A stretch of 56,839 nt of DNA, counting the filler, from Sluysia triapertura (lineage: Eukaryota), in assembly GCA_046118255.1 (NCBI GenBank). It is 4 parts of 4 records of this genome, joined end to end, with 100 filler letters (N's around TTAATTAATTAA, not from the genome) between each part and the next. Parts side by side here need not be neighbours in the genome. Positions count along the whole stretch, not along the records: positions 11,788 to 23,833 come from JBJNIA010145165.1; 3 more parts are not named here. One strand, written 5' to 3'. The notes below the pieces were generated by a model. The model saw only the letters and a list, made by a program, of their open reading frames with translations, was not told where the DNA came from and did not search any database. Positions 1 through 56,839 of the stretch are shown one piece after another. The translations under genes and the position numbers were made by a program. Within the stretch, counting starts at the first letter, position 1; every line of letters starts with the position of its first letter.

Positions 1-760
1 GTGGTGTCAACAAAATTCAATTATTGTTTGATTCAGTAAGCTTTATTTAATAAGATTTGACCCTGTTTGAACGGTCTCAAACTCTACTAAAAATCTATAC
101 ACATTCGTAGATACTCACGATTAAAAATCCTGAGTTAAAATCCACTTAACTTACAAATTATATATTATTATTATAATCAAAAAATTGCTTAAAGTTTTTA
201 TCATTGTTCATATAAATATCGTTGATATTATTTCATCAAAACTTTATTGTCTACATAATTTAAAATTGAAATTTTTGCCTTGTATTTTTGATTGTCTATC
301 AAATTTTTTATTGTGTAATAAAGTCGTTTTGTTTACCGAATTATTATTTACAAAACTAGGGCTCCTTTTTATTGTAATTTTGAATTAACAAGAAGACACA
401 AAGCAAGGAAATTTTTAATAGAAAGAAAAAGAATCTAAAGAACTTTAGTTGTTAATAAAGAGAAAATCAAAATATAGATTTAATTAAGGATTGTTAAGAA
501 TTTAATTTAAAATAGTTATTAGAGAAACCTTACCAATTAAAAGAGTTTTCTAAGATTGATTAAAATTTTTTAGAGTTAATTAATCAAAGTAAATTAACTT
601 GTTAATATATATAAGGATTTTAATACGGTTGTTCCAAAAATTAAGAAAGACTTTAAGATAAAAAATCTCTAATATAAAGTCATATACAAGATAAAGTAAG
701 TGTTAATATAAGAAAAGAGTAAGTTATAGTATTCTTCCAGTAGCATTTGACAAAGCTTTA

Positions 761-812
761 AAATCCTACGCAGACGTCCATTATAGGTAAATCGTTTGAC
801 GTAGGCGGACCC
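761..812 (+). ncRNA. Conserved bulged hairpin motif, copy 1 (putative cis-acting structured RNA of a mobile element)
   Basis: AAAT-CCTACG-CAGACG-[TCCATTATAGGTAAAT]-CGTTTG-A-CGTAGG-CGGACCC; homologous to 56792-56839(-), with compensatory changes in the inner stem. Confidence 0.6.
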
Positions 813-1070
813 AAAAATCTAAAGTTATTATTTTTATAATTGTTCGAAGAATTAAGAGAAAACCGAACAGTCCAAATGATATAGAATTATCCCAATAGTA
901 TCAAATTACCAAATCGAAATGAATATCTTAGTAATGTTGCTCGAACAAAGCCAGAAAATTATAAATGGCCGTAAAAATTGATTTACAAAGATATCTATTT
1001 AATTACAAATGGCGATTTTCATTGTTAGATGCTAGCTTATATACTAGTCATCCACCAATGAAAATCGATG

Positions 1071-1098
1071 GAATGTTCTAGAACATTCTAGAAGCTTC
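1071..1098. promoter_or_regulatory. Perfect six-unit heat-shock element (nGAAnnTTCn array)
   Basis: GAAtgTTCtaGAAcaTTCtaGAAgcTTC matches the canonical HSF-binding alternation exactly. Confidence 0.6.
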
Positions 1099-3007
1099 TA
1101 ATCTATTTTTAGAAGCTTATTTTCGATTTTAGAAACTTTATTTTCTTTTTTGGAAAATAAATTTTCTTTTTTTGGAAAATAAACGTTTTTTTATTAATTT
1201 TAATTGATTTTATAATATTTTTATAATTTTAAATGATTGTTTCGTGATTTTAATTAATTTTAAAGTATTATCATGTTGTCCTAGAGTTATTTTGTAGAGT
1301 TGTGATGGCAGCCTAACACTATTGTTATTATTATACTTGTTAAGGTCTTAAGAGTTACAATGTTTAGAATTTTTGGATAACACCTATTTGATTGTGCTGT
1401 TGTATAATAATAATAAAATTAATTATAAAATTGAATTAATAATAAAAAGTAATTCAGAAATTAAATTAATAAAAATAAAAAGAATTTATAAAATTAATAA
1501 TAAAAAATTATTAATTGAATTAATAATTGAAAAATAAAAATTAGTAATAATAATAAAATAATTATAGAAAGATTTAAGTATACTAACAAATTATTATGAA
1601 ATTAATATAATCTATAATATTAGTTAAAAATGAAATTATTTATAATAATGATAATAATAAATAATGATAATTGTAATAAAGATGATAAACGGGAAAGATG
1701 ATAATGAAACATTATCGTTTATGTAAGATATTTTAGACAGCATTTGAAAAGAGCTATGAAAACTTAAAATATGTTTTAAGGTATAAAATTGACAAAAGTA
1801 TGTTTTGTAAAGTAATAAATATAAAATTCATAATTTGATAATAAAAATAGAATTTAAAATTTAAAATCGAAATTTAAGAATTATTAAAAAATAGAATTTA
1901 TAATTTGAAATTTAAATGTATAAACATAAAACAGTATTATTAATTTTTTAAATTATTTTTATTGTAATTTGTTTAAATTATTGTTATTTGAATCATATAT
2001 AAGTAGAGGTATTTAACAGCTAGTTAATTTCAATAAAATTTACACAATAGTAATCAATAAACAACGAGAATTTTAAATTTTCGTCTGTTCATTACTTGAG
2101 ATATCTTATAGGGAATTATTGTTCCTTTTTTGTCGTTATTCGAGTTAATCTGAACAACCTCACGAAGAATTATTATACTATTTAAATTATTCGTTAGTTT
2201 TATTTTATAGGTTAATCCACTGATTTTAATTCACTCTGTTGGTAATATTGTACTCAATTTTATTTAATACGTTTTTATGTAACTGTTTATTTAAAATTAC
2301 GAAATAAAATATATTTTTAAAGTAAATTATTAAAGATTATATATACTATAATCTTCATAAAGTATTATTTATTTATTATAATTAATTATTAAGTTATTGC
2401 GAAAAACATCATAAATATATAATCATCATAATACATCTATCATTTATTATTTAATTACTGTAAAACATTTTTAATTCTATTTTGAGTGCATTACTCTTGT
2501 TTTATTTATTGTATTCGATTTATTGAACACTTAGGGTCCTCCTAAGTTTTCATATTACTATTTGAAAGATTTTAAAGACCCATAGAACATAAACTATCTA
2601 GGTTTAACCACAAATTTTGAGGAATTGATTAATATTGAATTGCTCACATAAAGGAACCACAATAAATACTAAAGAGCGTAAACCAAATAGTAGAAATAGA
2701 CAGATAATTAAGTTTATTTATTAACAAAGGAATTACGATTACAAATCTCGCTGAATGGCGCCCCTAAAAATATAAATTATATAATTTTATTCTTTTAAAA
2801 TCCCACATTGAACTTAAATTGGTTTAACACCAATAAATAAAATTTTCTTTCGTTCAAGATCCTTTTTAAATAGGCTCCTGTATTTATTAATATTGCTCAC
2901 AAGCGGAAAATGAATCTAATTAAAGAAGCCTCTAACTAAAGCAGTAGTCTGATAGCAAATAAATTTAAGTAACTTATTAGTTGACATCCTTGGTGTCATT
3001 TTTTTGA

Positions 3008-3058
3008 AAATCCTACGATCTAGCCTTAGCTCGTAAGCATAGAAACGTAGGCTAAATC
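3008..3058 (+). ncRNA. Bulged hairpin motif, copy 2 (diverged)
   Basis: AAAT-CCTACG-A-TCTA-[GCCTTAGCTCGTAAGCA]-TAGA-AA-CGTAGG-CTAAATC; GATCC..GGCTC companion hairpin 154 nt upstream (2858-2880). Confidence 0.5.
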
Positions 3059-6000
3059 GAAATCGTACATTTATTCTGTTGGGAAAGTCACAGCAATTTG
3101 TTAATTAACTTAATTAGATTAATTTAAATATGCTTTGTAAAACAACTTTGGATTAAAATATATTGTTAAAAACTACGCATTAAATGAAAGATGCTGTAAC
3201 ATATCATTGATATAAAAATGAGTATTTCACGATACAAATTAACGGAGATAATGAAAGAAATTATTATTTTAAATAATGAATTACATATTACAAAATAATC
3301 GAATAAACTCGAAAAACATAGAATTAATCTTTGTTAAAGAATGATTCTAAATTTAATATTTATTTAATAAAAAATAGAAGCTTAAACAAATGCTAAAAAA
3401 GACAATGGCAAATTAATTTATATAATTAATCAATCGCAAATAAATTAAAAAGCTTTTTAAAGTAAGATATTAAATTATACCTCATCCATAATTTTCATAT
3501 GCTTTTTTTCCTACAGATTATCATTTTTTCAGATATTACAATGAATTCCTGGAAGATAGATCTAGGACAAAAATCCATTACATATTAAAAAATAGTCACA
3601 TTTTATTTAAAAAGATTTGCCATTTTTCTTAATAAATAAAAATAAATATTCACTACAATAAATCAATTGAGAAGTCCTTGAGAATGTAATATATAATACT
3701 TCTGTTAGCGGTATCTTTTATGAAATTTATTACCATTATAATTAAAATCAATAATCATTAATGAATACATGAATGTAAAATTAATAATGATAATAATTAC
3801 CATTATGATTGATAATTTGAGATTTCATTCTCATGAAACATTTCTTTACGTTTATTCCTGATATTAGTATTGATTGACACACTTCATAAAACATCAATAA
3901 AAATTTAAAAAATCCAAAATTTCTTCAGAAAATATTCTATACGAAAATTTACTTAATGAACATTAAATGTAATTTTAATTTGACATTTAAAATCATAATT
4001 ATATTATAACTTCAAAATTGGTTTTATGTTCAATTTAAATTTTTATTTTCTGAATCACTTTTATTACATTAATTAGATGTGCACACAAATTATTATGAAC
4101 ATGTATTAGCACTCAATTAGCACAATAATATTCGTCGAACAGTTAAAATCAAATAAAGAAGTTTGACCTTTCAATAAATGACATACAGTTTTATGTATTA
4201 TGTGTGTGAGTTGTGAATGGCGCCAGAACATTAATTTTTATAGCCTCTTCAAGGTGATAATTTTATGCATGAAGTTGATTTCAGTTTTGTCCATATAAAT
4301 GTGTATGTGTGTGTTATACTTGAAGTGGACTTTCTGGTTGAGTAAAACGTGACATAATAATACAGACAAGCACGCTTTATTTACATAGTTGATTTTTTGA
4401 TGATTTATAACCGTTTTATAAAAAGTGGACGAAAAAATATTTTTAGGTATAAAATCAATTAACTTGATTATTTTGGAAGAATATTAGCATTAATATTCTT
4501 AGGGTTGGTTAATCGAGCTATTCTTAAGATTTCTCTTACGTATTAATGTTAATGTGTAAGACAAAGTGAAATATTACTAATTAGATTTTATTCGACAATA
4601 TTTACAACTATTTTCTTATAGTACGTATATAAACAATAAAAATTAAATAAAATAAAATAAATAATTACGAATTGCATGTTTTTAATTTGTAGAAAACAAA
4701 ATTACAAAATGTTTTAGATTGTTTTAAGAAACTCACAAATACGTATTAATGAATTCCTACATGAATATAATGCTCCCAGTACTGCTATTTGTCTGTCTTT
4801 TTTAATGTGTTTTAACTCTGTTTATTTAAAATGTTTTCTTCTGATAAAATTAAAAACCCAAGACGAATATCCGAGTTTCAACTATAACTTTTGCAAGTAA
4901 ACCAAGTATATTGTTTCAGAAATTCCATACCTTTGTTTTCCCTGTTTCAAAATTCAGTTTAATTTGATTTCGAATTCAGAATATTTATATCCTTGAGTTC
5001 TTTTTTAAGAATTAGCTTCCTTAACAATTATTAACTTGACATTTAAGGAAATCAAAAACTAATTATTTATACACAAATAATCAATTGTGACAATTAAGAT
5101 GTTTAAGAAAAACACTTATAGACTTAAGGTCCTTATTGAAATAATTATTAAATTTATATGACTTAAGATCGAGATAAAGTTTTGGGTGCTTAAATCATAA
5201 GTTGGTGAGTGTATTATTGCTTTATTGAAGTCACACTAACTAATAAAATATAACAAAACAAAGTTTCATAAATTTTCTTTTGAACTGTTGATGATATAGA
5301 ATTGTGAATTGCATTGTTAATTATTAGATATTAACTATTTTATAGCATTTGAACATGAAGATTTTAACATAAGAAGGATTAATATAATTAATTACAATAT
5401 ATTTCAAAATGTCTTGTAATATTATCTTCAACATTATTATTGATATTTTTATTTATTTAAGGTCATTTAACTCAAGTTTGTTTCTGATTTATTTACCTTT
5501 AGTGAAATCTTTTCTCATAATATGCGTATTTATACATACCTTAGTTATTATTTTCAAGCTTTCGCGATGATTTATAATTCATTTTATTATTTAGGTCTTT
5601 ATCTTTTTTAGGTATTATCTTCTTTGCTTTCAATACTACAAAATAAGTCAATAAATTCTTCATTTAAATCCGTTAAACGAATTTTTTAAATTTTGTTGCA
5701 TATTTGATTAATAAAACAATTACCCAATCATGAGAGTAAACATGACGATAAGTTCTTTTATAACACAAAAGCTCATTCTTTATTAATAATTTAAATGGAA
5801 GTAGTAAACCTAAAATAATAAGTGAGGTTGAATGACACTTAATTGATCTAGCGAGTTTAGGATAAATGGCTTGATTTCTAATGTCGGGGCTATTACCAAA
5901 AAATTCTTCTTGATTGATTATTTAAATGATTGTTATATTTTATAACTATTTTTTTAATTATTGCCAATGTTAATGATAATAAATAATACTAAATAATAAT

Positions 6001-6634
6001 AATAATAAAATAAAGAAAATGATAATAATAAAAATAGCAATAAAAAACAATTATAAAATTATGATAATAATAGCATATATAATAACATTAATTTTTATTC
6101 AACTATATGCTATTTAAAATTATAAATAAGTAATTCAAACTATTATTTTTAAAAATACATTGTGATCATTATTAAATAATAGTATCAACAATCTTTATAT
6201 TATTGTTTGTAATCTATATTTATTTTATGACAGAATTTGAATCTTTTAATTCTTATTGAACGTACAACTAATTGAAATTGTTATCGTTATTATTCGAATG
6301 ATTCAATTCAATATCACATGTATTTTGAAAATCTTCATATTCAGACAATATTGACGAAGTATTACCTCATTTGTGCTGTTTTCACAACCAATATGGGAGG
6401 TAAACAGAAATTTCAATACATTTGTAATGAAATGGATTATGCATACTTTTTCTTTCTTGAATGGAAGGAATGTTCAAATCATTCGATTGGTTTTGATTCG
6501 CGCCAGAGCTGGGTATAAAACGTGAAGTAATCCTTTACTATGTGCAATTTCCAGACGACTTCTAACGATCTTAGCTACGTTGCACATTTAGTTTCACTAT
6601 CTTCATTCCAATCGTCTTTTAGAGTTATTCTATT

Positions 6635-6774
6635 TGTTAGACTTTATAAAACGGACTAACCGGGGATCGAACCCGGGACCTTCGCTGCGCAGTTCGATTG
6701 CTCTACCACTGACGATTTTATTTTATTATAGTCATTTTTACGAAATGACACTTTAGGCCTTTTTACCCCCAACA
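6635..6774. mobile_element. Short solo LTR (TGTT...AACA, 4-bp TSD TATT) containing an antisense tRNA-like segment
   Basis: Termini TGTTAG and CCAACA; TATT on both flanks (6631-6634, 6775-6778); second family member at 7791-7907. Confidence 0.7.
6653..6713 (-). pseudogene. tRNA-derived segment (Pol III A box, B box and T-arm) inside the solo LTR
   Basis: Minus strand GTCAGTGGTAGAGCA...GGTCCCGGGTTCGATCCCCGGTTAGTCC: D-loop AGTGGTAGAGC, T-arm CCGGG-TTCGATC-CCCGG; no pairing 5' acceptor strand and no clean anticodon stem. Confidence 0.7.
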
Positions 6775-6779
6775 TATTG

Positions 6780-8150
6780 ATTAATTTTCTGCAACATTTT
6801 CGTCAATGATTTCGAAGCTTTTTTCTTTCAATTTCTCTTCTTTCTCAGGACAATCTTTGGCATAAATTATTAATCTTTTAATATCAGGCGGTGGATTTGT
6901 AAAAAGGCTCGTCAAATTTTGCAAATTTATTATAAATAAATGTTTTCGGATAATAAGCTAGCTACACAAAAATAGGAATGTATAACACAAGATATAATAA
7001 AACATAACAAGAATAGAGGAATAAAGAATAGAATCGATAGTAATAAAACAATAATACAATTGTTTAAAATTGTAATAAGAACATCAAATTTTAGATTGTA
7101 TGTTTATAAATATTAATTTAAGTGTTATTATCATTATTATAATTGTTGTCGTGACAATATGTTGAGTTTTGAATTGTTCGGTTGAGTTACTAGTATTTTC
7201 CTGTTTTTTGTATGTTTTCTGCTTCATTTTTATTAAATGTCTTCAGTTGGTTGAATTTTGTTTATGTATTTGTTTATAATATGTATGTTTTGCGGTTGAA
7301 TTCAGCACAATTTATGTCTTCATTATCTTTTACATAATGCAATACCTTTATTGAGAAATCTTTTAAAATATCACGACTAAGCGTAAGATAAATATAGAGT
7401 CATAATAATTTCCACTATTCTTTATTAATGCATCCAAATAGTTACAATCTTCAGAGGAAGAAAGTGACGTTCTAAACATGACTTTATAAATATTGAATAA
7501 CATGAAGTATGAAAACGTTTTCCATCATTTCAAATTCATTCAGAGATAAGGGATTGAAGACTGTGTCAATAATATATCAATTCCATCAAGTTCACCTATT
7601 TCTGAAACATAAAGCTTATTTTCATCAAAACATTTTTGGAATTCGTTTTAATAACTTTTGATTAACTATTTTTTCTTTTGTTCTTGCCATAATTTCTGCT
7701 ATATTTTCAACAATATTTAAATGTGGACAAACACCATGAACTTCTTCAGAAACACTTTCATCCAATTTAGATACTTTGAAATAAGCATTCTGTTAGACTT
7801 CAATAAATAAACTGGCCGGGACCTCTCGCCACATCTAACAATATTACTTTATTGTAGTCAGTTATACTATCATTATTCTAAATGGCACTTTAAGCCTGTA
7901 CTCAACAATTTAATCTAGAAAATTTTCGATAAGCTGGACCCTGATATGAAAATTTTACTTAATGATTCACTTGTAGTTGGATTACCATGTAATTCGAAAA
8001 TAAAGCGTAAAATATATGCTATTTCATCTTCATTGTTTCTTAATTTAGCTGTTCACTTAACATAGAAAACTACTTCTTTTTCAGTACCAACAAGACGCTT
8101 CTCGACATCATTAGAATTATCAATTTTCTTCAGAGCTTTTAGGAACATAA
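6780..8150 (-). pseudogene. CTNNBL1: Decayed beta-catenin-like protein 1 (CTNNBL1) copy; boundaries approximate
   Basis: Manual translation gives LDESVSEEVHGVCPHLNIVENIAEI, FDENKLYVSEI, GELDGIDILLTQ and EFEMMENVF, matching the CTNNBL1 blocks LDESVKEEADGVHNTLAIVENMAEF / FDANKLYCSEV / GELDGIDVLLQQ / EQEMMENLF; has stops, deletions and an LTR insertion. Confidence 0.75.
7791..7907. mobile_element. Solo LTR, second member of the 6635-6774 family, inserted into the CTNNBL1 pseudogene
   Basis: TGTTAGACTT start, CCGGGACC core, AATG.CACTTTA.GCCT block, CAACA end; imperfect TSD ATTC/ATTT; removing it rejoins the CTNNBL1 frame (RLN|AYFKVSKLDES). Confidence 0.65.
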
Positions 8151-9553
8151 TTCAAGTTAGGTCATTTAAAAATTTTTGTAAAATTTTATAACACAATGTA
8201 AGTATTATTTATTTATTAATGCTTTCCATACATTACGTATGTTATTTTTTGATAAATTATTGTCGATGTTTTTAAAACACAAAATGTAGCATAAAGACTT
8301 GGTGATAACAAATAAGATAAAGCATGGGAATTATTACAATTATCATAGATGCAACTTTCTAATTTAACTTTTATCTATTTTGACTAAATCCTATGGTGTT
8401 TTAATACTTTGCGTAATCTCTCATCGAATTTTACTTTTAATAATTTTACTACTTTAATATTTAAATAAATATTATACAATCAGTAATATTAACATAAATT
8501 AACTATAACAAATCTATAAATCTACAAAATGCTTAAATAATTTAGTATCACAATTAATAAGCCACATGAACGAGAAACTAAATATTTACCAACATCAGAT
8601 TCATAACGTATTGAATTTCGTTGGACTAAGATTTGAAGTCAATAATTCATATAATTCACTTGGTGGTTTTTATTCAACTTCTATTTCAAATGGCAAGTGT
8701 CTCAATAACTCTTTCATAAATATTTCAACTTCTACAATAGCAGTTAGAAATTGATATTTATCTAAATTTCTGATACAATGTAACCAATATTTGTATTTTA
8801 TAATTTTTGTACTATCTTTAAGGTAAATCAATCATTGTTGATGCAATATGTTATACACTTTCTATTTCGTTAATTACATAAATAATTTCTACAAAACAAT
8901 CTATTTTTAATTCATCAAACATTACATAGATGTTTTAAGTACGTAATTCAGTTAATTCTTTTTCTTCAATTCCCAATTCTTTAGCTAATACTAAATTATT
9001 AAACTTTAATGAAACAATTTCATTTTTGTTCATCGATTGTTTTGTTTATCATATTCTATACGGTTAAAAGTAATTTTTCATTTTTATCAAGCTTCTGCCA
9101 TTTTAATTTTTACTCGTATATTATTAAAGGTATTATGGAATTTTTTAATCCATTATTGATTTTTTTAAATATTAGTAATAGCCTAGACGGCCTAATTTTT
9201 GGATATTCAAATTATTATTATTATTCCATAAAATGTTTCATTTATAAAAGTTTACATAATCTAATAATATTGAATGATGCGACTTAAAAATTCGACCAAA
9301 GCCATCAAAGTAAGCTTTGTCTCATAGCTACAAATTATCTGACAATCAGATCAATATTTATCACATGGAATGCAAATAGATAATAACCGACCATATACAT
9401 GATTCCTTCAACTATAATACCAATTAATGATAATAAGATAAACAGAGTATAATACATGGTTGGTAGACTGAGAATATTGTTTTGTAATATGTTTGGATAT
9501 TGGACTTTCTGTGATTTAATAGTTGAAGAATTTGGTTTTATTGGCATTGAGCT

Positions 9554-10552
9554 TTAATTAGACGAAAAGAACTTTAAATTCATTTCGTATTGTGTGGAGG
9601 GTGAAAATTTCTTTTGTTTTAATGAAAATTTGATTCTCTTTAAAATTCTAATTACTACATTGTAAACATTAATGAAAATTGAATAATTTAATTTAAACTT
9701 TATAATATTAAACAAATTAAACGTTAATTTAAAAATTACTAACAAAATAGGCTTAAGGCCTGTATAACAAGAAAATGACAACTTCGAAACAAAATTTGTT
9801 GCTATATTAATAAAAACCAACAACAAAAAAACGAGTACATAATCAAAAATAACTTGATTTAAGCAAATCCGAATAGAGTTGTTTCTCCACCATAGTTTTT
9901 CATATATAAATTGACTGCAAGTTTCCAATTCGATGCCATGCATTTGCTTCTGCCCATTTGTAATAACGCATATAACGTTCAATTGAGATTTTCTCCGAAT
10001 AACTTTATAACTTTTGATATCTTTCAATAACGAAGTTGGTAATTCAAAAGGAGTATAATAGTAGTCATAAAAATGATTAACATATTTATCGTTAAACATT
10101 GATGTTTCAGAAAAATAGTGCACATACTCATTTCCACAATAAATGTATGGATAATTCATAAACATAATAACTCTAACATGCGCATTTCCACAATTAATGA
10201 ATGGATAATTCATAAACATAATAACTAAAACCATACATTTGCTATTAACTAAATCCATAACAATTGACTCGTTAGGAAAAACTTCCAGTGGTAACATGAA
10301 AAAATTTTGTTCCTCTGACAATTGGGACGTTTGAAAAATCATTTCGAATTTCGAATGTATTACCATTACAGAACTTCTGTTTTGACTAAAACAGTTGATT
10401 AAACATCCGTAATTATACTTCACAGTTAATTTATAAAAAGAAGTAGAAAATGCTGAACTAGGTATTTCCAAAAATGTATAGCCACCAATATATTTAAAAA
10501 CATTTAACATTACAGTTATAACAGATATGGTTTTCATTATTTCCATAGACAA
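9554..10552 (-). CDS. Uninterrupted 332-aa ORF of unknown function; hydrophobic N-terminus, Cys-containing middle, hydrophobic segment near residue 240
   Basis: A 1-kb open frame is unlikely by chance in DNA this AT-rich; family not recognised. Confidence 0.4.
   Translation of the reverse strand: MSMEIMKTISVITVMLNVFKYIGGYTFLEIPSSAFSTSFYKLTVKYNYGCLINCFSQNRSSVMVIHSKFEMIFQTSQLSEEQNFFMLPLEVFPNESIVMDLVNSKCMVLVIMFMNYPFINCGNAHVRVIMFMNYPYIYCGNEYVHYFSETSMFNDKYVNHFYDYYYTPFELPTSLLKDIKSYKVIRRKSQLNVICVITNGQKQMHGIELETCSQFIYEKLWWRNNSIRICLNQVIFDYVLVFLLLVFINIATNFVSKLSFSCYTGLKPILLVIFKLTFNLFNIIKFKLNYSIFINVYNVVIRILKRIKFSLKQKKFSPSTQYEMNLKFFSSN
10130..10226. repeat. 54-bp-period in-frame tandem duplication inside the 332-aa ORF
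   Basis: TTTCCACAAT..ATGGATAATTCATAAACATAATAACT starts at 10131 and 10185; encodes VIMFMNYPFINCGN / VIMFMNYPYIYCGN. Confidence 0.85.
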
Positions 10553-10779
10553 CTCTATAATTGATTTTATTTTTTAATTATGATAATTTTAATTTTATAA
10601 CCAACATTATAAAGCAATTAATATCGAATTAATATTTTCAAGATAATAAAGAACGAGAATGACAAATAGTTAATTTATAGGATAAAAATTTTGAAAATTT
10701 AAAATGAATCAAACCAAATAATAATGATAATGATAATAATAAGAATAAAAATACAATAATAATTACATAATATTAATAC

Positions 10780-10810
<31 letters not shown>

Positions 10811-11027
10811 CAAAAGTAATCAAGGTCTTCATAATAATAACATAAATATACATAGCTTAAAATAATTAAAATATAAATAAAATTTCTTCTGTGATTTGTT
10901 ACTAAATGTCAATAAAACATTTATAATGATAATAATAGTTTGGGAAAGTACTGTACTAATATTTATATTGATGTTTTGATCTCGATCATTGGAATAATTC
11001 TCAACAAAAACAGCATAAATTAATCAA

Positions 11028-11135
11028 CTAATACGGTTTTATACTATCTGATTTAGGTCGTTTAGGTTGTACTTTAAGTCGCTTAGAGCCATTCTGGAAC
11101 CCGTTCATTGCTCGCATGGCAATTTGAGCACTGTC
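11028..11135 (-). pseudogene. C-terminal RRM3 fragment of a CELF/Bruno RNA-binding protein
   Basis: DSAQIAMRAMNGFQNGSKRLKVQPKRPKSDSIKPY* versus the CELF terminus [33 protein letters not shown]; the upstream part of the ORF is repeat-derived. Confidence 0.75.
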
Positions 11136-11216
11136 GCCTTTGCTTTCTTTATGATCATTAACCATTTCACGATATATCATCTCAATGAATGTCGTAAATA
11201 AAAAATTAAAACAAAC

Positions 11217-11329
11217 AGAGAGATAGATTGATAATAAGGATAAAAAAAATAATAATGATAACAATTATGTGGTTATTATGTTTGTTATGAAGATTGTTAT
11301 AAAGTTATTATAAAAGTTATTACTATATG
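11217..11329. repeat. Interspersed AT-rich repeat shared with 23697-23833
   Basis: AGATAG.TTGATAATAAGGATAAAA...AATGATAACAATTA.GTGG.TATTATGTTT...TTATTATAAAAGTT.TTACTATATG present at both sites. Confidence 0.75.
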
Positions 11330-11399
11330 ATCAATTTATGCAGACTCTTTTTTTAGTTTCAACTGCACTCTCCAGCTTGATACCATCACGTTTATCCTT

Positions 11400-11687
11400 C
11401 TTCTGTTTCATTTGGATGTCTGTCAGGGTGATGCATCATGATTTCTTTTTGTAAGTTTTTTTAATGTCCGTATCATCTGCATTATGAAGGATACCAAGAA
11501 CTTTATAAGGATTCATTTGACCGGCTCGCTTCAATCCCTGCTTAGCTTGTTTAATCAGGGCAGCTAATTCATCTGATTGATACATTTTCTGAAGAGTTTC
11601 TGCTTCCTTTAGAGCTTCTTGCCACTTCTCCATTTGCATTAAATCACTGATTCGACGACATTTAGGTTTCTCATAATTCACATCTAA
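11400..11687 (-). pseudogene. DNAJC7: DNAJC7-like (last TPR plus J-domain) fragment with a frameshift, cut by the contig end
   Basis: LMQMEKWQEAL...LIKQAKQGLKR...NPYKVLGILHNADDTDIKKTYKKK, then a 1-nt shift into MMHHPDRH (HPD motif). Confidence 0.65.
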
Positions 11688-11787
11688 NNNNNNNNNNNNN
11701 NNNNNNNNNNNNNNNNNNNNNNNNNNNNNNNTTAATTAATTAANNNNNNNNNNNNNNNNNNNNNNNNNNNNNNNNNNNNNNNNNNNN
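11688..11787. other. Artificial contig spacer
   Basis: 44 N + TTAATTAATTAA (stops in all six frames) + 44 N. Confidence 0.97.
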
Positions 11788-14700
11788 TACACCTTGCATT
11801 CATTTTTATTTTATTAATAAAGTTTTCGAAGTTATTTTGTTTAATTTGAGATACTCACTAACCATTTTTAGTAATTTTCACTATTAAAAAGTAACATTTT
11901 TACGCAAGAGAGATTTTTACGATTAAAAGATTTACTCAGCTAAAAGTATTTTTCGTACAGTTTAAATTTATTTCTCATAATTTTGGTCTTAATAAAAGAA
12001 TTTGTTCATTTAAAACACTTTATGTGCATAGGAATTTCTTTTATAATCAAAAGTCTTGAAGAAACGTCTTCTGCGTATTTAAATCATTGACTTCAAGAGA
12101 ACCCATTAACTAAATTTATATTTGCTAGCATATAAGTTGTTAGGAGATATAAAAACTCAGCAAAACATTTTATTTAATATTAATATTGAATATTGTGTTA
12201 TTATTTACAATTTCATTATTTAATTATTATTATTTTACTTATTATTATTAGTGTCATTATCGTTAGCCTTTGTATTCATTATGTGTTTTTCGTTGTGACA
12301 TTTGCCAAGCAGTAAATATATTTTGTTTGTTTTTAATTTTACTTTAATGTAAAGCTGTTGAAAATATTCTGAGTGTTGTGGTCATCACTAATCATCACAT
12401 TTTCAAAAATATCAATAAGTGAAACCAATTGAAATAATGTGATAAACAATCGAGTAAATTTTGTATTTTAATTTATTGCTTAAATGGTTTTTAGTCACAA
12501 AAAATTAAGTTAGATAATATTCTCATCAGTCACAAAAGTAATTTACTAATAATAATCATCAAATTTTTATTTAATAATAATAATAGTATGGCAAAGTCAT
12601 TATTTTTCCTAGTTAAATGTTAAGTAAATTAATTGAAATGAAAAATCAATTAGGTGCTATAAAAATTGAAGAGAGAGTTAGGAAGATAAGTTTTCGATTT
12701 ATTTATTTAAAAAAGCACCTACTTCTCAAAATTTGTCTTTACGTGTGTGTTCACTTATACTGTATTTTTTATATTCTTGCGAAAGATGTGTCTTTATGAT
12801 TTAAGTGTTTATTAGCTAAGTTTTTTTAACTTTGCTGAGGATTATATGTTACTCTTTATTCTAAATTTGTTAGGTAACTATTCCTTTATTTTTAATATTA
12901 TTTTAAAATTATTGTAAAATTAAAAAAGCATTCCCCTATGTAAGGAATGAATCTTGAGTTAATGTAATCCTTCTTTACTTTTCTAGATCAATCAAAACAA
13001 CAAATCGAAAAGCTAAGGTGCATTATTCAAGTAATAATAATAGAATAACACAATATTAAAAGGTTAACAAAATAACTTTTTGATATAATACACGAAACGT
13101 ATATTAATAACTAATAAAATATGTGGCATTATGTATAGCTTAATTTAGCATAATATATTTTACAAAGTGATTTTATGACTGACTTAAGCTAGCTAAGAAT
13201 TATGAAGTATCTATGTAAATAAGTAAGGTGAAAACTAACAACAAAAACTTAGGAATTTCTACAAAGAATGTATAAAAATTGTTGTCATCAACAAATCAGG
13301 AACTCGGTTGTAAATTGCTCGAAATGAATGATAGGTGCTGTCTGAATATTTTTTCATAAAAAATGAAAATGAATCAATCGGTAGCTCATGTAAGTTTTGT
13401 AAAAATTAGTTATTTATTTTTGTGTGCCTTTTGAGTTATATAAGTGCTATATATATGAGGTTCATTTTATTACTCACATTTATTATTTTATAGAAGTATT
13501 TAATCTAATAAAAACATTTAATTTCGTAATCGTTTTTCCATAAACATTTAATTTCATTCATTTATTTAACATTTGGATTAGATTTATGCAACAAAATGCG
13601 TTAATTCTAGTGATTAACTAAATTTTTATTTGCATTATTTTTGTAATTTCTTAATTTAAAATTTTCTAATTAATATACTTAAATATGAAAGCTTCTATAG
13701 CAGCTTCTATAATTCTGATAGGATCAAGTTTTTGAAAGATTGAAAAATTAAATAGTATGGAAGTATATGATTGACTGAATTTTGTGACCCAAATTCAGAA
13801 TGATATTTTACCATATAAGACAAAATTTTTTAAAATTTTTAATAGTTCATTTATTAAAACTCAAAAAACTTAATTAATGTGCCTAGTATTATCAATGTTT
13901 AAATCAAGATAATTTATGTTTTTGTAAGATTTAAAAGTTTAAAGCATGAAAACGTAAAGTTATTAAATAAATATTTTAATATTTTTAATAAAATTTTAAT
14001 ATTTTGTAAAAAGTTTTGTTTTGTTTTAATATAAAAATATAAATATAATATAGAATAATATTAATAATTTTAAAAATGTGTAGGTAATATTAATTATTAT
14101 AATTTATAAATAAAAATTATTTAGAAAATTATATCTTTATGCTTATACTTAAATATTTAAGAATAAAATATAAAAATAATTATATAAAATAAAAAGTTTC
14201 TACTTACGCGCCATCTTAGATTTTCACTTAATATGAAAGGAAGCTCATAATCAATTCAAGGGCCAAAACTCCATCTCACAATAAAGCCACAACAGAGCTC
14301 AACAAGGAAACGATAAAGATATTTAATTTTGGTAAATTACTCTTTTTCAAGTTTAAGGATATTTAAATTTGGTGAATTACTATTTGGATTCAACTTGGAA
14401 TTTGACTGCTACTCATGCTTATATATTCCATGGCCTTAAGTTTTTTATTTTAAGTATTGGCTTCACTTTGGTGAAACTTAAAATACACAAAACCTGTAGA
14501 TTCACAATATCAAACTACTTTTAAATATATAATTGATTAATATTAGAGTAAAACCTCTAATACTTACGTTATTAGTTAAATTTATACTTTTATATATTAT
14601 TGTTCAAAGTTCAGTGTATTTAATAGTTTTGTCATTTACTATTGATATTTTTGTAATAAACTTTCATATTGTTCACAAGTTAGTTATTTTATTAAGTGAA

Positions 14701-17700
14701 AAGTAAATAAACCCTCAAAAGTTTTCTAAGATTTTGTTGAAATCGTATTCTACAACTATGCCCTCTTTGAGTGTAAGATGTAGATAGTAAGCAGACCCAG
14801 TGTATTAAAATAACATTTTGCTATGTAAGTTCAAGTAAGAAAAAATACCACAGTATTTTTATATTCGATATTGCATATTTTAAAATATGAAGTTAATACA
14901 CAGATATTGTACTAGTCATTGTATAAAATATTTAGATGAATTTTAAAAAGGTCAAAATTTGAGCTAAAGATACTTTACATATAATATGATATATGTTTTA
15001 AAATAATATTGACAAATTTTTATATATGACATCTTTAAGAATTTATACAGAAATATATGCATACACAGAAATAAATGTACAAGCAAAACAATTATTAATT
15101 TATTATTTATCATTACAATTCAATAAAATATTTAATGACATGAATGATTTTTAAGATTAAAATGTATATAGTATACGAATTGTATAAGAATATTACTTAC
15201 AGATATTTTTTAATAATCATCATATTAATTTATGCAAATCTTGAAGGATTCGCCATACCAATCAACAATAAGTGAATTTTGCTCACCATTTATCTACATA
15301 ATGCATGATGAAGAATACCATGAAGGGCATGAACTATAAAATTCTGAATTATTTTTAGTCGAACTAAAACTGAATATTTTAGTTTTGCTGGTGATAAATA
15401 CACAGAAAATATTTTAGATAAGATTGAGGAACTTTCAGAACTAGTAATCTCGTCAATTTACCATTATAAAAAGCAAGTGAATCTCTGATTAATTTTGAAC
15501 AATTTCAGTTTAGCAATGAAGTCATTATCATTGTAGTGGTAAATATTTAGAAACGTAATGTAATTTAATTAGAAAAATTCGACATTTTTATTTTATTGTG
15601 TGAATTAAGTGAATTAATTAATTAGGAAATAACATGTATCTGCAAAGTTCAGAAACATTACACTAACTGTAAGTCTCTTTTAAACTTAGGAATTTTATTC
15701 TATCGATTCTTAATAATGTTTAGAAAGCAGTCTAGACAAACTAATCGACAAATAATTTTCTCTTAAAGTACTTACATTAAAAAGTATGATTGTATTACTC
15801 TGTGCAAAACAAAATCTTAAATAATTACTGCTAAAGTAAAATAATACAAATAATGATTATGATAATACGGCTTTAAAACTTAAGCACTATTCGATTCATA
15901 ACTACAGATAATAAACTAATTTGCAATTACATATATATAAAACCACAACATAACGATTTTTTATGATGCCTTTAAAGTTAGGTCTTTTCTATTGCCTGAT
16001 AGTTTTGAGGAATTTAGAAAAATTTCCATAAATGAAAATAAATTAGCTCCATTCAACTCTTTATCATTTCCTAGTTTAAGCCTCCTAATAGCATTTAAGT
16101 CAGAAGATGATGTGTTACTAATTTTAATTGATCCTGATTTGTTTAATTTATTTGAAAATGCGTAAGAAATCGAATGACATTATGCAAAAGGTGATAATAA
16201 TACTAGATATTAATAATTTGTATGGTTGACTTCATAAGGATTTATGAAGTAAATAAAAATTTACAAAATACTGTAAATATTGAAATAAGTTATACATTCG
16301 AAGTTGACTTGATCATTCCATACGATGCTTTAGATGACTTACCTAAATTTAAATCTTAAATTTAAATATTCAATCATATTCAGAAGTTTAAAATATAATT
16401 ATAATATAATAAAAATGCGAAATAATGTAAAATTTTGGCGCGTGACAAAGAAAAAAATTGAAGAAATTCAATTAATGTAACAGACTATTTGACAAGAGTC
16501 TGATTAGGAAAACAAGTAGATTTTTTTAGACAGACCACATTACATTAGTCATAATGTTTTTCCATCTTAGTAAGTTTCGTATGTATCAATTACAATACGA
16601 AGAATTGCAAATATATCTTAAGACTGAAATTATATCTGGCAACACTGATAGTTTCTTTCTGAGACGTATTAGTTTTAATATAAATATTAAACGAAATGAA
16701 ATTATTAAATATAAATTGTTGGATAAAAGTATATAATTTCTTCAGCCGCCGCATAGAATTATTCTATCTTAATTCTGTATTTTGATTAATAAAATTACAA
16801 ATAACAACAGCGTAAGCAACTTCGTAAGAACAACTAATTATTATATGAAAAGGATAGTCTTAAAAATATAAACGAAGTAATATATTGATTTTGTATATAA
16901 ATATAGATATTAGTTTGAATAAGCTTTCCACATGTAATTATTTGTTATTATTTTTTTGTTATAATTATTAATTAAATTATTTTAACAAAGCTGTAAATAA
17001 AAGGATTTATTTAATAACTAAACTAAATAAATAAACTGCTTTTAATTGAAAATAAAGTATTCCGAAACAATCAAAACAACATTTATGATAAATTAGGTTA
17101 TAAAATTAAATAAAAATGACGAAAAACAAATTTAATTTACAATTATTTTTTCTTAGATATATGATTTATCAAAGGAAATTAAAAATAAAATATTAACTTA
17201 AAAATCATTATGATGATCATATACCAAAATATTAAATTTTTGATTATGTGATTTTTCAGAAAAATATATTAAATATTATAAATAAGAATTTTATTTCATC
17301 GTATAACCTAAAATTTCTGTCAAATGACAAAGTATAAGTTGTATTATGTCATCTCAAATATAGTTATCCGTTACTTTTGATGGGATTATTTCTTCAAAAA
17401 TAAAATATTATAAATTGGGTTCGGATATACTCCATATATTATAATGTCTAGTAGGTGTATCTGTGACATCAATAACATATTCAAATCAAAGATCATTATA
17501 ATTATACATGTTATAAATGAAACGACTCAAAAACATGATTATATTATTACATATAAACGAATCAAGCATAAAGAAACAAAAAAAACAAAAAAGTCAGAGA
17601 CATCTACTAGATTTTAATAAGTTAAAATTTTTAATTGTTTAAAATACTGCCTCAAAATATTCAAATAATTTAAGCAGCACTTTAAAATTGACTTAAAACA

Positions 17701-19313
17701 AATAATTTTATAGTAAATAGATTAATTTAAATCTCGCAAAGATTATCTTTTATAACTCGATATATTTGTTCATTTGATTGTGTTTGATTTATTCAATTCT
17801 ATTGTTGTCTTTAAAAAAACTATTTTTAAAAATTTATCGTAATTGTTTTTATCACTCGGAAATATAAATTATATATCAAAAATTCTACAATTCACTGAAT
17901 ATTTATACTCACTTCTAAATGTTTTGTGATTGGATACTCAATCATCTTTTATCAAAAATATTTTTCAAAAACAAATTCAGTATAATCATTTCTTCAATAT
18001 CATTGACAATACTAATAATTTACAACTCATTACTATGTATTGTGTAATTATGTAATTAATAATTATTAATTATTATTAACTTTATTTACAATTTATTGTT
18101 AGTCCTTTATTATACTATTAGTATTTTCGGATCCCAACACTTTTACATAATTGTAGTCAGGCATCACATAGTAATAGTTGTAATAATATTAATTGTAACA
18201 ATTATAATAACATTAGTTATAACAACAACGTGTAGTATATCGATACAATTAACAGATTAACTCCAATGAACGTTGGTCTACCATTATTATCGATTAACGT
18301 TTTTTCATAATTACGTATCAAATATAATTTATTGTTAAGTGAAATGTGGTTTTCTTTAAACGTGTTAACCCTACAGTCATAAATGAAATGAGTGAATTCG
18401 CTTGTGATTCGAAACTTACGCAGTTAAGGGCTATTCCACAGGATTTCAATGATCAGAAATAAAGTATAGATCCTATTTCTTTTCTTAATTACACTTGCAT
18501 TAATTCTTTTGTTAATCTTACAAAAGATTTGGAAATTCTACAATCTACAAAGATAAAATCCACTGCCTTATGAAGAATCAATGAATAATATAACAGCGCC
18601 ACTACATGCAAGCAATATGTCACTCACTTATGGTAGCATGGGAAGATGGCAATTATGAATATTCGTGTTATTAGCCATGATAGCATGTGTTTATTCACAA
18701 AATTTGATATCGGATTTATCATTTTCCTTGAAATATATGCAGACCTTCAATCAAATCTGTCACTAGGAATAAGTATTTCAAGAGAATATTATAAGTTTAG
18801 AACAAGTAATATATCTTATTCGAAATATATAAGTATAATATATCTATGACCAACTTAAATCAAATTTATAAAAAACACCAACTAACTTTTCAAAACTTTA
18901 CCTTTACCTTAAAAACAAACGAATGTCCGCAAGCAGTTGAAACTGTTAAAAGAATTACAAATTACCTACAAATCTCAACCTCATCGGAATCTATAAAATT
19001 ATTTTTAATAATTATGCCATTTTTAGTTCTTGTTAAATGTCAAAATTCAAGATTAAAAATAGCACGAATAAATCAACCGGCTATTTGCAAACAATTATCT
19101 TCAGACGCTATTTATAAAGTACCCGTATGGATACCAATTTTTATGGAACGCCGCAGTTTTAAATTTGGACTTAGGACTTATAAAACTTACGAAAATTTTA
19201 TTTATCCCTATGAAGGTGATTACGATATTTTATACGAAATAACAACAGACCAATCTGATGGTAACGAAACACTTTTATAAGATAACAACAAAGAAAATAA
19301 TTTCAGTTTTCCT

Positions 19314-19592
19314 ATGATCCAGAAATTTTACCTATGGCAGAATATAAAAATCAACGGCAGTCCAGTGCATGCACTTATCGATACTGCCGCGCCATATACC
19401 ATAAGATGCTTTGAATCTTTGAAAATACAGGAACTGCAATTTATTCGATCATGGTCTACCCATAATTGGTGTAATAACAATAGTGGAAACAGTAGACCGT
19501 AAATTATTAATAACATTTTTGGTAATTAGAAATTGCCCTACATCGTGCATTATTGGATTGGATACTATTCCAGCTGTTGAATATTATCAATG
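19314..19592 (+). pseudogene. Retropepsin-type aspartic protease remnant
   Basis: NIKINGSPVHALIDTAAPYTI (D-T-G/A active-site pattern) and, after a frameshift, TFLVIRNCPTSCIIGLD (IxGxD motif). Confidence 0.65.
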
Positions 19593-19865
19593 AATGTAAA
19601 TTTTGTTAACAATGATCATTGATCATTGATAAAATTATGAATATAACTTGTACTTGTTTATGATTATTTATTATTTGAAAAAATTTTTATTTGATTTTAT
19701 ATTTGTTTGATTTAAAAAATTTTTTATTTATTAACCTTTTGGAATCAAAGTATGTTATTTTAAATTTTATTGAATTTTATTAATTTATATGTTATTTTAA
19801 ATTTTATCAAATATTTCATTAATTTTAAATAATGAAAATTTTTAATTAAAAATTTTTTTTAGTTT

Positions 19866-19908
19866 GTTTTAATTTGACCTCTCAAGGTCAGGTTAAACAC
19901 TATTTAAA
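19866..19908 (+). promoter_or_regulatory. TGACC..AAGGTCA inverted repeat followed by a TATA-like box
   Basis: AATTTGACCT-CTCA-AGGTCAGGTT then TATTTAAA; homologous to 55624-55666(-). Confidence 0.4.
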
Positions 19909-20574
19909 TGAAAGCTTTTTAACATAAACTCACAATTATTTTCACAATTATTATTTTGTAAAGATCACACAGTTATTTCACAGTTACTTTGTAAACATAG
20001 CTATTTTGTAAAAATTATACAGTTGTTTTGTAAAAATTTTTGAATCTTCGATTTTAATCATTTGGAAAAAACAGTTGTCATTAATAAAAGTCACGTTAGT
20101 ATAATTTATATTAAGAATTGATATATTAATATCAAAAGAAAAATACAGATTAAAATTTTAATACATAACTGAACCATATAAGGGTTCAAGGTAAAATAGA
20201 TTTTAAAATTCATTAAACATTGTGTAACTAGTTATATCTAGTTAGAGGTAAAATTTATCATCATTTTTATTTTTTATATATTATTATATTGTTAATTTTT
20301 GTATAAATAAATTATTGAATAACTAAATTATTTTCTTTTATTTATTATAAAATCTTTAAAATACTTAATCAGATTTCAAACACTAGATTGTAATTCTAGT
20401 AAGTAATATTTATTTGATTGATCCCATATAACGGGATTTGCGTAACTTCATTTAAATTTTTTAATATTTAAATTATTTTTTGAATACAGATAGTATAACT
20501 CCAGATTCGAGACATATAACTAACCTTGATTTATAGTGTTAAGTAAACTTAGTTAAACTCTTACTTTATATTAA

Positions 20575-20623
20575 AAATCCAACGTCTGGCTCTCGCTGGT
20601 AAGTCCAGTACGTTGGTGAACTC
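20575..20623 (+). ncRNA. Bulged hairpin motif, copy 3
   Basis: AAAT-CCAACGT-CTGG-[CTCTCGCTGGTAAGT]-CCAG-T-ACGTTGG-TGAACTC; 48/49 identical to 54966-55014(-). Confidence 0.65.
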
Positions 20624-20676
20624 ACTTATAAGTTTTTAAATAAACTTCTCTTCAATTATTCTCACAGATATATAAA

Positions 20677-22519
20677 TTGTTGGGACTAAATGTAAATGAC
20701 ATTTTATTGTCGCTGCCAGAAAATTATGAGAAAAAAGTTGTCTCAGATTTTTGTTATATGCTAAAGGATTTTATTAACAAACCTAGTCTTCAAAAGGCAG
20801 TTATACATGATTTTTGGATTGTTTCTTATTCTTCAAGACAACAAAATATTTATACATAGAACAAATGATCATAGAGTTATTTCCATCATTGATAATACGA
20901 AGAGCATTTCTAATTTTTCTTACAATATCCGAGAATTATCTCTTGATACATCTCAAATGAAATCTAACTCAGAAACAAATTATCACCAATTAAATAACAA
21001 TGTGCTACCACAACCAACGATTAACGATAGTAAAGCTAACCAAAAACAATTAGTGCGAAATCGTATTTCTTCTAAAGTAAAACTAATTAATTGTCATTGG
21101 AACCAAGATAAATCGAGAAACGAATTACATGATGAGTTACGAATTCTTGGTGCATCTGAATGTATTAAATCATTTCACGATTATGTTTTTATTGGAACGC
21201 AAAAAAATATGTTTTCGTTTACATTTCAGCATCAAGTAACCAATTTTTATGTAATGTTGGTAAAGTCCAGGAACCTTTAGTCTTCCAAATGTCAGAATTT
21301 CTTGGAATTAAAATCAATGAACCTGTTGAATTTATAGATAAAAATGTTAGTGTATGGAATGATGGAACTTTGAAGTGGTCCCCTTCACTATCAAAACTCA
21401 TGCAAACTTTAAGTTTAAACAATAGTTGCAATTGTATTTGTCGTTATAGAGATTGAATATTTGTGTTAGTAGACGATAATTAAATATATGCATTAGTTGA
21501 TACTTCAAGTTTACAGTTAGTTCAAGCTTATTCACAGAATGAGAATGTCGAGTTAGCTTTAATGTTAGCAAAATTAGCATACTTACTTGGTGAAGACACG
21601 AAAGTAACTTCAAAAATTAATCGTCGTTAAACAAGAATGCTGTTCAAAAGATAGTTCGAAAGATAATTCAGTATATTCATGGATATGACAACAGTTCTAT
21701 TTGATCTTCTCGCTCCTTCCTCTATGTTATGTCCAGAGAAATTAAATAAAGAATTAACTAGGCGTTTAAATGAAGTTTTCAGTAAAAAAGAAAACACTCA
21801 AGTTATGTACGCGTTGATAGATTTTTTGTTAAATGGCGAAATGATCTTCAGAAACGATCAAGTGGTGATAATATTTCGGAACCAACAAATCAAGCGCAGC
21901 AGTCATTCATGCTAAAGAGTTCTTGTCGAGTCATGAACAATTAATCAAGTATAATCTACTAAGAGATTCTATAACTCGGCTCAATCCTCGACGACAAGTT
22001 CTCGCAATTACGGACACAGGTCCGCTCAGAAGTTATCCTACTATAAACACTTCGTCTATGTTATTTTCTGTGGAAGTTACAGATTACTTCGTCTACGAAC
22101 ATTACTTAAAAGTAATTAGAAATTTTGATGTTATTAACTTCATTTTTATTATTGATGATCTATTAGAAGACGGAAAACTTACTCGGGAAAACATTAGTAG
22201 AAAAAGAATTTCAAGAATAAATATTAAATTGTCTGTTAAATCTAATAAAACTTTTGTTAATTTTATTGAGTTCTCGATTGATTACAACATTGAATTAAAC
22301 TTAAACAGAAAGATCATTGAATTTTTAACCTTACAATGTTTAATATCAGTTAAAATAAATAAAACGAAGAAGTCAATGTATCATCGTAGCTTTAATTTTA
22401 AAATAAAACTTTTAATTTATAAAAACCATATAAACATTACCACATTTAATACATTTTCTTTTATTTGTAAAGTCACTTATTACTTTAATCGATTAGTGTA
22501 TCATTCATTGTATTATTAA
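20677..22519 (+). pseudogene. Long fragmented ORF (roughly 600 codons over several frames), unknown family
   Basis: Successive co-oriented ORFs 20677-20859, 20807-21280, 21679-21915 and 21923-22519 with coding-like composition, starting ~50 nt after the hairpin. Confidence 0.45.
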
Positions 22520-22767
22520 TAAACTTAAAAATGGTTAATATACTTATTGATTCAATTTTGAATATTTAAAAAACTAAATAACGAGTGCTGCTTATAATCA
22601 TACAGTTGTAAACAGTGACTTAAAATTTTCAATATTAGATTCGATTTAGTAAGGATACCGTTTTTAATTATGCTGTAGTAAAATCTGACACAAAAATACT
22701 AAAAATTATTAATTAAAGGGCTTACGATTTTTTTATATTAATTAAACCTCCACTGATTATTTTTGCT

Positions 22768-22819
22768 GATACCTACAAACTAGCCCTTATGTATATAAGA
22801 CTAGGATCGTAAGGGACTC
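22768..22819 (+). ncRNA. Possible degenerate hairpin motif, copy 4
   Basis: CCTAC-AAA-CTAG-[CCCTTATGTATATAAGA]-CTAG-GATC-GTAAGG-GACTC; GATTC..GGAT companion at 22638-22660. Confidence 0.3.
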
Positions 22820-23304
22820 ACGTTTCACATCATAATATAAAACATAAAATTTCGCTATAATATTTCGTAATGCTTGATTCATTTGATTTTTATTTAACAA
22901 TTGGAAACAGATTATATTTTTCTTGCAATTTTTGCTCAATTAAACAACTTACGCCACATCATTATTTTTCCTTTGAGAAAAATTTTCCTGCAGAGACTTA
23001 CAAAACAATTCTAAAAATACAAAACTAATATTAAAATCGATAAAGCATATCATTAAACTAATAAGTTTAAACCAATAAGGAAAACTGCATATGATACATA
23101 TATTAGCTGTTATATTAGCCTAGTTATACAACTAGATAGTAGATTTATTAAGATAAGCTTTACTTGAGATGATCGTTTTGCAGTAATATTTTCATGCGCT
23201 ATAGCAAATAAAAAACTTAACTATTAATGATATTTTATTTTTATTTCTATTGAATAATTTAAAATTAATTAATAATTAATGTGTTTTTATTTTTTACTTA
23301 TGAG

Positions 23305-23580
23305 TTAATTATTTATTATAAAAATAATGATTATAATATATTTACTTGAACGTTTATTTTCTATTTGATGCTTACTACAAGAAAATATTGTTAATAATTT
23401 CTGATAGCTAGGACATATACGTCGATAATATGCACGATATTTTCGTGAAAATATTGCATAAATCAATGGGTTGAATGCACCGCTAAGTTGAGTAGAGAGA
23501 CCGAGAAAATGAACTGTTAAAATTGGCATAGGAGATTGTGAAGCCGAATTACCAAGATGAAGTAGTATAAAGCATATGTG
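23305..23580 (-). CDS. Rhodopsin-family GPCR C-terminal fragment (end of TM6, TM7, helix 8); last exon or pseudogene
   Basis: HICFILLHLG...LSTQLSGAFNPLIYAIFSRKYRAYY: NPxxY motif followed by a helix-8 pattern. Confidence 0.65.
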   Translation of the reverse strand, partial: HICFILLHLGNSASQSPMPILTVHFLGLSTQLSGAFNPLIYAIFSRKYRAYYRRICPSYQKLLTIFSCSKHQIENKRSSKYIIIIIFIINN

Positions 23581-23696
23581 TTTTAGAAAAAGTTGATTCA
23601 GTAATTTGAGTAAAATAAACCATCATTGTCAAAATAATATTAGTATTATCACCCATAAAAATGTTAAATCATTTTACAAAATAAACTTAGACATAA

Positions 23697-23833
23697 ATAG
23701 AAAGATAGGTTGATAATAAGGATAAAAGAAATAATAATAATGATAACAATTACGTGGATATTATGTTTATTAATACAAAATTGTTGACGTAAGAATTTAT
23801 TATGAAATTTATTATAAAAGTTGTTACTATATG
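23697..23833. repeat. Interspersed AT-rich repeat shared with 11217-11329
   Basis: Direct sequence similarity, same orientation. Confidence 0.75.
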
Positions 23834-23933
23834 NNNNNNNNNNNNNNNNNNNNNNNNNNNNNNNNNNNNNNNNNNNNTTAATTAATTAANNNNNNNNNNN
23901 NNNNNNNNNNNNNNNNNNNNNNNNNNNNNNNNN
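23834..23933. other. Artificial contig spacer
   Basis: 44 N + TTAATTAATTAA + 44 N. Confidence 0.97.
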
Positions 23934-24940
23934 AATTTATTGCTTAAAGAATCAATAGTCTTTTTGTTTATAAAGTAAACTACTAACGGAATAACTATAC
24001 CACCACCAATGAAGTTACCTATAAATGCAGGAAGTAGGTTAAATCCCAAAAAGTAAGCAACTGTAATTCCACTAATATGCTCACCATTACTAATTGATTT
24101 CCCAACAGTAAATACATCTACTCAAAAAATAAAAGAATTAGCCACAACGTGTTGAAATCCTGCAACACAGAAACCAAAAATTGCTATAAATATTAGAAAT
24201 ATTGCAGCAATTGCGCTTTCACTAGCATATGTTAAATATAAAGAACCACCAACTAGAATATTACAAAATATAGCTGAAAATAAACAATTTAAGAAAGTAA
24301 CACCCATAGTCTGGCCACTAACATTCTTATTAGCTGCCAAATCATTACCAATTAATCCTAGCTTATGCAAAATCATTTGAAAAGATTCAAACCCATAAGT
24401 TCCATTTGCAATTTGGCCATTAACCAAGTTAAACATAGCACCAGTTAAAAGAATAGCAACAGCTGTTAAAAAGCAACCAACAAAATTTCCAAAAAACATC
24501 AACATTAAATTTTTTGTAAATGATGAAGCAGAGACATTTTTCTTTAAAACATTTAAAAATCCTACACAATTAGATGTATAAAGACCACCACCAATAAAGG
24601 TAATAAGTAAAATACCAATAGGGAAAACAGCCCCAAATATTACTTGTCTAACTCCATTACCTGTGACTTGGCTTATAGCCGTCATAGCAACAATATAACC
24701 TAATGAAATGAAAATTCCACCAAGAATACCCTCTATTATTGTTTTTAATGCTTTATTATTAGATTTTTGCATTGAAGCTTTATAGCTACCAATGGCTGCT
24801 CTTTCATAAAAATAATAATTTTTGTTTTCATTAAAGTTATTATTTTTTTCAATGATGGCTTTTTCTTCTTGAAATTTTTTTAAAACTTCTTCATTACTTT
24901 TTTTCTTAAAAAACAAATTCCTAATTTTTACTGAAATCAT
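23934..24940 (-). CDS. Formate/nitrite transporter (FNT) family channel, 3' end truncated by the contig edge
   Basis: FPIGILL..GGGLYTSN, GNFVG, AIFCNILV, GFQHVVANSF; reading TGA (24122-24124) as Trp continues to FIGNFIGGG. Confidence 0.9.
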
Positions 24941-25010
24941 TAATAGCCTACTAACCCTAAACACATAATAAGAATATTTTAAGTAATTTCATTAAAATTA
25001 AAAAAATTTT

Positions 25011-25643
25011 TTATAAATAACTTTTTAATTCATGATTATTAATCATAATATCTTCTAATATTCCTATTCTTCCATGACCAGGGCATATAATATTATCTTT
25101 TGAAAAAGTATTACAAAATTTTATTAAGCTATTTTTCATTTGTATATCATTTCCACCAATTAAATCGGTTCTTCCTACCCCATCATAAAATAGTAAATCA
25201 CCTGTGAATATAAAGTTGTTATATTGATAACAAACTAGTCCCGGAACGTGACCTGGGAATAAAAAAACACTTAAATTAAAAACACCAAATGTTAGTTTCA
25301 AATCATTAAAAAATACAATATGTTTTTCATCAATTATAATTTCTTGTTTGAAGAATTTACTTAGATTATTTTTAATTAATGTTGATTTATCTTTTTTATG
25401 AATATAAATTTTTACATTATGTTTTATAGCTAGTTTTATTCCATCTCCAATATGATCGAAGTGGCCATGAGTTAATAATATAGCCCGCAATTTTAAATTA
25501 TTTTTATTTAAAAAATCTTCACACTTTGAAGAATTTCAGCTAATATCAATTATTAAAGCTTGGCCATTTTTATGAAGAATATAGGTATTGTTATCAATAT
25601 AATTATGGTTAAAACAAACAATTTCCTTCGAAACTATATTCAT
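25011..25643 (-). CDS. MBL-fold metallo-hydrolase (glyoxalase II-like)
   Basis: LLTHGHFDHIG, PGHVPG, FTGD, PGHG; N-terminus extends through one TGA to the ATG at 25643. Confidence 0.9.
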
Positions 25644-25645
25644 AA

Positions 25646-26098
25646 CTATTTTTTACCTTTTTTATATGAATTTATTTCCTTGATTAAAGAAGAAGATATT
25701 TTATCTAAATCATAATTAGATATAAAATATACCGTTTCAATATCATTGCATAATTCATGGTTAGCAAAAGCCAATTCCATTTCATAATTTAAATCCTTAT
25801 TATTATTTCTTAGGCCCCTAACAATATAATTAGCTTTTAATCTCTTTGCACATTCAACTGTTAAGTCATCTTCATTTGTAATGACATAAATATTATTTTT
25901 TAATTTATTTTGTTCTTGTAATTGTTTAATTATTAAAGAAATATTTTTTAATCTGAAATCTATATCAATAGCACTTGGTTTATTTTTATTTTTTGTAACT
26001 ACAACATATAAAGAATCAAATAATTTAGATGCTTTGTTAATTATATTTATATGTCCTTCGTGCAACGGATCAAAACTTCCTGGGAATATAGCTACCAT
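25646..26098 (-). CDS. coaD: Phosphopantetheine adenylyltransferase
   Basis: AIFPGSFDPLHEGH, IVRGLR, YEMELAFAN, ISSSLIKEI. Confidence 0.95.
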   Translation of the reverse strand: MVAIFPGSFDPLHEGHINIINKASKLFDSLYVVVTKNKNKPSAIDIDFRLKNISLIIKQLQEQNKLKNNIYVITNEDDLTVECAKRLKANYIVRGLRNNNKDLNYEMELAFANHELCNDIETVYFISNYDLDKISSSLIKEINSYKKGKK

Positions 26099-26294
26099 TA
26101 AATTTCCTTTAAGTATTAATAAAATCTTATTTATTTATATTTTAATTTATCTTTTAAATTTAAATAATACTAAAAACATTAAAAAGCCACAATTTTTTAA
26201 AAACATACATTTAATAAACTTACGCTAAAAAATTATTTTTCCTTTTTTTTGAATAAGTTCTCAACTAATATTTCTTTTAAATTTATTATTTTAG

Positions 26295-26303
26295 TGCTAT
26301 AAT
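26295..26303 (+). promoter_or_regulatory. Extended -10 promoter for the rpmH operon
   Basis: TGCTATAAT about 40 nt upstream of rpmH; SD-like GAAAGGT at 26333-26339. Confidence 0.6.
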
Positions 26304-26343
26304 TTCCTTTTGTTAAATAAAATTAATAGTATGAAAGGTAATT

Positions 26344-26481
26344 ATGAAAAGAACATGACAACCAAATAAGTCAAAAACTAAAAAAACACATGGTTTTTTA
26401 GTTAGAATGTCTTCTAAAAAAGGACAACAAGTTCTTGCTAGACGAAGAGCTAAAGGAAGAGATAAAATAGCTGTTCAGTAA
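26344..26481 (+). CDS. rpmH: 50S ribosomal protein L34
   Basis: MKRT(W=TGA)[34 protein letters not shown]; absent from the ORF track. Confidence 0.95.
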
Positions 26482-26492
26482 TATACTATTAA

Positions 26493-26846
26493 ATGAAAAA
26501 ATATGTTTTAAAAAAAAACGAAGACTTTCAAAAAATCCTTAAAAAGGGATATAAATTTAAAAATGATTATTTTTGTGTTTATATTCAAAAAAATCAATAT
26601 GATCATCCTAGATTTGGCATTTCAGTACCCAAAAGTAAATGTAAAAAAGCATTTACAAGAAATAAGATTAAAAGATGAACAAGATTAGTAATTATGGAAA
26701 GTTTAAATACCCAAATTAATTTAGATTTTGTGGTAATGATTGTTTTTAAAAATTTTAAAGAAGTAACATATAGTAAATTTAGAGAAAAATTACTTATTAT
26801 TTTGTTAAAATTGAATAATATGAAAGGGCATGATGCTAAAAAATAA
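26493..26846 (+). CDS. rnpA: Ribonuclease P protein component
   Basis: LKKNEDFQ, RFGISVPK, KAFTRNKIKRW (RNR-like motif); lies directly after rpmH. Confidence 0.92.
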
Positions 26847-27906
26847 TTTATCAGTAAATAAGTTCATTAAACAATCACATATGAACTATAAAGCTGAAAA
26901 AAAATTATGAAAAGAAATATTTAAATGACTAAAGCGCATACTTTTTTTATTTTTATTTGGAATGGCTTTAATAGGATGTTTTCAACAATTGATTGATAAC
27001 ACAATTCAAACTAGCAATTTTGCAGGTTCTGGTTCTGAAATATGCGGATGAGGCGGAAGTTGTATTAATGGTCATAATGTAGCTCCCGGGGGTAATAGTG
27101 AATATGATTATTATCCGATCATAACATGAGGCGATGCTTGATCTCATGGGCCATTTTATGCTTTATTTGTTTACCCATTTTCTTTATTTTTATCTTTATT
27201 AATCCATTCGATGAACTCACAAATTGGTTTGGGTGGGGGGATTATAGTAGCTATATTGATTTTAGTTCTTTTGATTAGAACAGTAACACTTTTATTTACA
27301 ATTCCACAACTAAAAATGCAAGCTCACATGCAAACCCTTCAAGTTAAGGTTGCTGAGATTAAATCACGTTATGGGCAAAACAAAACCTCACAAGATAAAC
27401 AAAAAATGCAAATGGAAATAATGAATTTTTATAAAAAAAATAACTTTAAGCCAATGGCATTATTTGCTTCAACTTTTGTTACATTACCTTTCTTTTATGC
27501 GATGTATCGAAGTACAGCGATGGTTAGGGAAGTTAAACAAGGAACACTTGGTCCAATAGATTTTAATGTAACTATATTGTCAGAAGTGTTTAGCTTACAT
27601 CAATGGATATATTTAGTTCCTTTCTTTATAGTTGTGCCTACTCAAATTCTAGCTATGAAAATTCAAAATATATTGAATTATAAAAAGAATAAGATGATGG
27701 ATGAAAAAGCACGGAAGCAATATAAGAAAACGCAATTGATGTTTACAATAATGATGATTGTTTTCGTCTTTATTTCTATAAATGTTGCGTTTTCACTAAC
27801 AGTTTATTGATTCTTCTCAAACATTTACACTATCATTCAATCAATAGCTATTTTTTACTATCAAAAAAATTCTAAAAATAAAGAAATGCGGTTAAAGGCC
27901 TCCTAA
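26833..27906 (+). CDS. yidC: Membrane protein insertase YidC (Mollicute type)
   Basis: ALIGCFQQ, WGDAWSHGPFYALFVYP, QKMQMEIMNFYKKNN, LPFFYAMY, VYWFFSN in code 4; synteny with rpmH-rnpA. Confidence 0.92.
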
Positions 27907-29226
27907 ATGACTTCAAGAACAATTGTGGCTTTAGCGACAGCACCTGTCAATTCAGCTTTAGCGATAATAAGGATGTCTGGACCAAACACTTTCAAAATAC
28001 TTTCATTAATATTTCAATCAAAAACAACTAAGTATTTGAATAAGCAATTTTATTATGGAAAGTTAATAGATAAAGAAAAACTAGTAGATGAGGTTATTGT
28101 CTTATGCTACAAAAACCCCAATTCTTTTACTGGGGAAGATCTAATAGAAATTATTTGTCATGGAAATATTTTAATTATTAATGACATTATTAATTTGTGT
28201 ATCAAAAATGGTGCAACTTTAGCTAAAAGAGGAGAATTTTCCGAAAAAGCATTTCTAAATGGGAAAATAAATCTTTTAAAAGCTGAGGCCATAAATAATT
28301 TGATTAATTCAAAATCAGAAATTTCTAAAAACACATCACTTAAAAATTTATTTGGTGATTCAACTAATTATTTAGAATCTATAAAAAAAGAACTACTAGA
28401 TTTGATTGCCTCAATCGAGGTAAGCATTGATTATCCAGAATATGATGAAGTAGATATTTCTAAAAGTACAATTTATAAAAATATTTTAATAATAGAGAAT
28501 CAACTTAAAGAACTAATAAATAACAATAATGTTTATAAAAATTATGAATATGGTATAAAAACTGCTATCGTTGGCAAACCAAATGTAGGCAAATCTAGCT
28601 TATTGAATGCAATGCTAAAAGAAAATAAGGCAATTGTTTCAAATATCCCCGGAACAACAAGAGATATAGTTGAAGGAGAAATTTACATTGATAACATTTT
28701 ATTAAAGATTTTAGATACGGCGGGCATTAGAAAATCAACAATTAAAAATGAAATATTGGGAATTAATAAAACAATTGAGACCATCAAAAAAGCTCAATTA
28801 ATTATTTACCTAACAGATAGAAATTTTGAAATAGAAGAATCTATTAAGCCATTTTTAAAAGATAAAGAAGTTATATATGTTCAAAACAAAAAAGATATTT
28901 ACTCAGTAAGAAACGATTTATTTTTGCCAATATCAGCTAAAAATAATGAAATAAATAATTTAATTACTAAAATAAAAAAAACGTACTCAAAAATTTATTT
29001 AGATTTTGAATCAATGCACATTTATCCAAAAGAAAAAATAGTATTCTTTGAAAAATTGATAAAACTTTTAGAACATTCAAAAGAAATGCTTTTACAAAAT
29101 ATATCTATTGAAATAATATTATTAGATATTACAGAAGGGTATAATTTATTAGAAGAAGTTATAGGTAATAAGTATCACGAAGATATAATTACCACTTTAT
29201 TTAGAAATTATTGTTTAGGGAAGTAA
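27907..29226 (+). CDS. mnmE: tRNA modification GTPase MnmE/TrmE
   Basis: TIVALAT, SFTGED, GKPNVGKSS, GTTRD, DTAG, NKKD, terminal YCLGK. Confidence 0.97.
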   Translation: MTSRTIVALATAPVNSALAIIRMSGPNTFKILSLIFQSKTTKYLNKQFYYGKLIDKEKLVDEVIVLCYKNPNSFTGEDLIEIICHGNILIINDIINLCIKNGATLAKRGEFSEKAFLNGKINLLKAEAINNLINSKSEISKNTSLKNLFGDSTNYLESIKKELLDLIASIEVSIDYPEYDEVDISKSTIYKNILIIENQLKELINNNNVYKNYEYGIKTAIVGKPNVGKSSLLNAMLKENKAIVSNIPGTTRDIVEGEIYIDNILLKILDTAGIRKSTIKNEILGINKTIETIKKAQLIIYLTDRNFEIEESIKPFLKDKEVIYVQNKKDIYSVRNDLFLPISAKNNEINNLITKIKKTYSKIYLDFESMHIYPKEKIVFFEKLIKLLEHSKEMLLQNISIEIILLDITEGYNLLEEVIGNKYHEDIITTLFRNYCLGK

Positions 29227-29227
29227 G

Positions 29228-30016
29228 ATGAAAACAGGAAATATTATTGATACACATTGCCATTTAATAAACGATATATACTCAGAAAAGTCATACAAAA
29301 TAGAAGAAGTTATTCAAGAGGCAAATAATCTAGGCGTTACAAAACTAATATCTGTTTCTTGCTCGCTTGATGAAACAACTAAAAATATTGATCTTTGTAG
29401 CATGCATAGAAATTGTTTTCCAACTGCCGGAATTCATCCTTGTTATGCACAACAAACAAAGTTATCGGAGGTCGATTCTCTGAAAAAATTAGCATCACAA
29501 GATAAGGTAATTGCTATCGGGGAATGCGGATTAGACTACTATTATGCTAAGACACCAATTGAGCAAGGTAAACAAAAATTAATATTTGAAGAACAAATTA
29601 AATTAGCAGTAGAATTAAAAAAACCCCTTATTGTGCATTGTCGTAATGCTTTTAAAGATCTAATTGAAATATTAGAAAAATATAATAAAAAAATTAAAGG
29701 GGTTATACATTGCTATACTGGTGATTTAGAATCTGCTAATAAGTTAATTTCTTTAGGATTTTATATTTCTTTTTCGGGCATAATAACCTTCAAAAACGCA
29801 TCCATCTTAGAAGATGTAGCTAAAAAAATTAGCATAGATAAAATTTTAATAGAGACTGATTCTCCATACTTAGCCCCAGAACCATATCGAGGGGAAATAA
29901 ATTTTCCAAAAAACGTTATATTTATTCTAGAAAAAATCGCCCGCCTAAAAAAAATTCCTTCACAAGAATTAACTAAGCAAATAGAGGATAATACAGCCCA
30001 ATTGTTTTATATTTAA
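29228..30016 (+). CDS. tatD: TatD family DNase
   Basis: DTHCH, GIHP, AIGECGLDY, HCR, HCY, ETDSPYLAP. Confidence 0.95.
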   Translation: MKTGNIIDTHCHLINDIYSEKSYKIEEVIQEANNLGVTKLISVSCSLDETTKNIDLCSMHRNCFPTAGIHPCYAQQTKLSEVDSLKKLASQDKVIAIGECGLDYYYAKTPIEQGKQKLIFEEQIKLAVELKKPLIVHCRNAFKDLIEILEKYNKKIKGVIHCYTGDLESANKLISLGFYISFSGIITFKNASILEDVAKKISIDKILIETDSPYLAPEPYRGEINFPKNVIFILEKIARLKKIPSQELTKQIEDNTAQLFYI

Positions 30017-30017
30017 A

Positions 30018-31628
30018 ATGAATAAAATAATAAAAATACATCCTAAAAAATCCTTAGGTCAAAATTTTTTACAAGATAAAAACATAATACAAAAAATTGT
30101 TAATCAAGTTAAAAATGAAAACAAAAAAATAGGAATTATTGAAATAGGCCCCGGCACCGGCGCTTTAACAGAGCATTTGATTGATATTGCAGAAAAGCTA
30201 GTTTTAATTGAGATAGATAAAAATTTAGTATCTATATTGAAAGATAAATACAAAGGAGAAAATGTTTTTATCTTAAATAAAGATATTTTAAAAATAAATT
30301 TAAATGATGTTGTAAATGATTATTTTAATACTAAAAATCTTGATGAAATCATAGTTATTTCTAACACTCCTTACTATATAAGTTCACTAATTTTATTTAA
30401 AATATATGCTTCATCACACCTTATTAATCGGGCAATCCTAATGATGCAAAAAGAAGTAGCTGAAAAAGTAAAAGGTGTTTTTCAAACTAAAAATTATAAT
30501 AATTTATCTATTATTTCTAATTATTATGCTAATTATAACTTTATAACAAATGTTTCTAAAAATTGTTTCTTTCCTAAACCTAAAATAGATAGCACAGTTT
30601 TTGAATTAAGATTCGATAAATTTAGAATTTTAAATCCCGAGGAAAGCTTAAATTTTGAAAAATTTTTAAGATCTTTATTTTTAAATAAAAGAAAGACTTT
30701 AGTAAATAATTTGAAGCATAATCTCCACTTTGATGAAAAAATAATCAATAAAGTTTTAAATTATTTTTTTATTGAATTAAATATTCGTTCTGAACAACTA
30801 AGTCTTAAAAAATTTTTAAAATTATTTATATTTTTTACTAATTACAAGCAAAAAAATAGTTACTTATTAAGAAGCAATTCTAAATTAACACTTGCTTTTA
30901 ATGCTTATCATAACAAGGTTGATGGTTTACATGACATTGAAGGCATTTATTACCCATGATTTAAAAACGAAGATGAAATTTTAATTAATTTTAAAAGTAA
31001 AAAAACAAGAATTTTTGTTGGCAATAGTGAATTTATTATTATCGAAAATAATATTCAACAATTACTATTAGCTTTGAAAGAAAGCAATATATTTACAGAA
31101 AATATCGAAGTTTTCATATGAAAAAATAATAACCCAGGGACAGGGTTGGCTGCTGGAAGTGGAAATTTATTTGTAGTGGCAAAAGCCATATGCGATTATT
31201 TAAAAATTGATGTATCAGAAATTAGGGACATACTTTATAAAATATCTTCTGATTCCTTGTTTTATTATCACAATTCATTAGTGTATGTGAATAATTTTGG
31301 AAAAAATTATCAACCTATAAAATCTAAAATACATTTATATAATTTTATTAAAGTATTTACACCCGAAAATATATACTGTAACACTAAAGAAATTTTTAAA
31401 CAATTTGATATTGATAAAACACAAGAAAATTTAAATTTTTCAGATTTAGTTAATTACTTAGAAAAAGACGATTGAAAAAATTTTGTAAAAAATACAGCAA
31501 ATGTTCTTCAATCTTCGGCCCTTAAAAATGATGAATTAAATAGCTATTATAAGAAAATATCTAAGTGTAAAGATAAAATTATTCTTTTAGGCTCAGGGTC
31601 ATCTTTTATAATTTTCAAAGATAGTTAA
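30018..31628 (+). CDS. rsmA: Fusion: 16S rRNA dimethyladenosine transferase RsmA/KsgA (N-terminal) plus IspE-like GHMP kinase (C-terminal), 536 aa in code 4
   Basis: KKSLGQNFL, EIGPGTG, NTPYYIS, FFPKPKIDS; the same frame continues with no TAA/TAG through SKLT..DGLHDIE, PGTGLAAGSGN, ISSD, LGSGSS. Confidence 0.85.
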
Positions 31629-31708
31629 ATTATTCATTAATAAAGTGGAAAATAATTTTAATAAACATATAAAATAATAGTGTGTAAAAACTATTAAAGG
31701 AAAATATT

Positions 31709-32704
31709 GTGCCCAATAATAAAGAAAAAGTTTTAAATAATATTGTCTTATTTGGTTTATCCAATTCAAAAGAATTAGCTAAAAAGGTTTCTAAAATATT
31801 AAATATCCCCACAATTGACAATACCAAAGAGTGCTTTGCCGATGGTGAAATAATTGTTAGATTTAAAGAAACAGTTCGTGGCAAAGATGTATATGTTATT
31901 CAATCAACATGCCCACCTGTTCATGATAGTATATTTGAATTGCTAATTTTTATGGATGCTTTAAAAAGAGCAAGTGCTAAATCAATAAATCTAGTAATAC
32001 CTTATTATGGTTACGCAAGACAGGATAGAAAATGTAAATCACATGAACCAATTACATCTAAATTAATAGCATCAATTTTAGAGTTATGCAAAGCTAATAA
32101 AGTTATAACTTTTGACTTACATGCTCCACAAATTGAAGGTTTTTTTAATATTCCTGTTGATAATTTAAGTGCTTTGCCTACAATATGTAATTTTATTTTG
32201 GAAAAAAAATTAGAAAATTTAATAATAGTTGCTCCTGATCAAGGCGGAGTTGTTAGAGCAAGAAGATTAGCCGAGTCATTAAATACTCCTATCGCTATAA
32301 TAGACAAGCGAAGAATTGGCAAAAATATAACCGAAGTAATGAATGTTTTGGGTGATGTCAAAGATAAAAATTGTATTTTAATAGATGACATGATTGACAC
32401 AGGTGGAACAATAATTAAGGGTTGCGAAGCATTAAAAAAACAAGGAGCTAAGTCAATTTATGTTGCTTCAACACATGCAGTTTTTAGTGGTCAAGCTGTT
32501 GAAAGATTAAAAAATTGTGAAGTTATTGATGAAGTTATTATCACAGACACCATCCCCCTATCTAAAGAAAAACATTTTTCTAAATTAAAAATAGTATCAG
32601 TTGATAAATTTTTAGCTGACGTTATAAATGCTGACATTCGTTGTCATGGTGTTGGTAAAGTTTATCGTGAGCACACAAAATCATTTTATAAAGTATGAGA
32701 TTAA
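31709..32704 (+). CDS. prs: Ribose-phosphate pyrophosphokinase
   Basis: [36 protein letters not shown]; GTG start; ends W-D-TAA in code 4. Confidence 0.97.
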
Positions 32705-33261
32705 TTGTTGGTTTAGGAAACCCAGGTCTTAATTATGTTAATACAAGACATAATGTAGGGTTTTTGTATCTTGATAATTTTGTAATTAAAAATAAGTTAA
32801 TATGAATTAATAATTTTTCTGGACAATATTGCAAAACTAAAATAAATGATCAGGATGTGATCTTATTTAAACCTGGAAATTATATGAATTTAAGTGGGCA
32901 ACCTATAAAAGAAATTACTAATTTTTTTAAAATTAAAGTAGATGAAATATTAGTTATCCAAGATGACAAAGATTTAAATATTGGAGATTTAAAAATTTCT
33001 ATTAATAGATCTGCTGCTGGGCACAATGGAATCAAAAATATTTTTGAAGTATTTCACACTCAAAACATCGCTAGAATAAGAGTGGGAATTTTAAATTCAG
33101 ATAAATTACATAATTTAAAAAATTTTGTCTTAGCTAATTTTACAAATGAAGAATTACAAAAATTAGAAAATAATATTTTTAATAAAATAACCTTGATAAT
33201 TAATGATTTTACAGTTTTATCTATTGAAAGAATTATGAATAAATATAATGCTAAAACTTAA
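32695..33261 (+). CDS. pth: Peptidyl-tRNA hydrolase
   Basis: [33 protein letters not shown]. Confidence 0.95.
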
Positions 33262-34540
33262 TAAAGAAAAAAAATACATCATTGGCGTTAGTGGCGGCCC
33301 CGACAGCATGTTTTTACTATGAAATTTAGTAAAAAACGGAATTTTAAATATAGTTGTTTGCCATGTTAATTATAATTTTCGCAAAAGTTCTTTGAATGAT
33401 GAAAATATAGTAAGAAATTTTTGTAAAAATAACAACATTAAGCTATTTGTTAAATCTCTAAAACAAGAAGATTTTAAATCAGGTAATTTTCAAAATTGAG
33501 CTAGAGAAGTTAGGTTTTCTTTTTTTAGAGAAATATATCTAAGTGAAAGGTCTGACTATTTATTAATTGCGCATACTAAAAATGATTTTATTGAAAGCTA
33601 TTTAATGCAAAAAAGAACTAGAAAAAATGTTTATTTTTTTGGTTTACCATCAAAAGGTTTTGCTTACAACATGAATATTATTAGACCTATTATTAATATT
33701 TATAAAAGTAATATTATTTCACAACTTAAAAACAACTCGATTAGTTATGGAATAGATGAAACCAACTACTTGCCAAAGTATACAAGGAATAAGATAAGAA
33801 TAGAATTAAGCAATTTATCTGCCGCAAAATTAAATGCACTACATAAAGAGGCTAAGGAATTAAATAAAGGATTTTATGATAGGTTTAAATCAATTAATAA
33901 ATTAATTTCTAAAAATAAAGTCTATAAAATAAGTAAATTTTTATCCTTAAATATTTTAGACCAACTTTTTTTCTTATCTTATATATCTAAAGGGCTATTA
34001 ACATCAAAAATAATCACAAATAATTTGATTAATATATTAAAGAGTAAGCAACACCCAAGCTATGTTTTTAATTATAAAAATTTTTATATCTATAAAATGT
34101 ATGATGTTTTTTGCATTATTCTTAAAACAGATAAGAGCCCACCAAATCATCATTATAAGTATGATGTTATAGCCCTTGATAAGTTAACTAAATTAGAATT
34201 TCAAGAAGCATCTTTTTTAAAAATATCTACACATAAAATAAAAAATGGTATAGAATATATTATTCCAAGTAAAAACATTATTGTAACTAACTATGGAAAT
34301 TTAAACTATAATTTTAAAAATATAGTTAAAAGTTATAAATTTTCAAATGCTAAAATACCACTTTTTTTGAGAGAAATGTGACCAGTATTTTGGGATAATT
34401 ATGAAAAGAAAATAATTTTGATACCATATGTTTATTATGATAGGGCAAATTTAAATAATAAAATTATATTAAAGATTTGAATAAAGAAAGATTATTATGA
34501 GTGAATTTCAAGAGATAGTATACACTTCAGAGCAAATTAA
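33248..34540 (+). CDS. tilS: tRNA(Ile)-lysidine synthetase
   Basis: IGVSGGPDSM PP-loop, HVNYNFR, AREVRF, AHTKND, DETN..YTRNKIR; in code 4 it overlaps hpt by 44 nt. Confidence 0.92.
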
Positions 34541-35015
34541 AGAAAGAATAGTTGAAATAGGACAAGAATTAAATTTAGAAAATAAAAATTTTCTATGTGT
34601 GCCTATTTTAAAAGGTGCTTTTAATTTTGCTGCTGACTTGATAAAACAATTAAAAAATATTCAATTAGACTTTATCATGGTTAGTTCTTATGCAGGGAAA
34701 AAACATAAAAGACCAGAGGATTTTAATATCGTATTGGATTTAAAAGTAAACATTGAAAATGAAGATATATTATTGATTGAGGACATTATCGATTCAGGTT
34801 CTAGTATGTATAAAATTATTGATCACCTATCACTTAAAAAACCAAAATCAATAACATTAGTTTCACTTTTGGAAAGAGAAGGCAAATCTCATAATTTTAA
34901 TGTTGATAAATATATTGTCGGCTTTAAAGTAAAAGAAGGATTTTTAGTTGGATACGGATTAGATTTTCAAGAACAATATCGTAATCTTAACTACGTCGCA
35001 ATTTTAAAAAAATAA
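34497..35015 (+). CDS. hpt: Hypoxanthine phosphoribosyltransferase
   Basis: ILKGAFNF, LLIEDIIDSG, FLVGYGLDFQEQYRNL. Confidence 0.95.
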   Translation: MSEFQEIVYTSEQIKERIVEIGQELNLENKNFLCVPILKGAFNFAADLIKQLKNIQLDFIMVSSYAGKKHKRPEDFNIVLDLKVNIENEDILLIEDIIDSGSSMYKIIDHLSLKKPKSITLVSLLEREGKSHNFNVDKYIVGFKVKEGFLVGYGLDFQEQYRNLNYVAILKK

Positions 35016-35048
35016 GTGATAGAATAAATTAATATATTATAGGTAAAG

Positions 35049-37127
35049 ATGAACAATAAGAATTCGAACAATAAAGTAAATAACCCAAACAACAATACAG
35101 GATGACAAAAATTTTTAAAATGATTGCCATACTTAATAGTTGTAGCTATTATCATAGTTATTATTTATTTTATTTTCTTTTATAGTCCTTACAAATCAAT
35201 GTCAATAGAAGATTTTATAAACTTATTTAATGGTAGTGGCAATGTCATAAAATCTTGAAAAGCTGTCTCGGATGGTGTGACAATAACAGTATATTTAACA
35301 TATGTAGATTCCCACGGTGTAACGCATATGGTGACCACAAGTTTGTTTGCTAATTCTCCTCAATATGCCCAGTTATTTGGATGACCAGATGACAAAGGGC
35401 AATGATCTAAAGGTCTTTTAGATCTAAAATTAGGTGGATTTCAATCTGCAAGTAATGGTAATGTCTGAGTTTCATTACTAATTAATTTGTTACCAATAAT
35501 AATAATTGTAATTATATGTATCTTTATGTTTAGATCAATGTCTAAAGGAAAAGGTTTAGATTTTGGATTAGGTAAAAACAAAGCTCAAATTGTTAATTCT
35601 AATTTAACTTTTTCAGATGTTGCTGGTTATAAAGAAGAAAAAAAGGAATTAGAGGAAATTGTTTCCTTTTTAAAAGATCCTTCAAAATATAAATCTATGG
35701 GGATAAGACTTCCTAAAGGTATTATGCTTGTTGGTCCTTCCGGAACAGGTAAAACAATGTTAGCTAAAGCAACAGCCGGCGAAGCAAATGTACCATTTAT
35801 GCTAATTAGTGGTTCAGATTTTGTAGAAATGTTTGTGGGTCTTGGTGCATCTAGAGTTAGAGACATGTTTAAAGCAGCTAGAAAAGTTGCCCCATGTATT
35901 ATCTTTATTGATGAAATTGATACAGTTGGCCGTCATAGAGGTGCCGGAATGGGCGGAGGAAATGACGAAAGAGAGCAAACTTTAAACCAATTACTAGTTG
36001 AACTAGATGGCTTTGAAGAAAACAAAGGCGTTATAGTTATGGCTGCAACCAATAGATTAGATGTGATTGATAATGCTTTATTAAGACCTGGAAGATTTGA
36101 TAGACAGGTTTTAGTTAATTTACCAAATTTAGAAGAACGTATTCAAATTTTTAAAGTCCATTTAAGAAATAAAAATTACGATCCAAAAGTTAGCTTAGAA
36201 GATTTAGCTAGAAGAACTGCAGGATTTAGTGGCGCACAAATTGAAAATATGATAAACGAAGCCGCTATTTTATCAATTCGTCTAAACAAAACTGTTATTT
36301 CACAACATGAATTTGATGAAGGTTTTGATAGGGCGATTGCTGGTTTAGCAAAAGTTACAAAAGTATACACTCCAAAAGAGAAAAAATTAATTGCTTATCA
36401 TGAATCTGGTCATGCATTAATTGGAGTGTTGTGTGAAAGTGCTGAAAAAGTTCAAAAAGTTACAATTATTCCTAGAGGTCAAGCTGGAGGATATACTCTT
36501 TCTACCCCATTAGAAGATACTTCCTTATCGTCTAAAGCTGATTTATTAACTAGAGTTAAAGTAACGCTTGGCGGAAGAGCAGCAGAACATTTAATTTACG
36601 GTATCGAGAATATAACTACAGGAGCCAGCAATGATTTAACTGTTGTTACAAACATAGTTAAAAAAATGGTTATTGAATTGGGAATGAGTGATGTTGGTCT
36701 TGTAAATTATAGTTCATTTGGAAATAATAGCTATCAAGAATTTTTTCAACAAGGTAACCAAAATTTAGTATCAGATCTTAAAGTTAATGAAATTAACAAT
36801 GCAATTGAAAAAATAGTTTCTGAACAATATGCGGCAGCTTATAAATTATTAAAAGATAATAAAGAATATTTGGATTTAATGGCTGAAGCATTAATTATTT
36901 ATGAAACTATCCTAGATAAAGATATTGATTATATTTTAAAAAATAAAAAAATTCCTGAAAAAACAGTAGATGAATTAATACACAAAAACTTAGTAGTTAC
37001 AGAAAATAAAGATAGAAAAGTAAAAGCATCTTTTAAAAAGAAAAAAGATGAAAATGTTAATATAAATGAAAACTCAGATGAAGCTAAGGATAAAAAAGAG
37101 ATTAAAATTTCAGACATCGAAAAATAA
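35049..37127 (+). CDS. ftsH: ATP-dependent zinc metalloprotease FtsH
   Basis: Two N-terminal TM segments (through several TGA-Trp codons), [29 protein letters not shown]. Confidence 0.97.
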
Positions 37128-37147
37128 TTTTTTATAAAGGAAATAAA

Positions 37148-38281
37148 ATGAGAAATCATAAATTAGATAAATCACCCATTGAAACACCATCAAATAAAAA
37201 ACCAACAGATAATAAAATTAAAGTTGAAATTATTAAAAGAGATGCCCCTTTAAAAAATAATCAAGAACTTTCTAAAACTTTACATACTGAATTAAATAAA
37301 ATTAATGTACGAGCTAAGAAACAAAAGCAACCTAAAAAACCAAAACCATCTTTAACAAGACAAGAGCTTAAAAGTCAAAAAATTGAAGCTCATAAAAATA
37401 AGTTATTAATTAAAAAAATGCAAAAAGAAGAGTATAAAAAACTAAAAGAAGCTAGAGTTTTGCAAAAAGATAACGAAAAGAAAATTAAATTTATTAAGAA
37501 TAAATACTCTAACAAAATTATTAAAGGCGAAATCATTTCTACTTCTTCAATATCGCCCAATTTACATAAAGATGTTATACAACTAAAAGATGTTAAAAAA
37601 TCTTATCTTCTTGGTTCTAATCCGTACCATGTATTAAAAGGGATAACTTTAAATATTCCTTGAGGAAGCTTTGTTGTTATTTTAGGTCCTTCTGGATCAG
37701 GTAAAACGACACTTTTAAACGTGATTAGTGGTTTAGACACAGTTGATTCGGGAGATATTTTTGTTGACGGATACAACATAGCTTTGTTAAAAGATAAGCA
37801 TTTAACAGAATTTAGAAGACAAAAAATAGGCTTTGTTTTTCAACAATATAATTTATTACCTCATTTAACAGCAAAAGAAAATGTTGAAGTTGGGGCAAAT
37901 TTAAATAAATCAAGCAATAATAAGCTAACAATTAATGAGATTTTTAAAATGATTTGAATGGAAGATCATATTTACAAATTTCCTTATCAATTATCTGGTG
38001 GGCAACAACAAAGAATAAGTATCGCAAGAGCCCTTGCAAAACAACCATCAATTCTTTTCTGTGATGAACCAACAGGTGCGCTTGATGAAACAACAGGTAG
38101 AATAGTTCTTGATGTTTTAGTAAATATTAATAAAAAAAGCAAAACAACAATTATTCTTGTTACTCACAACCCTAATATTGCGATGATATCAGACATAGTA
38201 ATTAAAATAGCTAACGGAGAAATTGTAGAGTTTAATCAAAACAAAGAAAAACTTTCACCTAAGGAAATTAACTGAGCTTAA
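37148..38281 (+). CDS. ABC transporter ATP-binding protein (LolD/MacB type) with a long Lys-rich N-terminal extension
   Basis: Three track ORFs join through TGA: GPSGSGKT, GFVFQQYNL, LSGGQQQR, DEPTGALD, VTHN. Confidence 0.93.
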
Positions 38282-38282
38282 A

Positions 38283-41171
38283 ATGAAATTTCTCTTACTC
38301 AAAAATTCAATCAAGAGTATAAAGAATCAACTCATTCAGTTTTTTTGCTGCACCATACTTATTTTTGCCGGAGTAGCAATTTTTTCTGCTATTAAACTAG
38401 GTATTGGCAATGTCCAAAGTGTTTTTAATTTCATAAATAATGAAACCAAAATGCATCAATTTTCATTAAATACCGGAATAAATTACAAAAAACTAAATTA
38501 TACTGACCCAAATCTTAATGAATATTGCCATTCTTCTAGCAATAGTAATCAAGCATGTGGGCAAGAAGTATTAAATTATTTTCAAAAACAATATAGTTTT
38601 TCAGCAACAAATCTACAAGCAGATAATTTTCAAATTGTTACTTCTAATAGTGTTCGATTTTATCAAATTTTAAATTTACCTAGTTCACTAGATCGTGCAT
38701 TTTACACAAATACCAATAAAAATTTTCAATTAATAAGCGATATATCTGCTGGTAATTGCATAGTTAACTATTCTTGAGCCCTATCTAATAAAAAAAGCAT
38801 TGGCGATAGCATAAACTTCATGAATAAAAGTTATGTTATTGAGGGTTTCGGAATATCATCATTAAATGCTTACCCCATTATACCGACTAGTCCTTTCCCA
38901 GAAGATAAGGATAATTGTTTCATTATTTTAAATAATTCAGATTGAAATAACTTAGTTAATACTACTCAAGGCTCTATAAGTAAACGATACATAGGGAGAT
39001 TCGATTCTAAATTATCAGATAACCAAATTCATAATAATATAACTAATTTAAATAATAGTTTCATTAATTTAGTAACGAATCCTGACAAAATACCAAATAA
39101 TTCTAATTTCATAAACGAAACTTATACTAATCCTGGTTATAAGGGAGAAATGAATATTTTTGCAATTGTTATTTCGATAAGAAATAATAATTTATTAGCC
39201 ATTATTTTTATAGCAATTATTATAATTGCTAGTTTAATTATCATTTTTATTGTTCTTAAAAAAAGAATTGAAGACTCAAGAAAACAAATCGGGATTTTAA
39301 AATCATTAGGTTATAAAAATAATGAAATTGCTTGATCATATACAATGTTTACGTGCTCCTGTTGTATTGTTGGGGGAGTTTTAGGATTCATTATTGGATT
39401 CTTTTCACAAACTCTTGTGTCATCATTTTCACAAATATCGTTTCCTTTGCCACTATATTATTTTAATGCTCCCATTTTTTTACTTTCAATATTTTTACCA
39501 TTAATAATTTTGACTATTTTTAGTTATATTATTTCTTTAAAATTAATTCAAAAAAATACAATAACCCTAATAAGAGGGGATTTTCAATATAAGGCAACTT
39601 TTATTCAAAGGAAAGTATCACAAATTGTAAAAAATTGAAAATTTAACCAAAAATTTTATATGACCATGGCTTCTAAATCAATTGGGAAGATGGGAGTAAT
39701 AATGATAACAATCATAATTACCTCATTTTTAACAGTATTTACTTTAACTGCCGGGAATACGGCCGCTTTTTTCCTATCTAAAGTTAAAAATTCTATGTTA
39801 TATAACTATCAGTATAATTTTAATAGAACAGCTAGTTTAAGGGGCGAGTATCAAAATCTACCCAACATATGCCTCGACCCTTTAAACTCAAAAAAAGCTG
39901 AATGTCAATTCAATACAACCCAGTATCCAACTAATAATAATTTTGCTATAGCTTCTCCAACAATCCTTAATTCGGCAAATATAGATACAGTTTTAAAGCA
40001 AATTAAAAATGGATATAAAAATTCAGACCTAAATGGATATTATCTTGTCTTAAATAAAGAGGAGAAAAATCAACTAATTATTCAAATAGATGAATATATT
40101 AAAGACCCAAGTTATAGTATTCAGACTAGAAATTTATTATCAAGAATAAAAATATTTTTAAACACTATTAGTATAACTGGCTCTGATTCAATAACTCTTC
40201 CAATAGGCTTTACAGTTTATAACCCAAACACCGATTATTCATTTTTTTCTTTTAATAAAGGAGATATGAAGAATGGAATTCAATTAACTTCTATAAATAA
40301 TAATGTTGCAAAATTTAATCCTTTATTTACAGAATCTTTAATAGATAGTTTAAATAATTTTAAACCCGAGGCTAATAATGTTATACCGCTTTATATAACA
40401 TCATTTATATCTAATCAAGAAAATTTAAAAGTCGGCTCTTATGTTGATTTAGATGATACATACAAAGGCGAAATTATTGGTGTTATAGATGACAATTTAC
40501 AAAAACAAGAATTTACCACAAATAAGTGATTATCAGTATTATTCACACAAGATAAAGCCAATCCAAATATTTATGCGCCATGAATTACATTAGACTCATT
40601 AAATAGGAATTTATACAATAATTCTATATTTAGCCAAGCACAAGAGTTTACTTACCCTAATCAATTTTTTCCGTTATTTCTAGATAGTAATAAAAATCTT
40701 AATTTTTCTTTGCTAAACTTTGTTGATATTAGAAAATTATTTACCCAAATAGGGGCAAAAATACATCAAATAGATAATATCATATGAATATTTATTTCAT
40801 TTGCAACATTTGTAAACCTAATAATTATAATTTCTATTTCAACCTTAATAATTGCTGAAAATAGAGTATTTATTTCGATAATGAAAGTTTTGGGATACCG
40901 TGATAGAGAAATATCTTACTTATTTACAAAAATATATGCTCCTTTTATAATCATAGGTTTTGCTCTTGCTATACCAATAGTATTTGGAATAAGCATATAT
41001 ATAACAAATTCGTTATCATCTTCGCTAAATATGAACTTTTCATTTATTCCAAGCATTTGACAATTTTTAATAGGCTTTGCTATAATTACTTTACTAATGC
41101 TTATTAGCTATAAAACAGGAGAAGAGTTGATTAAAAGAATCGGTTATCTTAAAACAATTAACTCGGAGTAA
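38283..41171 (+). CDS. ABC transporter permease, FtsX-like, two-repeat (962 aa)
   Basis: Single frame in code 4; two FtsX signatures, KQIGILKSLGY and ISIMKVLGY. Confidence 0.88.
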
Positions 41172-41177
41172 TAATAA

Positions 41178-42545
41178 ATGAATAAAATTTTTAAAAATAT
41201 GTTTGTTTCTGCTTTTAAGCATAAAATCCAGTTATTTTGCTTAATTATTTTAACTACTTTAGCTTCGGCATTTTTTATTGGTACTAATTCGGCAATTAAT
41301 AGTGTTAATAAAGAAAATATTAAAATTCAAAGAGATTCTGGTGCTCATCAATTTATTGTTGATCTAGGATCTTCGTCAGTAGGAAAAATATTAACAATGG
41401 ATAATGATTTTGAATCTAAAATTACCCCTGACTTAGTAAGTCTTGCTAATTCATGATCTCAGCAAAAACTTCCTAGCAATATTAAATTAACACTTTCTAT
41501 TAGAGATGTAAGAGAAACATTTACAGGTGAAAAATTATTTAAAATAATGCCATATATTCCTTCTGAAACATCAGGAAATTACTTTAACAATGTTGATCAA
41601 CCAGTAATAGTTGCGGGTAGAGCCCCTCAAAATAAAAATGAAATTATGCTTTCTCCTTTTTATGCCAATGCTAATGGAGTAAAATTAAATAGCAAGATAA
41701 CTATTCAATCACTACAATACACAGTTGTAGGTTATGCCACTAGTTATGACATGTATTTTATGCAATTTGATCAACTAAATGTTGTTCCAGATGGCAAAAA
41801 CAATGCCGTTGTTTATTGTTATAAAGATGCATATACAACCAATGGTGGGAGCAATTTTTCTGTTAATTCTAAGGATAGAGAAATATACATGGTTGGAAGA
41901 GCTATTTACACAAATACGGTTAGCACAAGCTATGTTGGCGATCCTTATCCATATTTTAATTATGAAAGTTTCTTTAACAGCATAGGATTATCCTCAAAGG
42001 GTGTAATTCAACCTTCCTATTCTGGCTATAACTTCAACTATTTAGCTGGTGGAAAAATTTATAATCTTAATGACAAGAATTATACATTTTTTAAAAGATC
42101 AAATTCTTTTAATGCCTTTGTTGCCCAAGCTGAATATATTTTAATAGGGTTTATAATTATAATTTTGGTGGTATCTATATTTATTATTTTAATTATTTCC
42201 AAAAAACGCGTGGAACAAGATGCTAAACAAATAGGAATCTTCAAGGCAAATGGATATCGAAATAATGAAATTTGTTTTGCATATTTAATCTTTACTATTT
42301 TAGCTAGCATAATAGGGAGCCTTATAGGATTGGTATTATCATTTTTAACTTATTATTTTGTGTATTCAACATTTTTTACATTTTTTTCGTTGCCAGTAAG
42401 TAGTATTTCCTATAACATAGGTGACATAATAGGTATTTGGTTATATACTACATTAGTAATAATAGGCATAACATCGTTCATTACTTATTCATTTTTATAC
42501 TTAAATGTTAGAAAAAATGTAATATCAATAATAACAAAAAGCTAA
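41178..42545 (+). CDS. ABC transporter permease, FtsX-like, N-terminal-half protein (455 aa)
   Basis: GRAPQNKNEI, KQIGIFKANGY; ends at TAA 42543-42545. Confidence 0.85.
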
Positions 42546-42565
42546 TATAAAGGAGGCGAAAATAC

Positions 42566-43797
42566 ATGAAGAAAAATAAAAGAAAATTATTTAATATTAA
42601 TCGAGACTTAGGCAGATTTAATGTTTTTTCTAAGTTTACTAAAGAAAGAAAACTTAAAAAAACACTTTCAAAAGAACAATGAAATGAACTTCAATATAAA
42701 AAAATTTCTTATTCTAGAAATATAGCATCAATTAGATACACAATTGCTAAAAAATCTTGATTTAGAATTTCTATAGTCGGAATTAGTTTATTAGCCTCAT
42801 CAATTTTAATTTTAGTTTCGTGTATTTTGCCATCAGCACTATTAAATTTTAAGCAAGGATTGCTTAAAAGTTTTGGAGAATATAATTCTTATAGTGAATA
42901 TAAAAATAATCCTTTAAATGTCCCTGTTCCTAAATGAAACATGCAGCAACCAGTTACAGGAAATGAAAATAATGATAATTCATATGGAGGATTTGACCCT
43001 TTAAATAACAATCATATTGGAACTGATAATAGATATGATTATTTTGATCCAAATGATAAAGACCAAACAGATATGAATTATAATCTTTTCACATCAGGTG
43101 GAGGGTTTCAAAATTTTTCTTTTATGGGTTATCTGGGGGGAGCAGCCATTAGTTCAACATGGGTAAATGGATTAAGAACTGACCCAAAATTAAATTCTTC
43201 AGATGTTGGAAAAATTATATGTAATTTATTAGGAGTGCCTTACCAAAATGGATGAACAGGAGCAGATTGCGTTTTGCAAATGATTAATGAAAATGCACCT
43301 TCATACATGAGACAACAATTATTTGGGAATTCAAACCCAAATTATTATTTATCATTTGGTAAGGTAGCTTATCAAATGTTAACCGATAATTTATATACAT
43401 ATGTTCAAGGAAAAACAAATGATGGTATAGGAACTGAGATTTGAGGCTTGAATAATAATGGTAATTATGGAGTGGATGATGGTAAGGGGAATAATTTAAT
43501 ATCTCAACTTTATGGTCAAATTAATAAATTTCAAAATTCTGATATATTTCCTTGTGTAGTTAATAAAACACTATTTAATAGGTTATATCTAGGGAAACAG
43601 CTATCAATTGATAAAACAACCGGAAATTATACTTTTTCTTATAAGGTGCCTTATAAATTAGCGGAAGTTCGAGGAGAGGATGGAAATTGATATATAGCTA
43701 ACCCAGATAAGTTTTTTTGAACTAATGGTATGAATGGTGAGTCAGTATATTATCAATGAAAAAACTCTGCCGTATCTAATTTTAATGGAATAGCTAC
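42566..43797 (+). CDS. Probable C-terminal-half permease protein (partial; runs off the contig)
   Basis: Strong SD AAGGAGG (42550-42556), ATG at 42566, basic leader, one TM segment, then a large Asn/Gly-rich extracellular domain; open to the contig end in code 4. Confidence 0.75.
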
Positions 43798-43897
43798 NNN
43801 NNNNNNNNNNNNNNNNNNNNNNNNNNNNNNNNNNNNNNNNNTTAATTAATTAANNNNNNNNNNNNNNNNNNNNNNNNNNNNNNNNNNNNNNNNNNNN
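43798..43897. other. Artificial contig spacer
   Basis: 44 N + TTAATTAATTAA + 44 N. Confidence 0.97.
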
Positions 43898-45399
43898 AGC
43901 ATATATATGGTATTTAAAACCATATGATTCGATTATACTTGAAACATCATTGATATATATTATAAACAATAATGAACCAAGTATAAAAGATTAAATTATC
44001 AAATTTTGGCCTTTCTTTCTTTAAATTAAATTTTAATTAATTCACCATCTCTTATATATCTACTAAAATTTATTATTTCACAATACAATCTTTAGTTATA
44101 AACGAAGAATTTTTAACCAAAAATTTTTTAAACTAAAAAAACTATAAAGTATTAATTCGTTAAAAATAAAAATCGTTTGTGCAGAATAAACATTTCTCGT
44201 AATGTAATTATAACTAGACATTTTGAAAGTAATATTTTTATGTATGTTTTTAATTTTAAATATTTTATAGTCGACCGTTTTATGGCAAACGTTGACAATT
44301 TATCTATGAATGAAGTGTTTGAATCGAAAATTTCGATAGTTTCAAAGATCATTTTACTAATGAAGGAGCAATTTTTGAAGATGTCATTTTTAGAGTACAT
44401 ACTGAGGTTCATAGTGTGACTAAAAAAGAAAGGACCATGTTAGAAATAGTATATTGTTAATTCAATTCAACGAATAGCTCCATTGAATAATCGCGAATTA
44501 GATTCGAATTAGACCAGAAGCTCTTCGTGTTCTTACGAATTTTGACGATATTAGAGTTTCTGATGTTCAACTCATCTTTCCAATATTATAAGAAAGTTAA
44601 AGGTGGTATTGTGATACGTAGTCTTAATATCATTATTTTCGATATAATTTTATGTTTTAATAAACTTAATTTTTATTCCGTGTTTATTTTACTGATAAAT
44701 TTCTCATTGTGTAAACGTTGACATAATAAATGATAAAATATTCAAGTACCTTTTCAATACTTCATTTCCCATGTATTAATATAATTAAAAATCTTTTGAT
44801 CAATGTAATTTATAAAATAAGAATAGAGCAAAATAGTTTAGATATTAGTTTTAGATTACTGAAGAATGTGTTCTTTCTTTTTCTTCAAATAGATACCTAT
44901 ATAAAATTACTTTATCGCTGAAGGTAAAACAATAAGATTTGAATTTAGTCTATAGATAAAATGACCAATATGAACAATATATAAACTTTATATATACCGC
45001 CAGCTATTTTACGGTATCATTTTTATCAAACTTTATATTATTTATATCAAACGAAGTTTAAATGATAAATGATAATCTGGTAAGTCTCATTTCGTTGATC
45101 ATATTTATCATTGTCATAATATTTTATTATGAAATTAAATTAGATATTTAGATTTAATTTTTTTCAGAATAATAATAATAATTTATTATTAAACTATTAT
45201 TTTAATTTGTGTATAATTACAATAATAATAGTAATATTACATGATTATGCATAAATATCAATAAAATTATTCCTAAAACTAATTAATATTTAAGAATAAT
45301 TTAATAATTAATTAACTATATAAATTTATATTAATCTATATAATCTTGATCTATTAAATCTATATGGTATTTTAATTATATTTTTATTTTTAGGTCCTT

Positions 45400-45970
45400 C
45401 ATGAATACACAAACTTTAATGACTTAAGTGAAGAATTTGGAATACCTTGGAATTATCTTCATTTATTGAGAAAAATTTAATCAAGGCGAAAAAGAAGATT
45501 AATGACGCTTGAAGTAACAAAAGTGTGAGAAGAGCTATCTAAAAAAGTAATAGGAGAAAGTTTCGATATATTCATTGCTTCTGTAATCTTATAGAAAAAA
45601 ATAAACAATGGAAGAGATAAAAAAGGGAAGAAACAAATATCTAATTGGAGAAATTAAAAGTAAAATTTATCACCTTTTAAGAGACTCTTCTTACAAACAA
45701 AAAGAAATTGAGAAAAGAATAATTGAAGATATTTATAAAAACCAAAGTATTATTTCTAGAATCCTTAAAGCTGTTGAATTTACGAGAAAAGGTTTGTTAG
45801 AATTCTAGTAGACAGTTGTATGTAAGAGATGTTGAATACTTAAGTGATTCAAATTTGATTTTTCTTGATGAAGCAGAAATAAACCAATCACGCAACTATG
45901 GATATTCCCCTGCCAATAAAAAGTCTTATCAACTTGTCAAGGCTAGCAGAGGAACAAATATTAGAATTTG
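45400..45970 (+). mobile_element. Decayed IS630/Tc1-like (DDE_3-type) transposase; boundaries approximate
   Basis: QSIISRILKAVEFTRK (HTH end), then NLIFLDEAEINQSRNYGYSPANKKSYQLVKASRGTNI (first catalytic Asp block). Confidence 0.7.
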
Positions 45971-46399
45971 ATAATAATTATGTTTTTTTATTTATAAACA
46001 TATTTTGTATCTTGTCGTATGATTTTATTTATATAATAAATAATTTTCTTTATATTTATGCATAACACTGTAATATAATAATAATAATACTAAAGGCCTT
46101 ATTAATAATGATTTTAAAAAAAGCATGTTAGTGCTTATTCCATTAATTCCATTTTTAAAAAGAAAATTATATAATTTAAGTACAAAGTACTTTGTGAAAA
46201 CTAATAACACCATTTAAGTTTATGTTTGAAAAACATTAATGTAAATAGAAGCGCTAATATGCGTAAAAATAAGTAATCAAATTAATACTATTTTGTGAAC
46301 AATGTAAAAATTACTTAACTTAACAACAAGTTATTAATAACGATTTATTTATTTGATTCTAAACAGATCCAAACACGATTTTTCAATAATTTGTAGACT

Positions 46400-47195
46400 T
46401 CATTCCAACTAGTATATTTAACTTAGTTTTTTTATATTGTATATCTCACCACTTTAACTGAGGTTAATATAATACTTAAAATCATTTATTAATTTTTATT
46501 GTAGCATTTTAAATAGCTACTAAAAATCATAAGTTCAAATCGTTTCTATATTTGTAAAATTCTCTCAATATTTTAAATTATTTATTCTCATTTGAACTGT
46601 TGAAATATTTTAAAATACTGAATTTAACTTTGGTTTTTAGAATTCAATTAACTTTCATTTATTCGCTCTCAATTTTCTAATGGAAAATGTTTAAGGTTCT
46701 TATTCTCAAACAGATTATTCTATAAATATTTCACGTTCATTTCTAAATTCTTCTCTTTCGTAGGATTCACCTAATATTCAATTAATTATTTTTCCTTCAT
46801 TCTAAATGTGAAAAAATTAAACATCCCAGAATTGATAAAGAATTAAAATTTGACTTTGCTCAATATTTAGGCTTTTCTTGCATGAACTTAGTTAAAACAA
46901 ATGCATACACAATTACAATTTTGATATTGCATTCCGCATTCAAACGCTATTTATAAAACGTTATATTTTCTTAATAATAAGGCACTTAGAAAATTCTAGA
47001 TGTTTTCACTTTCACCAATCTGAAGCCTTTTCTTATTTCTTGTAGTTTTCTCGTCTTCTTGAATTTCGTGTATATCTTAGATCCTTAAATCACTTTTTAA
47101 ATATGATCCTGTTTTAAATTAATCATAAAATTACTTATAGATAACCTTTTGACTATTGTAAAGCAGAGTTCTGAAGGTCATAGACTCATCCATAA
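46400..47195 (-). mobile_element. Possible heavily decayed hAT transposase remnant
   Basis: Scattered motifs MDES, C..VH and NLKHFP in plausible order, with many stops. Confidence 0.3.
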
Positions 47196-47497
47196 TAAAT
47201 AAAGTTTATTATGCGTTATAATATTAAAAGAGTTCATTTACTGACGAGTGTAAAGTGATAACTGCTAATTAAAGATAAGTAAAGATTATTTATAAGTTTT
47301 TGACTTCTGATCCTTTCACAAAAATCTCGTAAACAAGCTACTAAGTTTGTAAATCTTGGATCACTAATTTGCTAACTTCATTTGTGATTATATAGGTCAA
47401 TTTAAGTAATTAATTTGATTTTTTATTAATTATTATTTAATAATTATTTAATAGTTATTTTTTTTCTCGACAATGTAAAATTTATTAACAAATTCAG

Positions 47498-47838
47498 GAG
47501 AACCGTTCGATCAAGACCTTGTTGATTGGCTAAAAAGTACTTTTAATTGTAAAGTACAAAATACATGGGGTCAAACAGAATTGGGTGGAATGGGTTTTGC
47601 ACCTTGTAAATCTTATCCTGGTAAATTTGAGATCAATATATCGAGTAAGGAATTTGAAGTTTCACTGCGTTCAGTGCCAGGCTGTATTGTCGTAGTGGTA
47701 GATGAAGAAACAGGACTAGAAGTAGAAAATGGAATTGCTGGACGAATATTATTTAAAAAACCTGTTTCTCCTTCAATGGCTACAACAATTTTGGAAGATG
47801 ATAATCGTTTTCTTAAAGAATATTTTGAAAAATATCCT
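47498..47838 (+). CDS. Internal exon of a short-chain acyl-CoA synthetase (ACSS3-like)
   Basis: ttcag| ... |gtaagt boundaries; GEPFD..WL..TWGQTELGG, SVPG, RFLKEYFEKYP resemble acetyl/propionyl-CoA synthetase motifs. Confidence 0.75.
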
Positions 47839-47892
47839 GTAAGTTAATAATAAGAGTGATGTGTGGCTTTCTGACTCATATTTTAAAATAAA

Positions 47893-47896
<4 letters not shown>

Positions 47897-47925
<29 letters not shown>

Positions 47926-48005
47926 TTAATAATATAATAATAATAATAATAATATAAGGACAGTAATAAACTTGTGCATAAAGTTTATCATCATCATCAT
48001 CATCG
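47897..48005. repeat. AAT and CAT microsatellites
   Basis: (AAT)n tract followed by (CAT)n. Confidence 0.8.
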
Positions 48006-50268
48006 TCATTATTCGTTTTCATCATAATCATAGTAATGTATATAATATAATATAATGTATATAATAAAGTAATACAATAGTTATTTAATTACAAGCGATA
48101 AACATTTGGAATAACATAACGATGGCATTTGAAGTTGGAGCTACGAAGGAGCGAGAACTTTGAAAAGTAAGTTATGCTATTCCTAATACATACGAGTGAC
48201 GTATAAGATTTTATGCAATGCTATTTGTCAAATATACAATAACAAAGTTAATTAAATTAAGGTTTTTTTGAAAATCAGTTTGTAAACAGTTTACAATATT
48301 AAAATAATTAACGTTGTGACCTTTATTTGGTATTATTAAAGAAAAAAATTTATTGATTGCTAAAAAAATGAAAAATTATCGATTTTAATTTATAAAATCT
48401 AAAAAAAATAATGAATGTAAAAAAACACTTTATTTTTATATCCGCCCAGCTTGCATGACCTTTTATCCGGCGTTGCATCTCTGTCAAATAAGAAACGAAT
48501 CAAGAATAAACAATTTTAATTAAAACTATAAATTTTCATAAAAAGAACAAAATTAAAAAGGTAAATATTAAGAGAAATAATAAAAAGTAAATTAAATTAA
48601 ATTTATAAATTAAATAAAGATTTATATTTATAAAACAAGTAATAAAAAAGTATTTATTATAACTTTTTTAATTAGATGTAATATTTTTCTAAAATTAAAC
48701 TTTATAAAAATCATAAAAATGGGTGGGGTTTCTTTTTTTGCTGTTACAAATTTCACTGCGTCTGTTAAAATAATATGAAACATATAAGTTTAAAAAAACT
48801 ATTTTAATGAGTTCATTTAACAATGTATTTTAAAGTTATTATTATTATTATTATTATTTTGATTTCGATTATTATTATTATTATCATTATTATTTATTTT
48901 AATAACATCTTTTTATACTGCTACACAGGTGTTACATTCCATATGGTAATTCAATTTTTGAGAATTTAATTTTTTTTAGATTTTCAGGATGATACATCTT
49001 TATGTTATTCATTTGGACATTATAATTAATAATAATAATATTACTAATAATTATAATAATAATAATAATATTATTAATTATAATTATAATGTAAAATTGC
49101 AAACTAAATCAGTAAAGATAGACATAAATGTATATATTAAAAAAGTTTTCATGTAACCCAAAATAAAACATTATCTTCCATAATTAATTAATTATTTTCA
49201 AAAGATAATTAAAATTAAAGGGTTTTTATGACAACCAAATAAAGCCGAAAATTAATTTATTTTACACTACAATCAAGGTTACAAAAGTTTCTGTAATTGA
49301 TGGTTGTAAATCTTTGTTAATATGTTTGATGTAGCTCCAGAAAAGTGGACTACTCTCAATGTGTCCATGCCAAAAATTTCTGGTTGAATCTCTAAAAAAA
49401 TAATGATTATTTATAGTTTTTATTTATTGATATTGTTGCTACATTTGTATTTCAATATTTACGTGTTGCTTATGATGTTGGTGCTTCATAAACAATAAAT
49501 TTTTTTATTGTTTCTAAAATAAAACATTAAATAAAAAGTAAATTTTATTAACTTATATGAAATTGTTTTAATGCATCATTTACAATTAATTATTTAGTAT
49601 CCAAAACCAACTAGAAAATCAAACTGTTTCGTTATTTAATCATTCAGTTAATTTACTTTTAATATTATTACAGAAAAAAACATCAACCAGTTTTAGTTTA
49701 GTAACAATGTTTATTAAATTCACATTATCTATTGTTGCTTAGAAGAGTCCCACTCTCGGGAAATAATATTATTATCCCATAAACATTATTCGGTAGAAAA
49801 ATAAATAAATAAATATCTAATAATAATAATAATATTATTATTATTATATCAACATTTAATCGAAATTTATTTTCATATTATTAATATTTTCATTTACATA
49901 TATTTCATTTTCATAGTAATTCTTATATTAATGTTTTAAATATAGTAATAGAATACCAAAATATAAAATATAAAAATAAACATTTATTTGTTGTAAATAA
50001 TTTAATTATTTTGAGCTTGTTCTTTTTATTTGAAGAAAATGTAAGTAAGTAAAATTTAATTTTCTATATTTATTATTGAAATATTTCTTGATGATTTCAT
50101 TATTTGTATAACAGTTTCGAATAATGGGAATAGAAATTAATAAAGACTTTATTATTTTTAATTAGTACTTAATTAATAATAATAATAATTATTATTATTA
50201 TTAGTGTTGCTTATTTCCTTTAACTTACAATCTTTAAAACTTATTTTATGCTTGCTTCTTATTTAAAC

Positions 50269-50679
50269 TAGGGCTGGATTCTCCTGTACCGATGCACCGG
50301 GAACAGCCCTACTCAATAATTAAACTCCCACTGAATGATTTAATAATAATGTATTATTCAGTTAAGTATAATATAATAAAAACAATGAAATTTCGATGGC
50401 TTTTTAATAAAATAAAGGTAGAACCAGATGTATATATTATACTATATATGTATATTATATAGTATATAATAAAACATTTACGAACAACTATTATTCCAAA
50501 ATGAGACATGTTTGATTTCCAAACTAGAAATTTATAGTAAATATTCTAGAATTTTATTTCAAAAAACACTCAAGAAGGATAATGAAAATTCATTATACCG
50601 CCATTTATTTATTGATCATGTTGATAAGGTAAAATCAGGTGCACCTAAATCAAAAACCGGTGCAAGGAGAACAGCCCTA
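50269..50679. mobile_element. Non-autonomous hAT-type MITE
   Basis: TIRs TAGGGCTG(GA)TTCTCCT.. and ..AGGAGAACAGCCCTA; degenerate 8-bp TSD ATTTAAAC/ATTTTAAT. Confidence 0.6.
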
Positions 50680-51893
50680 ATTTTAATATTTTAACTTCGA
50701 AATAATAAAATAACGTACTAATTAATGTAATTACTAATAAGTATCCGATTCCCACCGAGAGTAATTAATTTGCATTATAATCTTTTTTTAGAATGTACTA
50801 TTCTCGCTTTTCGAAAATATTATTTTTATATTTTTAAAGATGGAAATGGCAATCTAACAATTTACTTCACTCCTATTTCACAAGCTCAAATGTAGTCACA
50901 ATACAATAAAATTTAAAAATTATTCAGTTTTGTTCAAGTTTCCACTTGTAATTACGCTTATTAGACGTTGAGAAATTTAAATACTCTTCTAAGATTTATT
51001 AAATGAGAATATTGATCAAATGAAATTATTTAGTTTTAATTAATAAAATTTTTAGACATTTTATTGTGTTTTCAAATTGAAAGTTTTAGGAATTACAATA
51101 ACACAAATTTCGAATAGGTAAATAAAGTAACAAACCTCTGTTATTTTTCTTAAAGTATTATTAAATTAATGCTATATTATTTTCACATTACTGATACTTT
51201 AAATCAGGAAAGTGCGCTTAGACATTGTTTGTAAGTCGAAAAATATTATATTAAGTCACTAATCAGTATTACTATTATTATGCATAACTTCTCTTACAAT
51301 TATTTTATAAAATAATGTGGCACATTAAGACTTCGAGAATCCATTTTCGTCACATTAATTAGTTTTTTAAATGTTACAAAATATACATTGGTGTTTCAAT
51401 AATGAACATCTGGGATGACCCAAGATTTTAATCAATGCATTAAAATTCAGGATTTCATTTCCTCTAAAACAAGTCAACATCCATAAGATTAAACGTAATA
51501 CGAATGTTTGCAAAACTAATGCCGATTTGAAATAGTTACACATCAAGCTTATTATGAAAAAATCAATCTACCTTATTTATGAAAGTTCAAACTATTTGAA
51601 TTAATTTCAAATTAGGTATTTAAAGATACTAACATTGTTCGTACTTCCATCCAGTTGCTAAATCTTAAATAAATTACTGTAATTTTATCGCAACTGTCAA
51701 AATATCTTTAATATAATTACAACTTAAGCTGATAACACATCACAAATGAATTTTAATTTAAAATAAAAACCACTAAATCAAAAGACAATATATACTATAT
51801 ATACATCATTATAAATTATTTATTTATCTTAACTCATTAATAGTATAACAATAATGTAACATAACAAATTATTTATTTATTATTCAAGTACAC

Positions 51894-53114
51894 TCAATTT
51901 GATGCACATTGTACACGTTGTGCTCCACCTGGCATGCCACCTTCATCATCACTATCATAAGCCTGTTGATGTCTATCATAACCTTTATGTGAAGATGATG
52001 GATCATGAGGATGCATAACACATTCTTCAGCATCTGCCATATTGTCATTAATTACCGTTGTAGGTTTAGGCAAAATACTACGTAGTTTTTCTAATTTGTC
52101 TGAAGGCAAAAAATCATGTTCGGGAAAGATTACTTCAAACTGAATGATTAAACAGCCTTTTTCAAATGGATTTTTATATCTTGGCATTCCTTCACTTTCA
52201 ATAGAACGATATTCACCATTTTTAACAACTTCACCAGGTCTGGTAGAAACAAATAAAATGCGACCATCCAAAGTTTCTATTGTTCTTTTGAACCCACATA
52301 AACTTTCTACTAAATCAAGTTTCATAGTATAATATAAATCATTTTTCTTCCTTGTGAAGACATTATGCGGCTTTTCTTCTAAAACAATTATAATGTCCCC
52401 AGCTTCTAAACCTGGCTCTTGATCTCCTTCACCGCAAAATTTTAGTTGCTGTCCATCAATCATACCTTTATCTATATGAGCTTCCAAAACCTTTTTTTCA
52501 CGTACAACTTTTTGACCTTCACACTTTTTGCAACGATCTCTTTCATTAATAACTTCTCTTTCTCCTTTACAGGTTCTGCACGTTGTCTGCATTTGTTGAA
52601 CCATTCCTGGACCGAGTTGCCTAATATGAACTTCAACACCCATTCCTCGACAGGCAGTACATTTCTGTACTGCGCCTTCTTTTCCACCCCTACCATTACA
52701 TTTATCACAAATAACATTTTTCTGGATTGCTAATTTTCTAGTACTACTTTTGTAAAATTCTTCCAATGACACACTAAGTTGATGTACTACATCTTTACCT
52801 CTACGTGGGCCTCTGTTTCTACTACCGCCCATACCACCAAAAAACATATCAAATATGTCCATGGGATTATGAAATCCAGAATCTCCACCACCTTCTTTCA
52901 AAGCCTGTTCTCCTCCTTCATCATATATAGCTCTCTTTTTTCGGTCAGCCAATACTTCAAAAGCTTGTGATATTTCCTTAAATTTGTCTCCAGCATCTGG
53001 GTTTTTATCGGGATGATATTTCAATGCCAATTTTCGATAAGCTTTCTTTAATTCCTGATCAGACGCACTAGGACTAACTCCTAATATATCATAGTACTTG
53101 GTTTCCTTTACCAT
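51894..53114 (-). CDS. DNAJA1: Type I Hsp40 co-chaperone (DNAJA1-like), intronless CDS
   Basis: J-domain with HPD, G/F region, four CxxCxGxG-type repeats, C-terminal CaaX (CASN). Confidence 0.95.
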
Positions 53115-54965
53115 CTATGAATAATAAATCTAATAAAATAAATAAATACTTTTTAAAATAAATGTTGTAGTACTAAAATTTCCAGAACGATAAATACATT
53201 AAAAGTGATTCATTAAAACAAAAACAAGCAAAAAAACAATGATTATAAACATTGAAACTTGTATATTTATGACATAATGTTATATTTTCAAATATATATG
53301 GCATCAATAAAAATTTTGATATATTTTGTATATTATAAAAAATAAAATTTAGAATAGAAATTTTAAGTATAAAAGATATATAATTTATTTTTTGTGCCAA
53401 GTTCCTAAGTTTTTTAACAAATGTTATAAAACTTTAAATAACATTGTTAAATTCGAAATATGCGTATTTTGATCTCAAATTGTTTATTTTGTTTCAATGA
53501 TTTATGTTTTGTTTTAAAACACTAAGCAGTTAATTTAAAATGTACGCATAAATTGTGGGATATTTTGTTTTAAAAGTTTATAATTTATTTTTGTATGTAG
53601 TTTTAAAATTATTGAAGTTGTTAAAAACTTTAAATAGTATTGTGAAATTTGATATAATTTTGATTGTGTACTGTTTTCTTTTGTTAGAGACATTTTGTAC
53701 GTTTTGTTTTAAAACACAAAGAGCATTTTTAAAACCGAATTTGATTTATTATTATGGTATTTATTCACAATCAAATTGTTTGTATAATTGCACACCTTAA
53801 ACATTTAATTATAAGTTGATTGATAAATTCGCTTTTTAGTGTTAATCATGGAATCAAATTTAAACCTAACAATTAAAAAGAATAAGAAAATAATTTGTAA
53901 TTATGATTTAAATATGTTCTATTTAAGAAATGTTGCACAATACCAAACTTCAGAATATTTGAGATAGTGATTAAATTATTTATTCGATTTTAAATTTGAA
54001 AAGGTTATTAAATAAATTAAATGTATTATAAATGTAACAAATTTGTAAAATATTGCTAACACATTAATTCCAAATAAAAATTTTAAAATGTTAAAATGGA
54101 CGATAAATATTTCTAAAGAGTCCATAGATCTGTTGATTGTTGTGCAATGGTTGATTGTTATGTAATGGTTTCGGTTAGAAGAGAGGATTACATTTGTATT
54201 TGGTGTTAATAATTAAAAATTTTAAATTATGAACTTAATAAAAGAGCCTAACTCACAGCAAAGTAAATAATTATTATTCAGAGTCCGTTTGCAGTATACG
54301 ACTTACTAATGGCGTACCTGTAAAAATTATGCGAAAGCAATTCTAAAAATTAATTGTATAAAAGTACTCTTTGCCTTAACTTAAACAATAATGGACAAAA
54401 TCGACTGATACTCATTGACTTAAAAAATAATCACGACCAACGTTGGATTCGACAATATTTATATAAAAATATATTATTCTTTTGTTTCTTAAACTTAACT
54501 TCAATTATTACGTTTAAAAGTTTACGCTGTAATTCACTTGCTTCCGCTAATAAAACTTATCTAATTTTTAAATTTCTTACGTTTGATTTATATCACGAAT
54601 TTAACGCAAATTTGCAATAAACTAAAAACTTCAAATTATCCAAAGTTTATTATGTGACAAATTGAATAAATTAAAATAATACAATGGTGAATTTATAAAG
54701 CTAAACAGCAAAAGTACTAATAATCAGAATTTTGTAAATAATGTTGGATTAGTGAAAGGCAAAGGTAGATATAAAGGTTCAAGATTCAGAATAACAGATA
54801 AGGTAAACGATATTGAATAATTGGGATAGGGGATTATGATGAATTGTAATGATATACTCGATACGATATAATGATATGAGATACTTGAATCAAGATAAGA
54901 CAATGAAAGATACAAAGAAATATGAGAAAATAACGTTAATAGAATAAAAGTTAAATTATAACTCT

Positions 54966-55014
54966 GAGTTCACCAACGTACTGGACTTACCAGCGAGGGC
55001 CAGACGTTGGATTT
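54966..55014 (-). ncRNA. Bulged hairpin motif, copy 5
   Basis: AAAT-CCAACGT-CTGG-[CCCTCGCTGGTAAGT]-CCAG-T-ACGTTGG-TGAACTC. Confidence 0.65.
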
Positions 55015-55623
55015 GGTAAAGTAAAAGTAATGGAGGTTAAGTCAAAATTTATCAGATTTTTTGAATTTATGTTAGCTGTTTCGGATGTTATCTATTAATT
55101 CAATAATTAGTAATTTATACAATTTCAAAAAGTTTAAATGTAACCTTCGCAGATCCTTTGAAATAGGATCGAAATGCTTATGTTGCGATGTTAGATTTAT
55201 ACTCTAACAGAAATTCAATTGACGGGTGATTTTTCTTTATTTTAAAACTATATAAATTAATTCAAATTAAGAAAATTAAATCTTATGTATACAAAATTAC
55301 GCAAGAATTAATCAAATTCTTTTTACTCAGAAATTGTAGCAAAAGTTTACAAGGAAACTATTTAAGATTCGAAAATAATTTACAATAATGATTTTGAGTA
55401 TGATTTTACGAGGTTATCTTATCGATATCTAGTCCTATAAAAATAAACTAACTATCCTAATGGAAAAATTGAATAAAATTGATATCTCGGGTAGCTTGAC
55501 AAAATTGGCACGAAAATATAATCGAAAAGTTAAGCCTTTATGGAGAAATCACCAGGAAGATTTAAGTCAATTGAGCAAATAATTAGTCGAAAATGTGTGT
55601 AGATGTATTCAAAAATTGTGCTT

Positions 55624-55666
55624 ATTTATATTTGTTTTAGTCTGACCTTGGTCAGACTAAAACAAA
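55624..55666 (-). promoter_or_regulatory. Perfect 17-bp-arm palindrome followed by TATAAAT
   Basis: TTTGTTTTAGTCTGACC-AA-GGTCAGACTAAAACAAA then TATAAAT on the minus strand. Confidence 0.45.
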
Positions 55667-56791
55667 ACTAATATTTTATTTATTAAAACAAATGATTTTT
55701 TGTGATTAGTTTTTTAATTAAATGTAATTATATAATGTAATTTTATAATTTTTTATTAATAATTTAAAAATAATTAAAATCTTGCTTAAAATTATTAAAA
55801 TTGTTTTGATTAATTCCTTTAATTATTGAAAATATCCTTTAAATTTGAAAGTAAATAATAAAAAGTGTAAAATCAACAATCAAATTATAAAATCAATGAA
55901 TGCTGTCACAATACCAAGTCTAGTCATTACAAATATCAATGCATGTTAGTATAAAATCAATACAAATATCAATGTATATTTTATGTTGTATTAGTCATCA
56001 TTACTATATTAATAAATAAATAGTTTATTACACATAAGTTTAATAATATTATCTGATATTATTTCTTATTTTCTAAATCCTGTAGACGAGCCCTTAAGTG
56101 CGTAAGTTTCGGATCATAGGCGAACTCACTAATATCATTTATCTGTCTCTTGTAATTGTGAGTTAATTCTTTAAAAGAATCCACAATGCAATAATGAAAT
56201 TTATTATTATTATTATGAACACCAAAATAGTAAAAAACCCTCAATGTAGATAGCGTAAAATCATTAATTGTTTTAATTGGTTTTCTTCATTATAAAGTTA
56301 AATTTCTACGTATTATAATGTGCATACGTGTAAATATATATATATCAAATTAATCCTCTGTGGTGAACAACCCAATATTGTAAAATTTTAGTTTAATAGT
56401 ATACAACAAAATTATATTTCAGAATATCTCACAATTTGTAATACCTTCAAACACTCCAAACATGAAATTTAATATCATCCAAATCATACCCAACATTGAA
56501 AATCATCAAAGATTAACCTTAAAAATTAATTGAGATATTTTAAATTTAATTTAACAAACTCCACATAAAATCACATTCCATGACACTTTAACTATTTTTC
56601 ATTTAAGCCTTTCTACATTTTAATTCCTCTACTTCCACTAAAATCTTATCCTAACCTGCACAAAACATCCCTATTTCATACTTCATAACATAAAAGTACA
56701 TATACTTTCAGAGTAATAACAGACATCACAAAAATTAATAATTGTTCTGTTTTTATCTACTAGAACAATTATAAAATAAATTTTAGAAGCT

Positions 56792-56839
56792 GGGTCCGCC
56801 TACGCTAAACGATTTATCTTACCTATAAGGACGTTCACG
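56792..56839 (-). ncRNA. Bulged hairpin motif, copy 6 (5' end cut by the window edge)
   Basis: ..CG-TGAACG-[TCCTTATAGGTAAGATAAAT]-CGTTTA-G-CGTAGG-CGGACCC. Confidence 0.6.

Follow-up and report, generated by a model that had tools for sequence, protein, structure and literature searches.

We found that positions 18345-22822 of the window, a 56,839-nt stretch of Sluysia triapertura DNA composed of four joined contig parts, are made up of nested remnants from several families of LTR retroelements, not of a single modular element. Along this region an inverted LTR end is followed by a truncated Ty3/Gypsy piece, a 1.1-kb LTR, an unrelated repeat and a further LTR end. The explanation that best covers our observations overall, and which we consider probable, combines this LTR debris with a hairpin near the LTR 3′ end and, flanking it, two boxes complementary to the primer tRNA that likely aid its opening and activation for reverse transcription. 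The features, with the repeat families designated A to D, are as follows:

18345..18470, minus strand: truncated 3′ end of a family A LTR, with its CA end at 18345; the sharp boundary is common to related loci and the flanks are unrelated
18391-18446, minus strand: decayed hairpin and octamer of this family A end, matching the covariance model, which was trained partly on other family A copies, with 41.8 bits and folding no better than shuffles (z +0.8)
18470..19574, plus strand: truncated internal fragment of Ty3/Gypsy family B, with part of a post-integrase membrane-protein region, a late retropepsin and an internal deletion near 19326
19575..20666, plus strand: family C LTR, ~1.1 kb, TG...CA; homology of other copies is limited to about the same span
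19875..19890, no strand assigned: TGACC palindrome in the family C LTR, seen in 14/29 copies
20420..20438, plus strand: GATCC hairpin in the family C LTR, seen in 22/29 copies
20499..20505, plus strand: feature within the family C LTR, upstream of the hairpin
20579..20616, plus strand: conserved covarying hairpin with RYAAR loop end
20618..20625, plus strand: octamer GAACTCAC, similar to a primer activation signal (PAS) and complementary to tRNA-Met nt 49-56
20639..20644, plus strand: AATAAA, candidate poly(A) signal, missing from several subfamilies
20667..22444, plus strand: truncated high-copy repeat of family D, ending near a CA; 781 candidate copies
22768..22822, plus strand: divergent hairpin and octamer copy, likely from another LTR family; it matches the covariance model, in whose training set it was, and folds weakly alone (z -0.9)
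54921..56001 (5′ boundary approximate), minus strand: LTR of a sister subfamily to C; 2205 candidate copies
55037 and 54963-55015, minus strand: tRNA box, and hairpin with octamer, of this sister-subfamily LTR
56002..56185, plus strand: second family A LTR end, cut off by the sister LTR
761..869, plus strand: LTR end of tRNA-Lys-primed type, with a sister copy at ~56745-56839 (minus strand)

A search for family C copies yielded 955 first-look candidates, of which 40 were scored. A CA end shortly after the hairpin and an unrelated right flank were found in 28 of 29 non-self copies, the 29th being cut by a contig end, and exact 4-bp target duplications were present in 6 of 25 copies, as compared to 1.3 by permutation (p = 0.0005). 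The copy in the window has neither a primer-binding site nor a target duplication of its own. In the genome, CACA followed by 4-14 nt and one particular primer-binding site was matched 173 times (a few counted twice; control, 0), and the strict family C motif was located upstream in 19 of 31 such sites examined. The family C primer site is placed ~10 nt from the LTR end, where a distance of 1-3 nt from the CA is usual; a spacing of 0-4 nt was considered and discarded, the 19 pattern matches having no common downstream sequence. In 5′ LTRs the hairpin precedes the primer-binding site, and then comes gag, detected downstream in 44 of the 62 loci of Met or Lys type. The gag match to Pfam Retrotrans_gag (E 5e-5) scores just under the cut-off, a weak protein search for gag among longer proteins gave no match at E<=0.001, and a search of 12 contigs for pol downstream of the Met primer site gave nothing, the copies being truncated or the contigs short; likewise, no family C 3′ LTR with internal sequence attached was recognized. 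The hairpin-bearing LTRs appear to belong to one Gypsy-type clade. They share with Metaviridae (Ty3/Gypsy) LTRs the TG...CA short inverted ends and an AATAAA near the 3′ end, although the available part of that description names no tRNA-complementary boxes, which family C has (PMC3601003).

The hairpin was assessed in alignment A3, which was fitted to the structure and in which the stem is 82.7% paired vs 59.3% after shuffling, with two-sided changes in nine of ten pairs; among 500 shuffles of A3, 22 reached the count of two-sided pairs and 137 the count of pair types. In loci picked on the primer site alone, the model matched in place in 26 of 32 Met-type and 16 of 26 Lys-type cases, and AA in the loop is kept in 39 of these 42 copies. 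Mean folding z in fixed windows is modest (-1.2 for Lys, -0.5 for Met), and the two main hairpin copies in the window gave -4.8 and -4.0. An A-rich loop was also observed as a Lys-specific trait, in 10/16 Lys-type vs 1/26 Met-type copies.

Directly after the hairpin, the octamer complements nt 49-56 of the tRNA-Met(CAT) encoded by gene L207, and the 3′ end of this tRNA, which from its sequence we take to be elongator-type, complements the primer-binding site. Two tRNA-Sec genes were considered as an alternative source of the primer and set aside, their 3′ ends being unmatched to the site. A change of octamer base with the primer was predicted in advance. The discriminating base is T in 23/24 parsed Met-type loci (two further matches could not be parsed) and C in 14/16 Lys-type loci; since the copies are related, these counts reflect a small number of independent events (at least two switches). 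Exceptions are L172, which was in the training set and lies outside the count, and L185, both with C and a Met site. Several Lys-type octamers match the tRNA at only 5-7 of 8 bases, and the Lys tRNA was seen as two partial or damaged copies only, with ARAGORN making no call in the one tested, L231. The gag tree, covering 34 of the 62 loci, requires two primer changes, and a single change was sufficient in 0% of bootstrap trees. The octamer combines complementarity to the T-arm 5′ strand upstream of the primer site with change alongside the primer, as is expected of a PAS, and it may act as a signal of this type.

A second box, complementary to tRNA nt 39-47, also tracks the primer. Its cognate 6-mer was found in 23/39 Met-type and 9/20 Lys-type loci and the non-cognate 6-mer in 3/39 and 2/20, with 0/31 and 0/14 in a control region; the box is without a match in 16/39 Met-type and 11/20 Lys-type loci. 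Its distance from the primer site varies from ~50 to 200 nt, and it lies mostly upstream of the hairpin, or downstream of the octamer in one subclade. Among 14 pattern matches, nine were primer-binding sites extended by an antisense copy of the L207-type tRNA, and eight of these nine extend to tRNA nt 39 and then continue into unrelated DNA. We infer that these extensions are the footprint of a reverse transcriptase reading the tRNA-Met primer. HIV-1 proviruses with tRNA read-through inserts likewise have an LTR and a primer site extended by an antisense primer copy past A58, but the inserts in the available part of that report span 7-54 nt before strand transfer, whereas eight of our nine stop at nt 39 (PMC12657518).

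These elements could act together in the following way. The 3′ 18 nt of the primer tRNA would anneal to the primer-binding site, freeing the T-arm 5′ strand, which would then pair with the octamer, while the anticodon-stem strand would pair with the upstream box; the hairpin, located between octamer and box, would bring both together. If the upstream box is in U3, it would instead act at the 3′ LTR and aid first strand transfer. A broader scenario, which we put forward tentatively and rate at somewhat below an even chance, is that a clade of Gypsy type contacts its primer tRNA at the primer site, the PAS-like octamer and the anticodon-stem box, three docking points around a hairpin scaffold. 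In this scenario the clade would have switched naturally between Met and Lys at least twice with the boxes following, and would gain boxes by capturing tRNA read-through cDNA, fossils of which are scattered in the genome.

The closest comparison is the HIV-1 PAS, which in the available portions of the two sources is also an 8-nt segment upstream of an 18-nt primer-binding site, complements the T-arm 5′ strand of the primer and adapts on a primer switch; it targets tRNA nt 48-55, as opposed to 49-56 for the family C octamer (PMC3675109, PMC1865047). The same portions describe conservation of the PAS across retroviruses, and the discussion of the second disputes the signal (PMC1865047). Unlike its HIV-1 counterpart, the PAS-like octamer is in the LTR of a Gypsy-type retrotransposon, directly 3′ of a conserved hairpin and with natural Met/Lys switches. 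The HIV-1 counterpart of the second box is directed at the same tRNA segment, but is located between the PAS and the primer site. In the bipartite primer-binding sites of Ty1 and Ty3, retrotransposon RNA likewise contacts the primer tRNA beyond the core site; as far as the available part of that source describes them, these elements use initiator tRNA-Met and a divided site, whereas here a full 18-nt site is combined with extra boxes and either tRNA-Met or tRNA-Lys (PMC5371799). Our search of openly available literature found no report of PAS-like boxes in animal Gypsy LTRs. The PAS is a debated retroviral signal, supported best by primer switches that were engineered or evolved in the laboratory. 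Here, copies number in the hundreds within one genome and the signal has followed the tRNA through at least two natural switches, which is evidence from evolution for contacts of the PAS type in animal retrotransposons; such contacts become testable with a short RNA and tRNA.

Alternatively, the octamer may pair with the primer-binding site in the element's own RNA, with the hairpin serving as a switch that masks or exposes the site and the tRNA match arising as a by-product. CTCAC, five bases of the octamer, is complementary to GTGAG in the primer site and both change together, and in family C a U5 tract complements, by eye, the 10-nt spacer before the primer site. However, the 18-nt site has no counterpart of the tRNA T loop, to which the GRAC half of the octamer corresponds, and the second box matches tRNA nt 39-47, also missing from the primer site; we regard self-pairing as unlikely in place of pairing with the tRNA. 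The two kinds of pairing are compatible with each other.

It is still less probable that the hairpin presents a 5′ splice site (GTAAGT) for a short LTR-end intron, or suppresses a 5′ poly(A) site, with the octamer as branch point. The family C loop does end in GTAAGY, and CTCAC, a pyrimidine tract and YAG come next, ahead of the primer site; in Met-type copies GT is found in 18/26 and YAG also in 18/26. Nevertheless, GT is present in only 4/16 Lys-type loops and YAG in 5/16 Lys-type junctions, while the loop AA is the part that is kept, and tracking of the primer by the octamer is left unexplained. We give very little credence to the idea that the LTR hairpin is a catalytic RNA of an undescribed kind, self-cleaving or otherwise. 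Its fixed geometry and strong covariation would fit such an RNA, its loop end and tail, as we see them, loosely resemble twister-sister motifs, and ribozymes in LTRs have reportedly been described in plant retrozymes. However, the window contains no Rfam match that reaches the gathering score, a scan of 13 loci gave no ribozyme family at E<=10, and the conserved tail is accounted for by the tRNA.

The reading that fares worst, and that we consider scarcely credible, is that of a single large modular element in which every accessory ORF is preceded by its own leader with a period of ~2 kb, as posed in the preliminary description; ordinary nested retroelement debris accounts for it. The four shared anchors reported between 18379-20623 (contig 2) and 56142-54966 (contig 4) are indeed present in both stretches: 18379-18462 and 56142-56059 match at 82%, 20553-20634 and 55040-54953 at 84%, TGACC palindromes are at 19875-19890 and 55643-55654, and GATCC hairpins at 20420-20438 and 55152-55170. 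The material is of LTR retroelements and the divergent hairpins are one structured motif, as had been proposed, but the per-ORF leaders in one large element did not hold up. Three anchors sit within one 1.1-kb LTR that has TG...CA ends and, in other copies, 4-bp target duplications. The fourth, described as an ORF end, corresponds to the antisense strand of another LTR end: its differences are distributed 2/3/5 over the codon positions of 22 codons, and the repeat begins only ~35 nt upstream, with unrelated flanks.

Although both stretches have a C-type LTR with a family A end upstream of it, the pieces are joined in no other copy examined. A or B was found upstream of C in 0/29 copies (the length available sufficed for the contig-4 layout in all 29 and for the contig-2 layout in 6). 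Downstream of A, C or B was found in 0/20 (14 with at least 1150 nt), and upstream of D, B or C in 0/19. Upstream sequence is common among D copies, 11 others sharing it with L079, and is not shared with B or C; indels in family D are mostly non-multiples of 3, without a period-3 signal. Similarly, the ~2-kb period did not survive. The covariance model detected 11 copies at E<0.002, some on each strand, and one more is truncated where a contig stops; gaps between neighbours (n = 9) range from 0.7 to 3.6 kb, with 4/9 at 2.0-2.25 kb, same-strand gaps range from 0.7 to 5.8 kb, and the copies are strongly divergent in sequence. In the 1.5 kb downstream of the hairpin, or in a shorter span near the end of the stretch, only 3/12 copies have an ATG frame of at least 60 aa; one of the three is the copy at 20574, followed by a 157-codon ATG frame.

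The supposed cargo is truncated and comes from another Gypsy family, which has a different LTR of its own. Its 156-codon frame at 18810 and protease-like frame at 19281 do exist, with Pfam scores below the cut-off, and the 144-aa ORF is a piece of a longer family B region, its M being I or L in other copies compared. Insertion of an LTR into an intact protease gene was considered here and rejected: the left and right flanks come from different repeats. Other family B copies match Pfam RVP, RVT_1, RNase H, integrase zinc finger and RING. The domains are found in L124 and the polypurine tract and LTR start in L122, L126 and L127; family B has the PR-RT-RH-IN order, polypurine tract and 3′ LTR of a Ty3/Gypsy element, and its RT relatives have Gypsy-type domain sets. 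Burro, the planarian giant Gypsy suggested as a possible relative, has env between gag and pol and a 4,900-aa polyprotein in the available part of its description, whereas the membrane region of family B comes after integrase, which sets the two apart in described layout; they are alike in being Gypsy-type and in having accessory domains that include a RING-related motif (PMC6431247).

The locus, described earlier as one modular element of ORF cassettes each with a repeated structured leader, is ordinary retroelement debris, in which the following pieces were distinguished:

18345-18470 and 56002-56185, LTR-end repeat (family A)
18470-19574, truncated piece of a Ty3/Gypsy element (family B)
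19575-20666, LTR (family C)
20667-22444, repeat (family D)

The anchors of the preliminary description are present where it placed them, and linkage of the pieces was seen in 0/29, 0/20 and 0/19 other copies. The supposed ORF end has differences by codon position of 2/3/5 and lies within a repeat that begins ~35 nt upstream with unrelated flanks; on the opposite strand, it is an LTR end bearing the same hairpin type (covariance model). An A end occurs upstream of a C-type LTR in both window stretches, which we infer to be a coincidence reflecting high local density. In two window copies, the main hairpin is far more stable than its shuffled counterparts (z -4.8 and -4.0). Using 21 copies to train a covariance model, we detected 11 copies in the host stretches at E<0.002, 5 of them training rows, and none in the bacterial stretch (23934-43797); a twelfth copy in the window is cut by a contig end. 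Four of the nine neighbour gaps fall at 2.0-2.25 kb, in keeping with the proposed ~2-kb period, but the gaps range from 0.7 to 3.6 kb on mixed strands, and a downstream ATG frame of at least 60 aa accompanies only 3 of the 12 copies, contrary to the idea of a leader before each ORF.

A search with 20400-20640 returned 955 candidates genome-wide, and homology among 29 other loci was limited to ~19575-20666. Of these loci, 28 end in CA with unrelated flanks (the remaining one is cut); this unit of 1.1 kb is an LTR. A sister subfamily, represented in contig 4, has 2205 candidates. Exact 4-bp duplications were found in 6 of 25 two-ended copies versus 1.3 by permutation; the family C copy in the window has none. 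A right flank common to two copies led to 173 matches in the genome in which one primer-binding site comes after an LTR end. Behind this site lies a gag with a CCHC knuckle, and no pol was detected there in 12 longer contigs; the family C clade is therefore assigned to Gypsy by its gag, LTR and primer site. At one locus (L137), two related LTRs stand head to tail with a short AT repeat between them.

The primer gene is a tRNA-Met(CAT) (L207). It was predicted from the primer site, before testing, that the octamer following the LTR hairpin would be complementary to the primer T arm, and that a C in this octamer would mark families primed by a different tRNA; nt 49-56 of the tRNA-Met are indeed complementary to the octamer. 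The C-octamer families have a tRNA-Lys-like primer site (261 matches, some counted twice). The hairpin model matched in place at 26/32 Met-type and 16/26 Lys-type loci, and the discriminating base was T in 23/24 parsed Met-type and C in 14/16 Lys-type loci; a second Met-type exception (L172) is a training row outside the former count. The gag tree, covering 34 of 62 loci, requires two primer changes. The nested Lys subclade has C in 2 of its 3 octamers, the third being damaged; its Met-type neighbours have T wherever the octamer is present. A second box, complementary to tRNA nt 39-47 and carried by both window LTRs, was cognate in 23/39 Met-type and 9/20 Lys-type loci versus non-cognate in 3/39 and 2/20, with none in the control region. 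Both boxes are complementary to the primer tRNA and covary with it.

By analogy with the HIV-1 primer activation signal (PAS; PMC3675109, PMC1865047), these boxes may pair with the primer tRNA and influence priming; the extended contacts of Ty1/Ty3 (PMC5371799) likewise suggest pairing outside the primer site. Alternatively, the octamer might pair with the element's own primer-binding site. The hairpin might also act in splicing or polyadenylation, and a GT is present in 18/26 Met-type loci, but in just 4/16 Lys-type loci, which argues against splicing. The hairpin could also be read as a ribozyme; it has no Rfam match. At loci picked by primer site alone, stems are very unlike in sequence and end 0-2 nt before the octamer in most copies. 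Among 53 model-aligned hits, which are related copies in an alignment leaning to the model, 82.7% of stem cells pair versus 59.3% when shuffled, and 9 of 10 stem pairs have two-sided changes. Within the literature covered, with most subscription journals and all supplements outside its scope, we found no report of a clade of animal retrotransposons whose PAS-like and anticodon-stem boxes switch along with the primer.

An antisense tRNA-Met copy extends the primer site in 9 of 14 hits:

L202-L206, L209, L211, L213, L214, extended primer sites; unrelated DNA next; 8/9 ending at nt 39

These are likely integrated plus-strand read-through products, and they resemble the tRNA read-through described for HIV-1 (PMC12657518). 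L208 appears to be a counterpart with another tRNA. L187, L188 and L189 carry primer-site variants with an extension that consists of a T-loop-like complement plus a short inverted repeat.

Other copies of family B contain protease, RT, RNase H and integrase, as well as a membrane-protein region, a late protease and RING; they also have a purine tract, and their LTR is of another type. Across L122-L127 there are three retropepsin-like domains, two of which precede RT in L124; the third lies beyond a segment downstream of integrase that has signal-like and membrane stretches as well as a PPPY motif, and a separate RING ORF comes next behind its own conserved hairpin. In the 3′ LTR (L122, L126, L127, all minus strand), a hairpin of another kind precedes a near-contiguous complement of tRNA-Met nt 40-54, which unites the two boxes; the family B primer site itself was not seen. 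Other copies of family D run on upstream into its own sequence.

The genome (619 Mb) is split over 263,945 contigs. Three of the four stretches are host DNA at 24% GC; the third (23934-43797) is a gene-dense, Mollicute-like bacterial contig (low GC, frames broken at TGA), likely from a symbiont or contaminant, in which yidC, trmE, ksgA, ftsH and an ABC transporter were recognized by eye. A tRNA-like repeat at 6625-6712 (minus strand), without an ARAGORN call, recurs in several unrelated loci and is likely SINE-type. Segments 11213-11329 and 23695-23833, near the ends of two contigs, are 77% similar. An orphan frame at 9554-10573 (minus strand; 339 codons) has a hydrophobic segment and nothing over the Pfam cut-off. 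Two genomic tRNA-Sec genes (L192, L193) were also found, as was an intact, intronless 406-aa DnaJ subfamily A ORF at 51894-53114 (minus strand).

What the first reader, a model, noticed from the sequence alone, without database searches (positions are those of the whole stretch)
20575..20623. Recurring covarying bulged hairpin with a 5' splice-site-like loop: candidate new structured RNA family
Seen: five clear copies on three separate contigs (761-812+, 3008-3058+, 20575-20623+, 54966-55014-, 56792-56839-) plus a degenerate one (22768-22819+). They share AAAU, an outer stem CC(A/U)ACG//CGU(U/A)GG with a compensatory A-U to U-A swap, a small 3' bulge or internal loop, an inner stem, a loop containing GUAA(G), and a YGRACYC tail. 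The inner stem changes sequence but keeps pairing (CUGG/CCAG; CAGACG/CGUUUG versus UGAACG/CGUUUA; UCUA/UAGA). Copies 3 and 5 are 48/49 identical while their flanks align only patchily, which implies selection. Known: UG|GUAAGU and AG|GUAAGA fit the U1 5' splice-site consensus; retroviruses display their major splice donor in a stem-loop, and the HBV epsilon element is a bulged hairpin used for packaging and priming. Inference: a cis-acting RNA signal of a mobile element or virus (splice donor or U1 trap, packaging/priming signal, or part of an IRES). I do not recognise it as a named family.
Basis: partly seen in the sequence, partly recalled or inferred. Interest (0 to 1): 0.85.

Follow-up and report, generated by a model that had tools for sequence, protein, structure and literature searches.

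The report
Repeated hairpin holding a splice donor
A short GC-rich bulged hairpin in very AT-rich, animal-like DNA is real and has a decayed sister copy 2.2 kb away. It most likely marks the leader exon and splice donor of a repeated, now broken transcription unit, but no relative could be found in any database I could reach.

Summary
The hairpin at 20579-20616 (+) is real. It is the most stable 55-nt fold of the 12-kb piece on either strand (z -3.6 and -4.2) and a 57% GC island in 24% GC DNA. The 'degenerate copy' at 22772-22821 is a true but decayed relative. A pattern built from the stems and tail finds only these two sites, and none in 300 shuffles. Two of its pairs are changed on both sides, and the loop GT is lost. 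The four other copies lie outside my piece and could not be checked.

Rfam 15 has no match. Viral, metagenome and prokaryote DNA collections and the literature hold no relative. The flanking ORFs have no homologue.

The loop GGTAAGT is a near-consensus 5' splice site. Sixty-nine nt downstream on the same strand lies one of the three best acceptor-like sites of 1008 in the piece (0.014 expected in such a span). My best reading (0.38) is a leader-exon/donor hairpin of a roughly 2-kb multicopy unit whose ORFs are broken here.

Rivals are an SL RNA gene (no Sm site found), a transposon terminal hairpin, a minus-strand small RNA gene, and no function. Interest is moderate. Deciding needs the host assembly and RNA-seq.

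The parts
20575..20625 (+). Hairpin module A: AAAT, bulged hairpin, tail TGAACTCAC
   Evidence: Read. Fold. Best fold and GC island of the piece.
20579..20616 (+). The hairpin proper: 7-bp outer stem, 4-bp middle stem and 2 further pairs, with 3' bulges at 20609 and 20604
   Evidence: Minimum-free-energy and centroid structures are identical. All pairs in the two main stems are Watson-Crick, so this copy does not tell the strand.
20598..20604 (+). GGTAAGT in the apical loop, with a candidate splice donor between 20598 and 20599
   Evidence: One of two GGTAAGT in the piece. One of 10 sites within one mismatch of the 5' splice-site consensus on both strands.
20599..20667 (+). Candidate 69-nt leader intron (inferred, not shown)
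   Evidence: Starts at the loop GT and ends at a CAG preceded by 16 of 20 pyrimidines. Only 3 of 1008 AG sites are as good, and 0.014 would be expected in a 110-nt span.
20617..20625 (+). Conserved tail. ACTCAC is one base from the classical branch-site box (inference only)
   Evidence: Shared by A and B. It lies only about 25 nt from the donor, which is short for a branch site.
22768..22821 (+). Decayed copy B: same layout, one mismatch and one extra base in the outer stem, and the loop GT lost (ATAAGA)
20644..22516 (+). GC-richer ORF stretch between A and B, on the same strand as the hairpins. It is broken by at least three frame changes and two stop-containing gaps.
   Evidence: Stop-free runs of 171 and 215 codons are far longer than AT-rich DNA gives by chance. 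No Pfam, PHROG, PDB or protein-database relative.
20680..20688 (-). TCCCAACAA, which ends exactly 60 nt upstream of the stem on the minus strand. It resembles an snRNA-type promoter element.
   Evidence: TCCCAA occurs only twice in the piece. It is a 7-of-8 match to DUSE (PMC3188802) and to the invariant half of the insect PSEA (PMC1761439). This lead was found after the fact.
20573..20577 (-). Run of five T one base after the stem on the minus strand. A mirror run of five T lies at 20633-20637 on the plus strand.
   Evidence: Read. It would fit a Pol III terminator on either strand, so it does not settle the strand.

Best explanation
The module works as RNA on the + strand. It is the junction of a short non-coding leader exon and a short leader intron, at the head of a multicopy transcription unit of about 2 kb.

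The transcript would start at or shortly upstream of AAAT. The last 20 nt or so of the leader pair with the first 18 nt of the intron, so the donor G|GTAAGT sits in the apical loop of a bulged hairpin. Splicing would join 20598 to 20668 and remove 69 nt. That leads into the + strand ORFs that fill the space up to the next, decayed, copy.

The hairpin would set how accessible the donor is to U1 snRNP, through masking or timed exposure. That would explain why the stems covary while the loop letters stay fixed.

Shown: the hairpin, its rarity, the donor-like and acceptor-like signals, the kinship of A and B, and the broken ORFs. Inferred: transcription, the strand, splicing, and what kind of unit it is (a gene family or a mobile element).
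For: - The hairpin is the strongest local fold and a GC island.
- The loop is a near-consensus donor, one of 10 such sites in 24 kb.
- A top-0.3% acceptor-like site lies 69 nt downstream on the same strand, where 0.014 would be expected by chance.
- Copy B has decayed in stem, donor and acceptor together, as expected of a dead copy of a splicing signal.
- A and B differ by two both-side pair changes (direct reading).
- ORFs on the same strand, too long for chance, start just after the candidate acceptor.
I could not check this.
- No ribozyme, snRNA or other Rfam family explains it.
Against: - Only one intact copy could be studied.
- There is no expression data, so the strand is not proven. The minus strand folds as well.
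- The leader has no ATG, and the downstream reading frames are broken with no relatives, so the 'unit' is undefined.
- Flanks of A and B, and the stretches before and after them, are not alike. Units in tandem would therefore be very old, or not homologous.
Confidence: 0.38

Rival explanations
1. It is a spliced-leader (SL) RNA gene. The 24-nt stretch 20575-20598 would be a leader that is trans-spliced onto many mRNAs. The hairpin would be stem-loop I of the SL RNA, and the copies with different inner stems would be polymorphic SL variants in small gene clusters.
For: The exon pairs with the start of the intron and the donor sits in that first hairpin, which is the layout expected of SL RNA stem-loop I (my own knowledge; SL RNA criteria in PMC7986045). 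A 24-nt leader is within the known size range. The same paper reports polymorphic SLs from many genes, with further copies that may not be functional, in Trichinella.
Against: There is no Sm-site motif (AT{4,6}G or the Hydra variant) 20-60 nt after the donor. No significant second or third stem-loop appears: the 136-nt fold has z -2.2, carried by the first hairpin. There is no Rfam SL family hit. The leader string is absent from the literature and from the SLIDR tables. A good cis acceptor 69 nt downstream is not expected in an SL RNA gene. The host is not known to trans-splice.
Confidence: 0.15
2. It is the terminal recognition hairpin of a transposable element: a 3' stem-loop of a retroposon read by its reverse transcriptase, or a DNA-level hairpin at the end of a rolling-circle element. 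In that case the 5' splice-site look of the loop is incidental.
For: The hairpin folds well as DNA too. Both A and B lie downstream of + strand ORF remnants: B lies about 250 nt after the end of the 20644-22516 stretch, and A lies 1 kb after a gag/protease-like relic. The kilobase before A is rich in small hairpins.
Against: No reverse transcriptase, endonuclease, Rep/helicase or transposase domain appears in any frame of the piece. There are no terminal repeats, direct or inverted. No CTRR end follows the hairpin, as a canonical Helitron would have (direct reading; the criterion is from my own knowledge). This reading does not explain a loop kept as a splice-donor consensus, nor the matching acceptor.
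Confidence: 0.2
3. It is a small RNA gene on the minus strand. An snRNA-type promoter element about 60 nt upstream would drive a hairpin RNA of about 50 nt that starts at GTGAGTTCA, shows ACTTACC in its loop and ends at the run of T.
For: TCCCAACAA ends exactly 60 nt before the stem. TCCCAA occurs only twice in 24 kb, which gives about 1 in 1000 for that place before correcting for the after-the-fact choice. It matches DUSE and the insect PSEA half-site at 7 of 8 places. A T5 run follows the stem. The minus strand folds slightly better. A conserved short core with patchy flanks is typical of small RNA genes.
Against: The motif was noticed after the fact. Copy B has no such motif at that distance (direct reading). 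A T5 run is also present on the + strand. There is no TATA at the place expected for an insect Pol III snRNA promoter (direct reading). Copy density is too high for known small RNA families. Features of Class I RNA are not met.
Confidence: 0.1
4. It has no function of its own: a GC-rich palindrome spread by duplication or gene conversion, with its splice-site likeness due to chance.
For: Only one intact copy was seen here. There is no relative in any database. The region holds other small palindromes in excess: 7 against 2.5 expected.
Against: Two both-side compensatory changes between A and B keep the pairing. The joint presence of rare donor-like and acceptor-like sites is unlikely by chance.
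Confidence: 0.1

Closest known systems
Stem-loop I of spliced-leader RNAs (nematodes, flatworms, Hydra, kinetoplastids)
   Same: A short 5' exon is base-paired with the first bases of the intron, so the GU donor lies inside the first hairpin. The genes are multicopy and often clustered, with variant leaders and pseudogenes (PMC7986045).
   Different: No Sm-binding motif and no further stem-loops were found. A strong cis acceptor lies 69 nt downstream. There is no evidence of trans-splicing in the unknown host.
Structured 5' leaders of retroelements and retroviruses that show the major splice donor in a hairpin, and the leader introns of Penelope-like elements (recalled from the literature, not tested here)
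   Same: A donor sits in the loop of a conserved hairpin upstream of the element's ORFs. Copies lie in one orientation at about unit length.
   Different: No LTR or pseudo-LTR pair, no primer-binding site that could be tested, and no RT, GIY-YIG or integrase domain in the ORFs. No hammerhead or other ribozyme motif.
Class I RNAs of dictyostelid amoebae (PMC7919456, PMC3188802)
   Same: A GC-richer RNA of about 50 nt in a 22% GC genome. A short terminal stem covaries while a loop motif stays fixed. A CCCA-type element lies about 60 nt upstream (minus-strand reading). The loop CTTACCAGC resembles their CTTACAGC.
   Different: It does not start with AAG or end with CUGU. The motif is not next to the 5' stem half. 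The upstream element matches at only 7 of 8 places. The neighbouring GPCR-like exon points to an animal host.
3' stem-loops of LINE/SINE partners and 3' hairpins of Helitrons (recalled, not tested against sequences)
   Same: A hairpin of about 40-50 nt is the only part shared by otherwise unlike repeat copies. Stems covary between subfamilies.
   Different: No RT or Rep/helicase nearby, no CTRR end and no tail repeat. The loop is a splice-donor consensus with a matching acceptor.

Membership tests
Spliced-leader RNA | Short 5' exon ending at a GU donor that lies in the first stem-loop | tested here: met
   A 24-nt stretch (20575-20598) precedes G|GTAAGT in the loop of the hairpin.
Spliced-leader RNA | Sm-binding site (AU4-6G or a known variant) 20-60 nt after the donor, between stem-loops (PMC7986045) | tested here: not met
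   The regular-expression search finds none in 20624-20664. The only U-run there is flanked by G and A and can pair into a small AU hairpin.
Spliced-leader RNA | The leader is found at the 5' ends of many unrelated mRNAs | not testable with these tools
   There are no transcript data for the unknown host. The leader string is absent from papers and from the SLIDR tables.
Any Rfam 15 family (snRNAs, U7, SL1/SL2, hammerhead, twister, HDV-like, and others) | A covariance-model match | tested here: not met
   No match at E<=1 over the whole piece. One irrelevant match at E=8 over 20520-20700.
Dictyostelid Class I RNA | Starts AAG and ends CUGU, with an 11-12-nt motif directly 3' of the 5' stem half | tested here: not met
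   Direct reading of both strands against PMC7919456 and PMC3188802.
Dictyostelid Class I RNA | DUSE [AT]CCCA[AT]AA about 60 nt upstream | tested here: inconclusive
   TCCCAACA matches at 7 of 8 places, and TCCCAACAA ends 60 nt before the stem on the minus strand.
LTR retrotransposon or retrovirus-like leader | Flanking long terminal repeats, with gag-pol downstream | tested here: not met
   No direct repeat pair around the unit. No RT, RNase H or integrase in any frame. Only a weak gag/protease-like relic upstream.
LTR retrotransposon or retrovirus-like leader | A primer-binding site complementary to the 3' end of a host tRNA | not testable with these tools
   TGGTGAACTCAC (20614-20625) starts with TGG, but the piece has no tRNA gene and the host is unknown.
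Helitron 3' end | A hairpin about 10-12 nt before a CTRR terminus, with Rep/helicase in autonomous copies | tested here: not met
   No CTRR in the 16 nt after the stem (direct reading). No helicase or Rep hit. The criterion is from my own knowledge.
Origin of a circular Rep-encoding ssDNA element | A stem-loop with a nonanucleotide nick site, plus a Rep ORF | tested here: not met
   No Rep or helicase family hit in any frame. No viral contig relative of the ORFs.
microRNA precursor | A stem of about 22 bp or more | tested here: not met
   Only 13 pairs in all.

The most novel reading that the evidence does not exclude
The module is the gene of a new class of small leader RNA in an AT-rich animal. 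It would be SL-RNA-like, with polymorphic leaders of about 24 nt that keep stem-loop I by covariation but lack a canonical Sm site. On the other strand, it would instead be a hairpin RNA of about 50 nt that shows a sequence like the 5' end of U1 snRNA in its loop.
Probability: 0.2. Interest if true: 0.65.

Novelty: new member of a known kind. Interest (0 to 1): 0.4.

Why it matters
If the reading holds, this is a compact natural case of a splice donor kept inside a covarying hairpin at the head of a multicopy unit. It would be a useful system for asking how RNA structure gates U1 access. It would also be a handy marker for annotating a repeat or gene family that current protein and RNA libraries miss entirely. 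If it proved to be an SL-like RNA, it would add a lineage or a new leader type to the patchy map of trans-splicing. If it is only a transposon end, it is ordinary.

Tried and rejected
- Rfam, over the whole piece and a lax local scan: nothing.
- tRNA scan: none.
- Alternative genetic codes: no gain.
- Exact and degenerate DNA patterns:
  - Viral contigs gave 0.
  - Metagenome contigs gave 24 hits, about the number I expected by chance. All came from contigs of 39-68% GC with no GGTAAG loop.
  - Prokaryote genomes gave 0, then one chance hit in a Barnesiella coding region.
- Literature string searches: only unrelated primers. SLIDR supplementary tables: no match.
- Protein searches with the two long ORFs and the gag-like frame: no hit.
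- The same ORFs in viral contigs: none. PDB: nothing below E=0.1. PHROGs: nothing meaningful.
- AlphaFold of the 171-residue frame: pLDDT 38, so no fold search was run.
- Exact look-up of ten ORF products: none in the collection.
- An impression that the last ORF carries reverse-transcriptase motifs B-D was not borne out by Pfam or PDB and is dropped.
- LTR, tandem-repeat and target-duplication readings: no repeat between the stretches before and after A.
- No covariance model was built. With one intact and one decayed copy that MAFFT cannot put in register, it would add nothing.

Full report
**Setting.** The piece (11788-23833) is 20-31% GC. It has no tRNA gene, no Rfam match at E<=1 and few ORFs. 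Other genetic codes do not open it up. The one neighbour that can be placed is a class-A GPCR-like terminal exon with an NPxxY-helix 8 motif at 23308-23622 (-). It scores E=2e-3 against PDB receptors. It also scores E=4e-5 and 1.5e-4 against two unnamed proteins among 1.8 billion representatives. The host is therefore probably a very AT-rich animal. It is not human. I could not name it.

**The observation.** The copy at 20575-20625 is as described. It reads AAAT, then a 7-bp outer stem, a 4-bp middle stem, two further pairs, two single-base 3' bulges, GGTAAGT in the apical loop, and the tail TGAACTCAC.
- It folds at -17.7 kcal/mol (z -3.6) on the + strand, at -18.3 (z -4.2) on the - strand, and with z -4.15 as DNA.
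- It is the best 55-nt fold of the piece on both strands and a 57.5% GC island in 24% GC DNA.
- All pairs in its main stems are Watson-Crick, so this copy does not reveal the strand.

**The second copy.** The 'degenerate copy' folds weakly and blastn misses it. A pattern of the two stem halves (one substitution allowed in each) plus the ACTCAC tail finds exactly these two sites, and none in 300 shuffles. Read directly, B keeps the layout, with one mismatch and one extra base in the outer stem. Two pairs are changed on both sides. The loop reads ATAAGA where A has GTAAGT. The flanks of A and B are not alike, and neither are the stretches before and after them.

**Search for relatives.**
- Nothing turned up in viral contigs.
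- The one metagenome scan gave 24 hits, about what I had estimated chance would give. All came from contigs of 39-68% GC with no donor-like loop.
- Prokaryote genomes gave none, then one chance hit.
- Strings of the module are not in the searchable literature or in the SLIDR tables of spliced leaders.

**What lies between A and B.** 20644-22516 (+) is GC-richer and holds stop-free runs of 171 and 215 codons. Runs of that length are far beyond chance at this composition, so it is, or was, coding. It is broken by at least three frame changes and two stop-containing gaps. I give no places and made no joined reading. No piece has a Pfam, PHROG, PDB or protein-database relative. The one structure model was useless. 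One kilobase upstream of A there are weak gag-like and aspartic-protease-like frames, with at least two frame changes and one stop. No reverse transcriptase, integrase, Rep or transposase appears anywhere.

**Splicing signals.** CTG|GTAAGT matches the 5' splice-site consensus at 8 of 9 places. Only 10 sites within one mismatch exist on both strands of the piece. Sixty-nine nt downstream on the same strand is a CAG preceded by 16 of 20 pyrimidines, six of them C. Only 3 of 1008 AG sites in the piece are as good, so 0.014 would be expected in a 110-nt span. The candidate intron, 20599-20667, starts in the hairpin loop, and the ORF stretch begins right after it. By eye, the intron is a multiple of three and the leader is open in the frame of the first ORF piece, but it has no ATG. 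Copy B has neither donor nor a comparable acceptor. The tail ACTCAC is one base from the classical branch-site box, but it sits only about 25 nt from the donor. I do not lean on it.

**Best reading (0.38).** The module is a + strand leader-exon/donor hairpin at the head of a multicopy unit of about 2 kb. The structure would gate access to the donor, which would explain covarying stems around a fixed loop.

**Rivals.**
- **SL RNA gene (0.15).** The layout is that of stem-loop I and a 24-nt leader is normal. However, the Sm motif required by the usual criteria (PMC7986045) is absent. No further stem-loop stands out. A cis acceptor is also unexpected.
- **Transposon terminal hairpin (0.20).** This fits the reported copy density and the ORF remnants upstream of both copies. 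However, no element enzyme, terminal repeat or canonical end was found.
- **Minus-strand small RNA gene (0.10).** TCCCAACAA ends exactly 60 nt before the stem. It matches DUSE and the insect PSEA half-site at 7 of 8 places, and a T5 run follows the stem. However, the motif was found after the fact, B lacks it, a T5 run also follows on the + strand, and Class I RNA features are not met.
- **No function (0.10).**

2. The lists of stop-free stretches that I used as search queries and printed show where frames end in the retroelement-like relic and in the ORF stretch.
3. Stretches of N were left alone.

**Verdict.** The feature is real and structurally constrained. It is not in Rfam and has no traceable relative. 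The splice-donor reading is the best supported. The virus, packaging, priming and IRES ideas have no support here. Interest is moderate (0.4). The host assembly and its RNA-seq would settle the question quickly.

Noticed in passing
window 19600-20450 (+): The ORF-free kilobase just upstream of hairpin A holds four of the piece's seven short perfect hairpins with at least 3 G-C pairs (19610-19628, 19875-19890, 20170-20188, 20421-20437). Shuffles give 2.5 +/- 1.2 for the whole piece. Two of them share a 7-nt loop, ATATAAG and ATATAAC.
   Followed up: partly
window 18637-19590 (+): A relic of a retroelement: gag-like and aspartic-protease-like frames (DTAA and IIGLD motifs), with weak Pfam hits only (E 0.006-0.03). 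It is broken by at least two frame changes and one stop and lacks RT, RNase H and integrase altogether.
   Followed up: partly
window 23308-23622 (-): A class-A GPCR-like last exon (NPLIY followed by a helix-8 motif). It matches PDB receptors at E=2e-3, and two unnamed ENA proteins at E=4e-5 and 1.5e-4. It is the only clue to the host (an animal). The upstream exons were not found before the piece ends.
   Followed up: partly
window 20644-22516 (+): A GC-richer coding-like stretch with no relative in Pfam, PHROGs, PDB or the protein database searched with the search for homologous proteins. It could be an orphan or fast-evolving gene, or the body of an unclassified repeat.
   Followed up: yes
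window 19751-19815 and 19952-20028 (+): Two short local tandem duplications: 28 nt at 89% identity, 37 nt apart, and 27 nt at 85% identity, 50 nt apart.
   Followed up: no
window 12929-12949 (+): A small hairpin, CATTCC/GGAATG, whose loop ends in GTAAGG. It has a loop motif like A but neither its stems nor its tail, so it is probably chance.
   Followed up: partly
protein P0001 (not in the window): The top hit of the representative search is a 621-residue protein made of many copies of one unit, which the query matched in seven stretches. This is a compositional or repeat artefact, not a receptor.
   Followed up: no

Follow-up and report, generated by a model that had tools for sequence, protein, structure and literature searches.

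The DNA at positions 23934-43797 of the window, a 56,839-nucleotide stretch made of four joined parts of the Sluysia triapertura assembly (GCA_046118255.1), is very probably a contig from the free-standing chromosome of a so far undescribed Mollicute (phylum Mycoplasmatota) in which UGA encodes tryptophan. The bacterium belongs to the same clade as the mollicute of the snail Biomphalaria glabrata, and its contig would have been co-assembled with DNA from the animal that was sequenced.

The piece comprises 19,864 bases, is N-free and is wholly bacterial, with both ends falling within bacterial genes and no host flank. Read with genetic code 4, it holds 18 contiguous, tightly packed genes that cover 97.5% of its length, all of them intact and free of frameshifts or decay, while a table-11 reading breaks the same genes into 33 ORF pieces. 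The GC content along the piece is 21-31%, and GC3 is 17%. These values bear out the first-pass annotation, which had described intact, tightly packed bacterial genes of very low GC. It had also described Shine-Dalgarno sites, which is true in part: ~11 of the 18 starts carry a weak AAGG/GGAG-type motif. The genes are listed below, together with their Pfam matches and their likeness to two collinear relatives, L081 (metagenome-assembled genome GCA_050632985.1) and L084 (contig Ga0265365_1002556 of JGI metagenome 3300024581).

23934..24940, minus strand: formate/nitrite transporter (FNT), PF01226, E 2.8e-38; start at 24940, 3′ end lost at the left edge of the piece; 1 in-frame TGA
25011..25643, minus strand: metallo-beta-lactamase-fold hydrolase, PF00753, E 2e-17 (table-11 piece); 1 in-frame TGA
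25646..26098, minus strand: coaD-like cytidylyltransferase (phosphopantetheine adenylyltransferase type), PF01467, E 3.7e-19; FPGSFDPLHEGH motif present in the translation
26344..26481, plus strand: rpmH (ribosomal protein L34), TGA at codon 5; 77% identity to the Biomphalaria-type copy
26493..26846, plus strand: rnpA (RNase P protein), collinear with the PF00825 genes of L081 and L084; 34-38% identity
26830..27906, plus strand: yidC membrane insertase, PF02096; ~6 in-frame TGA
27907..29226, plus strand: mnmE tRNA-modification GTPase, Pfam TrmE_N, MnmE_helical and MMR_HSR1; contains no Trp codon of any kind
29228..30016, plus strand: tatD-family hydrolase, PF01026, E 4.9e-81
30018..31628, plus strand: ksgA/rsmA (16S rRNA dimethyltransferase) fused to an IspE-like GHMP kinase, RrnaAD, E 1e-56
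31709..32704, plus strand: prs (ribose-phosphate pyrophosphokinase), Pfam Pribosyltran_N and Pribosyl_synth, GTG start provisional; 63% identity to L081 and 59% to L084
32695..33261, plus strand: pth (peptidyl-tRNA hydrolase), PF01195, matched by the table-11 piece after the TGA
33248..34540, plus strand: tilS (tRNA-Ile lysidine synthetase), PF01171; ~5 in-frame TGA, SGGPDS PP-loop in the code-4 translation
34497..35015, plus strand: hpt (hypoxanthine phosphoribosyltransferase), PF00156, E 4.2e-18; 45-49% identity to the relatives
35049..37127, plus strand: ftsH (AAA+ zinc metalloprotease), Pfam AAA and Peptidase_M41; 6 TGA within the N-terminal membrane part
37148..38281, plus strand: ABC transporter ATPase (MacB/FtsE type), ABC_tran over two table-11 pieces; 69% identity to L081
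38283..41171, plus strand: large FtsX-type ABC permease, 962 aa, with a collinear counterpart of 969 aa (PF02687) in L081; 29% identity over 991 columns
41178..42545, plus strand: second FtsX-type permease, 455 aa, PF02687, E 1.3e-11; the L081 orthologue is likewise 455 aa
42566..43797, plus strand: third FtsX-type permease, N-terminal part, lost at the right edge of the piece; 37% identity to residues 1-392 of an 814-aa PF02687 protein in L081; 8 in-frame TGA

The piece contains the ancestral Bacillota housekeeping block in compacted form, rpmH-rnpA-yidC-mnmE-tatD-ksgA-ispE-prs-pth-tilS-hpt-ftsH, after which come a MacB-like ABC ATPase and the three FtsX permeases. We take the orders rpmH-rnpA-yidC-mnmE and tilS-hpt-ftsH to be those of Bacillota, as on the B. 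subtilis map. Low GC and dense coding with Bacillota-type gene order are seen over these ~20 kb. Searches with ARAGORN and Rfam found no tRNA, rRNA or Rfam family on the 19.9 kb piece, and placement, with no 16S on the piece, was made by protein genes. A replication origin beside rpmH was considered and rejected: the 26.1-26.3 kb spacer holds no DnaA-box cluster with 1 mismatch allowed, and the piece lacks a dnaA gene. The GC skew changes sign at ~25.9 kb, coinciding with the switch of coding strand.

UGA is read as tryptophan in these genes, and UAA and UAG are the sole stops. The 18 code-4 genes contain 46 in-frame TGA versus 4 TGG, and the complete genes all terminate with TAA (15 genes) or TAG (1 gene). 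In alignments with code-11 homologues, 113 cells lie opposite TGA codons of the piece; W occupies 38 of them, compared with a background of 0.4%, whereas F, Y and G occupy 22, 17 and 4, respectively. The Trp-compatible positions named in the first-pass annotation are real: the TGA at codon 327 of yidC (the W of 'YW') faces W in 33 of 33 code-11 homologues, and the TGA at codon 5 of rpmH (MKRTW) faces F, Y or W in 34 of 35. Furthermore, the Pfam matches of the table-11 pieces begin or break mid-profile exactly at TGA codons. Specifically, the Pth piece matches from profile position 54 and the TilS piece from position 118, while the ABC_tran match is split between two table-11 pieces covering profile positions 30-80 and 100-136. 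In accordance with the claim that every gene becomes full length in code 4, the code-4 gene lengths agree with those of the collinear relatives L081 and L084. Table-11 pieces or intact ORFs served as queries for the databases and Pfam, and code-4 translations were compared locally. UGA as a stop is rejected, as the genes fragment under table 11 and TGA aligns to W and other aromatics. UGA as glycine (code 25, found in Gracilibacteria and Absconditabacteria) is rejected as well: since W outnumbers G opposite TGA by 38 to 4 among the 113 cells, UGA encodes Trp and not Gly, and the best homologues are those of Mollicutes and Bacilli rather than of code-25 CPR-type bacteria.

L081 is collinear with the piece from rpmH through the third FtsX gene, a span of 15 genes. 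Its FtsH is identical at 480 of 481 positions to a UniRef protein filed under 'Biomphalaria glabrata', and L081 is therefore the Biomphalaria glabrata mollicute ('Mycoplasma sp. ex Biomphalaria glabrata', CP013128 / GCA_001484045), which also came to light as bacterial DNA within the genome assembly of an animal (Adema et al. 2017). Like the piece, this genome reads UGA as Trp and is GC-poor (27% in the compared stretch). It differs in that nucleotide alignment to the piece is patchy, at 63-80%, and in that its ABC ATPase has 303 aa, versus 377 aa in the piece, where a Lys-rich extension of ~140 aa forms the N terminus. The average amino-acid identity is 42.8% (length-weighted over 16 genes, with a range of 29-77%). 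L084, likewise from a mollicute, is collinear over 11 genes, from rpmH to ftsH, at an average identity of 46.5%, and its MnmE has the same length as that of the piece, 439 aa. It differs in its GC content of 22% and in what lies upstream of rpmH, a divergent dnaA rather than the coaD-like, hydrolase and FNT genes of the piece.

Mycoplasma sp. SG1 (CP076852), at ~38% average identity, shares a block running tatD ... prs-pth-tilS-hpt-ftsH-ABC ATPase-three FtsX permeases-tRNA synthetase; however, its rpmH-rnpA-yidC genes are located elsewhere, adjoining dnaA. Its name suggests that it may be the scorpion mollicute 'SG1' (PMC6326461). No literature was found under the names 3300024581, CP076852 or 'Mycoplasma sp. 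SG1'. The nearest relatives appear to be the Biomphalaria mollicute and L084, although Ca. Argiopiplasma dusa or one of the Vazella sponge MAGs could be closer than the snail mollicute.

The ksgA gene of the piece continues into a kinase reading frame. The fused gene encodes 536 aa and has 3 in-frame TGA, with neither TAA nor TAG between the halves, and the same fusion is present in L081 (505 aa) and L084 (520 aa). In the more distant relatives L088 and L089, ksgA and the kinase are separate genes. A hexapeptide-repeat (GlmU-like) gene that precedes prs in SG1 is absent from that place in the piece and in L081; L088 combines unfused ksgA and kinase genes with an extra hexapeptide-repeat gene, and no KsgA fusion was seen in the SG1 block. 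We propose, as a criterion of our own and not a published one, that the ksgA-ispE fusion, together with a lost hexapeptide-repeat gene ahead of prs, may form a shared derived arrangement. The C-terminal half of the fusion is a putative kinase with an IspE-like fold, and it matches the PDB IspE structure 2v2q (E 2.7e-6). Against the NCBIfam IspE models it scores 31 bits (1.8e-7), below the curated cut-off of 321, as do the proteins of the relatives (P0241 and P0246).

Phylogenetic trees agree with the gene order. The FtsH and MnmE trees, both proposed in the first-pass annotation as checks, join the piece with the Biomphalaria mollicute (support 100) and with L081 and L084 (support 100), respectively, and the concatenated trees unite the same three lineages with supports of 99 and 98/99, the final one being built from 9 genes and 2611 columns with ksgA left out. 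L081 is the sister or near-sister of the piece in all trees. In the concatenated tree, a wider clade that includes Spiroplasma-like genomes and Mycoplasma sp. SG1 receives 100/100 and excludes Acholeplasmataceae, Anaeroplasma and Izemoplasmatales. The piece is therefore from a code-4 Mollicute placed apart from Acholeplasma-type lineages. UGA=Trp, the Bacillota-type gene order and the trees concur with the earlier assignment to Mycoplasmatales/Entomoplasmatales-type Mollicutes, and its exclusion of Acholeplasma and phytoplasmas is upheld. The outgroups are patchy, with many rows less than 30% filled, the pneumoniae group absent and the hominis group represented by MnmE only, so the trees fix neither the position of the clade within the Mollicutes nor the branching order of the three lineages.

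Public databases hold nothing close to the piece. Word-index searches with MnmE, FtsH and KsgA (the last using positions 30018-30956) covered 5.8 billion proteins, and an exhaustive YidC search covered 1.84 billion cluster representatives; neither kind of search found a match above 54-60% amino-acid identity. The best matches are at 43-46% for MnmE, 58-60% for FtsH, 46% for KsgA and 54% for YidC, the last reaching E<1e-30 in just 8 of the 1.84 billion representatives. Two genomes with high-scoring KsgA matches, L085 and L086, were rejected as close relatives, being Spiroplasma-like, with MreB and another gene order. When genome contigs were scanned with the MnmE alignment by tblastn under code 11, which scores code-4 genomes down, the matches listed were mostly non-Mollicute Bacillota, and the only Mollicutes among them were Metamycoplasma spumans and 'Mycoplasmataceae AD185'. 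The latter was rejected as a relative, as it lacks synteny and its MnmE match is split across frames.

The clade to which the piece belongs has been published. A 2026 study describes a deep-branching Mycoplasmatota clade that contains Candidatus Argiopiplasma dusa and includes the Biomphalaria genome (PMC13599016). Its members are long-branched, host-associated mollicutes with genomes of 0.58-0.68 Mb and ~24% GC, and only a few genomes, on very long branches, represent the clade, whose position is unsettled and which may have the rank of a new order; further members in other host phyla were predicted (PMC13599016). The piece agrees with this description and groups with the Biomphalaria member, with which it shares gene order and fusion, and its relation to Ca. 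A. dusa and the sponge MAGs of Vazella pourtalesii is drawn solely through the Biomphalaria genome. The piece represents a further member of a clade that is not itself new. Of the suggested new lineage, one part holds, since no close relative has been described, and another does not, since the lineage is neither isolated nor outside a published clade. Average amino-acid identities of only ~43-47% point to a separate lineage, very probably of genus level or deeper, within this thinly sampled host-associated clade, a rank estimate that is soft because fast symbiont evolution inflates divergence.

We infer that the bacterium inhabits the sequenced animal or its surface, because its relatives have such habits and its genome is reduced, AT-rich and dense. 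Alternatively, it could be a real undescribed bacterium that came from prey or gut content, culture water, a co-cultured organism or an intermediate host (e.g., a mollusc, should the animal be a parasitic flatworm). We consider this origin unlikely but well short of negligible. The nearest identified relative is snail-associated, other relatives come from unrelated samples and hosts (PMC13599016), and the only public sequencing run that holds the sequence is probably the source itself, so that no independent host individual stands behind the association. On the other side, an average identity of ~43% means that the bacterium is not the B. glabrata mollicute itself, and for members of the clade a specific symbiosis, even with vertical transmission, has been reported (PMC13599016), although none of these points speaks directly against another source.

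A lateral transfer of bacterial DNA into the host nuclear genome is very improbable. The piece does sit in an animal assembly, and a very recent insert would be indistinguishable from a bacterial contig by sequence alone; however, the absence of any host flank, the intact and densely coding gene set, the 46 UGA=Trp readings that nuclear translation does not supply, and the perfect synteny with free-living genome assemblies all argue for a living bacterium. Mycoplasmas often contaminate sequencing projects, but a known cell-culture or laboratory Mycoplasma or Acholeplasma is hardly credible here: the best identities of 43-60% are far from the near-identity that such a contaminant would give, to our knowledge all common contaminant species have been sequenced and would match at ~100%, the closest relatives identified are a mollicute associated with an invertebrate and a contig from a metagenome, and UGA=Trp excludes Acholeplasma.

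Within the preferred reading, that of an undescribed clade member co-assembled with the animal, a fuller version is tentative, and as a joint claim we find it rather doubtful. In this version, a lineage of genus-to-family level within the snail, spider and sponge clade would be a specific, possibly vertically transmitted, symbiont of an animal phylum not yet recorded for the clade, and the fusion would mark a sub-clade and, because it is a Rosetta-stone fusion, hint that an orphan IspE-like kinase retained by MEP-less Bacillota and Mollicutes acts with KsgA in maturing the small ribosomal subunit.

The contig and any other code-4 contigs of the assembly should be removed or flagged; otherwise, bacterial genes will be filed as animal proteins, as has happened with the snail mollicute FtsH, which stands in UniRef under Biomphalaria glabrata. 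A further lineage at ~45% average identity would break the long branches of the clade and help to place it. If the bacterium proves host-specific, a further group of hosts would join a symbiosis already extending across snail, spider, sponge and possibly scorpion.

The 19,864-base segment at window positions 23934–43797 contains no N and has a GC content of 21–31%. The standard bacterial code yields 33 open reading frames of at least 60 aa on this segment, and code 4, in which UGA is read as Trp, resolves 97.5% of the sequence into 18 contiguous genes, in agreement with the first-pass annotation that the genes become full length in code 4. The gene families were all confirmed by Pfam, the genes have a GC3 of 17%, and the complete ones end exclusively in TAA (15) or TAG (1). 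Shine-Dalgarno sites are present but weaker than had been claimed, with an AAGG/GGAG-type motif at approximately 11 of the 18 starts. No tRNA, rRNA or Rfam family was found on the segment. The genes are arranged as follows.

Gene order on the segment
23934–26098, minus strand, in order: FNT transporter (truncated at the left edge), MBL-fold hydrolase, coaD-like cytidylyltransferase
Plus strand, first half: rpmH, rnpA, yidC, mnmE (27907–29226), tatD, ksgA::ispE-like fusion (30018–31628)
Plus strand, second half: prs, pth, tilS, hpt, ftsH, ABC ATPase, three FtsX-type permeases (the third cut by the right edge)

The code-4 genes contain 46 in-frame TGA codons and 4 TGG codons. We compared the proteins they encode under code 4 with aligned homologues from 78 loci of code-11 organisms. 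Trp lies opposite TGA in 38 of 113 aligned cells, against a background of 0.4%, and Gly in only 4 of 113, indicating that UGA is read as Trp. In particular, Trp faces YidC codon 327 in all 33 homologues, while F, Y or W faces RpmH codon 5 in 34 of 35, so both examples of TGA at Trp-compatible positions singled out beforehand are real. The alignment of TGA to Trp and aromatic positions rules out UGA as a stop or Gly codon. Furthermore, the table-11 pieces match only partial Pfam profiles bounded by TGA codons: the Pth match starts at profile position 54 and the TilS match at 118, while ABC_tran is covered at 30–80 and 100–136. MnmE (439 aa) has neither TGA nor TGG, and is thus the sole long gene intact under either code.

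Database searches place the closest relatives at a considerable distance. Among 5.8 billion proteins, the best matches of MnmE are 43–46% identical, led by Spiroplasma and Bacilli MAGs. The FtsH piece is 58% identical to a protein of a MAG named 'Mycoplasma sp.' (GCA_050632985.1) and 60% identical to a UniRef entry assigned to Biomphalaria glabrata (846 aa). These two proteins are identical at 480 of 481 residues, which identifies the MAG as the Biomphalaria glabrata mollicute (CP013128) reported from the snail genome project (Adema et al. 2017). The UniRef entry is a eukaryotic gene model that begins past the last N-terminal TGA and continues into unrelated sequence, a mollicute FtsH filed as a snail protein in consequence of code-4 contigs left in an animal assembly. 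An exhaustive HMMER search of the YidC core against 1.84 billion cluster representatives gave top matches of 54% and 52%, which, judged by their lengths, are probably copies from L081 (the GCA_050632985.1 locus) and L084 (JGI metagenome contig Ga0265365_1002556), followed by matches of 47%, 45%, 42% and 40%; only 8 representatives reach E<1e-30. The sequence of the segment occurs in only one public sequencing run. With best matches at these levels for MnmE, FtsH (58–60%) and YidC, the description of the organism as undescribed holds.

The gene order is conserved in these relatives. L081 is collinear with the window over 15 genes, from rpmH to the third FtsX, with closely similar gene lengths, and L084, discovered in a search with the KsgA piece, is collinear from rpmH to ftsH. 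The loci of three lower YidC matches are also syntenic, with local differences: in L088 (Logan SRR26974992) ksgA and the GHMP-kinase gene are separate and a hexapeptide-repeat gene precedes prs; in L089 (Logan ERR13998666) ksgA is likewise a separate gene, and the one after it has no Pfam match; in L092 (Logan SRR33343644) mnmG comes after ksgA. The locus of a fourth lower match, L090 (ENA ERZ25073755), has only rnpA-yidC in common with the window. The block prs-pth-tilS-hpt-ftsH-ABC-three FtsX permeases is also present in Mycoplasma sp. SG1 (CP076852). Positions 1–9381 of L090, a 541 kb contig of a distant relative, carry six tandem genes of ~495–545 aa with essentially no Pfam match 5′ of rnpA-yidC, which may be a paralogous surface-protein array. 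The window ABC ATPase bears a Lys-rich, low-complexity N-terminal extension of ~140 aa (37148–37570) with no Pfam match; the orthologue of the Biomphalaria mollicute (303 aa) lacks it, while that of SG1 is likewise long (405 aa).

A divergent dnaA lies just upstream of rpmH in three relatives, L084 (1930–3237), L089 (7023–8327) and L091 (7857–9269), whereas the three minus-strand genes occupy its place in the window (23934–26343). The GC skew changes sign at ~25.9 kb, where the coding strand also switches, and the window spacer 5′ of rpmH contains no DnaA-box cluster. The B. subtilis order is tatD/yabD, ksgA, ispE, glmU, prs, pth, tilS, hprT and ftsH, with others interspersed; the window block is a compacted form of this ancestral Bacillota arrangement, and the segment carries the usual housekeeping genes of a bacterium with a reduced genome.

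One junction in the block distinguishes the nearest relatives.

ksgA and IspE-like kinase genes
Window 30018–31628, plus strand: fusion, one reading frame, 536 aa
L081 3764–5281: fusion, RrnaAD and GHMP-kinase domains in one gene, 505 aa
L084 7042–8604: fusion, one gene, 520 aa, through which the locus was found
L088 5936–7517: two adjacent genes, unfused

Intervening genes and the ksgA stop codon have been lost in the sub-clade of the window, which leaves a single open reading frame for both the 16S rRNA dimethyltransferase and the GHMP kinase. The latter has diverged and falls below curated family cut-offs, and is therefore named IspE-like rather than IspE. Among the sequences compared, the fusion appears to be a derived trait common to the window, L081 and L084, and it may hint at a joint role of the orphan kinase and KsgA.

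Phylogenetic analysis recovers the same grouping.

Trees containing the window
FtsH, LG+C20: window and snail mollicute pair, support 100
MnmE, 133 rows: window, L081 and L084, support 100
Concatenation of 10 genes, LG+C20, quick: window, L081 and L084, support 99
Concatenation of 9 genes without ksgA, 2611 columns, LG+G4, careful: window, L081 and L084, 98/99

The FtsH and MnmE trees, which had been proposed as a check of the lineage, thus join the window to the snail mollicute. The 9-gene tree places the trio in a wider clade (100/100) with two Spiroplasma-like MAGs, SG1, L088 and L089, and Acholeplasmataceae, Anaeroplasma and Izemoplasmatales outside it. Outgroup rows are patchy in the trees, which do not include the pneumoniae group, Ca. 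Argiopiplasma dusa or the Vazella MAGs. Two FtsH-like proteins from ENA contigs of ~10 kb, P0121 and P0124, have very high scores against the window FtsH piece (808 and 574 bits) and are placed near the FtsH root with a very long branch; P0121 (860 aa) has many additional P-loop family matches.

The trees give no firm branching order within the trio, and the mutual distances are about equal, with length-weighted amino-acid identities of 42.8% between window and L081 (16 genes), 46.5% between window and L084 (11 genes) and 45.5% between L081 and L084. By the rule of thumb of ~65% average amino-acid identity for a genus, each of the three would rank as its own genus or higher, a soft estimate because symbionts evolve fast.

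The nearest identified relative being a snail mollicute, one could speculate that the bacterium belongs to a mollusc, should the sequenced animal parasitise molluscs or prey on them. An insert in the host nuclear genome is unlikely, since both ends of the segment fall within bacterial genes and the genes are all intact and require UGA as Trp. A known laboratory contaminant Mycoplasma is refuted, near-identical sequence being absent from every search.

Identification of the segment as Mollicute DNA is instead borne out by UGA as Trp, the synteny and the trees with the Biomphalaria mollicute. A deep-branching, long-branched Mycoplasmatota clade, possibly a new order, has been described (PMC13599016, 2026). 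Its members are the spider symbiont Ca. Argiopiplasma dusa (575 kb, 24% GC), two MAGs from glass sponges and the Biomphalaria mollicute, and the authors expect further members in other hosts. The segment joins this clade at the Biomphalaria mollicute. The organism is thus new and the clade itself already published, the segment representing a further lineage of a known, thinly sampled clade.
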